In this document: positions 1 through 64,000 of the stretch, piece after piece
Numbering within the stretch: the first letter of the stretch is position 1
How the letters are laid out: each line of letters starts with the position of its first letter
Source: Malacoraja senta
Taxonomy: Eukaryota
Assembly (NCBI GenBank): GCA_038087875.1
Contig: JAXLNO010004157.1
Span: 62,001-126,000 of the forward strand
Direction: 5' to 3'
DNA length: 64,000 nucleotides
Program-made: the position numbers and the translations under genes
Notes under the pieces: model-generated
What the model was told of the DNA's origin: nothing
Databases searched by the model: none
Seen by the model: the letters and a program-made list of their open reading frames with translations, nothing else

Positions 1-815
1 GGCCGGCACAATGGCACAACTGGCAGAGCTGCTCCCTCAGTGCTAGAGAATATTGTGAGCAATTTTGGGCACTATATCTGAGAAAGGATGTGCTGGCTCT
101 GGAGAGGGTCCAGAGGAGGTTTACAACAATGATCCCAGAAATGAGTAGGTTAACCTATCATGAACATTTGTTAGCACTGGGCCTGTACTCTTTGGAGTTT
201 AGAAGAATGAGGGGAGACCTCGTCAAAACCTACAGAATAGTGAATGGTTTGGATAGAGTGGATGTGGAGAGGATGTATCCACTAGTGAGAGAGTCTAGGA
301 CTGGAGGTCATAGCCTCAGAATTAAAGGACGTTCTTTTAGGAAGATGAGGAGAAATTTCTTAAGGCAGAGGGTGGCAAATCCATGGAATTTGTTGCCACA
401 GAAGGCTGTGGAGGCCGTCAGTGGATATTTTAAAGTTGAAGATAGATAGATTCTTGATTGGTACAAGTGTCCGAGGTTACGGGGAGAATACAGGAGAATG
501 GGGTGAGGAGGGAGAGATAGATCAGTAATGATTGAATGGTGGAGTGGACTAGATGGGCCGAATGGCCTAATTCTACACCCATCCCTTATGACCTGGCCTT
601 GATCCTGCCCGCAAGTACTGTCCGTGTGGAGTTTGCACCTTCCCCCTGTGACTGCGCTGGCTACCTCCAGGTGCACCAGCTTCCTCGTACACCACATGCT
701 GGCTTGTTGCTTAGTCGGCCTCCGTGAAGTCAAAATGTGATGCATAAATGTGATAACACTGAACTGGTGTGAACGGATGGTCAATGACTGGTGTGGATCC
801 GGTGGGCTGAATGGC
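1..815 (+). repeat. HE1-like tRNA-derived SINE, degraded and split by a CR1 insertion (pieces ~1-47 and ~592-815)
   Basis: Head ggcacaatggcacaactggcagagctgct...gctagaga resumes after the CR1 as cctggccttgatcctg...gtggagtttgcac, matching better SINE copies in the window. Confidence 0.6.
48..591 (+). mobile_element. CR1 LINE 3' fragment (RT C-terminus and 3'UTR)
   Basis: ORF 90-449 ERVQRRFT..LGLYSLEFRRMRGDL..NPWNLLPQKAVEA, typical CR1 ORF2 end. Confidence 0.85.
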
Positions 816-984
816 CTGATATATATTTCAGCCCTCTAAAAAATAATCCCAAAACGTTATTTAAGGAATACAGGTTAATCCCAGAATCCTCATTGATATT
901 TATCTTGCAGTTGATACCACCGAAGAACACAGATCATCTGTCGCTCATCACATTTCCCTTTGAATGAAATTTGAAAGCAGTGTT

Positions 985-1250
985 TGAGAGTGTCAGCTGT
1001 GAGGACAGGTTGGACAAACTTAGATCATTTGCTCTTGTGGAGTTGGAATATGAGGGGGGTGGGGGACACCTGATGGAAGTATATATAATTATGAGAGACA
1101 CAGAGTAGAGAGGAGTAAATCTTAAAGGATGTTTTACACAGAGAGTGGTGGGTGCTTGGAGCGTGCTGTCAGAGGAAGTAGTGGAAACAGATATGATAGC
1201 AATGTTTAAAGGCATTTAAACAGGCATGTATGTGGTACTGCTCTATGTTT
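985..1250 (+). mobile_element. Old CR1 3' fragment
   Basis: Degenerate match to ttttacacagagagtggtgggtgcttgga...gcaatgtttaa of other CR1 copies. Confidence 0.6.
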
Positions 1251-1484
1251 TATGTTAACTAATAAATTGATTTTGTCTGTCGCGCCACACAGTGGCTCTT
1301 TTATTTTTAATTTTGATTATTATCTTTTTTATCCATTTATACTCTGTTTATGGGCCTGTTAGACTGCTGCATGTAATAATGTAATTGTTCTGTTGTTGGA
1401 ACATTTAATTAGACATTTCATTAAAGAAGCTTAACTCTCTTGTCTCTCTTGGGTCCTGACATGTGAACAGAGAGGAAATGAAGG

Positions 1485-1620
1485 GGTGTGTGGAAAGGAA
1501 CAGCAGATGCTGGTTTAAACCAAAGGTAGACACAAAAATCTTGAGTAACTCAGCGGGAAAGGCAGCATCTCAGGAGAGAAGGACTGGGTGATGTTTTGGG
1601 TCGATGCCCTTCTTCAGTCT
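1485..1620 (-). repeat. Penelope-derived terminal repeat (pLTR) with decayed hammerhead-like core
   Basis: Reverse complement matches the ctgaagaagggtctcgacccgaaacgtc...gttactccagc family. Confidence 0.65.
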
Positions 1621-2054
1621 GGATAGACCATGTGCAGGAAGATGGGATTAGTTTGTAATGACAACATAGCCAGCACAGACATTGTGATACTAGGGCTTAT
1701 CCCTGTGTCATCCTGCTCAATGTTCTTTGTTTATTCATTCAATAGTGTTTACATTTCAAGAAATACTCAGTGGTTCTAAATGTTTTTGAAATGTTGTGAA
1801 AGGTTTTGCAAGAATGAATCTATATATTTTACTTTTTTCTCCGTTTTTCATATTCTGATTTACATTGTAAAGAATCTCATTGCGTACGCACACAGAAACC
1901 ATCAAACAGTATCATACTTCAAGGCCAGAGTTTATGTTGCACTTGAACCTGCAAACATCCTTGTTGGTATAACTTTATCAGTGTAACCATCTGTTGGCTT
2001 GTTACTTATTTGTTTATCGAAGCAGCTTGCTGTTAATAAAGGTGTTATATTTAC

Positions 2055-2335
2055 CACAGCTTCTCACTATGTAGCAGATCCCCCCCTTGTCAAACTTTTC
2101 CCAGAGTTTCCCTTCTTTATCTCTGTTTGCTTTGTTGCTACATTTTCCTTGATCTCCATTCCCTTTGTCCTGTTTTCACATCTCACACTTCCTTATCTAT
2201 ACACTTCCTTATCTATCGACCTCCCATTTTCCTGACATCAGTCTGAAGAAGGGTCTCGACCCAAAATGTCACCCATTCCTTCTCTTCAGAGATGCCTGTC
2301 CCGACGAGTTACTCCAGCATGTTGTGTCTATGTTC
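2055..2335 (+). repeat. Penelope 3'UTR/pLTR fragment, hammerhead core CpG-decayed
   Basis: gtctgaagaagggtctcgacccaaaatgtcacc at 2241-2273 preceded by a pyrimidine-rich 3'UTR-like segment as at 35920-36100. Confidence 0.7.
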
Positions 2336-2439
2336 TGATTGGATCTCTTGTTGTTTCCTTGCATTCTTATTTTGATTTTGTTTATCCATGTGTCATTAAA
2401 GTTGTTGGCCTTGCTTGTACTGGATCCCACCCCTGGCCC

Positions 2440-3010
2440 AAGACAAGCAACAAGACACAATGACATAAAAGTTAACATAAATATCCACCACGGCAGATTC
2501 CCACATTCCTCACTGTGATGGAAGGCAATAAAGTCCAATCTTCTTTCTTTTTTTCTCCCGCGGTCGGGGCAGTAGAACCATTGTCGGGGCGTTCGAAGCT
2601 CCTGCAGCGGGCGGTTGAAGCACCTGTGTCAGGGCGATTGAAGCTCCTGTGTTCGGGTGGTCAAAGCACCTGCGGCTTGGAGCTCCCGAGGTCGGACTCT
2701 GACCAGAGACCGCGAGCTCCATGATGTTAAGTCCGCAAGCACCCACGGTTGGAGTTCCGAGGTCGATCCCTGGCAAAGGGATCGTGAGCTGCGTGATGGT
2801 AACTCCGCAGGCTCCCGTGGTCGAGCTGTCAAAAGTCGGTCTCCACCAAAGGCCGCCAACTCCTGGATGTTAGGCTGCAGTGCGGACCGAGATACGATAC
2901 AGAAAAAAATCGCATCTCCGTTGAGGTAAGATATTAGAAAAAGTTTCCCCCAACCCCACACCACCCCTCCCCACGTAAAACAAGCTAAAGAACACTTAAA
3001 ACATAATTTA
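2440..3010. repeat. GC-rich non-coding dispersed repeat, unclassified
   Basis: Sharp GC/CpG rise, no credible ORF; shares aggta...agaaa.agtttcccc module with 59040-59070. Confidence 0.4.
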
Positions 3011-3129
3011 ATAAAGGGATTGACAACCTTGTTCTGCATAGGAGCCAGGACCCATGTCTGTGAGTGGATGGAGGGCCACATCTGTCACCATAGTTAATAA
3101 TTAATCAATTATAGTTTTAAAAATCGCAA

Positions 3130-3570
3130 CAAAAAGACAATTACCCCTGCGACAAATACGACTAAAGTGCAACACTGTGGCTGGAGCGGAATTACTCACC
3201 GACCTCGCTGATGCTTTGTTTTCCTCCAGCCCGTCCGCTGCTGGGCTCCCGAAGAAACCGCTCCAGCACAGCCTTGTCGAAGCCGCTCTCATCCCGCTGC
3301 AGTTTCACACAAGCCGCAGCACCGAGGTGGGGGGGCGCTTTCACTCCGGGTGGTCGGGAGGATGGAAGACGGGGTGGGAGGGTAGGGACGGAGAGAGAGA
3401 GTGTGTCGGCAGGTGTTGTGATATGGAATTGGCTGTGTGTGTGTGTGTGTGAGAACTACTCTCGGGTAAGTGTTGTGTGTGTTTTGTGTTACGCCTGCGT
3501 GCCGGATGATTTCGGGTTACAGGCCGGATCCGGCCCGTGGGCCGTAGGTTGCAAACCCGTGGTTTAACAC
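3130..3570. promoter_or_regulatory. CpG-rich segment, possible promoter/first exon or transposon end
   Basis: High CpG density; GTGAGT donor on minus at ~3196 and CGG|GTAAGT on plus at 3466. Confidence 0.3.
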
Positions 3571-3679
3571 ATACTATTAAAACACAAAGAAGGAAGGGAC
3601 AGACAGACTGTTGGAGAGGCAGCCATTGCTGGTGCCACCCAGTGGTTGGGTTGGTTAGTTAGTTTGCAGGCGCCACCAA

Positions 3680-4620
3680 CATTGATGGAGTTGTGAACAG
3701 TGAAGAAGGCTGTAGTGTACAATGGGAAATACATCAGATACAGAAATGGGCAGTAAATTGCAAATGGAGTTCATTTTGAGCAAGTATGTTACACTTTGAG
3801 TGGTCGAATGTAAAGGAAAAGTATACAGTTATTGGCAAGACCCTTAACAGCATTAATCTACAGAGAGATCTTGGGGTTGAATCTTGGGTTTCTAGCGACA
3901 GGAAGTCATAATACAGTATTATAGGGCTGGGTAGTCCACATTTGGAGTATTATGTGCAGTTTTTGTTGACCCATTACATTAAGGATGTACAGGCATTGGA
4001 AAGGGTGTAGAGGTTTACAAGAATGATGCCTTGACTAGGGTGTGTTGGCTACATGAAACATATGGACAGATATGGATTGCTTCCGCTAGAATGCCGGAGT
4101 TTGATGGGACACCTGATAGAAGTACATAAAACTATGAGAGGTATAGATAGGATAGATAGTCAGAACAGGGGCAGTCACTGTGGCGCAGCGGTAGAGTTGC
4201 TGCTTTACAACGCTTGCAGCGTGGGAGACCCAGGTTCGATCCCGACCACGGATGCTGTACGTGTGGAGTTTGTACGTTCTCTCCATGACAGCATGGGTTT
4301 TCTCCGAGATCTTCGGTTTCCTCCCACACTCCAAAGATGTACAGGTATGTAGATTAATTGGCTTGGTGTATGTGTAAATCGTCCCGAGTGTGTGTAGGAT
4401 AGTGCTAATGTCCAGGGATCACTAGTCGGTGCGGACTCGGTGGGCCGAAGGGCCTGTTTCCACGCTGTATCTCTAAACTAAAATAAACTAAACTCAACAT
4501 GGATGGAAACATTAAATACAAGAGGGCATAGTTTTAAGATGAATGTTTAAAGGAAATGTGCAGGGCATGTTTTTTCACAGACAGTGACGAGTGCCTGGAT
4601 GGCACTGTCTGAGGTGCGGT
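3680..4620 (+). mobile_element. Old CR1 fragment with nested SINE
   Basis: Degenerate RT C-terminal sequence (ggtagtccacatttggagtattatgtgcagttt, acacctgatagaagtacataaa). Confidence 0.65.
4168..4495 (+). repeat. HE1-like tRNA-derived SINE, near full length
   Basis: A-box TGGCGCAGCGG, B-box GGTTCGATCC, CR1-like 3' end, (AAACT)n tail. Confidence 0.85.
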
Positions 4621-5142
4621 TGAGGCTGCTTGTAAATATATTGTCTTGCCTTCAGAGGTGTTGGGTCAAAATCTTGCAAACCCCTCCAAAAAGTCTGTAA
4701 CAGTCAAGTTTCTGCCTCATCTCAGTCCTTGCGATGAATCTCACACCTAAGCAATAAATTCAGGGTCATCCAGATTGCAAACACTGATGGAAACAAGCCA
4801 ATTATCATTTGGTGTAACATTAAACTCACAGTTAAATATTAACAGAAAATAAATATATCATTACCTCAATAAAGTTGATGTTTCACGCTGAATGGGGTGT
4901 GGGAATTAGATGGCTCGGGAGTGGAATTTAGTTTTGTCTAAATATTTAATGTACCTAGTAAATACACTTAAGATATCAGCAATCAAGTAATTATTATGTG
5001 TTTTCACAATCACCACAATAGATCAGTACAGCACAGGACAGGCCCTTTGGCCCACAATGTCTGTGTTGAACATGATGCCAAGACCAACTCCTATCTGCCT
5101 GCACATAATATACCTCCATTCCCTGCACATCCTACAACAATA

Positions 5143-5341
5143 AGGGCAACATGGTGATGCAACACTGGAGTTGCTGCCTTAAGTGCCACACAGCCGGGTT
5201 TGATCTTGACTATGGGTATGTAGGTTAATTGGGTTGGTATAAATGTAAACCTGTTCCAAGTGTGTGTAGGATAGTGTTAGTGTGCGGGAATTGGTGCGGA
5301 CCCTGTTTCCACCCTGTATCTCTAAACTAAACTAAACTAAA
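5143..5341 (+). repeat. HE1-like SINE, internally deleted
   Basis: Degenerate head plus 3' half ending ctctaaactaaactaaactaa. Confidence 0.65.
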
Positions 5342-5510
5342 TGTGCTAACCAGTCAGTGGAAAGACAATACATGATTACAATCGAGCCATCCATAGTGTA
5401 CAGATATATGATAAAGGGAATAACGTGAATAACATTTGGTGCAAGATAATGGCAGTAAAGTCCGATTAAAGATTGCCCGAGGATCTCCAATGCAGGAGAC
5501 AGTAGTTCAA

Positions 5511-6665
5511 GAGATTAGGATACAAACTTAAATCACACGGTATTGGGGGTTCAGTATTGATGTGGATAGAGAACTGGCTGGCAAACAGGAAGCAAAGAGT
5601 AGGAGTAAACGGGTCATTTTCACAATGGCAGGCAGTGACTAGTGGGGTACCGCAAGGCTCAGTGCTGGGACCCCAGCTATTTACAATTTATATTAATGAT
5701 CTGGACGAGGGAATTGAAAGCAACATCTCCAAGTTTGCGGATGACACTAAGCTGGGGGGCAGTGTTAGCTGTGAGGAGGATGCTAGGAGACTGCAAGGTG
5801 ACTTGGATAGGCTGGGTGAGTGGGCAAATGTTTGGCAGATGCAGTATAATGTGGATAAATGTGAGGTTATCCACTTTGGTGGCAAAAACGGGAAGGCAGA
5901 CTATTATCTAAATGGTGGCCGATTAGGAAATGGGGAGGTGCAGCGAGACCTGGGTGTCATGGTACACCAGTCATTGAAAGTAGGCATGCAGGTGCAGCAG
6001 GCAGTGAAGAAAGCGAATGGTATGTTGGCCTTCATAGCAAGAGGATTTGAGTATAGGAGCAGCGAGGTTCTACTGCAGTTGTACAGGGTCTTGGTGAGAC
6101 CACACCTGGAGTATTGCGTACAGTTTTGGTCTCCAAATCTGAGGAAGGACATTATAGCCATAGAGGGAGTGCAGAGAAGGTTCACCAGACTGATTCCTGG
6201 GATGTCAGGACTTTCATATGAAGAAAGACTGGATAGACTTGGCTTATACTCGCTAGAATTTAGGAGATTGAGAGGGGATCTTATAGAAACGTACAAAATT
6301 CTTATGGGGTTGGACAGGCTAGATGCAGGAAGATTGTTCCCGATGTTGGGGAAGTCCAGGACAAGGGGTCACAGCTTAAGGATAAGGGGGAAATCCTTTA
6401 AGACCGAGATGAGGAAAAACTTTTTCACACAGAGAGTGGTGAATCTCTGGAACTCTCTGCCACAGAGGGTAGTTGAGGCCAGTTCATTGCCTATATTTAA
6501 GAGGGAGTTAGATGTGGCCCTTGTGGCTAAAGGGATCAGGGGGTATGGAGAGAAGGCAGGTACGGGATACTGAGTTGGATGATCAGCCATGATCATATTG
6601 AATGGCGGTGCAGGCTCGAAGGGCCGAATGGCCTACTCCTGCACCTATTTTCTATGTATCTATGT
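5511..6665 (+). mobile_element. Young 5'-truncated CR1 LINE
   Basis: Uninterrupted 338-aa ORF 5557-6573 with SGVPQGSVLGP and [10 protein letters not shown] motifs; 3'UTR ending ctatgtatctatgt. Confidence 0.92.
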
Positions 6666-6794
6666 AAGACTGCACCCTGGTTGTAGGTAGGATGGTTTCA
6701 GTTGCCTGATAACAATTGGGAAGAGACTGCCCCTGAATGTGGAGGTGTGAGTTTTGACAATTGGTTATATGAAGAGTAAAGTTGTTGTTATTCC

Positions 6795-7225
6795 ACTCTG
6801 ATGAGCGTTTGACGGCACTAGGCCTCTACTCACTGGAGTTTAGAAGAATGAAGGGGGACCTCATTGAAACTTACCGAATAGTGAAAGGCCTGGATAGAGT
6901 GGATGTTGAGAGGATGTTTCCACTAGTGGGAGCATCTCAGCAGAGGGCAAAGCCTCACAATTAAAGTACACTCCTTTAGGAAGGAGATGAGGAGGAATTT
7001 CTTTATTCAGAAGGTGGTGAATCTGTGGAATTCTGCCACTGAAGGCTGTGGAGGCTGTCAATGGATATTTTTTTAAGGCAGAGATAGATAGATTCTTGAA
7101 TAGTATGGGTGTCAGGGGTTATGGGGAGAAGGCAGGAAAATGGGGTTTGGAGGATAGGATAGATCAGCCATGAATGATGGGATGAATGGCCTAATTCTGT
7201 TCCTATCACTTATGATCTTATGATT
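6795..7225 (+). mobile_element. CR1 3' fragment
   Basis: LGLYSLEFRRMKGDLIETYRIVKGLDRVD in ORF 6782-6964 plus CR1 3'UTR. Confidence 0.85.
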
Positions 7226-7496
7226 GAGTAAATAGCTGTCTGCAGTATTAACAATGACAAAACAAGTATATAGCATGCTAACGTCTTGGTAAAACTCATT
7301 CAAAAGTATTTTATTAAATGCTCATAATTCAGAAATGACACTGGTGGATATACAATGAAATTCTCGGTCTGTTGCACATAAAACACTTCCACAGCTATTA
7401 CACCACATCTTTGATAATGAGTATTGTTCCCAGTGCTCTGTCAGGTCAACAAAACACAGCCCCCATACGTTACCATGTTCCATAAATATTCACTGG

Positions 7497-7755
7497 ACAT
7501 GGTACTGGGATGTTGTCTATGTGGAGTTTGCATGTTCTCCCTGTGAGCACGTGGGATTTCTCCCGGTGCTCCGGTTTCCTCGCACATCTCAATGATGTAC
7601 AGGTTTGTAGGTGAGTTGGCCTTTGTAAAATTGCCCTAGTGTATGGAAAGCGGACGTGAAAGAGGGATAACATAGAACTGGTGTGCAGGATGGATGGTAT
7701 CAACTCGATGAGCTGAAGGCTCTGCATCCATGCTGTATAACTCAACTAAACTAAG
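7497..7755 (+). repeat. HE1-like SINE (5'-degraded)
   Basis: gtggagtttgcatgttctccc...ccggtttcctc core; aactaaact tail. Confidence 0.65.
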
Positions 7756-7944
7756 CAATATTATCTAAGCTGTGGTGTAGAGCGTGGTTCGTATTGAAAA
7801 CAAAGATCCTTGTTGACTGGCCCATCAAATACTTGAAGCACTGAGTAAAGCATTAAATGCAAAGGCAATTACTTCTCCACTACACCATCAGGTATGTGAA
7901 CAAGGAATGCAGGTTACAGTATGTGACAAAGAGAAGTGGCAAAA

Positions 7945-8135
7945 TAACTAGGAACGAACTGCAGATGCAGGTTTAACCCGAAGATAGGCTCAAAAAGCTG
8001 AAGTGACTCAGCGGGTCAAACAGCATTTCTGGAGTCTGAACAAGGGTCTCATCCCGAAATGTCACCTATGCCTTGTATCCAGAGATGCTGTCTGATCCGG
8101 TGAGTTTCTCCAACTTTTTGTGTCTATCTCTGGCA
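7945..8135. repeat. Inverted pair of Penelope pLTR fragments
   Basis: Minus copy followed by plus copy with degenerate core ctgaacaagggtctcatcccgaaatgtc. Confidence 0.6.
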
Positions 8136-8552
8136 AGATATGTATATGATGTTTGAGAGGCTTTTAGATCGACAAACTGATCTGCAGGAAATAGAGGGAT
8201 ATGGATCATGTTGCAGTTGGATGGGATCAGTTTAGCATCTCATCATGTTCACCACAGACATTGTGGGCCAAAGGGCCTCTTCCTGAGATGAATATTTTTA
8301 TGTTTTTTATAAAATAAGATTAGTAATCAGCTGTAAGCCCCCTTGAACAGACTGCATCATTCAATAACATTATGTCCAATCTGATTTTGATCAGTTTACT
8401 GCATTATTCCTGCTACCTTTGATTCATTTCTGATCTAAAATTCTCTATATCTCAACCTGGAAAATATTCATTCACCTTGTCTTCACAGCTGGAATAGAAT
8501 GTTCAGGCAAATCATACACCTCCTGGAAAATAAATCTTCTTCGTAACTATTT

Positions 8553-8822
8553 TAAAGAGGGACCCAACATGGGAGGACTGCCGAGAACAAAGATAACAAA
8601 GTGGGTCCCGGGGTTGGGGGGGGAGGGGGCGCGGATAACACAGGTGAACCCAACATGGAGGGGCTGCCGAGAACAAAGAGGGACCATTGGGGACTGTAAT
8701 GATTACTTTGTAACTGTGTCGGCACCCTATACATGGTGACTCTTTCTATACCTTGTGTATGTTATGCAAAGCAAAGAATCTCACTGTGACATGTCACATG
8801 TGATAATAAAGTATCAATCAGT
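8553..8822 (+). repeat. Short non-coding retroposon with Rex1-like 3' tail
   Basis: Internal direct repeat cccaacatgg...gccgagaacaaag; ends aagaatctcactgtgacatgtcacatgtgataataaa. Confidence 0.45.
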
Positions 8823-8959
8823 CAAATAGGCGACCTCTTATTCCAAAATGTGGCACAATGTATGACTTTGGAATCACAGGGTAACTGGTGAAGACAGCAG
8901 TTGAAAAATTAATGGCTGAATGTAAAGCCATCAGTCAGCATTGATACAATAAAGAGCAT

Positions 8960-9440
8960 AGAACATAGAACAGTACAGCACAATATAAGTCCCTTTGACC
9001 CACAATGTTTGTGCCGAACATGATGCCAAGACCAATTGTTATCTGCTTGCACATAATCCATATCCATTCATTCCCTGCATATACATGTGCCTATCTAAAA
9101 GTCTCTTAAATGCCACTATCATATCTGCTTCCACCACCACCCCGGCAGCACATTCCAGTCACTCGCCACCCTTGGCGTAAAACACTTGACCTGCACATCT
9201 TTTTTAAACTTTGCCACTCATTGTAAAGCTATACCTGCTCTTATTTGATATTTCCTTCCTGGGTAAAAAGTCTGATGGTCTACACTATCTGTACTCCTCC
9301 CAGTTTGATATATTACTGTCAGGTCTCCCCTCAATCCCCGACATTCCAGAGAAAACAATCCAAGTCTGTCCAACTTCTCCCTGTGGCTAATACCCCACTA
9401 ATCCAGACATCATTCCGGTAGACCTCCTCTGCTTCCCAAC
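8960..9440 (-). mobile_element. CR1 3' fragment overlapping the end of the MHC-like last exon
   Basis: Minus strand cagaggaggtctaccggaatgatgtctggattag...ttggacagacttggattgttttctctgg = CR1 QRRFTRMMPGL..LDRLGLFSL; (ttctatg)n tail near 8960. Confidence 0.75.
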
Positions 9441-9639
9441 GGAAGCTGGTTGTGCTTCATGGTCACTGCAGTCCTCTCCTGGTCTCTGCTGTTGTCAGCT
9501 GGTCCCTGTTCATTGAGAATTTTTCTCCTTTTCCTCTTCTTCCAGCAACCAATTCCAAGGATGATCCCCAGGAGAATAAGAGGAACGATTACAGCTCCAG
9601 TCACGATCCTAATCTTTATATCTTCTTTCGCTGCCCTCT
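9410..9639 (-). CDS. MHC class I-like connecting peptide, transmembrane and cytoplasmic exon
   Basis: Acceptor ctgccaacag|AG joins alpha3 in phase 1: ERAAKEDIKIRIVTGAVIVPLILLGIILGIGCWKKRKRRK...GGLPE*; hydrophobic helix plus basic stop-transfer. Confidence 0.75.
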
Positions 9640-9876
9640 CTGTTGGCAGATATAGGGCATTTTAAACATTTATTGATCAATAACGACATTGTAATGATTT
9701 TATTTTTTTGAATTTAATCTTTTTATTTGAATTTCACGGCAATTAACATACATACAATAATAACAGACAGTAATAATCAAGGCATAATTGTACAACAGTA
9801 TGTAAGCGATCCTCAAAACCTTTACCCATACCCACCTTCAACCCACCCAAGTCAGGTCGGAGCCAAACGGGGACAA

Positions 9877-9953
9877 ACAACACTCACATACGTACACATC
9901 CACACACAAATGGTAGAATAGGCGAAACAAAATGTGCTATATAAAAGAAATAA

Positions 9954-10014
<61 letters not shown>

Positions 10015-10096
10015 TTTTTATTTCTTTTATATAGCACATTTTGTTTCGTCTATTCTACCATTTGTGTGTGGATGTGTACGTATGTGAGTGTTGTTT
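9877..10096. repeat. ~85-bp inverted repeat around an (AT)n spacer
   Basis: aaacaacactcacatacg...ataaaaaat versus its reverse complement at ~10011-10096, one mismatch seen. Confidence 0.9.
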
Positions 10097-10234
10097 ATAT
10101 ATAAATATATAAAATAAAATGAAAATTTTAAAAAAAAGTATATATATATACATATATATCTAAATAAACAATTGTAGGGAGGGGGGATTAAGGGGAAAGC
10201 AGCTGCTGTAGAACAAAACGATGATGGAGAACAC

Positions 10235-13200
10235 TCAGTCCTCTTCCGAGTCCGGGGACAAGGTAAGAGAGTTAACCAGTTCAAAGAAAGGGTTCCATGT
10301 ATCTAGGAATGTCTTGGTAGAGCCTTTGAGAGAGAACCTAAGTTTTTCAAGTTTCAGATTGTAAAGCACCTCCTTAATCCAACGGGCGTGTGTCGGGGGA
10401 CAGGTGAGCCTCCAACTAAGCAAGATCAGTCTCCGGGCTAACAAGGTTGTAAAAGCTAGGACCCGTTTCACCGCAACAGAGAGGTTGGTATTGGGAGGGG
10501 TACCGAAAATGGCTGACATTGGATTTGGAAGAATAGTCTGGTCGTAAGCTCTGCTTATCAATTCAAAAGCACTCCTCCAAAAGGCTGCTAGCTTAGGGCA
10601 AGACCAAAACATGTGGCTATGGTTGGCAGGAGATTGACTACATCTGTTACAGGTGTCATTGACAGCTGGGTACATTCTAGCTAATCTTGCATTTGTATAG
10701 TGGACTTTGTAAAGGACTTTGCATTGGATTAGGCCATGACGAGCGCATATGGAAGAAGAGTGGATCAAATCCAAGGCAGAGTCCCATTGCTGGTCTGTTA
10801 ATTTCGTATTCAGCTCTCCCTCCCACGCAGCTTTTAATGAGGTATGAGGTTTCAATAAAACCGACCCTAGCAAATTATACAAAATAGAGATGCATTTCTT
10901 CCGATTGGGGTCTAAAGCTAAGATGATATCAGTCAGGGTTTCAGGAGGGCGATTTGGGAAGTAGGGAAATGTCTTCCTCACAAAATCCCTAATCTGGAAA
11001 AACCGAAAAAGGTGGGAGTTTGGGAGGTTGTAGTTAGACGAGAGCGCCGCGAAAGATGAGAAGATACCATCCTTATATAGGTTTTTAATACTACTGATGC
11101 CATTACTATGCCAGGTTTTAAATGCGTGGTCTATACTTGAAGGTTTAAAAATGTGATTTTTAAGCAGTGGGGTCAAGATGGAAGGACCCTGTAAACCGGT
11201 TTTTCCTAAATTGACTCCATATCTTGAGCGAAAGGGACACAATTGGGCCTGCAGCCACAGATGTTATAGAAAGGGGGAGTTGGGAGCATAGGACAGACCG
11301 CAATGGGAGACGTGAACTCGCCTTTTCCATATATACCCATATCGGTGGGTGCTCGCAATCATCATTCATCCAATACAGGAGTTTTTGCAAGTTAGCTGCC
11401 CAGTAGTATCGCCTAAAATCAGGGAGGGCCAAACCGCCATCACTCTTAGGCGACTGCAGTATCGCCTTTCGGATTCTGACCGGTTTGCTACCCCATAAGA
11501 ATTTAGATATTGTCCTTTCTAATTTGTCAAAAAAAGATTTGGTGATAAGTATGGGGACATGCTGGAAAAGATACAGGAATTTGGGTAGGACAACCATCTT
11601 AACCAGATTTATCCGGCCCACGAGGGATAGTGGTAAGACTGACCAGCGATCAAAATCTTTTTCGGCTTTCTCAACCAGAGGCAAAAAGTTTGTGCGGAAC
11701 ATATCAGATAAGGGTATTGTGATAAAAACGCCGAGATAGCGAAACCCATCCTCTGCCCTTTTGAATGAGGTTAAAGAGCGAGGGAGCTGCTTAGCCGGTA
11801 AGTTAATCGGTAGTAGTTCACTCTTTTGGTAGTTAAGTTTATAACCAGAATATGCACCAAACCGTTCTAAAATATTCATAATCACAGGGAGAGAACTGAC
11901 TGGGTTCGAGATGTACAGGAGCAGGTCATCCGCATACAATGAGACTTTATGAGTTGTGTCAAACCGTGTAATACCTTTAAAGCCCTTCTCTGCGCGTAAC
12001 CAGACCGCCAGGGGTTCTATCGCGACATCAAACAAGAGTGGAGATAACGGGCAACCCTGTCTGGTACCTCTCTGAAGTGTGAAGTGGGGCGACAGTATGT
12101 CGTTTGTTTGTACTGAAGCCACCGGGGATGAATATAATAGGCTCACCCAGAGAATAAAACTGTTACCGAGGACAAACCTATCCATCGCTTCATATAGGTA
12201 CCTCCACTCGACCCTGTCGAAGGCCTTTTCGGCATCGAGGGAGACCACCATCTCCGGGGTCTCATTACTCGAAGAGTGAATGATGTTAAGGAGACGCCTA
12301 GTATTATGGGAAGACTGTCGACCAGGTATAAACCCTGTTTGATCCAACGAGATAATAGAGGGCATCACTCGCTGAAGACGAAGCGCAAGGGCTTTAGAAA
12401 GGATTTTGAGGTCCACATTCAGGAGTGAGATTGGTCTATAGCTACCACAAAGCAGGGGATCTTTCTCCTTTTTAAGAATTAGGGAGATGGTAGCCCACGA
12501 CAAGGTGGGCGGTAGGCGACGATTTAAAAACGCCTCGTTGTACATGTCTCTCAGGACTGATGCAAGGAGGTCAGAGAAAGCTTTGTAATATTCTACAGAG
12601 AAGCCGTCAGGGCCGGGTGACTTTCCGCTTTGCAGCGATGTGATGGCTGCTTGGACCTCAGCTACAGTTATGGGACCACCCAAGTCTCTCATGGCTTCTT
12701 CGTCTATTCGGGGAAGCGTCATACTACTGAACATGTCACCTGCAGTGGGGGGACAGTCGGAAGTGTATAGTTCAGTGTAGAATTTAGCAAATGCTTCATT
12801 AATTCTGAGAGGATCAGTATGAGTCTCCCCTGAGCTGGATCTAATGGCTGGAATTAACCGTGAAGGCGCATCTGTTCTGGCCTGATGGGCCAAAAGCTTT
12901 TCAGCTTTATCCCCAGATTCAAAAAAGTATTTGCCTAGATTTAAGCAGTCGTAGTTTGGCTTTATTAATGGATATGAGGTCAAAGTCTGTTTGTAGCCTA
13001 AGGCGTTCTCTATAGAGATTAGGGTTTGGGTCAGATGCATATTTGTCATCAATGTCCTTTATTTTTTGTAACAGATCTGCCGTTTGGAACGTCTCCGTTC
13101 TTTTCAGGTTGGAGATAAAGGAAATGAGTTGGCCCCTAATATAGGCTTTTGAAGCTTCCCAAAGTATACCTCTTTCTATGTCCGGCGAGTCATTCAGCTC

Positions 13201-14025
13201 CAAATATAGGGTGATTTGGGAGTGCAAGAATTGCATGTAGTGAGCCTCTGCTAATAATGAGGAGTTGAACCTCCACTTAAAGGGGTTAGTTCGTTTACGA
13301 AAATGAAGATCAAGGGAGGTCGCAGCATGATCTGATATTACGATGCTATGGTACTCACTGGATTTGATTTTGGAAAGCAATCTATTATCTAAAAGAAAGA
13401 AGTCTATACGGGTAAACATACGATGTACGTGGGAGAAAAATGAAAATAATTTAGTCGTGGGGAATATAAATCTCCATGGATCTGTGAGCCCCAGTTGTTT
13501 GGCGAGAACATGCAGAGTCTTACCGGATTTAGTTAAAGTAGAGGCTTTATTCGAAGATCTATCCAGTATAGGATCTTGGACCAGATTAAAATCTCCACCC
13601 ACAATGACATGGTGATTTTCAATATTTGGGAGAGATGTAAAAAATTTAGTTATAAATGAGCTGTCATCCCAGTTGGGTCCATAAATGCATGCCAATATGA
13701 CAGGTGTGTCTTGCAATTTGCCCGACACCATGACAAAGCGACCAGCAGGGTCTTCCACAGTTTTCTGTGGTTCGAACTTAATGTTCTTACGAATCAGGAT
13801 AGCGGTGCCCCTGGCCCTATTATTAAATTTCGAGTGAAATAGTTGACTAATCCAGCCTCTCTTAAGCCGTGTTACCTCTCTGTTGCGAAGGTGGGTCTCT
13901 TGGATAAAGAATATATCGCCTTTGAGCTGTTGCAAATGGGCCAAGATCCTATCAGTTTTGGTAGGACTTCCCATCCCTCTCACGTTCCACGAGACAAATC
14001 TAAAAGTATCGTTTGTGTTGGCCAT
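10235..14025 (-). pseudogene. L1 ORF2 (APE endonuclease, RT, C-terminal Cys domain), two frameshifts
   Basis: SWNVRG and IVGGDFN (APE); KSPGPDGF, RQGCPLSPLLF, LYADD (RT); CNRC...HMFWSC; three overlapping ORFs. Confidence 0.92.
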
Positions 14026-15256
14026 TTTTAGCTATATGGGTAATGCGCTGTAGTTCTGCAAAACGAGACGGAAGAGCGCATCGAAGCCAGCTGCCGAGAG
14101 TGGGGATGTGGAGGGGGAGGGGGGGGGGGTGAATATATATATGTGAAGTAAAATAAAACAACAAAAAAAAAAAAAAAAAAAAAAAAACAAGAACAAAAAC
14201 ATACACACACGGCAAACAAGTGGAACACACATCATTTAACCATCTTTCAAACCTGAGTCTCCAGACCTGAGATCCCCCATGTCTCAACTGAACCTTAAGT
14301 GCCCCTTGCACCAAGGTGCGTTGTCCTCGCTTCCGCATGGAGATATCCGATCTTAACTCCCTATATCACAGCTTCCCAAAGCGATGGAGTCACTCAGTGT
14401 CGATAAGGTAACATGAAATAAAATAAGTATAGTAATAGTAATAATGACGGTGATGATAATAATTTGAAAAACAGAGTAGGAATAAAGTAAGATAAACATA
14501 CATTGGTAAATGCAAGGTTAAAATAATAGCCATAATGGTTGCACTGCCAGTACCATTGCTAACCCTTATAGTAATAATAGCAATGATGATAGTCACAATA
14601 AGACAAAGCCTATTAACAAAATGGTGATACTAAATAAACCGGCTAACGTGTAAGTGGAGCCAGAATAACTTCCTTTGGTGTTGCATAGTATGTCTTAAAA
14701 TCGACAAAGTATAAAGAGAGAGTTGGCGTTGGAAAAGTTAGCAAATTACAAACTGGGCTGTTGGATTAAAGCACAGCGCTAAAGGCATCAATTATGTTTT
14801 GTTAAACAAAAAAGGTATAAGATAAGATTTGTATAACACCGCCCTGGCTGTAATGAGCTCTTATCAGCCCCAGACAGTTCGTTATGAAGATTAGTATAAG
14901 CAAACTAGCCAGGTGCTGACAGCGTTAGCGGCCAGCTGCTAAGAACAGGAAGGCAGAGACCAAATCACAAACCACAAAGTGGGTCCCTTAAGCCCAGCTT
15001 TATAGCATATGCTGGTGAGGGACCCCTCAAGCACGATTATGCATAGACAATATAAGAAAAAGTTGATATAAAACATTCACAAATCCTGGTGATTCCTTAC
15101 CTGCCTCATACATTTCGAAACCGGGGTCTAGTATAATCAGCAATGCTGAACGCTAACCATAGCTAGTTATTAGGAACAGTCAAGCTAAAGTTAGTCCATG
15201 TAACCATAGGTTAACCGGGCCCCTGTGCCACTCGAATATAGACGTACTGAACGAAG

Positions 15257-16078
15257 TCAGTCATCTGTGGGTCCCGGTCTGCGTCGATGGTGAGATGAGA
15301 TGAAATCCCGAGCGTCCTCGGGAGATGTTAGTCGTCGCCTCTTTCCCTCCCCGGACATTATGAACAGCTTGGCTGGATAATGAAGGGAGGGTTTGAAACC
15401 CAGGTTATACAGCTCCTTCATAACGTCTCGGTACGCGAAGCGTTGTTCAACTATGTCGGGACAGTGGTCTTCGAAAATGTGGAACGGGGTATCTTTGTAT
15501 TTCAGCTTACCCCTCTGCCTCCGAGCCTCACGTACCACCAACTCACGGGTCTGGTATCTATGAAAGCAGATCACAACTGCTCTGGGTTTCTCACCAGGGC
15601 TTGGCTTGGCTGTTAGCGTACGGTGGGCTCGGTCTAGTTCCGGGGCTGATTCCAGTATGTGTTCGCCAAGAGTCTCGAGCAGAAGTTGAGAAAAAAACGC
15701 TGTTGTTTGGGAGCCCTCGATATTCTCGGGAAGACCCACTATCCTTACGTTATTTCGGCAACTCCTGCCTTCCAGGCTAATAAGCTTAGCCTTTACCTTG
15801 GCGTTCTCTTCGGTCACCGTAGTTAACATTAACGTTATAGCTCGTATATCTTGGCTAGTGGTAGCGGCAAAAGACTCTAATGATGAGAGACGGTGTTGGT
15901 GGTCTAACATAGTGGTCTGGATATTGTCCAGCTTCGTTTCCAATTTGGTGAACGCAGTGTTGAATTCTGCCAGTAACAATACCTTATGTTCTGTTAACAT
16001 GGCTGCTAGCGTGGCCATACTGGCGCTGGCCGCCGGGTCTTCTGTCTTTTGCTCCGCTTTCTTTCCTTTGTTTGGCAT
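15257..16078 (-). CDS. L1 ORF1p, intact 273 aa
   Basis: Coiled-coil then LEGRSCRNNVRIVGLPE, ELDRAHR, LHYPAKL motifs of L1 ORF1. Confidence 0.9.
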   Translation of the reverse strand: MPNKGKKAEQKTEDPAASASMATLAAMLTEHKVLLLAEFNTAFTKLETKLDNIQTTMLDHQHRLSSLESFAATTSQDIRAITLMLTTVTEENAKVKAKLISLEGRSCRNNVRIVGLPENIEGSQTTAFFSQLLLETLGEHILESAPELDRAHRTLTAKPSPGEKPRAVVICFHRYQTRELVVREARRQRGKLKYKDTPFHIFEDHCPDIVEQRFAYRDVMKELYNLGFKPSLHYPAKLFIMSGEGKRRRLTSPEDARDFISSHHRRRPGPTDD

Positions 16079-16582
16079 CTTTACAGCATAGAGAGGTACT
16101 CACAATGATGTTTAAATGTTTGTGGGTGGTTAAAAAACTTAGACTGAGCTGTAATAAAAGTTGGAGGTGAAAAGGTCGGGAGCGTGGAAAAGTGTGACTA
16201 CACCAGCATGTCGCCCCCACCGGAAGTCCTGTAATGATTTTATTATCTACATTAAACTAGCATTGTTCACATCTAAATAAAAATAACAAAGTCTTAGATT
16301 TATGTAATTGTCCAGACGATGGATGTTTAAATAGATCAATGAAAAATCTTTGAAGTTCATATTAGCGTTGAGATTTTATCTGCAGCATTTAATTATGAAT
16401 TTAAAGAATCAAGCATATGTCAGAAATAGATGACTATATGCAGTGTAGAGGTCAACAAGGCTATTTTCTTATGTTGACCATTGTTATTTTAGCAAATAAA
16501 AGTGAACCCACTTATAGTTGATAAAACTTCAAAGGTTTTAAACTTTGCTGATATTTCAATATCTGAGAGTTTGATATTCTCA

Positions 16583-16730
16583 CACACACACACACTCTCT
16601 TTCTCTCCCTCCCTCCCTCCCTCCCTCCCTCCCTCCCTCCCTCCCTCCCTCCCTCCCTCTCCCCCTCTCTCTGTCTCACACACATGAGCGCACACAAACA
16701 CACACGCGCGCGCACACACACACACATAGG
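16583..16730. repeat. Compound microsatellite (CA)n/(CCCT)n
   Basis: Directly visible. Confidence 0.85.
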
Positions 16731-17633
16731 CACACTCAGACATTAACACTACTGTCTATTTGTAGTGACCAGCAATTTTAACCATGTCAGCTTGGCCCTG
16801 GTGTGAAGATATTTGCAGAGGTTTTGACTGGAACAAATAAGTCAGCTACAGAACAGGTGCTGCTACTTCAGACTGATAATGGGGTTGGATGTGGCACCAC
16901 TATTGGCCTTTTGTGCAACTAGCTACTATAAAAAAATTAGCTAGATGCCCAAGAAATAAGATAAGAGACCTTGGCCAGGATCAGCCTATCTTGCTTCCTA
17001 CATTTGGATCTGTGAGTTAAGGGTGACATAAGAATATTTTTTACCATTGGAGCAGAAGTAGGCCTTTCAGTCCATTGAGTCTACTCCACCATTCAGTCAT
17101 GGCAGATCTATTTTTACCTCTGAATCCCATTCTCCAGCCTTCTCCCTGTAACCTTTGGGAGCCATATTAATCAAGAACCTATCATTCTCTGCTTTAAAAT
17201 ATGCAATGACTTGACCCACACAATTGCCTGTATCAATGAATTCCACAGATTCACCACCCTGTGACTAATGAAATTCCTCCTCATCTCCATTTTGAAAGTA
17301 CGTATTTTTATTGTGAGGCTGTGCTAGACTCTCCCATTACTGAAAACATCCTATCCACATCCACTAACTGGGACTTTCAATAACTGGTATGTTTCAGAGA
17401 TTCCCCCCTCATCCTTCTAAATCCCACGAGCGCAGGCACAGAGACTTCAAACATTCCTCATACGTTAAATCAATCATCCCCAGGACACACTTCCTCTGGA
17501 CCCTCTCCAAAGCCAGCACATCCTTTCTAATATGGAGCCCAAAACTGCTCACAATATTCCAAATGTATCCTCACCAGTGCCCGATAAATCCTCAGCATTA
17601 TATCATTGTTTTTATCTTCTAGTCCCCCCGAAA

Positions 17634-17937
17634 TGTCCCCCCTAAACTTCTAGTCCCCCCGAATTAAGGGACAGAAGTTTAGGGGTAACATGAGGGGGAA
17701 CTTCTTTACTCAGAGAGTGGTGGCTGTGTGGAATGAGCTTCCAGTGAAGGTGGTGGAGGCAGGTTCGTTTTTATCATTTAAAAATAAATTGGATAGTTAT
17801 ATGGACGGGAAAGGAATGGAGGGTTATGGTCTGAGCGCAGGTATATGGGACTAGGGGAGAATACGTGTTCGGCACGGACTAGAAGGGTCGAGATGGCCTG
17901 TTTCCGTGCTGTAATTGTTATATGGTTATATGGTTAA
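17634..17937 (+). mobile_element. Short young CR1 3' end with (GTTATATG)n tail
   Basis: Near-identical to 30400-30700; flanked by aaatg on both sides. Confidence 0.8.
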
Positions 17938-18150
17938 ATGAATGCTGGCATTGCATTTGCCTTACTTACCACTGACTCAATCTGCAAATGAACTATTTGG
18001 GAATCCTGCACTAGTACTCCCACTTTGTAGCTCAGATTTCTGAATTCTCTCCCCATTTATTAAATAGTCTATGTCTTTATTCCGACTGCCAAAATGTAAA
18101 ACCAGACACTTGCTACACTGTATTCCATTTGGCTCTGCTTTGCCCACTCG

Positions 18151-18430
18151 GTGGAACTGCTGCCTTACAGCGCCAGAGACCCGGTTCAATTCTGACTACG
18201 GGTCCCGTCTGTACAGAGGTTTGTACCTTCTCCCCGGGACTTGCGTGGGTTTTACCCTGGATCTCCGGTTTCCTCCCTCAGTCCAAAGACATACAGGTTT
18301 GTAGGTTAATTGGCTTGGTATAATTGTAAATTGTCCCCTAATAAGTACGATAATGTAAGTGTGCAGGGATCGCTGGTTGACGCAGACTCGTGGGCCAAAG
18401 GGCCGGTTTCTGCGCTGTATCTCTTAAAGT
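18151..18430 (+). repeat. HE1-like SINE
   Basis: gctgccttacagcgccagagacccggttcaatt...gcgctgtatctct. Confidence 0.8.
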
Positions 18431-18492
18431 AAAACCACATTCCATTGACTATCAATAATTCTGGGCAATTAGATAACCACAAATTAATAATG

Positions 18493-18805
18493 GGTGGCAC
18501 AGTGGCGTAGCGGTAGAGCTGCTGCCTTACTGCACCAGAGACCTGGGTTTGATCCTGACTACAGGTGCTGTCTGCAAGGACATTGTATGTTCTCCCTGTG
18601 ACTGCGTGGGTTTTCTCCGGGTGCTCCGGTTTCCTCCCACACTCCAAAGGCATACAGGCTTGAAGGTTACTTGGCTTAGGTAAAATTGTAAATTGTCCCC
18701 AGTGTGTTGGTTAGTGTAAATGTACGGGATGATCACTGTTCAGCGAGGACTCAGTGAGCTGTGGGGCCTGTATCTGCACCATATCTCTAAAGTCTAAAAT
18801 CTAAA
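18493..18805 (+). repeat. HE1-like SINE
   Basis: A-box TGGCGTAGCGG, B-box-like GGTTTGATCC, ctctaaagtctaaa tail. Confidence 0.82.
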
Positions 18806-18897
18806 TGCACAGTTTAGTTAAGAGTGTGTTGAGGCTGTTATCTCAGTCCAGGAGGTTTATTGTCTCAAGTGATCAGCCTCATTGACTTGCCACTTAC

Positions 18898-19173
18898 CCT
18901 GTGGAACATTGACTCCCTGCAGCAGAGTTGCATGTTCGATGTAACAGGAGAATTTTGCCACATCTTCTCTACTCAGTTGAATTGTATTCTTCAGCTGGTA
19001 AGTCCCATCCCAATTGGGCAACAGATCATCACTGGATTCAGACTCGTGGTCTCCCTCACCATCTCTCAGCCACGTTACATCGATGCCCCGTGGGTAGAAG
19101 CCTGTGACAAGGCAGGAGAGTCTCAGTGATTGTGACTCATCACGTTTAATCCCAATAAACACCTCAGGGGTTT
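18898..19173 (-). CDS. MHC class I-like alpha3 (Ig C1-set) exon, 276 nt
   Basis: ttgcag|AA...CAG G|gtaagt; ETPEV..LSCLVTGFYP..VTW..LPNWDGTYQL..FSCYIEH with both Ig cysteines. Confidence 0.93.
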
Positions 19174-19987
19174 CTGCAAGTGTAGGAAGCGTCAGAATCA
19201 GTGAAGACATGAACAAAAGCCTTCAATTGTAAGATCACTGCAACTCACCTCTTTCCCAATCAGTTTTTTCTCCAGCTGAACAAAGTTTCCAGCCTAGACC
19301 CAAAATGCTGGAATAACTCAGCAGGTCAGGCAGCATCTCTGGAGAGAAGGAATGCCCAGAGATGCTATCTGACCCACTGAGGTACTCCAACATCTTCTAT
19401 CTTCGGTGTAAACCATCATCTGCAGTTCTATCTTGCACAAAGTTTACAGCCTTTTCTCTTTTCATTTTGCATTTCTGGCAAAACAACAAAACATTTAGTT
19501 TTAATATCACTGACATGCTCCTTATCTTAGCTCCAGACTTGAACTGACAGCGCAGATGAAAGGAGAATACAGGGCCCAATGGAGGAGTATAACTCACCAT
19601 TGGGATTGATACTGTAGACATGATTGCTTCTACTTGTTCATGAATCTCTGCTGAATAATAACACAAAATATTCCAAGAGGGAATGGGAGAAAGAAGTTCT
19701 TCAACCAGAGAACTGTTGGAAATTGGATGTCACCATCCCAAGGAGTAATAGAGGCAAATAGAGAATCTGATTGGGTTTCTGATCAGCACAGCAACAGACC
19801 CTTCAGGCCACAAGGTCAATGCTAAACATAAGACCAAGATACATATCCCTCCATTTCTTGAATATCTATATGACTGTGGATAGAGGACGCTGGTACAATA
19901 TTTATCTTTCACTTGCACTTCCTACCCACTGGCTCCATCTAAGAGGCACGTTGCCAGACAATTTACTGATACCCACGTTGTAGAACA

Positions 19988-20278
19988 GGGTGGCGAAGCG
20001 GTGGAGCTACTGCCTTACAGCGCCAGAGACCTGGGTTTGTTACTAACTACGGGTGCTTGTCTTTACGCAGTTTGTACGTTCTCCCTGTGACCTGCGTGGG
20101 TTTTATCCGAGATCTTTGGTTTCCCCTCACACTCGAAAGACGTACAAATTTGTAGGTTAATTGGATTGGTATAAATGCAAATTGTCCCTAGTGTGTGTAG
20201 GATAGTGTTAGTGTGCGGGCATGGCTGCTCGGTGCGGTCTCGGTGGGTTTCCGCGCTGTATCTCTAAACTAAACTAAA
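19988..20278 (+). repeat. HE1-like SINE
   Basis: Head, core and (AAACT)n tail. Confidence 0.8.
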
Positions 20279-20377
20279 TAATTACTCAAGTGACAGCCTG
20301 ACGTGCATGATATTTCCCACCTGATCTATCCAGAGGATATCCTCTGGCCCATCAGTCAGAGTGCGTACGTCGTATAC

Positions 20378-20659
20378 CTCTCCTCTGTAGTGCTTCTTGT
20401 CCACACTCCAGATATATCAGCAGCCACTTCACACGGTCCTTCTCCAGGAGATCTTTGAAATACTTGTTCATGAAGGTGTTGATATTCCACCGATCTGCTA
20501 GCATCTGGAAATCTGGACGTAGTGCAATCCAGCGCATTCTGTCCTTGTCAAAAGCACAGGCATCCTCCCCATCATAACCCAGTCTGACAAACCCATCAGT
20601 GGAATTGTCACTGTCCACTTCACAGCCGCAGAAACCCTGCACAAAGAAAACAGCTGGGG
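20378..20659 (-). CDS. MHC class I-like alpha2 exon, 282 nt
   Basis: cctcag|CC...AGA G|gtatac; VQGFCGCEV..GYDGED..FDKDRMRW..DRWN..KWLLIYL..EALQRR. Confidence 0.92.
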
Positions 20660-21729
20660 CTGAGGTGGGGAATTTTGGTTGGGGAGAGTGGATGGAAGGG
20701 AGAGGCAATTTACAAATCAGTTCTCAGCATGGTACAAACAGGCATAACAGAACACAACATAGAGCTGTACAGCACAGGAGCAGGTTTACTTCAGAGGTTT
20801 ACTTCAGAGGTTTACTTCGGCCCACCGAGTCCGCACTGACCAGTGATCCCCGCATATTAACACTATCCCACACAGACTACTTTTCTTTCCAGCTTTCTCC
20901 ACTCTACCCCATCACTCTAAATGGTCCTGGTCTCATATGTTTTCTGTCCATTTTTCCACAGCATGCTGCCTGACTCATTGAGTTCCTCCTGTTTGTTTTT
21001 AATTCAGATTGGCAGCATCTGCAGTTTGCTGTGACTCCATCTTAGCACAATGGATGATCAGTGTGGATTCAGTGAGCAGAAGGGCCAGTTTCCATGCTGT
21101 GTGACGCAATGACTCAATGACCCATGGTTTATATACTGAGTGCATGGACTAACCTCAAGTGTTGAGGGGGGAAGCTTTACTGTTGCGGATGTAACACTAA
21201 AGGAGTTCTGCTATGTCAGAAGGGTAGAACTCAGATTTCTGCACTGTCGTACATAAAGAACAGAGGAAGGAGTGCATTGTCAGATGGGCAATGCTACAGA
21301 GCCAACAGGTCAGTCTGAAGGTTAAGGCAATGCAGATGGGAAGTACATCAAGGCTGTTGCACTGTGTGGGATTGCCACACCCTCTGTGGATTGTTGCCAA
21401 TATTGAGGGAATGCTGGATTAACAGAATATTATTGTTGAGGGAATACATCATAGTCACCATCAACCAGCTTAAATCAAGGTCCCATCTCTAGGTGATCAG
21501 GCTATAAGTAAACTAATGGTTTCTCCCTCATTCCAGCCCAATAAAACAGATGATCCAATCCATCCACTTATTACTGGTGTTGAATATCAAATGCTTAACC
21601 CATAAAGTGACTATCACCAGCCAACTGTTATCAATGGGTGTTCAGCAGTTAGGACACATTAAATATAGACGATGGGCCGTGTCTCTATCAAAATGTGATG
21701 GAGTAAATGTCTGAAACAGCATCAATGGT

Positions 21730-22340
21730 GCTGAAGTGAAAAAGGTTGAGAGCTTCTGTTTCACCTACTGCCTCAGGAGACTAAGGAAATGTGGCATCTC
21801 CAATGACTCTTACAAACTTCTACAAATGTGCCATAGAAAGCATACTGACAGGTTGCATCACAACTTAGTTTGGAAAGAGTTCTGCCCAAGACCGCTGGAA
21901 ATTGCAGAGAGGTGGAGATGTAGCACAGTCGATCACACAAACATGATTCCCCACCAGTGAATCCATCTATATTTCAACTGGCTCAGGAAAGCAGACAACA
22001 TAATCAAAGATTCATCCCGCTCTGGTCATTCCTTCTTCTTCCTGCAGAAGGTACGTAAGCATTAAAGCGTGCACCACCAGACTCAGTAACTGTTTCCTCC
22101 CCTATGTTATCAGGTTTCTGAACAGTCCTCCCTTATGCTAGGGTTCACCTCAATCCCATTGTAGACACTGGACTTTGTCTCTGGCACTGGTGCCTTACAA
22201 AGCTGAGAACTACATTCTGCACTCTTTGCTCTACCTATTGTACGAGTTTGGTTTGATTGTATTTATGAATAGTTTTCTTTGATGTGATTGACTAACATGC
22301 AAAAAAAGTGTATCAGAGAATCATGTGACAGCAACAAAAC
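21730..22340 (+). mobile_element. Rex1/Babar-like LINE 3' fragment, degraded
   Basis: CLRRLRKCG, then ttctacaaatgtgccatagaaagcatactgacaggttgcatc (FYKCAIESILTGCI); catgtgac tail. Confidence 0.65.
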
Positions 22341-22402
22341 TAAAACAAAATCCATCTGTGTCATCACTGAGTGTCTACCCCAGGTCCACTCACGACACTT
22401 AC

Positions 22403-22663
22403 TCGAGATACCATGTTGCTGTTGGTAGACTATCTCAGCATTTCCTCTGACAATCCCATGAAAACCTGCAACTGTGATGGCCATTGAATCCCAGTGATCC
22501 TGCGGGAAAGACTGGGCCATCCATCGCTGTCTGGCAACAGCCCGCTCTAGTGTGCTGTCAAAATATGCTATCTGGAGGTCATCCAGCATTGCTACCATAC
22601 TGTACTCAGGCAGCACACTCAATCCATGGTTCAACAGGTAGTAAAATGCAAGATGGTGAAAAT
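22403..22663 (-). CDS. MHC class I-like alpha1 exon, 261 nt
   Basis: ttgcag|AT...TCG A|gtaagt; DFHHLAFYY..LPEYSMVAMLDDLQIAYFDS..RQRWM..DHWD. Confidence 0.9.
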
Positions 22664-22855
22664 CTGCAATGCATAAACAAAAATAAGTATGATTGTATCA
22701 TTCACTGAAAATAACTAACAGTTATTAATGCTAAAACTGATAACAATACAATAACTTTGAATAAGGGAGTCACAAGGACCTGCAGATGCAAGTGCTGGAG
22801 GAACTCAGTGGGGCAGGCAGCATCAATGATCAGGTGACAATTTGTGTCAGGAGCC

Positions 22856-23170
22856 TTTAGTTTAGTTTCTAGCTTAGAGATACAGCATGGAAACAGGCCC
22901 TTCGGGCCACTGAGTCCACACTGACCAGCAACCCCCACACGCTAACACTATCCTACACACACAAGGGACAATTTACATTCTACGCCAAGTCAATTAATCT
23001 ACAAACCTGTACGTCATGGAATGTGGGAAGAATCTGAAGATCTCAGGAAAAACCCACCCGGTCAGGTGGAGAATGTACAAACTCCATACAGACAGGACCC
23101 GTTGTCAGGATCCAACCTGGGCATTGGTGCTGTAAGGGCGATAAGGCACCATCTCTAATGCTGCACCATT
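22856..23170 (-). repeat. HE1-like SINE
   Basis: Reverse complement of core and tttagtttagttt tail. Confidence 0.75.
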
Positions 23171-23759
23171 GAGCCTTCTTCAAGAGTTGGCTAGATGGGC
23201 TCTGATACCTATTCCACCAATTGTGGTCGAGGTATTGAATGATCCTATTGGATTGCTTCCCATCTTCAAAGATCTATTATTATCTATCATGTCGATATAG
23301 CCTACTAGTTACAATATTCCAAAATTCAAAGAATATTTTATTATATTAAGAAAATGGACAACGTCAAGGAGATTTTATAAAATCATAGAGAGGTAAAGTC
23401 AAAGAGTCATACAGCAGGGAATCAGGACCTACGGCTGAATGGCCTAATTCAATCATGGCTGCTCTATCTCGCCCTCTCAACCACATTCCCTGCTTTCGCC
23501 CCATAACCCTTGACACCCATACTGATCAAGAATCTGTCAATATCCACCTGAGAAATATCCATTGACGTGGGCTCCAAGGCTGTCTGAGGAGGCCCATATC
23601 CTTTTAAACCTATCTATCCATGTACCAGATTAAATGTTTCTTAAATGTTGCGATAGTACCTGCCTGAACTCCCTTCTCCGGCAGTTCATTCAGTACTCCC
23701 ACCACAGCTATGCCTCTGGTTCTTATTAAATCTTTCCCCCCTCATTTTAAACTTATGTA

Positions 23760-26175
23760 TTCATTTTTTGCCCATTTTGGTTTCACCATGTAGAAATTAC
23801 AGCTGTGTTTATACATAGTCCCCCCCATTTCAGGGCACAATAATGTTTGGGACATGGCTTCGCAGATGTATGTAATTGCTCAGGGGTATTTAAATGCCTC
23901 CTTAATGCAGGTATAAGAGAACTCAGCATCTAGTCTTTCCTCCAGTCTTTCAATCACCTTTGGAAACTTTTATTGCTGTTCATCAACAGGAGGACCTGAG
24001 TTGTGCCAATGAAAGTAAAAGAGACCATTATAATAATAATAACTTTATTTATAGAGCACTTTAAAAACAACCACAGTTGCAACAAAGTGCTGTACATGAC
24101 TAATCATGGACAAGAAATTATTACATAACAATAAAAATATTAAACGAAAGAGTAAAAACAATAAAATTAAAAACATTAAAAGCACTTAAAACAGGAGCAA
24201 AGTCTCAAGCAGTGTCAAAAGCCAAGGAATATAAATGTGTTTTAATACTGGTTTTGAAGATGGACAGTGAGGGGGCCTGTCTGATGTGCAACGGCAAGGT
24301 GTTCTAGAGTGCTGGAGCAGCAACAGAGAAGGCTCTATCCCCTCTGAGCTTCCGCTTAGACCTCGGTACCTCCAGGAGCAGCTGATCAGCTGACCTGAGG
24401 CACCGGGCAGGAGCGTATGGGTGGAGCAGTTCAGAGAGGTAAGGCGGGGCGAGCCCATTTAGAGATTTAAAAACAAATAAAAGAATTTTAAAATGAACCC
24501 GAAAGTGCACCGGGAGCCAGTGTAGGGAGGCCAGAATTGGCGTTGTGTGCTCCCTCTTTCGAGTTCCAGATAAAAGGCGAGCAGCAGCATTTTGAACCAA
24601 CTGGAGACGAGCCAGTGAAGATCGTGCAACTCCAAAATAGAGTGCGTTACAGTAATCCAGCCTAGATGTAATAAAGGCATGGATTACTGTTTCAAAATGC
24701 TGCTGCTCGAGAATGGGCTTCACCTTTGCCAGCTTCCTTAGGTGAAAGAAGCTGGACTTAACCACCGCGCCTATTTGATGATCTAATTTAAAATCACTGT
24801 CCATCCTAAAACCTAGGTTCAAAACTGTTGACTTCACGTACCGTGCCAGTGGACCCAAGTCAACAAGGGGAGGTTCACGGCAGCCATTGGGGCCAAACAA
24901 TATCACCTCTGTCTTCTTTATGAGACTGAGAAACAAGAATAAAACTGTTCGAGACATCAGCCAAACCTTAGGCTTACCAAAATCAAACTGTTTGGAACAT
25001 CATTAAGAAGAAAGAGAGCACTGTGAGCTTACTAATCGCAAAGAGACTGGCAGGCCAAGGAACACCTCCACAGCTGATGACAGAAGACTTCTCTCTATAA
25101 TAAAGACAAAACCCCAATCCTTTACTAATCACAAAGGGACTGACAGGTCAGAAACACTCATCAGGAGTCAGGTGTGGATTTGCCAATGACCACTGTCCGC
25201 AGAAGACTTCATGAACAGAAATACAGAGGCTGCACTGCAAGATGCAAACCACTGTTTAGCCGCAAAAACAGGATGGCCGGGTTACAGTTTGCCAAGAAGT
25301 ACTTAAAAGAGCAACCACAGTTCTGGAAAAAGGTCTTCTGGTCAGATGATACAAAGATTAACATATCAGAGTGATGGCAAGAGCAAAGTATGGAGGAGAG
25401 AAGGAACTGCCCTAGATCCAAAGCAGACCACCTCATCTGTGAAACACGGTGGTGGGGGTGTTGTGGGCTGGGCATGTATGGCTGCTGAAGGTACTGGCTA
25501 ACTTAGCTTTGTTGACCATTCAGCTACTGATGGTAGCAGCATAATGAATTCTGAAGTGTATAGACACATCCTATATGCTCAAGTTCAAACACATTGGCCT
25601 CAAAACACATTGCCCAGCGATTCATACTACAGCAAGACAATGATCCCTAAAGCAACAAAGGAGTTTTTCAAAGCTAAAAAATTGTTAATTCTTGAGTGGC
25701 CAAGTCAATCACCCGATCTGAACACAACTGAGCATGCCTTTGATATGCCAAAGAGAAAACTGAATGGGGACTAGCCCCCAAAACAAGCACAGGCTGCAAT
25801 ACAGGCCTGGCAGAGCATCGCCAGAGAAGTCACCCAGCAACTGGCGATGTCCATGAATCACAGACTTCAAGCAGTCATTGCATGCAAAGGATATGCAACA
25901 AAATACTAAGCATGACTACTTTCATTTACATGACATTGCTGTGTCCCAAACATTATGGTGCACTAAAATGGGGCAGACTATGTATTTTGTGTAAATTGAC
26001 TGCTGTAATTTCTACATGGTGAAACCAAAATGATTAAAAAATTGCCTTTTTAAAAATCTGACAATGTGCACTTTAACCACATGTGATTTTTTTCTATTAC
26101 AAATCTCAAATTATGGAGTACAGAGGCAAATAAATAAATGATGGGTCTTTGTCCGAAACATTATGGAGGTCACAG
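23760..26175 (+). mobile_element. Tc1-family DNA transposon (long IR/DR-type TIRs), decayed; left TIR lacks its outer part
   Basis: Paired-like HTH (SQTLGLPKS), WSDDTK, KHGGG, WPSQSPDLN motifs across frameshifts; repeated ataatgtttgggaca in TIRs; right end cacag|TA at 26175. Confidence 0.88.
24031..24917 (-). mobile_element. 5'-truncated L2-clade LINE inserted in the Tc1 transposase
   Basis: ORF 24304-24957 HAFITSRLDYCN, LQLVQNAAAR, LHWLPV; (TTA)n tail; Tc1 coding rejoins accatta|tgagact. Confidence 0.88.
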
Positions 26176-26614
26176 TATGTACGATCAATTCACACTGGCC
26201 AATTTACCTCTCAGCCCAGGCATCTTTGGAATATTGGGAGAAACTGGAATAACCAGAGGAAGCACACATGGTTTCAGGGAAAGAATAAAAATGCCACACA
26301 GGTTGTAGTAGAGATCGGGATTGAGTCCAGGTCCTCATAAGCACCATCTCTATGAGCTGCAACCCTGAAACGCCCATCTGGTGGGAAATCTCTGCATGGA
26401 ATGGGACACTTCTGACTTATGAGGACATTGGGATTCTGTAAATCGGAGCAGTAAGTGTAAAGAAGACCTTACTTGTGAGTCCCGACTATCAAGGCTTGGG
26501 TGGGGTGGGGGGGGGGGTGGATGGGGGGGTGGGGGTGGGGGGGTGGTTGTGGGAGGGTGTCAATGTATGACTTGGTCTGGGAGGAGACTATAATAAACAG
26601 GGTCTAAACTGAAA

Positions 26615-27165
26615 CTTGACACAACATACTGGAGTAACTCAGTGGGTCAGGCAGCATCTCCGGAGAAAAGGAAAAGGTGACGTTTCGGGTCGAGACCCTT
26701 CTTCAGACTGAGAATCAGGAGACAGGGAACCAAGCGATACGAAAAGGTACATAGAACAAATTAATAAAAGATATACCCCCGACTTTGTCTGAAGAAGTCC
26801 CTTGACCTGAAACGCCATCTATTCCTTTTCTCCAGCGATGCTGCCTGACTTCCTGATTTACTCCAGCTTTTTGTGTCTATCTTCAGTGTAAACCAGCATC
26901 TGCATCACCAGTCTGAAGAAGGGTCTAGACCCAAAACATCACCCATTTCGTCTCTCCAGAGATGCTGCCTGTCCCGCTGAGTTACTCCAGCTTTTTGTGT
27001 CTATCTTCGGTTTAAATCAGCATCTGCAGTTCCTTCTTACACATCTAAACTGATGTCTAAACTGAAACATCACCTATCCATGTTGTCCCGACATACTGCC
27101 TGACCTGCTGAATTACTCCAGCATTTTATGTGTATTAACCAGCATCTGCATTTTCTTGTTTCTAC
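26615..27165. repeat. Cluster of Penelope pLTR units: one minus copy then three tandem plus copies
   Basis: Recurrent gagatgctgcctg..ctgagttactccagc...ccagcatctgca unit of ~125 bp. Confidence 0.75.
26676..26708 (-). ncRNA. Minimal type I hammerhead ribozyme-like motif, core intact
   Basis: Minus strand GU CUGAAGA A GGGU CUCG ACCC GAAAC GUC ACC; helix I only 2 bp, activity untested. Confidence 0.6.
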
Positions 27166-27294
27166 ATGAATAAGCAGTATTTGTTCTGTGATTAAGTTTA
27201 CATGCAGCACACCAGACAGTGTCAAAGTTCAGTGTCAAAGTGAGGTGAGAAGGGGCCCCAAAGGGAGAGTTAGAAGTGTCTGTTTCAGTCTTAC

Positions 27295-27343
27295 CAGGAG
27301 AAACATAAGAAGGCTAGTGGAATACAGTAATGATAAAATCCAT
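27295..27343 (-). CDS. Candidate leader exon of the MHC-like gene with premature TAG
   Basis: ATG...CCT G|gtaaga, 49 nt, phase 1: MDFIITVFH*PSYVSP; TATA and kB-like motifs upstream. Confidence 0.45.
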
Positions 27344-27380
27344 GTGACTTCCCAAAACAATCCACAGCCAAGGATTTTTG

Positions 27381-27414
27381 TTTTATATGTTATTATTTCA
27401 ACAGGGGAATCGCC
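27381..27414 (-). promoter_or_regulatory. TATA box (TATAAAA 27387-27381) and kB-like site GGCGATTCCCC (27414-27404)
   Basis: About 40 nt upstream of the candidate ATG; one mismatch to the class I enhancer A site GGGGATTCCCC. Confidence 0.4.
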
Positions 27415-27844
27415 ATTATATTTACTGTCATCTGATAACAATGGGATTAAACTTTCAGGACGAGTAGGTTTGTAATCTCCAAGCCTTGACGATTGTCAGA
27501 ACAGTTAGAAAGGAAGCATTGTGTGGGAAGAAATTGCTCATCAGATTCCCATTAAATCTTCCCCCCCCCCCTCAATTTAAACCTATGTCTTCTGGTTCTC
27601 GATTCTGTAATCTGTTGAATATGTTGCCCACATGAACATTTCCAGATTGAGATTGATATATTTTTGTTCATTAAGGGTGTAATGGGTTAGAGCTGAGCCA
27701 CAATGTCTGTGCCGAACATGATGTGAAGTTAAACTAAACTCTTCATGCTTGTACATGATTCATATCCCTCAAGTCCCTACATATCCACGTGCCTATCCTC
27801 AAGCTTCTTAAATCTCATTATCGTCTTCTGGGGAAGTCGTGGAT

Positions 27845-30702
27845 AGAGCATGGATTGACACCTGGAAGTATGATGTTGTGGCGATCAGTGAAACATGGTT
27901 GCAGGAGGGCTGTGATTGGAAACTAAATATTCCAGGATTTCGTTGCTTCAGGGGTGATAGAATTGGAGGGGCAAGAGATGGGGGTGTTGCATTGCTTGTC
28001 AAGGAAGATATTACAGCAGTGCTTTGGCAGGATAGAGTAGAGGGCTCGTCTAGGGAGGTTATTTGGGTGGAACTGAGAAATGGGAAAGGTGTAGCAACAC
28101 GTATAGGGGTGTATTATAGACCACCAAAGGGGAGCGAGAATTGGAAGAGCAAATATGTAACGAGATAGCAGATATTAGTAGTAAGCACAAGGTAGTGATT
28201 GTGGGAGATTTCAATTTTCCACACTTAGACTGGGAAACACATTCTGTAAAAGGGCTGGATGGTTTGGAGTTGTAAAATGTGTGCAGGATAGTTGTTTGCA
28301 GCAATACATAGAGGTACCTACTAAAGAAGGGGCAGTGCTGGACCTCCTGTTAGGAAATGAGACAGGGCAGGTGGCGGAGGTAGGCGTTGGGGAGCACTTC
28401 GGGTCCAGTGATCACAATACCATTAGTTTCAATATAATTATGGAGAGGGTCAGAACTGGACCTAGGGTTAAGATTTTTGTTTGGAGAAAGGCTAACTTTG
28501 AGGAGATGCGAAAGGATTTAAAAGGAGTGAATTGGGACATGTTGTTTTATGGGAAGGATGTAGTAGAGAAATGGAGGTCATTTAAAGGTGACATTTTAAG
28601 AGTACAGAATCTTTATGTCCCTGTGCGGTTGAAAGGAAATAGTAAAAATTGGAAAGAACCATGGTTTTCAAGGGAAATTGGACAATTGGTTCGGAAAAAG
28701 AGAGACATCTACAATAATTATAGGCACCATGGAGTAAATGAGGTGCTTGAGGAGTATAAAGAATGTAAAAAGAATATTAAGAAATAAATTAGAAAAGCTA
28801 AAAGAAGATATGAGGTTGCTTTGGCAAGTAAGGTGAAAGTAAATCCAAAGGGTTTCTACAGCTATATTAATAGCAAAATGATAACAAGGAATAAAATCGG
28901 TCCATTAGAGAGTCAGGGTGGACAGCTATCTGCAGAGCCAAAAGAGATGGGGGAGATATTGAACAATTTCTTTTCGTCGGTATTCACCAAGGAGAAGGAT
29001 ATGGAATTATGTGAGCTAAGGGAAACAAGCAGAGTAGCAATGGAAACTATGAGATTCAAAGAAGAGGAGGTGCGGACACTTTTGAAAAAATATGAAAATG
29101 TATAAGTCTCCAGGTCCTGACAGGATATTTTCTAGGACAGTGAGGGAAGTTAGTGTAGAAATAGCAGGGGCTATGACAGAAATATTTCAAATGTCATTAG
29201 AAACGGGAATAGTGCCGGAGGATTGGCGTACAGCGCATGTTGTTCAAAAAGGGTTGTGAGAGTAAACCTAGCTATTATAGACCTGTTAGTTTGACGTCAG
29301 TGGTGGGCAAATTAATGGAAAGGATGCTTAGAGATAATATATATGAGCATCTGGATAAGCAGGGTCTGATTAGGAACAGTCAACATGGATTTGTGCCTGG
29401 AATGTCATGTTTGACTAATCTTCTTGAATTTTTCGAAGAGGTTACTAGGGAAATTGATGAGGGTAAAGCAGTGGATGTTGTCTATATGGACTTCAGTAAA
29501 GCCTTTGACAATGTTCCTCATGGAAGGTTGGTTAAGAAGATTCAATTGTTGGGTATTAATGGTGGAGTAGCAAGATGGATTCAAGAGTGGCTGAATGGGA
29601 GATGCCAGAGAGTAATGGTGGATGGCTGTTTGTCAGGTTGGAGGCCGGTGACCAGTGGGGTGCCTCAGGGGTCTGTGTTGGGTCTACTGTTGTTTGTCAT
29701 GTACATCAATGATCTGGATGATGGTGTGGAAAATTGGATTAGTAAGTATGCAGATGATACTAAGATAGGTGGTGTTGTGGATAATCAAGTAGATTTTCAA
29801 AGTCTACAGAGAGATTTAGGCCATTTGGAAGAGTGGGCTGAAAGATGGCAGATGGAGTTTAATGCTGATAAAGGTGAGGTGCTACATCTCGCCAGGACAA
29901 ATCAAAATAGGACATACATGGTAAATGGTAGCGAATTGAGGAATGCAGTTGAACAGAGGGATCTAGGAATAACTGTGCATAGTTCCCTGAAGGTGGAATC
30001 TCATGTAGATAGGGTGGTAAGAAAGTTTTTGGTTTGCTGGCCTTTATAAATCAGAGCATTGAATATTGAATTTGGGATGTAATGTTAAAATTGTACAAGG
30101 CATTGGTGAGGCCAATTCTGGAGTATGGAGTACAATTTTGGTCGCCTAATTATAGGAAGGATGTCAACAAAATAGAGAGAGTACAGAGGAGATTTACTAG
30201 AATGTTGCCTGGGTTTCAACAACTAAGTTACAGAGAAGGGTTGAACAAGTTAGGTCTTTATTCTTTGGAGCGCAGAATGTTAAGGGGGGGCTTGATAGAG
30301 GTCTTTAAAATGATGAGCGGGTTAGACAGAGTTGACGTGGATAAGCTTTTCCCATTGAGAGTAGGGAAGATTCAAACAAGGGGACATGACTTGAGAATTA
30401 AGGGACAGAAGTTTAGGGGGAACATTAGGGGGAACTTCTTTACTCAGAGAGTGGTAGCTGTGTGGAATGAGCTTCCAGTGGAAGTGGTGGAGGCAGGTTC
30501 GATTTTATCCTTTAAAAATAGATTGGATGGGTATATGGACGAGAAAGGAATGGAAGGATATGGTCTGAGTGCAGGTAGATGGGACTAGGGGGAAGTAAGA
30601 AGAAAGAAGGGGGAAGAAAAAAAAAGTGTTCGGCACGGACTTGAAGGGCCGAGATGGCCTCTTTCCGTGCTGTAATGGTTATATGGTTATATGGTTATAT
30701 GG
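27845..30702 (+). mobile_element. CR1 LINE, most of ORF2 (APE and RT), frameshifted, (GTTATATG)n tail
   Basis: VVAISETWL, GVYYRPP, GDFNFP, YRPVSLTS, SGVPQGSVLG, KYADDTK in successive ORFs. Confidence 0.93.
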
Positions 30703-30949
30703 AAGTGGTGGTGGGGTAATGGATAGGGTCTGTAGGACAGGAAGCATGTAACAAACAACAAGATGGCAACAACATTAACACAACATTGATTGGTCATTTA
30801 ATGCAGGCTGAATTTTACCATCATGTGGCTGTCTAACACCAGCTGAGGAAATCTTGGAGAGGTGGAACACCTACTAATGCAGAAGTCACTTCTTTATTGA
30901 AAGTGCACATCGCCGGTTTACCTGAATTCTGTCTGAGGTATTAGTGCAA

Positions 30950-31320
30950 GAACAGATTGGACAAACATGGATTGTTTTCTCTTGTATACTGGAGGTTGAA
31001 GGGAGACCTGATGAAAGTGCACAACATGGTAAGAGGCACAGACAGAGTGGACAGCCAGAACCTTTTTCCAAGGGTGGAAATGTTGAAGACCAGAGAACAT
31101 CACTTTAAGGTTGGAGAGGCAATGTTCAAAGGAGATGAGCGGAGCAAGTTGTTTTATGTGGAGGGTGGTGGACATCTGTAACGCGCTGCCAGTGGTGGTG
31201 ATGGTGGTGGCAGATATAACAGTTACATTTCAGAGGCTTTTAGATAGGTACATAGATAGGCAGGGAATGGCCGGATACAGATCACATACAGGTAGAGGAG
31301 ATTAGTTTATTTTGTTCGGC
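30950..31320 (+). mobile_element. Old CR1 3' fragment
   Basis: DKHGLFSLVYWRLKGDLMKV; CR1 3'UTR. Confidence 0.7.
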
Positions 31321-31401
31321 ACAGACATTGTGGGCCGAAGGTAGACACAAAATGCTGGAGTAACTCAGCGGGGCAGGCAGCATCTCTGGAGAAAAGGAAT
31401 A

Positions 31402-31434
31402 GGTGACGTTTCAGGTCGAGACCCTTCTTCAGAC
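31402..31434 (-). ncRNA. Second hammerhead-like motif with intact core (one G.U in helix II) within a pLTR at ~31322-31440
   Basis: Minus strand gtctgaagaagggtctcgacctgaaacgtcacc. Confidence 0.5.
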
Positions 31435-32159
31435 TGAAGGACTGAAGGACCTGCTCCTATGCTGTATTGTCCTATGTTCTATGTTCATTATTTCCCTGTA
31501 TTCAGTTCCTCTGTTCAATGGATTGCCAAGGTAACCATAGTATATATAACTTCCCACAGGAGCTTTTACAACTCAGGAATGACCGTTACCCAAAATTATT
31601 AATACATTCAATTCAATCATTCAATTAATACATCCAAGACAATGTACCCAGGGCAAACACAGGTACTGTGCAACAGTAAATAGAATCAGTTTTGTTGTTT
31701 CCTCAAAGTTCACAAGTAGAAGGAGCATTGTTTACCAGAGGAGACAGTGGCCACACCGTAAGTGTTGAGTAAGGTAAAAAGAAGCATGTTTAACAGCCGC
31801 CCACAACAATATTTAACCAGCAGAGTAAATGCAGCAACAGTAACTTAATCTCTTGCACTTTTTTAACAGAACTCTGGTGTGAAGCTAATTATTGGTCCAT
31901 GTATACACAAACCTGATAACTAGATCCAATGGGAATGAGACCACTTGTTCTGGTCACTAATTGCCAGTGAATACAGTTTCAGGATCAGGTTTTATGGTAG
32001 GGATTATATTGGTGTTTTAAGGACAACAATTACAAAATCATATTTCACATAGCATCTTACAACCGAATAGATGTTTCTCAAAGTATAACTATTTTACAAT
32101 TCAGAATGCAGTCAATTCCACAAACTGCAGTTTTAGATAAACCAGATAGTCTACTTTCC

Positions 32160-32350
32160 TGTGTAGGAAGGAACTGCAGATGCTTGTTTTACTGTAGGCA
32201 GATGCAAAAAGCAGGAGTAACTCAGCGGGTCAGGCAGCATTTCTGGGGAAAAGGAATAGGTGACATTTCGGGAAGGGTCTCGACACAAATCGTCACCTTT
32301 TCCTTTTTCCCAGAAGTGCTGCCTGACCTGCTGAGTTACTCCAGCTTTTT
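32160..32350. repeat. Palindromic dimer of Penelope pLTR fragments
   Basis: ggagtaactcagcgggtcaggcagca...ggtgac versus gtcacc...tgctgcctgacctgctgagttactcc. Confidence 0.7.
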
Positions 32351-33069
32351 AGAAGCATAGAAAATAGGTGCAGGAGGAGGCCATTCGGCCCTTCGAGCCA
32401 GCACCGCCATTCATGGTGATCATGGCTGATCGTCCCCAATCAATGCCTGCCTTCTCCCCATATCCCTTGATTCCACCAGCCCCTAGAGCTCCATCTAACA
32501 TTTTTGTGTCTCTCTTTAGTCCACTTTGTTATTGCTTAAGTAATAAAAATTGGACAATGCATGTGTAATAATTTCCCAGCCCTTATTTGAGGTAATACCA
32601 TGCGTCTTTTTTTTCAGCTGGGAGGAGAGACATGAGCTCAGTTTAAAGTTGTGTCTAGGTGTAAATGTGCAGCGCCGTCTCAACATCAGCGCAGAAATCT
32701 CTCATTGAGCCTTCTGTTAATACATGGCCCTTTACACCATATCCCACTCACCTGAAAGCTATGATCTCCATTACTTTATATTTACACCCTGTGGAAAAGG
32801 TTCTGACTCTCTATCCCATCTATGCCTCTCATAATTTTATATACTTGTATCAACCTCCAGTATTCTAGCGATTACAATCTAAGTCTGTCCAACCTCTCCT
32901 AGCTAATATCTAATCTGTGCATCATTCTGGCAAACCACCTCTGCACTAATTCCATGCTTCCAAATTCATCCTGCATTGGGGCAACCAGAAATGGCGATAA
33001 TATTCTTATTGTGGCCTATCTGAAGTTCTATTCTCCGACCAGTCTGACTGTCCCCCTGATTAAACATTA

Positions 33070-33300
33070 TCTATGTATGCTTCGTTCACACCTACTCCTA
33101 GCTAACAATGATCTATTCTACATTTTCCTTGTACTACACCTCCTTTGATGTCATTCTTTCATACCTTACACTTCCTTATCTCCATGTCTCCCTTTCCTCT
33201 TCAGCCTGAAGGGACTCAACTAGAAATGTCAGCCATTCCTTCTATCCAGAGATGCTGCCTGTCCCACTGAGTTACTACAGCATTTTGTGTCTATCTTTGA
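33070..33300 (+). repeat. Penelope 3'UTR/pLTR fragment, degraded
   Basis: Similar to 2055-2335. Confidence 0.6.
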
Positions 33301-33514
33301 AGTTCCATAAAGCAGCATATGACTTCCTGACTCTCACACTCAATGCTATGAATAGTGGCTTCTTTACCACTCTGGCTTTCATTTGATTGAAGGCGGAAAG
33401 GAGCCAAACAATTATACGGCAAAAAATCTCTGTGGTGGGACTGGAACAGAATTTTTTTTTAAAGCAATAAAATCAAGGATATTGTTCATAAAAAAGTAAA
33501 ATATTTATTGTCCC

Positions 33515-33985
33515 AGTATGGCAGGACTAACATGTGATGAAAGAATGGACTGACTGGGCTTATATTCACTGGAATTTAGCATGACAGGGGATCTTATAGA
33601 CGCACATAAAATTCTTTAGGGATTGGACAGTTAGATGCAGGAAAAATGTTCCCGATATTGGGGGAGTCCAGAACCAGGGGTCACAGTTTACGAATTGGTC
33701 TCCACTGCCTTCTGTGGCAGTGGAGACCAATTAGGGCCAGTAGGCCATTTAGGACTGAGATGAGGAAAAACATGTTCACCCAGATTGTTGTGAATCTGTG
33801 GAATTCTCTGCCACAGAAGGCAGTGGAGACCAATTCACTGGATGTATTCAAGAGAGAGTTAGATCTTAGGGCTACAGAATCAAGGAATATGGGGAGAAAG
33901 CAGGAACAGGGTACTGATTCTGGATGCTCAGCCATGATCATATTGAATGACGGTGCTGGCTTGAAGGGCCTAATGGTCTACTACT
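33515..33985 (+). mobile_element. CR1 3' fragment with internal fold-back insertion
   Basis: MFPILGESRTRGHSLRI...FRTEMRKNMFTQ..NLWNSLPQ. Confidence 0.82.
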
Positions 33986-34169
33986 GCACCTGCTTTCTAC
34001 GTTTCTAATCAGTGCTGCAGATGGATTGTTAAACGTCCATTCTTTTCAAAGTTCTGCCCCAGTGACTAAAATGCAACAGGTTATTCATGCCGAGGAATTT
34101 GAAGTTCTTCACCATTCCCACTTCAGCACTCGCACTTCTACACTATTGATTCTGACTTCAATGTTTCAA

Positions 34170-34740
34170 TGATTCTTTATTGTCACTTATGCACTGCACA
34201 GTGAAATTCTTGCTCCCGTCGCCATAATTTGGCAGTATTTACAAAAGAAAAAGAAAAAGTCCAATGTCCGGTCCGTATGTTGGATTTACTGGAGCGCCCC
34301 CGATCCAGGTTAGCTCAGTTAAACCCCAGGCTATTGCCAGGGGGGCCTCCTCCGTCACCCTGGACCAGCTCGGCCAGCCAACAGACGTCCCTCTCCTCGC
34401 CCAACTGGCTCTGTGTCCCGGGAGGCAACTCCTCTCCTGGAGGTAATACCTCAGTCCCTCTCTTAGCGGCCCATTCCTTGCGCCCAGCGGCGGCAGCGGC
34501 TCCCTCCTCCACGACTCTCCGGGTTTCGGGGCCAAGCTCAGCAGCTTCCACCGGGTTGCTCTTCACACCGTCGAACCAAACCTGCCGGCACATATGGCTA
34601 CAGGCGACCGGCCGAGTCTATCTTTGTTCTCGGCGGCCGCCTGGTCGATCCGTGGTCATTTGCTTCTGCCGCTGCGGTGCATCCCAGAAGCTTATGGCTT
34701 GTACACCATCTTCCTTCCAACAGTCGATAACTAGCTCCTT
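34170..34740 (-). repeat. GC-rich non-coding retroposon with Rex1-like tail
   Basis: Minus strand ends gcaagaatttcactgtgcagtgcataagtgacaataaa. Confidence 0.45.
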
Positions 34741-34805
34741 CAAATTCACCTTGCTGACATTGAGGGAGAGATTGGAGATTCTGCAATAGAATAGTGAATA
34801 TATTT

Positions 34806-35130
34806 AGGGGTGGCACAATGGCGCAGCGGTGGAGCTGCTGTCTTACAGCGCCAGAGACCCGGGTTCGATCCTGACAACGGGTGCTGTCAGTAAGGTGTTT
34901 GTACGTTGTCCCCGTGATCACATGGGATTTCTCCGGGAGCTCTGATTTCCTCCCACACTCCAAAGCCATACAGGTATGTAAGTTATTGTCCTTCGGTAAA
35001 AACAATGGTAAATTGTCTCACCTGTGTCGGATGGTGCTGGTTTATGGGGATCGCTGGTCGGCACGGACTCAGTAGGATGAAGGGACTATTTCAGCGCTGT
35101 ATCTCTAAAACTAAACAAAATGAAATTAAA
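34806..35130 (+). repeat. HE1-like SINE, near full length
   Basis: A-box TGGCGCAGCGG, B-box GGTTCGATCC, ctctaaaactaaac tail. Confidence 0.85.
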
Positions 35131-35637
35131 TTTAGAATAGAACAATATGGCACTTTGGCCCACAGTGTTTGTGCCAACATGATGCCAACTTAAACTGATC
35201 TTATCTGCCTGTACATGACCCATATCCCTCTATTCCCCGCACTTCCATGTGCCTATCTGAAAGTCTCTTAAATCCTACTATCATATCTGCACTACCACCA
35301 CCCATACAGTGCGTTCCAGCCCCCCCCCCCGCCCAGCCCACTGTATGAAGAAACATGCCCTCTACTTCTCCATTAAACCTTCCCCCTTTCACTTTCTAGC
35401 TCTGGCCTCTAAAGTTGAGCATTTCCAAACTGGTGAAATGGTTCTGACTGTCTACGCCTCTCATAATCTGGAGCAACAAACAAACTGCTGGAGCCTAGGG
35501 GAACTCAGCGGTCGAGCAGCATCTGTGGGGAGGGAGGAAATTATTGACATTCCGGGATGAGACCCAGCATCAGTTTTGTTTGTTCCAAATTTGTAATAAA
35601 ATATCTGTGGACAGCAACCGCCAGATTACTGTAACTT

Positions 35638-35657
35638 TGACCACAAGAGGGCACCAG
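35638..35657 (+). promoter_or_regulatory. CTCF-like motif tgaCCACAAGAGGGCACCAg
   Basis: Matches the CTCF core CCACYAGRKGGCRS closely, in non-repeat sequence. Confidence 0.45.
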
Positions 35658-35825
35658 ATGCTACAGGGGCAGTGACAACATTGTAATGCACCTCCAGAAC
35701 AAAGGAGATATTTTACAAAAAGTTTTGCTTCCTGTCAGTTACGCATCAATTGTCGACATTGTTTAATCCCACTGCAGCATTCACATAATATTTATTAACC
35801 ACCCTTTTGCAAGCTATAGCTTACA

Positions 35826-36340
35826 CTGAAGATAGACACAAAAAGCTGGAGTAACTCACCGGGTCAGATAGCATCTCTGGAGAAAAGGTGACATTTTGGG
35901 TTGAGACCCTTCTTCAGACTGGGGAAAGGGAAACAGGAGATATAGACGGTGATGTAGAGAGCTATAGATCAAATCAATGAAAGATATGCACAAAAGTAAT
36001 GATGATAAAGAAAACAGGCCATTGTTAGCTGTTTGTTAGGTGAGAAGGGACTTTGAAGCTGGTACGACTTGGGTGGGGGAGGGATGGAGAGAGAGGGAAT
36101 GCAGGGATTACGAAGTCAGAGAACTCAATATTCATACCACTGGTTGTAAACTGCCCAAGTGAAATATGAGATGCTGTTCCTCTAATTTGCGTTTGGCCTC
36201 ACTCTGACAAAAGAGGAGGCCCAGGACTGAAAGGTCAGTGTGGGAATGGGAAGGGGAAGTAAAGTGTTTGGGAACCGGGAGATCAGGTAGGTCCAGGCGG
36301 AATGAGTGAAGGTGTTCAGTGAAACGATCGCCCAGGCTTA
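35826..36340 (-). mobile_element. Penelope-like retroelement 3' fragment (GIY-YIG endonuclease C-terminus, 3'UTR, pLTR)
   Basis: LGDRFTEHLHSFR..PVPKHFTSPSHSHTDLSVLGLLFCQSEAKRKLEEQHLIFHLGSLQP then 1-nt shift to GMNIEFS; followed by the short repeat family. Confidence 0.88.
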
Positions 36341-36869
36341 TTCAAGTTTTCTGTTTTGGACGGCAGAATTTCTGCCTCACCTCTCTTTTCCAGCTTTCTT
36401 CCCCCATACTACAATCCGTTTGAAGAATAGTCCCAACTGAAAATGTTGTCTGTCCATTCCCTCCACAGATGCTGCCTGAACTGTTGAGTTTCTCCAGCAT
36501 TCTTTGTTATGCAGTGATAGATCTGTCCCTATCAGTACACACTGCTGTGCCAGGACCAAACTGTACTCACCAGTACCATCTCCCAGTGCTACACAGTGGC
36601 TGATGACCTGTAAAGCACCAACATGCCTTCCTAACTCAGGCCCGTACAAAGCTTTTCAAAAAGGGGGGTGGCATGACAGGATCACAAAAAGATTGTAATG
36701 TGAAATAATGTGCGCGCTGTGCACATCACGAGCGCGAAGTGTGAAGTCCCTCGATGCCGTGGTCCAGGGCCCTTAAGCGGGCCCTGGAAGCTCAGGGGTT
36801 TTAGATGCTCTCTGATGCATTCTGAGTCTTATTTTGGAGCATTTTCGCATCAAATTCATGACCAATATT

Positions 36870-37110
36870 TCAGAAATTAACAGGAATCTGAGAGGTAGCT
36901 TTTTCACACAAAGGGTGGTGGGTGTACGGAACAAGCTGCCAGAGGAGGTAGTTAAGGCTGGGACTATCCTAATGTTTAAGAGACATTTGGACACGTACAT
37001 GGATAGGACAGGTTTACATGGATATGGGCCAAACGCATGTGAGTGGGACTAGTGTAGATGGGACATGTTGGATGGTGTGGGCAAGTTGGGCTGAAGGGCC
37101 TGTTTCCACA
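36870..37110 (+). mobile_element. CR1 3' end
   Basis: RGSFFTQRVVGVRNKLPEEVVKAG and 3'UTR. Confidence 0.8.
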
Positions 37111-37274
37111 CTGCATCATTCTATGACTAAAAAGTTAAGAAGAAAAATGCATGTAGATAAGTAGAGCAGATTTGAAAGAGGAGTGAAATGTAAAGGTAGA
37201 GATAGGTTTATGGGTGGAAAGGAACATAGGAAAGGAGAGGGGAGAGTGGGCTTGGGCACATGGCTGAAGGGAAA

Positions 37275-37565
37275 ATAGACACAAAGTGCTGGAGTAACTC
37301 AGCGGGTCAGGCAGCAACTGTGGAGAACATGGATAGGTGACATGTCACAGAGTGCTGGAGTAACTCAGTGGGTCAGGCAGCATCTCTGGAGAACATGGAT
37401 AGGTGACATGTCACAGAGCGCTGGAGTAACTCAGTGAGTCAGGCAGCATCTGCGGAGAACATGGATAGGTGACATTTCACAGAGTGCTGGAGCAAATCAC
37501 TGGGTCAGGCAGCATCTCTGGAGAAAAGGTATAGATTATATTTCGGGTCAAGACCCTTCTTCAGT
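37275..37565 (-). repeat. Tandem array of ~4.3 x 66-bp Penelope pLTR sub-units
   Basis: cacagagtgctggag recurs at 37280, 37346, 37412, 37478. Confidence 0.8.
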
Positions 37566-37749
37566 TATATTCATGATGTGACATGCATAGACATTCCTGA
37601 ATGTTACCCAAACCATCGTGAGCTACTTTGTGACGGTGCTTGCCCTCTCCTATAACGTCTCTGCTGCCTGGGTGAAGCAGGACAGGACACAAGCTTTGGG
37701 ACACGGTGTGAAGCTGTTGCCGTCTGTCCCAGCCTGGTAAAAACCTGGA

Positions 37750-38600
37750 AGGAGTGGATGTGGAGAGGATGTTTCCACTAGTGGGAGAGTCTAGGACCAG
37801 TGGCCACAGCCTCAGAATTAAAATACATTCCTTTAGGAAGAAGATGAGCAGGAATTTCTTAAGTCAGAAGGTGGTGAACTGTGGAATTCATTGCCACAGA
37901 CAGCTGTGGAGGCCAAGTCAATGGACACTTTTCAGGAGGAGATTGATGGATTCTTGATTGATACAGGTGTCAGAGGTAATGGGGAGAAGGCAGGAGAATG
38001 GGTTTGAGAGGGAAAGATAGATAGTCATAGAGAGATACAGTGTGGAAACAGGCCCTTCGGCCCAGCATGTCCCATCTACACTAGTCCCTCCTGTCCACAT
38101 TTGATCCATATCTCTCCGAACATGTCCTATCCATATACCTGTTTAAGTGTTTCTTAAATTTTGCGATAGTCCCTGTCTGTACCTCCTCTGGCAGCTTGTT
38201 CCATACACCTACCACCCTTTGTGTGAAAAATATACCTGTCAGATTCCTATTAAAGCTTTAGCCCTTCACCTTGAACTTATGTCCTCTGCTCCCCGATTCA
38301 CCTACTCTGCGCAAAAGACTCAACCATATCTATTCAAATCATGATTTTATACACCTCTATTAGATCATCCCTCATCCTCCTGTGCTCCATGAAATAGAGT
38401 ACCAGCCTACTCAACCTCTCCCTATAGCTTGGCCCTCTAGTCCTGAGGCAACATCCTCGTAAATCTTCACTGTACCCTTTCCAGTTTAATGACATCTTTC
38501 CTATTACATGGTGCCCAGAACTGAATACAATACTCTAAATGCGGCCTCATCAACTTCTTATACAACTGCAACATGACCTCCCAACTTCTGTACTCAGGCT
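37750..38600. mobile_element. Two CR1 3' fragments tail to tail (plus ~37750-38020, minus ~38020-38600)
   Basis: DVERMFPLVGESRT on plus; reverse-complement CR1 3' region after 38020. Confidence 0.7.
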
Positions 38601-39714
38601 GACCTCGCAATATTACTCCAGCACTCAGTTACTCCAGCACTCTGTGAAACGTCACAGAACAGGGCAAGATTAGCAAGTTTGCTGATGATACAGAAGTGAG
38701 TGGATTTGCAAATAGTGAAAATGGTTGTGAAAGATTGCAGCAGGATCTCGATCAATTAGCCAGGTGGGCAGAGGAATGGTTGATGGTTGCATGGTTCCTT
38801 GAAGGTTGAGTCGCTGGTATATTAGGTGGTCAAAAAATATTTTGGCACTTTGTCCTTCATCAGTCAGAGTATTGAGTAAAGAAGCTTAAAGATGTTAAGG
38901 GAAAAAGAGTAGCAAAGTCAAATGTGGGTCCCTTGAAGGCAGACACGGGTGAAATTATTATGGGCAACAAGGAAATGGCAGAAGAGTTGAATAGGTACTT
39001 CGGATCTGTCTTCACTAAGGAAGACACAAACAATCTCCCAGCTGTACTGGAGGACAGAGGATCTAAGGGGGTAGAGGAACTGAAAGAAATTTTCATTAGG
39101 CGAGAAATAGTATTGGGTAGGCTAATGGGACTGAAGGATGATAAATCCCCTGGACCTGATGGTCTGCATCCCAGGGTCCTCAGGGAGGTGGCTCTAGAAA
39201 TAGTGGATGCATTGGTGATCATTTTCCAATGTTCAATAGATTCAGGATCAGTTCCTGTGGATTGGAGGATAGCTAATGTTATCCCACTTTTCAAGAAAGG
39301 AGCGAGAGAGAAAACAGGGAATTACAGACCAGTTAGCCTGACTTCGGTGGTGGGAAAGATGCTGGAGTCAATTATTAAAGAGGTAATAATGGGGCATTTG
39401 GATAGCAGTAAAAGGATTAGTCCGTCAACATGGATTTATGAAAGGGAAATCATGCTTGACTAATCTTCTGGAATTTTTTGAGGATGTGACAAGTAAAATG
39501 GATGAAGGGGTGCCAGTGGATGTAGTGTACCTGGACTTTCAGAAAGCATTTGATAAGGTCCCGCACGGGACACTGGTGACTAAAATTAGAGCTCATGGTA
39601 TTGGGGGTAAGGTGTTGACATGGATAGAAAATTGGTTGGCAGACCGGAAGCAAAGAGTAGGAGTGAACGGGTCCTTTTCAGAATGGCAGTAAGTGGCGAG
39701 TGGAGTGCCGCAAG

Positions 39715-42700
39715 CAGTGGCGGACTGGGTCTAAAAATATTGGTTGCCAGGAGACAAAGGGGGCCCACCCACAACTACAATGCTATCATTTAATTTTCAT
39801 AACGAATAAATAATATTTTCAAAAAATACATATGGAAAAAAGGGTACAATTTAAAATTTTTGTGAAAAAAATGGTTCTTAGTAATTACAGTGTACATGTA
39901 CTGTACATATTACTGGCAGTAGATACCGAATGTAAATACAGAATGTTATAATTTTTTTTTTTTAAATTTTAAGTAATTGGTTGATATTTTAAAATAATTT
40001 ACTGCACAATTTACACATTAACAGATAGTTGAAAAGCACAATAGAGCATTGCATGCAGTCCACTATATTAAGAGCAATCGTTTGTGTTCGCTAGATGATT
40101 GTGCGAATCTGCCAATAATTGCTTCTGCATCCAATTCATCTAACAATTCCTTTTCAATGGTTAGCAACATGTATGATTCCAAATTCTCCTCAGACAGCGA
40201 ATTTCTTAACCTTGTCTTTATGATCTTTAGCTTTGAAAATGTCCTCTCACATTGGACTTGAGTAACTGATAGTGTGCAGATGACTTTATAAAGTTGATAA
40301 AGGTTATCATATGCCTTGTCATGAAGTCTGTTGGATGCCAGAATGTTTAGTACACTCGATGGGCAAGTGCTGCACATTTTACAATTGTTGCAACTGGAAT
40401 CCATATTCTCACCATCATTAAGCAACTTTAATACATCAAAGTTTGAAGCAAAAGAAAACAATTCCAATATTACTTGATCTTTGCTGATTTGTGGAAACAG
40501 CTTAATAATACCTTCCAATGCTTCATCTTCAAGGCCCTTCTCTGCAATAGTTTTAAACTTTGCTGGGTCCAAGCAGGACAAATCTTTATACAACTGTTTG
40601 TGTTGTACAAAGCGTGATTCTAGTGACTGGACAATGCGATCCATTATTGGGTTAAACACATTTACTCAAAAATCAGCTAGAGAATCTGAGGAATTTCTTT
40701 TATCATCAATAAGCTCATCTGCCATTATTTTCTTCTTCCTCTGCCTCTTAACTGGCAATGCTGTTTCCAACGCATCAATTTCCAATGTTTGATTTTCATC
40801 CATATTCATCTGTGAAATCCTGTCATTACATTTCTTTACAAATTCCAAAGCCTTGCTGTGAACGTTATTAAATGTTCTTGTCTGTTCCTTCAACTTTGTT
40901 GTAGCTGAATCTACCAAACTCCATGCAGTAAACATATCTAACCCACTTGTCTGTAGATAACTTGATAACGGGTTGTAGTTTCAAATATATACAAGTAAAT
41001 AAATGCTGTCAATATGGTTTCAAACTTTAGAAGACTTTGAAGTAAAACATTTGCTTCATGTTTTGTTTTTGCATCAAACTTTTCTGAATCTTGTATCATT
41101 GATAATCATGTCAATTACAGCGGCATCATCAAAACTTCCAAATATAGTTGTTGCTGCATTGGATTTTCCTGACCATCTGGTCTCACCAATTAGCTTTAAT
41201 CGTTTCATTTTTTTCTTATCCTAGATGTTTTCCAACAACTTCTATCCATACAGCCATTCTCTTGTATGATGCTTTCACAAAAGTTGCTCTATTCTGGAGC
41301 TAATTGAAAAAAGAAACTGCAGGCTCACAACATTTGTTGTTTCAGTTATCACCAAATTCAAGACATGGGCATAGCACCATTTCACTTGCACTTTATGTGC
41401 AATGTGACGAATAAAACCGTATTGTATTGTATTGTATATGAACATGTTGATCAGCCACATCAGCAATTTTACTTTGTAAACCATTATACTGGCCATAGTA
41501 GCTTGCAGCGCCATCTGTGCTATCAGATAAACATTTTTTTTTTGTGATATAAATTTTTATTAGAAGCAAACATATTACAATGTAGAGTAACATATTATAA
41601 TAGAAGAAAAAACTTTTCATATACATCAATCACTCATACATTATTAAATTTGTCAATTGTCAGTTATTTCTGCTTCTAGTGTTTTTTTTTTATATAGATA
41701 GAAAAAGAAAAATAGAGAGAAAGAAGAAAGAAAAGAGAGAAAGAAGAATTACAATATCAAAAAAGAAAAAGAGGTGGAATGAATAACTTATAATACGTCA
41801 TAGGAGATAAGTTCGTAGGTTATGAAATATAATTACATCTAATCCTGAGTTCAAGCTTCAGTCGGGCTTTCGCGCTGGGCCACTCTATCCCTTCAAATAG
41901 GCAATGAATGGAGCCCATATTTTAACAAAAAGTTCTTGCTTGTCCATTAAGACAAGTCTAATTCTTTCTAGATGTAGGGTCTCCGACATTTCCACAATCC
42001 ACATTTTAATTGTGGGGGTTGTAGGGCCTTTCCAGAATTTTAATATTAATTTTTTCCCAGTTATTATACTGTAGTCAAGGAAGTTTCTTTGGCTTGTTGT
42101 GAGTGTTAAACTTTGTTCTGATATCCCAAGTATTATTAATTTTGAGTCTGGAGCCAATTTGGTATTAACAACTTCAGAGATTATTTGAAAAATGTCAGTC
42201 CAGTAATTTTTAATTTTTATACAATTTGCAAAGGTATGTGTTAAATTGGCCTCTAGGTGCAGGCATTTATCACATATAGGAGAAATATGTGGGAAAATTA
42301 TATTTAGTTTTATTTTGGAATAATGTAATCTGTGTAAGACTTTAAATTGTATTAAAGCATGTCTGGCATTTAACGAACATTGATGTATATGTTGTAAACT
42401 TTCGTCCCAAATATCTTTCGTAATAGGATAACCTAACTCATTTTCCCATTTATGTATATATAGTTCCATCGGTGGTTCCTCATTATTTAGGAGAATGTTA
42501 TAAATATAAGCTATAAATTTTTCAGTGTTAGGATGCGTATTCAAACATTCATCAAGAATTTCTGGTTCCCTAGTCCTATAAACTTGTGTATTGGATTTAA
42601 CATAATCTCTAATTTGTAAATATCTGAAAAAGTTATTTGAGTGTAGTCCATGATTCTGTTGTAACTCTTGAAATGACAGAAAGATGCCTTCCCTATAAAG

Positions 42701-44757
42701 ATGTCCAATCCTTTTAATTCCCTGATTTTTCCATTGTATAAAACCTCTATCCAATATGGATGGCTTGAATAGAGGATTATTTACAATGGGAAGGCATAGT
42801 GGTATATTATTCAGTTTTAAAGCCTTTTTTAATTGTTTCCAAATTCGTATTCCACTATGTATTATAGGGTTTTCCTTATAGGTTTTTTTATGCAATTTTG
42901 TGGTAGCAAATATAATCGAACCTATTTCAAAAGGTAAACAGTCTTCCTTTCCCATCCTTAACCATTCTGGTTGTTGGTCCATTTCTTCCAGCCAGAAATT
43001 CATGTTTTTAATATGGACTGCCCAAAAATAAAATAATAAATTTGGCAAGGCCAAACCTCCGTTGCTCTTTGACTTCCATAAATGTTTTTTACTTATTCTA
43101 TGATTCTTATAATCCCAAATAAAGCTTGAAACAATGGAGTCGACTTTTTTGAAAACGTTTTTTGGAATATATATCGGAATTAATTGAAATAAATATAGTA
43201 GTTGCGGTAAGAAAATCATTTTTATAGCATTAATTCTACCAAGCATTGAAATAGGAAGTGTTTTCCAGTACTGAATATGTTTGTGTAATTTATTAAGTAA
43301 GGATGGAAAATTTTGTTTAAATAAAGAGGTATATGTCTTAGTTACATAGATTCCTAAATATTTAAGTTTATCTTTAACTATTTTAAAAGGGGATTGTTGT
43401 ATTGTATTTAAGTTGAATTTTGTTATTGGCATAATTTCACTTTTATTCCAATTAATCCTATATCCTGAGAACTGACCAAATTGTGTTATTAGATTTAATA
43501 GATTTGGAATACTAGTTTCTAACTTTGTAATATAGTTAAACATAATACAGATAAACATTTTTGGGGGTCAATTTTAAGATGCTGTAATGTTTCAATCAAT
43601 AGATCAAAAAGTCCCTGTCCTGTACCATCATTACTTGGCACAACTGAAAGTAGTCGCTCACAGATAATACCTTTAAGCACATACCGAATAATAATTGTGG
43701 ACGTTTTATACATTTAGCATCAATGAGACCTGCTGCTGCATCGCTGATGACACATATTTTATATCCGGTTTATATTTGTTAACCTTGAGAGATATGCAAG
43801 CACTACTAGTTTCATCTGTAAGGCTATTACTTTTACGATACTTAATGTTCATCACTGAGAACAATGATTCACAAGAATATATACATGAAAAAATCCTGAA
43901 TATTGATAATACCTCTCACATAGCTTTAACAATAACTTATGTTTAAGCACATATGCTGAAGAACAGGCTTCATTAACTTCATATAATATTTTCAATGCAG
44001 TCACTGATAACCAGATAATTACTATGGATAACTGGAGCCTACCCTGGTGTAACAATTACGTTTTTCTAATATCTAAATTTGAACTCACATGTAGCTGAAT
44101 TTGGATATTGTTTACCGATAAAAAATTTTTACGATCCTTGAAAAACTATATAAAAAGAATGGTAAAGGAGCCACGCCACGTCTGGCCGCCTGGTGAATGA
44201 TGCAACAAGAAGTTATATGCAACAATGATCTTTTATACATATACAAAAACTCAAAATTAAAAACATCTCTTCAATAAGGGGGGGGGGGGGGGCAGGCTGA
44301 GGCTTTTCAAGTGTGTGTGACAAAAATACGGACAAATCTTTGATACAAAATTTTCTCACTTGCCAACCGAAATTTTTTGGGAGTATATTATTATTTGGTG
44401 TCATTTAAGTATTGGGAGAACCTTTTCAAAGAATTAAAAATCACACTGGAGCGGTAAAATCTGAGAATATTGTAACTAATTATTATAAGATAAGTCCTGT
44501 GAGATTGAATGAATGTAAATTTTTGTGACTAATTTTAACTCAAAAGTAGTTCATCCCTGTTGATACCGTGGATATTTTTTAAATTAAACTTTCAGTGTAA
44601 TTCTAGCTGCCAGATACATCTTATTCCTTTTTATTACTAAAACAGTTGTCTGTGTTTGTTTGTTTATTGCATTTGTATTTGATATAGGGGGGGGGGGCAC
44701 TTCATCAGGGGCCCACTTGCCATCGGGCAAGCTGATACCCTGGCCAGTCCGCCACTG
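39715..44757 (-). mobile_element. hAT DNA transposon (~5.0 kb with nested L1), transposase disrupted
   Basis: 14-bp TIR cagtggcggactgg / ccagtccgccactg; perfect 8-bp TSD gccgcaag (39707-39714, 44758-44765); DGAAS..GQYNG and CERTFSKLKIIKTRLRNSL motifs. Confidence 0.93.
41539..43547 (-). mobile_element. 5'-truncated L1 nested in the hAT transposase
   Basis: 15-bp TSD cagataaacattttt (41524-41538, 43548-43562); open 557-codon ORF with FGQFSGYRINWNKS, GGLALPN, CDKC..H..C. Confidence 0.92.
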
Positions 44758-45770
44758 GCCGCAAGGCTCGGCGTTGGGGCCGCAATTGTTTACCATATAT
44801 ATTAATGATTTGGAAGAGGGAATTAGGAGCAACACTAGCAAGTTTGCGGATGACACAAAGCTGGGTGGCAGTGTGAACTGTGAAGAGGATGTTAGGAGGT
44901 TGCAGGGTGACCTGGACAGGTTGAGTGAGTGGGCAGATGCGTGGCAGATGCAGTATATATAGATAAATGTGAGGTTATCCACTTTGGCAGCAAAAACAAG
45001 GGGGGCAGATTATTATCTCAATGGGGTTGGGTTAGGTAAGGGGGAGGTGCAGCGAGACCTGGGCGTCCTTGTACACCGGTCACTGAAAGTTGGCGTGCAG
45101 GTACAGCAGGCAGTGAAGAAAACTAATGGAATGTTGGCCTTCATAACAAGAGGATTTCAGTATAGGAGTAGAGAGGTTCTTCTGCAGTTGTATAGGGGTC
45201 TGGTGAGACCACATCTGGAGTATTGTGTACTGTTTTGGTCTCCTAATTTGAGGAAGGACATCCTTGTGATTGAGGCAGTACAGCGTAGGTTCAAGAGATT
45301 GATCCTTGGGATGGTGGGATTGTCATATGAGGAAAGATTGAAAAGACTAGGCTTGTATTCACTAGAGTTTAGAAGGATGAGGGGGAATCTTATAGAAACA
45401 TATAAAATTATAAAAAGACTGGACAAGCAAGATGCAGGAAAAATATTCCCAATGTTGGGCGAGTCCAGAAACAGGGGCCACAGTCTTAGAATAAAGGGGA
45501 GGTCATTTAAGACTGAGGTGAGAAAAAAGTTTTCATGCAGAGAGTTGTGAATTTATGTAATTCCCTGCCACAGAGGGCAGTGGAGGCCAAGTCACTAGAT
45601 GGATTTAAGAGAGAGTTAGATAGAGCTCTAGGGGCTAGTGGAGTCAAGGGATATGGGGAGAAGGCAGGCATGGGTTATTGATAGGGGACATGATCACAAT
45701 GAATGGCGGTGCTGGCTCGAAGGGCCGAATGGCCTCCTCCTGTACCTATTTTCTATGTTTCTATGTTTCT

Positions 45771-46700
45771 AACATTAGCAAATTTGCAGATGACACAAAG
45801 ATGGGTGGCAGTGTGAACTGTGATAGGATGCTATGAGAATGCAGGGTGACTTGGACAGGTTGGGGGAGTGGGCAGATGCATGGCAGATGAAGTTTAATGT
45901 GGATAAATGTGAGGTTACCCACTTTGGTAGCAAAAACAGGAACGCAGATTACTATCTAAATGGCGTCAAGTTGGGAAAAGGAAGTACAACGGGATCTGGG
46001 GGTCCTTGTACATCAGTCTATGTAAGTATGTATGCAGGTACAGCAGGCAGTGAAGAAAGCGAATGGCATGTTGGCCTTTATAACAAGAGGAATCGAATAT
46101 AGGAGCAAAGAGGTCCTTCTGCAGTTGTACACAGCCCTAGTGAGACCACACCTGGAGTATTGTGTGCAGTTTTGGTTCCCTAATTTGAGGAAGGACATTC
46201 TTGCTATTGAGGGAGTGCAGCGTTGGTTTACAAGGTTAATTCCCGGGATGGCGGGACTGTCATATGCTGAGAGAATGGAGCAGCTGGGCTTGTACACTCT
46301 GGAGTTTAGAAGGATGAGAGGGGATCTCATTGAAACATATAAGATTGTTAAGGGCTTGGACATGCTAGAGGCAGGAAACATGTTCCCGATGTTGGGGGAG
46401 TCCAGAAGCCACAGTTTAAGAATAAGGAGTTAGCCATTTGAACGGAGACGAGGAAACACTATTTCTCACAGAGTGGTGAGCCTGTGGAATTCTCTGACTC
46501 AGAGGGCGGTGGAGGCAGTTTCTCTGGATGCTTTCAAGAGAGAGCTAGATAGGGCTCTTAAAAATAGCGGCGTCAAGGGATATGGGGAGAAGGCAGGAAC
46601 GGGGTACTGATTGGGGATGATCAGCCATGATCACATTGAATGGCGGTGCTGGCTCGAAGGGCCAAATGGCCTATTGTCTCTTGTCTATTGTCTATTGTCT
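45771..46700 (+). mobile_element. CR1 3' fragment
   Basis: KFADDTK..GDLDRL..VRPHLEYCVQFW; (ctattgt)n tail. Confidence 0.88.
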
Positions 46701-46769
46701 AAAGGCAGCTTTAGCGTTTTGAAACCAAAGGCAGCTTTAGCGGTTTGAAACCAAAGGCAGCTTTAGTGG

Positions 46770-47370
46770 GGTTTTTTATTTTTGAATTTATTTTATTAGA
46801 AGCGATTGTACAAGGATAAGGCAATCGACATAACACTTCTACAATTATTGTACAGCTTCATTTTTAACGTTAGAACCTAAATCGAAAAAAATGAGAGAAA
46901 AAAGAAAAGAATGACGAAAGAGAAGTAAAATAAGAACAAGCTAGAAAATAGACCCTAAGGTTCCAAAGAAGTGCAAGAGAAAAGAAAAGAAATAAGAAAA
47001 AAAAAGATGGAAATATACCTGCCCCCTCACCTATCCCTGGCATCAGGTTTAAATTTGTGTTTAACCATTCTGTTGTTGCAGAAATTCAGTAAAAGGGAAC
47101 CATGTCTTAAGAAATTGATCTGCTTTTCCCGCCAAGACAAGCCCAATATTTTCCAAATGTAGTGTATCGGACTCATCAGTAATCCACATCTTCACTGTAG
47201 GGACTGTTATCTGTTTCCAGAATTTGAGTATTAATTTTTTCCCCGTTATGAGGCCATAGTTGAGGAAACGTCTTTGGAATATCGTTAATTTAGAGCAGGC
47301 ATCTGACATACCTAAAGTGATCCGTTTTATATCTGGTTCCAATTTAATGTTAAGTATTTTGGAGAAGATA
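46770..47370 (-). mobile_element. Short L1 3' fragment related to the 41539-43547 family
   Basis: YGLITGKKLILKFWK..TVKMWI versus YSIITGKKLILKFWK..TIKMWI; T-rich tail at ~46770. Confidence 0.8.
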
Positions 47371-47880
47371 GCCATTGGAGAGGTCGCAGAGGGAGGAGCT
47401 ACACCCGAGCGGTAGGACTTAAAAAGGAGCGCAGGGCTTGTTGCTTACAGAGGCCCGAGAGCTGTTGGAGAGGTCGCAGAGGGAGGAGCTACACCCGAGC
47501 GGTAGGACTTAAAAAGGAGCGCGGGGCTTGTTGCTTACAGAGGCCCGAGAGCCGTTGGAGAGGTCGCAGAAGGAGGAGCTACACACGACCGGTAGGACTT
47601 AAAAAGGAGCGCGGGGCTTGTTCCTTACAGAGGCCCAAAGAGCGTGGAGAGGTCGCAGAGGGAGGAGCTACACACGACCGGTAGGAGTTAAAAAGGAGCG
47701 CGGGGCTTGTTCCTTACAGAGGCCCAAAGAGCCGTTGGAGAGGTCGCAGAGGGAGGAGCTACACACGACCGGTAGGAGATAAAAAGGAGCGCGGGGCTTG
47801 TTCCTTACAGAGGCCCAAAGAGCCGTTGGAGAGGTCGCAGAGGGAGGAGCTACACCCGAGCGGTAGGAGATAAAAAGGAA
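47371..47880 (+). repeat. Tandem array, ~5.6 x 90 bp, GC-rich
   Basis: ttggagaggtcgcagagggaggagctacac recurs at ~90-bp spacing. Confidence 0.9.
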
Positions 47881-48019
47881 CCGAAATCTGTAACGTTCCA
47901 AGTTCCACTTCAAAAACAAGTGGGCTTGAGGAAGCCGCTGATTGGTGGACGCAGACAAGAGGGAGCAGCTGATTGGGAGTCAGATCCCTGCTGATTGTAC
48001 TGTATTGTAGCAGTTTGTT

Positions 48020-48595
48020 TTTGTATTGTATCCAGGGTAAGGGGAGTATGAGGGCCAGGGCAGTTTGTTGTTCTGGATGTCAGATGTATTGGTATCCAGG
48101 GTAAGGGGAGTATGAGGGAGAATGAGGGCAGTTTACTGTTCTGGATGTCAGATGTATTGTATCCAGGGTAAGGGGAGTATGAGGGCCAGGGCAGTTTGTT
48201 GTTCTGGATGTCAGATGTATTGTATCCAGGGTAAGGGGAGTATGAGGGCCAGGGCAGTTTACTGTTCCGGATGTCAGATGTATTGTATCCAGGGTAAGGG
48301 GAGTATGAGGGCCAGGGCAGTTTGTTGTTCTGGATGTCAGATGTATTGTATCCAGGGTAAGGGGAGTATGAGGGCCAGGGCAGTTTACTGTTCCGGATGT
48401 CAGATGTATTGTATCCAGGGTAAGGGGAGTATGAGGGCCAGGGCAGTGTGTTGTTCTGGATGTCAGATGTATTGTATCCAGGGTAAGGGGAGTATGAGGG
48501 CCAGGGCAGTTTGTTGTTCTGGATGTCAGATGTATTGTATCCAGGGTAAGGGGATTATGAGGGCCAGGGCAGTTTGTTGTTCTGGATGTCAGATG
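48020..48595 (+). repeat. Tandem array, ~9 x 63 bp, containing the CR1 ORF1 start
   Basis: Unit encodes MRARAV(C/Y)CSGCQMYCIQGKGS. Confidence 0.9.
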
Positions 48596-48893
48596 TGGGA
48601 AGTCATGGAGTCTGATAGCCCTCCAGACGTCCACATCTGCGCCAGGTGTATCGAGATGGGGCTCCTAATGGACCGTATTAGGAACCTGGAGCAGCAGCTC
48701 GATGACCTCCGTCTGGTCAGGGAGAGCGAGGAAGTCATTGAGAGGAGTTACAGGGATGTGGTCACTCCAACACCACAGGAGGCAGGCAAGTGGATCACGG
48801 TTGGGAGAGGCAAGGGGCACAGGCAGGGACTAGAGAGTACCCCGGTGGCTGTACACCTTGACAATAAGTACTCCTGTTTGAGCACTGTTGGGG
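48557..48893 (+). mobile_element. CR1 ORF1 N-terminal fragment (CxxC...CxxC zinc finger and coiled coil), 3'-truncated
   Basis: CSGCQMWE..HICARC..LEQQLDDLRLVRE..LDNKYSCL, recognised as CR1 ORF1-type. Confidence 0.75.
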
Positions 48894-49017
48894 TGGCATG
48901 ATTGATTATTCTCGTTCCGAGTCAATCAATGCAGTGAGAAGCCGGGATTGATCTACGGCATGAAATCACAAAGCTTTAAAATCTTCACGTAGTCACTCAC
49001 ATGACTCCGAAGTAAAA

Positions 49018-49325
49018 TAGTAAGATTAAACGAGAACTTACCTAAGTTTGAAGTTTGATCTTTATTTCATGAGGAATTATGTAGGTGATTACGTGCACAC
49101 CACGGCCCTACCCTCTATCATAAAGGTCAGATGGAAGTTCTTGTATTACTCATTTTATTATGAGACTATATTACTTCGGTTGTTGTTTTTTGTGATTTCA
49201 CATCGCTGCTTTGAAGATTGACGCGCAGGCGCACTGGCGGGGTTCTTCACGTAATCACCTACGTAACTCCTAATAAAATAAAGATCAAACTTCAAACTTA
49301 GGTAAGTTCTCGTTTAATCTTACTA
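49018..49325. mobile_element. Small element with ~78-bp inverted terminal repeats (MITE- or DIRS-end-like)
   Basis: tagtaagattaaacgagaacttacc...tacgtg (49018-49095) inverted at 49248-49325. Confidence 0.65.
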
Positions 49326-49700
49326 TTCTCTGCCACAGAAGGTAGTTGAGGCCAGTTCATTGGCTATATTTAAGAGGGAGTTAGATGTGGCCCTTGTGGC
49401 TAAAGGGATCAGGGGGTATGGAGAGAAGGCAGGTACAGGATACTGAGTTGGATGATCAGCCATGATCATATTGAATGGCGGTGCAGGCTCGAAGGGCCGA
49501 ATGGCCTACTCCTGCACCTATTTTCTATGTTTCTGTTTCTACGAGAGAGACCTAGATAGAGCTCTTAAAGATAGTGGACTCAGGGGATATGGGGAGAAGG
49601 CAGGAACGGGGTACTGGTTGTGGATGATCAGCCATGATCTCATTGAATGGCGGTGCTAGATCGAAGGTCCGAATGGCCTCTACTCCTGCACCGATTTTCT
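49326..49700 (+). mobile_element. Two tandem CR1 3' ends
   Basis: gatcagccatgatc..ttgaatggcggtgc..gaagggccgaatggcctactcctgcac twice. Confidence 0.82.
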
Positions 49701-50097
49701 GTGGGAGGAGCGCGTGGATTAGGTCCCAGCATGGTCAGACCACGTGGTGTGAGAGTCTGCAGCGTGGAGACTCCAGGCCCGGTAAGACTCTGGTAAGGTG
49801 ACGGCTGCAGCCCACTGGTGGGCGGTGGAGTGGCCAGGGCTGGTCGAGGCCCACGGGGAGTGGAATGGCACGCGGGCGAAGTGCCGGTCAGCGGATGAAC
49901 GGGAAGGCAGCGAGGGGCGGCGGTGTCGATGAGTCGGTGAAGGTCGGCGGCAACGGCCACGGGTGAGGCCGCGCGGGGAGGTCGACGACAGCGGCATCCT
50001 TGGTGGTCCAGGACCGAGATAGGTCAGGGAGGCGGTGAGTGTTAGTGCTTCTCCTCGTGGCAGCAATGTTGTCGCGGGGCTGTTAGTTCCGCCTGTC

Positions 50098-50480
50098 CCT
50101 TACTCCCCCAAGCTGGCTACCTCCCATCCCCTTACTCCCCCAAGCTGGCTACCTCCCATCCCCTTACTCCCCCAAGCTGGCTACCTCCCATCCCCTTACT
50201 ACCCCAAGCTGACTACCTCCCATCCATCCCCCTTACTCCCCCAAGTTGGCTACCTCCCATCCCCTTACTCCCCCAAGCTGGCTACCTCCCATTCCCATTA
50301 TTCCCCCAAGCTGGCTACCTCCCTTTCACCTTACTCCCCCTAGCTGGCTACCTCCGATTCCCCTTACTCCCCGAACCTGGCAACTTCCCATCCCCCTTAC
50401 TCCCCCAAGCTGGCCTGGCTCCCATTCCCCTTGCTCCCCCAAGCTGGCTACCTCTCCCATCCACCTTACTCCCCCAAGCT
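50098..50480. repeat. Minisatellite, ~12 x 32 bp (tactcccccaagctggctacctcccatcccct)
   Basis: Directly visible. Confidence 0.9.
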
Positions 50481-50689
50481 GGCCTGGCTCCCACCGCACT
50501 GTCACGGGCTGTGGGCCGGCAGCGCACATACACACACACACACGGAGCGGGGCCGCGGCTTCGGGCAGCGGACACACGGGGCCATAAACCCGGCAACATC
50601 CCCGTCAGCTGCAGCAGAGTTGGGGACAGACTGGTCCCTGCACCCACCCAGCGTCACTGACCATGCTGCACCGGCACCACGACCTCCCT

Positions 50690-51560
50690 ACCAGGGTGAT
50701 TCACCCCCCCGACCCACGCACCGGGGTGATTCACCCCCCCAGCCCCATATGGGGTGATTCACCCCCCACCCCCCGACCCACACACTGGAGTGATTCACCC
50801 CCGACCCGACCCACACACCGTGGTGATTCACCCTTCCCGGACCCCCACATGGGGTGATTCACCCCCCGGACCCCCATAATGGGGTAATTCACCCCCCAAC
50901 CTCACACAGCGGTGATTCACCCCCCCCCCGACCCACACAATGGAGTGATTCAACCCCCCCCCCCGACCCACACATTGGAGTGATTCAACCCCCCCCCCAC
51001 CGACCCACACACTGGAGTGATTCATCCCCCTCCCCGACCCACACACTGGAGTGATTCACCCCCCCGACCCCGACACCATGGGGATTCACACCCCCCGAAC
51101 CTTAGACAGTGCTTATTCACCCCTCCCCCGACCCACACACTGGAGTGATTCACCCCCGACCCGACCCACACACCATGGTGATTCACCCCCCCCCCGATCC
51201 TCACACAGTGGTGATTCACCCCCCCCCCGACCCACACACTGGAGTGATTCACCCCCCCCCCGAACCCCACACCATGGCGATTCACCCTCCCCCCGAACCT
51301 CACACAGTGCTGATTCACCCCCCCGACCCACACACTGGAGTGATTCACCCCCGACCCGACCCACACACCGTGGTGATTCACCCTTCCCGGACCCCCACAT
51401 GGGGTGATTCACCCCCCCACCCCCCGGACCCCCATAATGGGGTGATTCACTCCCCCCACCGGACCCCCACATGGGGTGATTCACCCCCACACCCCCAGAC
51501 ACCCACAATGGGGTGCTTCACCCCCCCCCACCCCCCGGACCCCCACAATGGGGTGATTTA
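50690..51560. repeat. C-rich minisatellite, ~31-32 bp unit (ggagtgattcacccccc..gacccacacact), roughly 27 copies
   Basis: Directly visible; gtgattca recurs. Confidence 0.9.
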
Positions 51561-52401
51561 CCAGGGTGCCGGGCTGCCTGTCGCCCTGCTGCCGCCAAAC
51601 ACCAAACGATATTGCCAAGTGCAGGAACTATCTTTGAAGTAGTGGGGAGGTGTCCGACTGCCCTATGGCGACAAATATGCATGGAGGCGAGAATAATTTC
51701 TTGTCATTTCTGGAGATGGTTGGCATTTTCTTTCATTATTGATAGTGCAACATTAATTCTGAAGAATTCCAAAGAGCACAGTTGTCAAAGTTCGTCTCTT
51801 AAAGAAAGCAGACAGCAACAAAATTGTTAAGGGTAAACCAAAGCAATATTTTAATAAATTTGCCAGGGGGGAGTTGCGAGATCTATAAAGAGCACACACG
51901 TTGCTCAGTGCTTCTTGGGCTCCACTCAAAGAACAAAGGAAAGTTAATTATACATTTTCTTATCAAAAAAACACACCTAAATCTGAGTGAAAGATCCGTA
52001 GCCTAAGGGAAACAAGGGAGGCTGGACCCATATATTTGCAATGTCAGCCTTATTCTCAAATCTAGGCACAGCTTCAGTACAGCTGCCCATTCCGGAAGGA
52101 CAACTAACTCCATTTTGTTTTCAAATGACTTCCATCTTGGTTCCAGAATGGGCATCCGTCTGTGAACTAAAACAAGCTTGTAAGACTTGGATGAAAGCCA
52201 CTACCTTGTCCTTAGCTGGGACAGGCAGTTCAGACACATATCTAATATGGTGCTGTGCCCAGACAATACATCTCTATGTTAATACATTGTCAATACATTG
52301 TTTCAATGATTAGTAGAAACCAAGCTTCTAAGATTTCCATAACTTTATTCTACTGGGAAAATTCTCTTTTAAATTTGACTGCTTTCTGTTTTTCAGCAAA
52401 T

Positions 52402-53974
52402 TTAAAAGTAACGGTGTGCAAGCAGGCTGGAGGAGCGGGCAAAGGCATTGCCACAGAGCGGGTAGGTGAAGGGGTGCTGACCGGTGTGGACTCGCCGGTG
52501 CTCCAGCAGGTGGTCAAGTCGGGTGAAGCCCTTTCCACAGGACGGGCAGGGGAAGGGACGCACACCGCTGTGGGTACGCCGGTGCTGCCACAGGCTGGAC
52601 ATGCTGGTGAAACCCTTGCCACACTCAGCGCACACATAGGGTGTCTCTCCGGTGTGTATCCGCTGGTGCTCCCGCAGCCCCCGTGCTCTCTTGTTACAGT
52701 GGGAGCAGCTGCTCGCCGGCGTGGGTCCGCTGGTGCTGCCGCAACCCCCGCGAGCTGTCAAACTCCTCACCGCAGTACGGGCAGTCGTAGGGCTGGCCAC
52801 TTTTGTGCACGCGCTGGTAAGACAGGGGGTGGGAGGCAATGGCAAAGCGCTCTCCACACACCGGGCTGGGGATGGGACCGTCGCCGGCGTGCACCCGCTG
52901 GTGGGACAGATGATAGGTGGAGCGGGTGAAGCCCTTGCCGCACTGGGTGCAGGTGTAGGGGCGCTCACCAGTGTGGGTGCGCTGATGGAACAGCAGGTGA
53001 CCGGACTGGGTGAAGCCCTTGCCGCACTGGGCGCAGGTGTAGGGGCGCTCGCCGGTGTGGGTGCACTGGTGGGATAGCAGGGTGCAGGAGCGGGTGAAGC
53101 CCTTGCCGCACTGGGTACAGGTGTAGGGGCGCTCGCCGGTGTGGGTGCGCTGGTGGGACAGCAGGTTGCCAGACTGGATGAAGCCCTTGCCGCACTGGGT
53201 ACAGGTGTAGGGGGCGCTCGCCGGTGTGGGTGCGCTGGTGCACCTGCAGGCTTCTGGAGTGAGTGAAGCCCTTGCCACACTGGGCGCAGGTGTAGGGACG
53301 CTCGCCGGTGTGGGTGCGTTGGTGCACCAGCAGGATGCTGGAGTGGGTGAAGCCTTTGCCGCACTGGGTGCAGGTGTAGGGGCGCTCGCCTGTGTGGGAG
53401 CGCTGGTGGGACAGCAGGTTGCTGGAGGAGTTGAAGCCCTTACCGCACTGGGCGCAGGTATAGGGGTGCTCGCCAGTGTGGGAGCGCTGGTGGGACAGCA
53501 GGTTGCTGGAGCGGGTGAAGCCCTTGCCGCAGTCGCTGCAGGTGTAGGGGCGCTCGCCAGTGTAGGTGCGCTGGTGGGACAGCAGGTTGCTGGAGCGGGT
53601 GAAGACCTTGCCGCAGTCGCTGCAGGTGTAGGGTCGTTCCCCGGTGTGCAGGCGCCTGTGCATCTTCAGTTCCGGCGGCGACTTGAAGCTCTTGCCGCAG
53701 TCGGAGCAGTCGAAGGGGCGTTCTCCCGTGTGAACCCGCCGGTGGATCTCCAGCCGGCTCGGGTACTGCCAGGCCTTGCCACACACGTCGCACTCATAAC
53801 GCTTCTCCTTGTTGTGCCCCCTCATGTGGTCCTCCATCAAAGCGCAGCCCCTCGAAGCTCAGCCCGCACACCGAGCAGATGGGGGGTGGGGGGGAGGGGC
53901 TCATCTGCACCCTGGCCGCCCTCAATGGCCGCTCACGTCCCCGTCTCTCCGTCCACAGCAACGGCTCCTAAACC
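52402..53974 (-). pseudogene. C2H2 zinc-finger array terminal exon, copy 1 (about 15-17 finger units, frameshifted)
   Basis: Acceptor cctcctgcag| at 53974; repeated HTGERPYTCxxCGKGF; frame changes near 53840, 53212 and 52690. Confidence 0.85.
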
Positions 53975-54524
53975 CTGCAGGAGGGGAACACAGAGGGTCA
54001 ACAAGCTGGCAAACAGGACATTACTAGGACATATTGGGTGCATTTATGGCGGAGGAAACCGTTATATAATTCTGCGCGGCACAGTGGCGCAGCGGTACAG
54101 TTGCCGCCTCACTGCCAGAGGACGGGGCTCGATCCTGACTACGGGTGCTGTCTGTGCGGAGTTTGTACGTTCTCCCCTTGACCTGCGTGGGTTTTTACTC
54201 CGGGTGCTTCAGTTTCCTCCAACATTTCAAAGACGTTCATGGTTGTAGATTAATCGGCCTCCGCAAAATTGTTAAATTGTCCCTAATGTGCGTAGGATAG
54301 TGCTAGTGTACGGATGAAAGCCACTACCTTGTCCTTAGCTGGGACAGGCAGTTCAGACACATATCTAATATGGTGCTGTGCCCAGACAATACATCTCTAT
54401 GTTAATACATTGTCAATACATTGTTTCAATGATTAGTAGAAACCAAGCTTCTAAGATTTCCATAACTTTATTCTACTGGGAAAATTCTCTTTTAAATTTG
54501 ACTGCTTTCTGTTTTTCAGCAAAT

Positions 54525-56097
54525 TTAAAAGTAACGGTGTGCAAGCAGGCTGGAGGAGCGGGCAAAGACATTGCCACAGAGCGGGTAGGTGAAGGGGTGC
54601 TGACCGGTGTGGACTCGCCGGTGCTCCAGCAGGTGGTCAAGTCGGGTGAAGCCCTTTCCACAGGACGGGCAGGGGAAGGGACGCACACCGCTGTGGGTAC
54701 GCCGGTGCTGCCACAGGCTGGACATGCTGGTGAAACCCTTGCCACACTCAGCGCACACATAGGGTGTCTCTCCGGTGTGTATCCGCTGGTGCTCCCGCAG
54801 CCCCCGTGCTCTCTTGTTACAGTGGGAGCAGCTGCTCGCCGGCGTGGGTCCGCTGGTGCTGCCGCAACCCCCGCGAGCTGTCAAACTCCTCACCGCAGTA
54901 CGGGCAGTCGTAGGGCTGGCCACTTTTGTGCACGCGCTGGTAAGACAGGGGGTGGGAGGCAATGGCAAAGCGCTCTCCACACACCGGGCTGGGGATGGGA
55001 CCGTCGCCGGCGTGCACCCGCTGGTGGGACAGATGATAGGTGGAGCGGGTGAAGCCCTTGCCGCACTGGGTGCAGGTGTAGGGGCGCTCACCAGTGTGGG
55101 TGCGCTGATGGAACAGCAGGTGACCGGACTGGGTGAAGCCCTTGCCGCACTGGGCGCAGGTGTAGGGGCGCTCGCCGGTGTGGGTGCACTGGTGGGATAG
55201 CAGGGTGCAGGAGCGGGTGAAGCCCTTGCCGCACTGGGTACAGGTGTAGGGGCGCTCGCCGGTGTGGGTGCGCTGGTGGGACAGCAGGTTGCCAGACTGG
55301 ATGAAGCCCTTGCCGCACTGGGTACAGGTGTAGGGGGCGCTCGCCGGTGTGGGTGCGCTGGTGCACCTGCAGGCTTCTGGAGTGAGTGAAGCCCTTGCCA
55401 CACTGGGCGCAGGTGTAGGGACGCTCGCCGGTGTGGGTGCGTTGGTGCACCAGCAGGATGCTGGAGTGGGTGAAGCCTTTGCCGCACTGGGTGCAGGTGT
55501 AGGGGCGCTCGCCTGTGTGGGAGCGCTGGTGGGACAGCAGGTTGCTGGAGGAGTTGAAGCCCTTACCGCACTGGGCGCAGGTATAGGGGTGCTCGCCAGT
55601 GTGGGAGCGCTGGTGGGACAGCAGGTTGCTGGAGCGGGTGAAGCCCTTGCCGCAGTCGCTGCAGGTGTAGGGGCGCTCGCCAGTGTAGGTGCGCTGGTGG
55701 GACAGCAGGTTGCTGGAGCGGGTGAAGACCTTGCCGCAGTCGCTGCAGGTGTAGGGTCGTTCCCCGGTGTGCAGGCGCCTGTGCATCTTCAGTTCCGGCG
55801 GCGACTTGAAGCTCTTGCCGCAGTCGGAGCAGTCGAAGGGGCGTTCTCCCGTGTGAACCCGCCGGTGGATCTCCAGCCGGCTCGGGTACTGCCAGGCCTT
55901 GCCACACACGTCGCACTCATAACGCTTCTCCTTGTTGTGCCCCCTCATGTGGTCCTCCATCAAAGCGCAGCCCCTCGAAGCTCAGCCCGCACACCGAGCA
56001 GATGGGGGGTGGGGGGCAGGGGCTCATCTGCACCCTGGCCGCCCTCAATGGCCGCTCACGTCCCCGTCTCTCCGTCCACAGCAACGGCTCCTAAACC
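54525..56097 (-). pseudogene. C2H2 zinc-finger array terminal exon, copy 2 (same frameshifts)
   Basis: As copy 1, offset 2123. Confidence 0.85.
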
Positions 56098-56197
56098 CTG
56101 CAGGAGGGGAACACAGAGGGTCAACAAGCTGGCAAACAGGACATTACTAGGACATATTGGGTGCATTTATGGCGGAGGAAACCGTTATATAATTCTG

Positions 56198-56510
56198 CGC
56201 GGCACAGTGGCGCAGCGGTACAGTTGCCGCCTCACTGCCAGAGGACGGGCTCGATCCTGACTACGGGTGCTGTCTGTGCGGAGTTTGTACGTTCTCCCCT
56301 TGACCTGCGTGGGTTTTTACTCCGGGTGCTTCAGTTTCCTCCAACATTTCAAAGACGTTCATGGTTGTAGATTAATCGGCCTCCGCAAAATTGTTAAATT
56401 GTCCCTAATGTGCGTAGGATAGTGCTAGTGTACGGGGTGATCGCTGGTCGGCGCAGAGTCCGTGGGCCGAAAGACCTGTTTCCGCGCTGCATCTCTAAAC
56501 TAAACTAAAC
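56198..56510 (+). repeat. HE1-like SINE (its duplicate at ~54075-54313 is cut by the duplication junction)
   Basis: A-box TGGCGCAGCGG; (AAACT)n tail. Confidence 0.85.
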
Positions 56511-56589
56511 CAAAGAAGGGTCTCGACCGAAAATGTCACCATTCCTTCTCTCCACAGATGCTGCCTGACCCGCTGAGTTACTCCAGCAC

Positions 56590-56717
56590 TCTCTCTCTGT
56601 CTCTCTCTCTCTCTTTTTCTGTCTCTCTCTCTTTCTCTTTGTCTGTCTCTCCCTCTCTCTGTCCCTCTCGTCTCTCTCTCTCTCTCTGTAACTGTCTTTC
56701 TCCCTCTCTCTATCTCA

Positions 56718-56748
<31 letters not shown>

Positions 56749-56784
56749 TCTGTCTCTCTCTCTCTCTCACTGTCTCTCTGCCGC
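56590..56784. repeat. (TC)n-rich microsatellite running into the gap
   Basis: Directly visible. Confidence 0.9.
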
Positions 56785-56991
56785 NNNNNNNNNNNNNNNN
56801 NNNNNNNNNNNNNNNNNNNNNNNNNNNNNNNNNNNNNNNNNNNNNNNNNNNNNNNNNNNNNNNNNNNNNNNNNNNNNNNNNNNNNNNNNNNNNNNNNNNN
56901 NNNNNNNNNNNNNNNNNNNNNNNNNNNNNNNNNNNNNNNNNNNNNNNNNNNNNNNNNNNNNNNNNNNNNNNNNNNNNNNNNNNNNNNNNNN
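56785..56991. other. Assembly gap (207 N)
   Basis: Run of n. Confidence 0.99.
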
Positions 56992-57941
56992 TCAATTTCA
57001 ATTAAAAAACTTTATTGGCATGATAAAAAAAAATACATTGTTATATTGCCAAAGTATAAAACATGACATACATATTTCAAATGCATAAGTATAATTACAA
57101 GTATAGTGCATGGATAGATATGTCCCTGTACATAAACTCGCAATAGGCCTATAGCCCTTTATTGATTGCTACACATTCTTGCTGCTGTAAGCAGTACAAC
57201 AGGATAGCAAGTTTAGCAATTCAATATTAATTTCTTAGTTTCAGTTAGTCAATTAATGTGTGCGACATATGTGCATATTGGTCATTCACCGTCTCTCAGG
57301 TTATGGCATGCTGTTACGTATTGTGCACCAAGATGTGCTGTACTTCCTTCACCAAGGATTATTCTTAGTTTTGATGTATCAACTAGTTCTTTGAAATCAG
57401 TGGTTGCCAGACTGAGTTTGTCAAAGTATGTTTTCCTTGTTTTATCAATTTTTTTGCATTTTAGGAGGAAGTGCACCTCTGTTTGAACCTCATCTGTCAA
57501 ACAGTGGCCGCATATTCTGCTTTCTCTTGGTTGCCAGAATCTCTTCTGTTTTCCTTTTTCAACTGCCAAATAGTGGTCACTTAGCCTGTATTTGGTGAGG
57601 GTCTGTCTCTGCTTTATGTCTCTAACAGTTGAGAGATAGTCTGCCAATTTATAATCTCTTTTTGGGGCACGGTAACATTCTAATCTGCTTAGGCTTTTGG
57701 TTTCTTTATCCCCATGTTCCAAATATGTTTCTTTACATTGTTTGATAATTTGGTTCACTCTAACTGGTGATAGGGGATCAGTATTGATCTGAGGCTGGTC
57801 AGGATTTAACTGGATAGAGTTTAACTGAATAGGGGTAGTTAATCTCAGTACCAACTGACACAGGGAACTCTTTTCTGGGCTCCCCTCTTGTGTTTTAAGA
57901 TTCAGGAGAGTTAAGCAGGAACCCTTAAACGATTTTATCAT
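56992..57941 (-). mobile_element. Non-LTR retrotransposon 3' fragment with C-terminal CCHC motif (RTE-X-like, clade uncertain)
   Basis: LTKYRLSDHYLAVEKG..RICGHC..EVQTEVHFLLKC; 3' end catgccaataaag..aattgaaattga. Confidence 0.6.
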
Positions 57942-58231
57942 TTAAAAATAGATTGGATGGGTATATGGAGAGAGATGGAAGATTCAGTGGAGACAATCCT
58001 TTGCGGAAACTACATTTTGAAGTTAGCTGGGAGATGAATGCATAGCTATCATGTCATGAGTGTTCCAGTTAGCTCATGACTTCTGAACTTGTCTTGTTCA
58101 TCAAGCTCCCTTTTCCTCAGAGTGCCAATCGTTGCACTTGTACATTGAAAGTATCAGCTCCCTTCAGAATTGGCTCCCAAAACATGGGCCTTACTCCATG
58201 TTCTCTCGGGTCAAGGAGCAGACTTTCTTTG

Positions 58232-58263
<32 letters not shown>

Positions 58264-59215
58264 CCATTTTATTTACTGGCGCCTTTCTAAAACCAAAGGA
58301 CACCTTACAAGGCATATAATCACAAAAATACAAAACACATAATCGGAGTAAATTAAATATAAAAACACCACAGTACACAAATCAAGGACAGAATTCAAGT
58401 ACAAAAGCACAAAAAGAAAATAAGAAACACAATTTGAGGAGAGAGCAGCGGCAGCCAATTCGCGCCAGCGTCCACTCTCCCCTCCGACCGCCATCTTGCA
58501 CACAGACTAACAGGCACAGCACACAAAAATCATCCCCCCACAATGACCACCACTGTGGGGGAAGGCACAATGTCCAGTCCCCAACCCAGTTCTCCCCAGA
58601 GTCAGGCCCATCGAGGCCGCCACAGTTGCCTCTACGGAGGCCCGATGTTCCCGGCCGTCGGGAGAGTCCTCGCAACGGCTGGAACGGCCGGTTTCCCAGC
58701 GGAGTCCATGGCACCTGAAGCCGACAGGGCCGCGCCGATTTGGAGCCACGAGGCTCCCGATGTAAAAGTCGGCGCCGCCGCCCGCGGCTGGTCGCTCCGC
58801 AGACCCGCAGCCCGGAGGTGTTGATGTCGGCGGTCACCAGGCGGCTCCAGCGCGTCGACCCAGCGCGGCGACCCAGGCAAGGCATCGCCCGCTCCGCTCC
58901 ACGATAGCGCTCCAGCGCTGTGCCGCCGACCGAAGCTGAAGGTGCTGGGCGGTCCCCGCCAGGAAACGGCGCTCCATGCCCACTGGTAGGCCACGAGGAC
59001 GGGTCGACGAGGCAGCCTGGAGAAAAAGCTGCCTCACCGACCAGGTAGGGACCCAGAAATAGTTTCCCCCTTACCCTCCCCCACATTAAAAGTCAACATT
59101 CCCCAAACAAACAAAGAAATAAAAAAAGCTAAAACTAAAGAAAAAGTGAATTTGACGGACGGCTGCTGTTTAGCAGCCGTTCCTCCAAGATGGCGGCTCC
59201 TCCTCTGATGGAGGG
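58232..59215 (-). mobile_element. Non-coding, probably non-autonomous retroposon with L2-type (ATT)n tail
   Basis: Tail gtaaggtgtccttgg..gaaaggcgcc..aaataaaatg(att)n; GC-rich body; YY1 motifs; tgat flanks both ends. Confidence 0.55.
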
Positions 59216-60584
59216 TGGCATTGTACAATGTAGCCAGGATAATGAAGGACCTCGGTTTTGCAGATGCTCAGCATGGTCCATTCCTTCATTTACATTCAAA
59301 ACAAGTCGATGATGACATGGAACTCAGCCTTTAAACGTACACTTATGTAAATGTCAAGTGCATTCGGTAGCCTGAATACAGAGGTTGGCCCATCTTGGCT
59401 CTTGAGTAGATTGCCATTTGTCCGGTACTCAGTTCCACTCGAGTGGAAACTTGTTGGAATTGAGGTGCAACCTAGTGGTGAGAATATTGTGAAAAGCGTA
59501 GAAGTGATGACATACTCTTGAATTGCATCTAATTCTAACCTGTTAATTGGGATCACAGCCTGCAAGACATTAGGTGCCAAATACAAAATGAAAACAAGTT
59601 GCGAGGGTAGTAGGAGAACGCTTCACGCATTTTTTATACAGCTTGAAAACAGGCCCCTGTAGATGGCTCGATTATAATCATGTCTTGTCTTTCCGCTGAC
59701 TGGATAGCACACGACATGTGTCAGCCACCGAGTCCATGCCGAACGTCAAACACCTGTTCACATTAGTTCTATGTTATCCCAGTTTCACATCCACTCCCTA
59801 CACACATGGGGTCATTTATAGAGACAATTTAACCTGCAAACCCGCACATCTTTGGGATGTGGGAGGAAACCTGAGCACCCGGAGGGTATCCACTGGGTCA
59901 CAGGGAGAATGTGCAAATGCCTACCAGCTGTGTCACTGTGCCGTCTTATTGATGGAGTCAAAGGTATTAGTCAGTAACGCACAGTGTTTGACCTTGCCCT
60001 CTGCATTTTACAGTTAGTTGGCAGGTGAATGTTTAGGTCTCAAGCCACAATTAAAAAAGAGCGGGATCAATGCTCGTTCTCTAAACCAGCAATCAGAAAA
60101 GCAAATATATAGCTTAATCTCCTGTATTTAGGGTTGTCTATGCACATGGCAAAAGAAACTGCACTTCAGACAAAGAAGAGTAGGGATGGGAATGCAGAAG
60201 AAAGGAAATGAGACTTGAAGAAATACAGCACCGTGAGGATGATGTTAAAGTCCTCAAATTGTAATTGTCTGCATCAGTCCACGTTCTGCAGTAAACTACT
60301 TCACAGTTGAAGGATGGGAATTCTCATCTTCAGTATTTTCTCCATTGAGAAACCCTTCAACTTTCAAAGCTTTATTGAATATTCAACACAAAAGGAAAAT
60401 ATCTCTGCACGTTGGCACCTCACTGTTAGCAACCTGCAAACAAGGCCAGGCAAATATTGTAAAACTGGGGGGATTTTGTTTTGGTATTCATCATAAAAGA
60501 TTTAAAACGCCTCACAGTTATAAATAATGTAAGAGGCATGAGACATAGATTTTGTGAGATATCACCGAGAAACAGTTGCAAAGG

Positions 60585-61050
60585 ACAACACAGTGGCAGA
60601 GTTGCTAGAGATGTTTCCTCACAGTGCCAGAGACCCGGGTTCGATCCTGACCTTGGGCTCTGTCTGTGTGGAGTTTGCACGATCTACCTGTTTCCACCAG
60701 TTTCCTCAGTTGAGAATTTCCCCAAATTTTTTAGTTTAGTTTAGTTGAGAGATACAACGCAGAAACAGGCCCTTCGGCCCACTAAGTCCACACCAACCAG
60801 CGATCCCCGCACATTAACACTGCCCCACACACACTGTGGACAATTTACCCTTATACCAAGCCAATTTAGCTACAAACCTGTACGTCTTTGGAGTGTGGGG
60901 GGGAATCAAAGATCTCGGAGAAAACCCATGCGATCACGGGGAGAACATACAAACTCCGTACAGACAGCACCCTTAGTCGGGATCGAAACCGGGTGTCCTG
61001 CGCTTCAAGCACTGTAAGGAAGCAACTCTACCACTGCGCCACCGTGCCGC
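60585..61050. repeat. Two HE1-like SINEs in opposite orientation (plus 5' half ~60585-60720, minus full ~60731-61050)
   Basis: B-box GGTTCGATCC on plus; reverse-complement full copy with tttagtttag tail. Confidence 0.8.
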
Positions 61051-61224
61051 AGGAAGTGGATGAGAAAGTGGGTTAACTTAGAACTAGTGTTAATGGGCGA
61101 TCGTTGGGCAATCGGCACAGATTCGGGGGCCAAAGGACCTGATCCATGATGTATCTCTAAACTAAACAAAAACCACCAATGTTAAAACAAAATTACTTTT
61201 ACATCCTTCTGTAACAGTTTAAGA

Positions 61225-61510
61225 ATAAGGGTTAGGCCATTTAGAACTGAGATGAGGAAAAACCTTTTCACGCAGAGAGTTGTGAATTCGTGGAATTCTC
61301 TGCCTCAGAAGGCAGTGGAGGCCGATTCACTGGATGCATTCAAAAGAAAGTTAGATAGAGCTCTTAGGGCTAGCGGAATCAAGAGATATGGGGAGAAGGC
61401 AGGAACGGGGTACTGATTGTGGATGATCAGCCATGATCACATTGAATGGTAGTGCTGGCTCAAAGGGCCGGATGGCCTACTCCTGCACCTATTTTCTATG
61501 TTTCTATACC
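61225..61510 (+). mobile_element. CR1 3' end
   Basis: agaactgagatgaggaaaaacc...cctactcctgcacctattttctatg. Confidence 0.85.
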
Positions 61511-62599
61511 GGCTTGTGCATCGTGTGACTCCATTGGTTTTCTCCGAGTGCCCCAGTTTCCTCCCACACTCCAAAGATGTAGAGGTTTGTAGGTTAATTG
61601 GCTTCTGTAAATTGTAAATGGTCCCTAATGTGTAGGATAGTGCTAATGTATGGGGTGAGGGCTGCCCGGCACGGACTCGGTAGGCCGAAAGGCCTGTTCC
61701 CATGCTAAAGTCTAAACACGAGTATGAAGAGACTTAGTGCATTGCCAGCAGAATCAATTCACAATTGTTTAATTGTTATATGTACCAACAAGAGAATGAT
61801 GATTTTTTACTTGCAGCAGTTTAACGGCCTGTAAATGATTTTTAAAAAATCAATGACTTAATAACTATAATGCTAGTGCAAAAAAAAAAATCAGCTACCG
61901 AGGTAAGCTTTAATCCATTTGATGATTGCTCTGTTTCCTATGAAGCATCACAGTACATCATAAGCAGCTGAGCACATCATCTTAACAATGATTTCAGGAC
62001 CACAGGATAATCTATCCTTATCTGGAACTAAAGACAACAGTGGGCTTTCCGTCAAAAACAAGAAGTGCCTCTAAAGGTGATCAATTTTGATACATGTTAA
62101 TGTTAAACCGACAACTTGTGTAAAATATTACTATCTATATTGCCAAAGCCAGCAGTCTTTTGAAATTCATTTGTACCGCCTACTCATTACTATTCTCTCT
62201 CCTCCCTCAGTTAATGGCAGATTTTTTCTGTGTTAAACACCATACGGAAATAGCATTGAGAACAGCAAGGCCATGTATTGTGGAGAGGTTAGAAGGGTCA
62301 CGACTTGAAACGTCAGCTATCCATGTTCCAGCAATTGGTGTCCTGGAGGCACTTCAAATCCATTTTCAAAAATGCTCTGCTTACACCACTATTGGTCGAA
62401 CATTCAAGGGCATCAGACCAAGCCTGTGACAGGTGTTAAGACAGTCAAAAAGGGGGAATATTCGACTTTTTGATCTTGGATGCAGATGCAAATGTCAACA
62501 TGTGAAATGAAAGAGGTGTCATTGCACCATCTTTCTGCAGGCAAATTCCCAAATTTAAATTGAAAACACATCTTCATCGTGTTTGAAGCATGATTTTCA

Positions 62600-63240
62600 A
62601 ACCTGCAAATGTATCCCGGGACCCGCACTGTAGGCCGGGGACCGGGGACTTGCCTGGTAGGCCCAGCCCGCCCGCCCGCCGCAGACCAGGGATCTCCCTG
62701 GTCGGCCCAGCCTGCCCGCCACAGACCAGGGACCTGCCCGGTAGGCCCAGCCCATCCCCCGGGGACCGGGGTCTTGCCCACCAATGACGGAGGACCTGTG
62801 CCATGGATCAAGGACCCACAGGAACCCACCTGGACGGTCGGTAAGCAGACCGCAGGAGGAGGGAGTCACCGTCTCAATGGTGGAGTGGGCCGCTGGAGGC
62901 CCTGCAGCAGCCTGGGGCACGGCTGGGCAGGGCGCCGCTCGAAAAGGTCGAGCACGTGTACCGGACGCCGTCAACAGCAGTGGAGCAGAGGCAGAGGAAA
63001 TCAACAGCTACACTTGGCCAGGACAACAGACCTTCATGGTCAGATCAAGATCCCTGCACTTACAAAGGCTGGGACTTGAAAATGGTGCCAAACTGGCGAC
63101 TCTGTATACCGTCTCTGTGTTCTACTGCATAACATTTGTAATGTATCTGAGATGCTTATCTGATGTATAGTGATACGTACTGAACTGTATACAAAAATGA
63201 ATTTCACTGTACCTCAGTACATGTACCTCATTAAAGTACC
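62600..63240 (+). repeat. GC-rich non-coding retroposon with internal repeats and Rex1-like tail
   Basis: Repeated ggtaggcccagccc; ends gaatttcactgtacctcagtacatg. Confidence 0.45.
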
Positions 63241-63349
63241 GTACATTGTAATGAGGGCAGATTCAAATTAGGTCTATCAGCTCCATGGGACACCAGCAAA
63301 GCAGGACAGATTTCCATCATCTACTATCAATTGAAACTTACCAAATACT

Positions 63350-63700
63350 GAATGGCCTTAAGTGAGTGGATACGGAGAGGATGTTTCCATTAGTGGGAGA
63401 GTCTAGGACCAGATGGCATAGCTTCAGAATAAAATAATGTATCTCTAGAAAGGAGATGAAGAGGAATTTATTTAGTCAGAAGATGGAGAATCTGTGGAAT
63501 TCATTGCCACAGATTAGGTAATTTTAAGGTGGAGATTGACAGATTTTTCACTAGTAAGGATGTCAAGGGTTATTGGAGAAGGCAGGAGAATGGGGTTGAG
63601 AGGGAAAGATATATCAGCCATAATTGAATAGCGGAGTAGACTCGATGGGCCAAATGGCCTGATTCTGCTCCGATGACTTATGAACTGATGAACAAGTCTG
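63350..63700 (+). mobile_element. CR1 3' fragment
   Basis: gaggatgtttccattagtgggagagtctaggacc...; CR1 3'UTR. Confidence 0.8.
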
Positions 63701-64000
63701 CTCATCTTTGGAATGTGGGAGAAAATCCCCGTGGTCACAGCATGAACGAACAAACTCAGTATAGACAGCATCCATAGTTCGGATTGAACCCGAGTCTCTG
63801 GTGCTGTAAGGCAGCAACCCTACTGATGAACCACTGTCTATTCACTTTCTCAAGTTGAACTTCATTGGAACAGAAATCGGAGGGACAAGACAAAGCTCTA
63901 AGTCACCCTTGCAGGCAAACTTGTAAATATATCACCATTTCTGACGAGTCAAAATCCTGGGCGTAATGACACATCAACAGTTTGGGAGTACATCATCTTG

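Follow-up and report, generated by a model that had tools for sequence, protein, structure and literature searches.

An unsettled question of MHC evolution is whether the earliest jawed vertebrates already used MHC class I-like molecules to present lipids or small molecules. A class I-like gene of the skate Malacoraja senta, located in a 64,000-nt stretch of contig JAXLNO010004157.1 (referred to here as the window), bears on it.

Gene organization

On the minus strand, positions 20378 to 22663 of the window correspond to exons 2 and 3 (alpha1 and alpha2) of an intact MHC class I-like gene, which comprises five exons and 364 codons and spans approximately 22.4 kb. An earlier note on this DNA had delimited the region at exactly these positions, and both are exon ends: the alpha1 exon starts at 22663 and the alpha2 exon finishes at 20378, each exon being bordered by AG and GT splice sites. 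All introns are of the GT-AG type, and the spliced model contains no stop in its 364 codons. The product, a type I membrane protein of 364 residues, consists of a signal peptide, alpha1 and alpha2 domains, an Ig-like alpha3 domain, a transmembrane helix, and a cytoplasmic tail. This order, with one domain per exon and phase-1 introns, is the MHC class I layout, and the exons are colinear with those of the Leucoraja (L001) and Heptranchias (L002) loci.

The alpha2 exon matches the MHC class I platform with a Pfam MHC_I (PF00129) score of 53.2 bits (cutoff, 28.3); the alpha1 exon alone scores 21.5 bits. At the amino acid level, alpha1 is 94% identical to Leucoraja P0001 and 68 to 70% identical to sharks. 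P0001 is also the best phmmer match of alpha2 (95% identity), and the other representatives among the matches listed reach at most 43%, except for a fragment of a Leucoraja paralogue (P0014; 89%). Both Ig cysteines of alpha3 are kept, at mature positions 200 and 256. The leader was found by scanning minus-strand ATG-to-GT candidates against shark orthologue leaders, which gave a single clear match (score, 55); it splices in frame to alpha1, and its protein sequence is the same in Leucoraja L001. The last coding exon was located by tblastn with P0001 and P0151, and its acceptor and stop were identified. The coordinates of all exons and of three features of alpha2 are given in Table 1. Residue numbers follow HLA-A2; they were mapped by hand from conserved motifs and then taken from a MAFFT alignment of 105 sequences.

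Table 1. Exons and selected features of the class I-like gene, in window coordinates
Feature	Position	Strand	Description
Leader exon, coding part	31736..31787	-	ATG and 17 signal-peptide codons; phase-1 GT donor
alpha1 exon	22403..22663	-	261 nt, 87 codons; AG acceptor, GT donor, phase 1
alpha2 exon	20378..20653	-	276 nt, 92 codons; AG acceptor, GT donor, phase 1
C99-G-C101 motif	20622..20630	-	Extra floor Cys99 adjoining the disulfide cysteine Cys101
N107-S-T sequon	20598..20606	-	Conserved throughout the lineage
Codon 164	20433..20435	-	CGT (Arg); Cys in all 16 orthologues
alpha3 exon	18898..19173	-	C1-set Ig domain, 92 codons; Pfam C1-set, 54 bits
Last coding exon	9410..9639	-	Connecting peptide, transmembrane helix, basic stop-transfer, tail, TGA stop

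Placement in a shark and ray lineage

Judged by its sequence, the window gene belongs to an old lineage of sharks and rays that is sister to UGA and distinct from UFA, from UAA-like classical class I, and from CD1. Orthologue clusters, one per species, occur in rays (Leucoraja, Pristis, Mobula, Hypanus, and Hemitrygon) and in sharks (Pristiophorus, Heptranchias, Scyliorhinus, Stegostoma, Hemiscyllium, Chiloscyllium, Mustelus, Cetorhinus, and Carcharodon). They show 54 to 72% identity, and the next matches drop to 36% or less. In the phylogenetic tree, the lineage forms a clade with support of 100/100 in which the window gene lies within the rays, beside Leucoraja. UGA forms a second clade (100/100), the two are joined at 94/84, and the split between rays and sharks is repeated within each. 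The lineage motifs FHxLAFYY, AGFHG, CGCE..DNST, FMNKYF, and EKDCVKW all recur in the window gene, with the cysteine of the last replaced by arginine. In Heptranchias, members of the lineage and of UGA lie on contigs or chromosomes of identical size (530 kb), which were taken as one record; in Pristis, Stegostoma, Cetorhinus, and Mustelus they likewise lie on contigs or chromosomes of equal size, taken as the same.

According to the earlier note, a position inside a well-described lineage would make the gene not novel. For UGA, such a position was rejected, as the gene sits in a separate, fully supported clade outside it. No published name for the lineage was found: cluster look-ups return only automatic NCBI names, and the supplements of Verissimo 2023 label genes only as 'MHC-Ib'. 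The annotation 'MHC class I-related gene protein-like', which the orthologues carry from the NCBI pipeline, is automatic as well, and no evidence for orthology with MR1 was found.

No orthologue was found in chimaeras; the Callorhinchus matches are 32 to 33% identical and form their own clade in the tree. Of the UDA and UCA lineages (Almeida et al. 2020; earlier work), UDA reportedly has members in chimaeras as well. The lack of a chimaera orthologue would thus speak to some degree against a UDA identity.

Comparison with UGA and UFA

Among solved structures, UGA is nearest to the lineage (PDB entry 9ch4, titled 'Crystal structure of shark nonclassical MHC CLASS I, UGA'; phmmer, 3e-60; VIA Z, 27.9; 39% identity). 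The structural model was that of Leucoraja P0001:1-283 in place of the window protein, to which it is 91% identical, with a 12-residue retained-intron insert. Both groups occur in sharks and rays, and across alpha1 and alpha2 they are 37 to 40% identical. They have in common Y9, Y22, T66, G69, F70, I/L73, I/V74, G76, and Q84 in alpha1 and G97, L116, A123, M152, Y155, F156, L159, and D163 in alpha2. The lineage differs from UGA in H59 (Y in UGA), C99 (F), L143 (F), R146 (K), and W167 (L), as well as in the loss of the N86 sequon and the gain of N107-S-T. In addition, UGA tails end in YxxPhi (YNAV, YQTI, and YENI), whereas the window tail, of approximately 40 residues, contains no tyrosine.

A 2025 review presents UGA and UFA as CD1-like lipid binders, based on a personal communication (PMC12562908), and structure and mass spectrometry of these CD1-like molecules are said to suggest lipids (PMC12562908; PMC10751288). 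The sources for this claim are the personal communication in the review and the titles of the PDB entries; a literature search found no citing papers for PDB 9CH4 or 8GM8.

As UFA is the other lineage that the literature calls CD1-like, besides UGA, an identity with UFA was also considered. It was rejected because PDB 8gm8 is too distant: against a lineage orthologue it reaches 115 bits (E, 2.8e-32; approximately 32% identity; Z, 21.8), whereas MR1 and classical class I of fish both score higher against the lineage. Like the window lineage, UFA is an elasmobranch MHC-Ib molecule with the same overall fold, and it has been described as CD1-like (PMC10751288, PMC12562908).

Comparison with CD1, MR1, and classical class I

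Membership of the CD1 family was assessed as an MHC_I_3 (PF16497) score above 35 bits that is better than the MHC_I score, and it was rejected by this comparison. MHC_I_3 scores 16.7 bits on the alpha2 exon of the window gene, and full-length orthologues score 29 to 35.1 bits with MHC_I_3 versus 92 to 98 bits with MHC_I. For CD1b, the relation is reversed (228 versus 16.6 bits), and its identity to the window gene is 14 to 25%. In the tree, CD1 is represented by mammalian CD1b only, on a very long branch. What CD1 does share with the lineage is an apolar groove without peptide anchors, a non-polymorphic type, and conserved ligand-binding domains; by structure, chicken CD1-1 is the second-best cluster representative (Z, 25.8).

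MR1 is strongly conserved between species and presents non-peptide ligands. It is the next-best solved group by sequence (E, 1e-37 to 5e-47; approximately 30% identity). The single sequence with the MR1 motif that was aligned has aromatic or charged residues at groove positions (R9, Y62-type) where the window lineage is apolar.

Classical UAA (PDB 6lup) has the five-exon layout, domain order, and fold of the window gene (Z, 27.0), and a UAA-like sequence, P0206, assigned by its match to 6lup (E, 2e-94), is 18 to 35% identical to it across alpha1 and alpha2. In three UAA-like sequences, Y7, R84, W147, Y159, Y171, and N86 are invariant and positions 59, 143, and 146 vary. Of these invariant residues, the window gene has only W147 and Y171.

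An apolar groove lacking most peptide anchors

The earlier note had read the groove of this gene as divergent from classical class I at F7, H59, Q84, A123, L143, R146, and L159, with W147 and Y171 retained. In the alignment of 105 sequences each of these residues proved exact, and the apolar strings it quoted are all found in the translation. Its reading of glycosylation also holds, as position 86 is His and the N86 sequon is absent; the DNST sequence it had noticed in alpha2 is the N107-S-T sequon, which is the sole N-glycosylation sequon in the ectodomain. Only two of the eight residues that anchor peptide termini (Y7, Y59, Y/R84, T143, K146, W147, Y159, and Y171) are identical in the window gene, namely, W147 and Y171.

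The listed groove residues are invariant or near-invariant in the 16 ray and shark orthologues, and this near-invariance places the groove-residue match far beyond chance. On the aligned sequences, the groove features are a hallmark of the whole ray and shark lineage and not peculiar to the window gene. They include C99, present in 16/16 orthologues, where UGA has Phe in 17/17 sequences. Of the 44 groove positions scored, a fraction of 0.73 is apolar in the window copy; the corresponding values are 0.75 for the lineage, 0.62 for UGA, 0.58 for UAA-like classical class I, and 0.63 for CD1b, for which the alignment is less reliable. By this sequence proxy, the groove of the lineage has the highest apolar fraction of all groups compared.

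A groove of this kind could also serve unconventional peptide or lipopeptide binding, with hydrophobic peptides held without terminal anchoring or with N-acylated peptides, as in chicken YF1*7.1. Consistent with this, W147, Y171, R146, and F7 are retained or conservatively replaced, CD1 is more distant from the lineage in overall sequence than class I and MR1 are, and the close structural matches include chicken YF1.7*1 structures that contain N-acylated glycine (Z, 26.5 to 26.6). However, 6/8 terminus anchors are gone, including Y59, Y84, T143, and Y159, only 7% of the groove residues are charged, and the groove is monomorphic between species, contrary to peptide presenters. We regard such binding as highly improbable.

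Arg164 and the state of the window copy

The alpha2 disulfide is kept by nearly all class I molecules. Its two positions are Cys101, which the window gene keeps, and residue 164, which is Arg in this copy (Table 1), alone among 17 lineage sequences. At codon 164, Leucoraja L001 and Heptranchias L002 have TGT, and the Leucoraja paralogue L003 has TGA, a stop. This substitution was overlooked in the earlier note. C164R removes the disulfide, and folding of the window copy may be poor, or the copy may be turning into a pseudogene.

This bears on how the locus is to be read, as the window copy could have arisen in an expansion specific to skates and have been disabled recently or be decaying, in which case the lineage would be functional and C164R would mark a pseudogene in the making. 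The private nature of R164 fits such a scenario, as does the paralogue L003, in which the stop falls at codon 164 too and no alpha1 exon lies within 10 kb. The dN/dS of 0.5 against Leucoraja, calculated from only 51 substitutions, indicates weak constraint and points in the same direction; the open reading frame is intact in both species. The exons also received no RNA reads in one run from a related species, of which approximately 6% was read; it gave repeat matches only and is uninformative on expression.

Against decay, the 364-codon reading frame and the splice sites have stayed intact, although synonymous sites differ from Leucoraja by approximately 8% and introns by 10%. At the colinear Leucoraja locus, the introns are approximately 90% identical and the alpha1 and alpha2 exons 96%, so that these exons are conserved above the introns. 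The 105 positions that are invariant in the lineage show only two changes unique to the window copy. In a DNA contig of a relative that crosses codon 164, no difference there is among those listed, and the G at 20435 is apparently shared, a weak hint that R164 is perhaps fixed and not an assembly error. Finally, a large group of shark class I molecules in the alignment, probably UEA, lacks both cysteines, which indicates that the fold can survive their loss. Taken together, we consider decay of the window copy possible but doubtful. Skates do carry extra copies, some of them dead, such as Leucoraja L003, and the window copy need not be the working one.

Predicted ligand and trafficking

Based on the features of the groove and the position of the lineage, we consider it probable, at roughly 60%, that the molecule encoded by this intact gene of the UGA-sister lineage binds a conserved hydrophobic, lipid-like ligand and not varied peptides. 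The earlier note had proposed a lipid- or non-peptide-binding molecule of either a CD1-like or an unnamed elasmobranch lineage. That proposal gains from the conserved shark and ray lineage, from UGA as its nearest solved relative, and from the groove residues shared with it. It is narrowed in that the gene is neither a CD1 family member by sequence nor UFA, and C164R may impair the window copy.

In the proposed mechanism, the protein would pair with beta2-microglobulin, hold such a ligand in its groove, and display it on the cell surface for recognition by a semi-invariant T-cell receptor or a receptor of the NK type, comparable to CD1d or MR1. The small floor residues G97, C99, V114, L116, and A123, together with the apolar helix residues M63, F70, I73, V74, M152, Y155, F156, and L159, are predicted to form a deep, greasy cavity. 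Between skate and sharks, alpha1 and alpha2 are 68 to 75% identical and alpha3 52 to 60%; the higher conservation of the former points away from classical allelic polymorphism.

The tail suggests where loading might take place. The YxxPhi endosomal sorting motif is found in CD1b, CD1c, and CD1d and not in CD1a. It is absent from the window tail. Among ten orthologue tails compared, that of the catshark S. canicula has one tyrosine, in a sequence (YLQA) that fits YxxPhi and is private to the catshark, and those of two rays contain NYSK, without a hydrophobic fourth residue. As the motif is missing, unlike in UGA, late endosomes would be a less likely site of loading than the secretory or early recycling route.

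Alternatively, the protein might present nothing, its apolar groove being structural. Like MIC/ULBP, HFE, FcRn, or ZAG, it would then be a carrier or be recognized as a ligand by receptors of the NK type or of other types. The fold search gives ZAG with fatty acid (Z, 25.3), HFE (25.1), and FcRn (24.1) values similar to those of presenting molecules, and a tail without an endosomal sorting motif would suit such a role. Nevertheless, near-invariance is concentrated on inward-pointing groove positions across the entire shark-ray divergence, conservation of alpha1 and alpha2 exceeds that of alpha3, the small floor residues favor a cavity over a collapsed groove, and the sister lineage UGA is reported as lipid-holding (PMC12562908). 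A non-presenting role thus appears quite improbable.

Returning to the reading of a lipid-like ligand, a bolder version is conceivable, which we put forward as speculation and judge unlikely in its full form. Here, the UGA-sister lineage would be a third, undescribed elasmobranch class I lineage presenting a lipid or small hydrophobic ligand, with a groove that is the most apolar and the best conserved among the groups compared and in which the invariant floor residue C99 could tether or sense the ligand. Without an endosomal sorting signal, it would sample another compartment and another ligand than UGA and UFA, and it could have a dedicated population of innate-like T cells. Its skate duplicates would be in the process of being lost via hits at the disulfide codon.

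Significance

CD1-like elasmobranch lineages are already on record, with UFA and UGA put forward as CD1-like only recently. If the proposed ligand binding is true, another old lineage would join them, and several non-peptide presenters would have coexisted before sharks and rays split. The window lineage is strongly conserved, with a still greasier groove and a different trafficking tail, and it offers a concrete protein for expression and ligand elution. The window locus itself adds a natural disulfide-loss variant and evidence for the gain and decay of copies in skates.

Gene organization of the locus

The stretch flagged in the earlier note (20378-22663) is bounded at both ends by exon boundaries on the minus strand: 22663 lies just after an AG acceptor and 20378 just before a GT donor. 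The two open frames within it encode alpha1 and alpha2, and the next exon downstream encodes alpha3. The last coding exon supplies a connecting peptide, a transmembrane (TM) helix, a basic stop-transfer sequence, and a tail of approximately 40 residues. Joined with the leader exon, which closely resembles shark leaders, the five exons encode an uninterrupted protein of 364 residues, with GT-AG at all introns. Introns 1 (9 kb) and 4 (9.3 kb) are enlarged by LINE elements.

Failure to splice at the alpha3 donor would extend the frame by 13 codons (18856-18898, minus strand) to a TAA inside AATAAA. Such read-through would yield a possible secreted form. The colinear Leucoraja locus L001 keeps this frame and stop, with CATAAA as the hexamer.

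Features of the gene and other elements in the window
Feature	Position	Strand	Remark
Leader exon	31787-31736	minus	ATG-to-GT candidate scan
alpha1 open frame	22663-22403	minus	Pfam MHC_I match
alpha2 open frame	20653-20378	minus	Pfam MHC_I match
alpha3 exon	19173-18898	minus	C1-set Ig domain (Pfam)
Last coding exon	9639-9410	minus	Orthologous protein probes
Sense-strand LINE, intron 4	10238-16099	minus	Just upstream of TM-exon acceptor
Its upstream ORF, 280 codons	15260-16099	minus	No Pfam match
Its endonuclease ORF	12922-14031	minus
Its reverse-transcriptase (RT) ORF	11163-13058	minus
Antisense LINE fragment, intron 1	27812-30585	plus	RT ORF 29213-30046, RVT_1 108 bits
Further RT fragment	5506-6570
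Proline/serine/threonine-rich long tandem repeats	~47300-48900, 50000-51640		Open in several frames, both strands
Tandem duplication	~52246-56490		Period ~2123 bp
C2H2 zinc-finger ORF, 297 codons	52968-53858, 55091-55981	minus	One per duplicate
Gap of 207 N	56785-56991		After tandem duplication

An old shark-and-ray lineage, sister to UGA

When the alpha2 exon was run by phmmer against 1.8 billion representatives, one near-identical protein emerged, the Leucoraja erinacea orthologue P0001 (95%). Among the matches listed, the fragment P0014, a partial Leucoraja paralogue, reached 89% identity, and all others were at or below 43%. A search with P0001 retrieved one protein cluster per species at 54 to 72% identity, from six ray genera and numerous genera of sharks; each carries the automatic name "MHC class I-related gene protein-like." Identity drops sharply after this set, to 36% or less. 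In maximum-likelihood trees, these orthologues and the window gene form a single clade (support, 100/100), within which the branching splits rays from sharks, so that the gene is older than the ray/shark split. Its sister (support, 94/84) is a second clade of the same taxonomic spread, one protein of which has been solved (PDB 9ch4, "shark nonclassical MHC class I, UGA"). Sequence comparison places the window gene in an old nonclassical class I lineage of sharks and rays, with UGA as its sister; no published name for this lineage was found.

At 32% identity (115 bits), the UFA structure (PDB 8gm8, "shark nonclassical MHC class I, UFA") is a weaker match than MR1, and the window lineage is therefore not UFA. 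By sequence the lineage is not CD1 either: the orthologues score 92 to 98 bits on MHC_I and 29 to 35 on MHC_I_3, on which CD1b scores 228. No chimaera orthologue was found in the protein searches or trees, which argues against UDA.

In Heptranchias perlo, eleven near-identical predictions of the lineage (P0155, P0234-P0243) occupy at least seven unplaced contigs, as haplotigs or as the product of a local expansion. Garra rufa P0229 and Paramisgurnus dabryanus P0230, both class I-like proteins of cypriniforms, adjoin UGA and the window lineage on a long branch with weak support (74/85). This placement could be an artifact of long-branch attraction, or the two could be distant relatives in teleosts.

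The Leucoraja orthologue (residues 1 to 283) was modeled with AlphaFold2 from a 67-row alignment as a stand-in for the window protein. The model has a mean pLDDT of 88.6 and the standard platform-plus-Ig fold. Its top structural match is UGA (Z, 27.9), followed by classical class I, MR1, and chicken YF1 (Z, 26 to 27); cluster representatives include chicken CD1-1 (25.8), ZAG (25.3), human CD1d (23.2), and UFA (21.8). These gaps are too small for assigning function.

An apolar groove and its likely ligand

HLA-A2 numbering was assigned by hand via conserved motifs, and residues were then taken from a 105-sequence alignment. They are F7, H59, Q84, A123, L143, R146, and L159 in the window protein, with W147 and Y171 retained; His occupies position 86, removing the usual sequon, and N107-S-T is the sole ectodomain sequon. 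The alignment thus bears out every item of the earlier note's residue list, together with the N86 sequon loss and the alpha2 sequon, and the apolar strings that it quoted occur in the alpha1 and alpha2 translations. Across 44 positions lining the classical groove, the window protein is 73% apolar and 7% charged, versus 58% and 20% in UAA-like classical sequences. In the lineage, floor residues are small or apolar (G97, C99, V/I114, L116, A123), and helix residues M63, F70, I/L73, V/I74, M152, Y155, F156, and L159 are apolar.

Groove positions are almost invariant between rays and sharks, and skate-shark identity is 68 to 75% in alpha1 plus alpha2 and 52 to 60% in alpha3. Classical class I molecules show the opposite pattern, and stronger conservation of alpha1/alpha2 than of alpha3 is typical of MR1 or CD1d. 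Groove invariance, this conservation pattern, and the systematic replacements point to a conserved non-peptide ligand.

Most of the groove replacements are common to UGA. The window lineage differs from UGA in its apolar groove fraction (0.75 versus 0.62), in having H59, C99, L143, and W167, and in a glycan site shifted from N86 to N107. YxxPhi ends 10 of the 13 UGA tails listed (YNAV, YNVI, YNTV, YQTI, YENI, YESI; UGA set P0253-P0263), whereas the tail of the window protein lacks tyrosine and the tail comparison revealed no conserved YxxPhi in its lineage. This suggests a loading compartment different from that of UGA.

UFA was announced as CD1-like by Verissimo et al. 2023 (PMC10751288), and a 2025 review describes UFA and UGA as CD1-like, with structure and mass spectrometry suggesting lipid binding (PMC12562908). 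Homology and chemistry favor a beta2m-associated surface molecule that would hold a lipid-like ligand. The earlier proposal of a lipid or non-peptide binder, from a CD1-like or unnamed lineage, is reasonable though unproven and fits an old lineage sister to UGA.

An intact copy with a substituted Cys164

The window locus is colinear with L001, with identities of approximately 90% in introns, 96% in the alpha1/alpha2 exons, and 92% in alpha3 and the TM exon. The coding sequences differ by 18 synonymous and 33 non-synonymous changes (dN/dS, 0.50), and the ORF is intact in both. At 105 positions invariant in 15 non-skate orthologues, the window differs at six, four of them in common with Leucoraja. 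The other two are private: in alpha3, D replaces V at mature position 221, and in alpha2 there is C164R (CGT, 20433-20435), which the earlier note had missed. With Arg in place of the canonical Cys164, the alpha2 disulfide is lost.

In Leucoraja, another locus of the same lineage (L003:11722-14217, contig JAMYXN010000412.1) has TGA at this codon, which is CGT in the window and TGT elsewhere; its alpha1, leader, and TM exons were not detected within 10 kb. This stop, together with the lack of a nearby alpha1 exon, suggests a dead paralogue. Skates carry extra, decaying copies of the lineage, and the window copy is intact yet bears a change that is probably damaging.

Disulfide loss is not necessarily fatal, since the shark "F10 alpha chain-like" group, presumably the published UEA lineage, lacks both cysteines (Val101 and Leu/Phe164) and hence this disulfide. 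This group (P0164-P0224, 55 sequences) is multicopy and restricted to sharks, with a tryptophan-rich groove (W97, W152, W156).

CD1-like elasmobranch MHC-Ib molecules are a kind already on record, within which this lineage falls; what is particular to this locus is a gene model covering all five exons, together with the C164R change.
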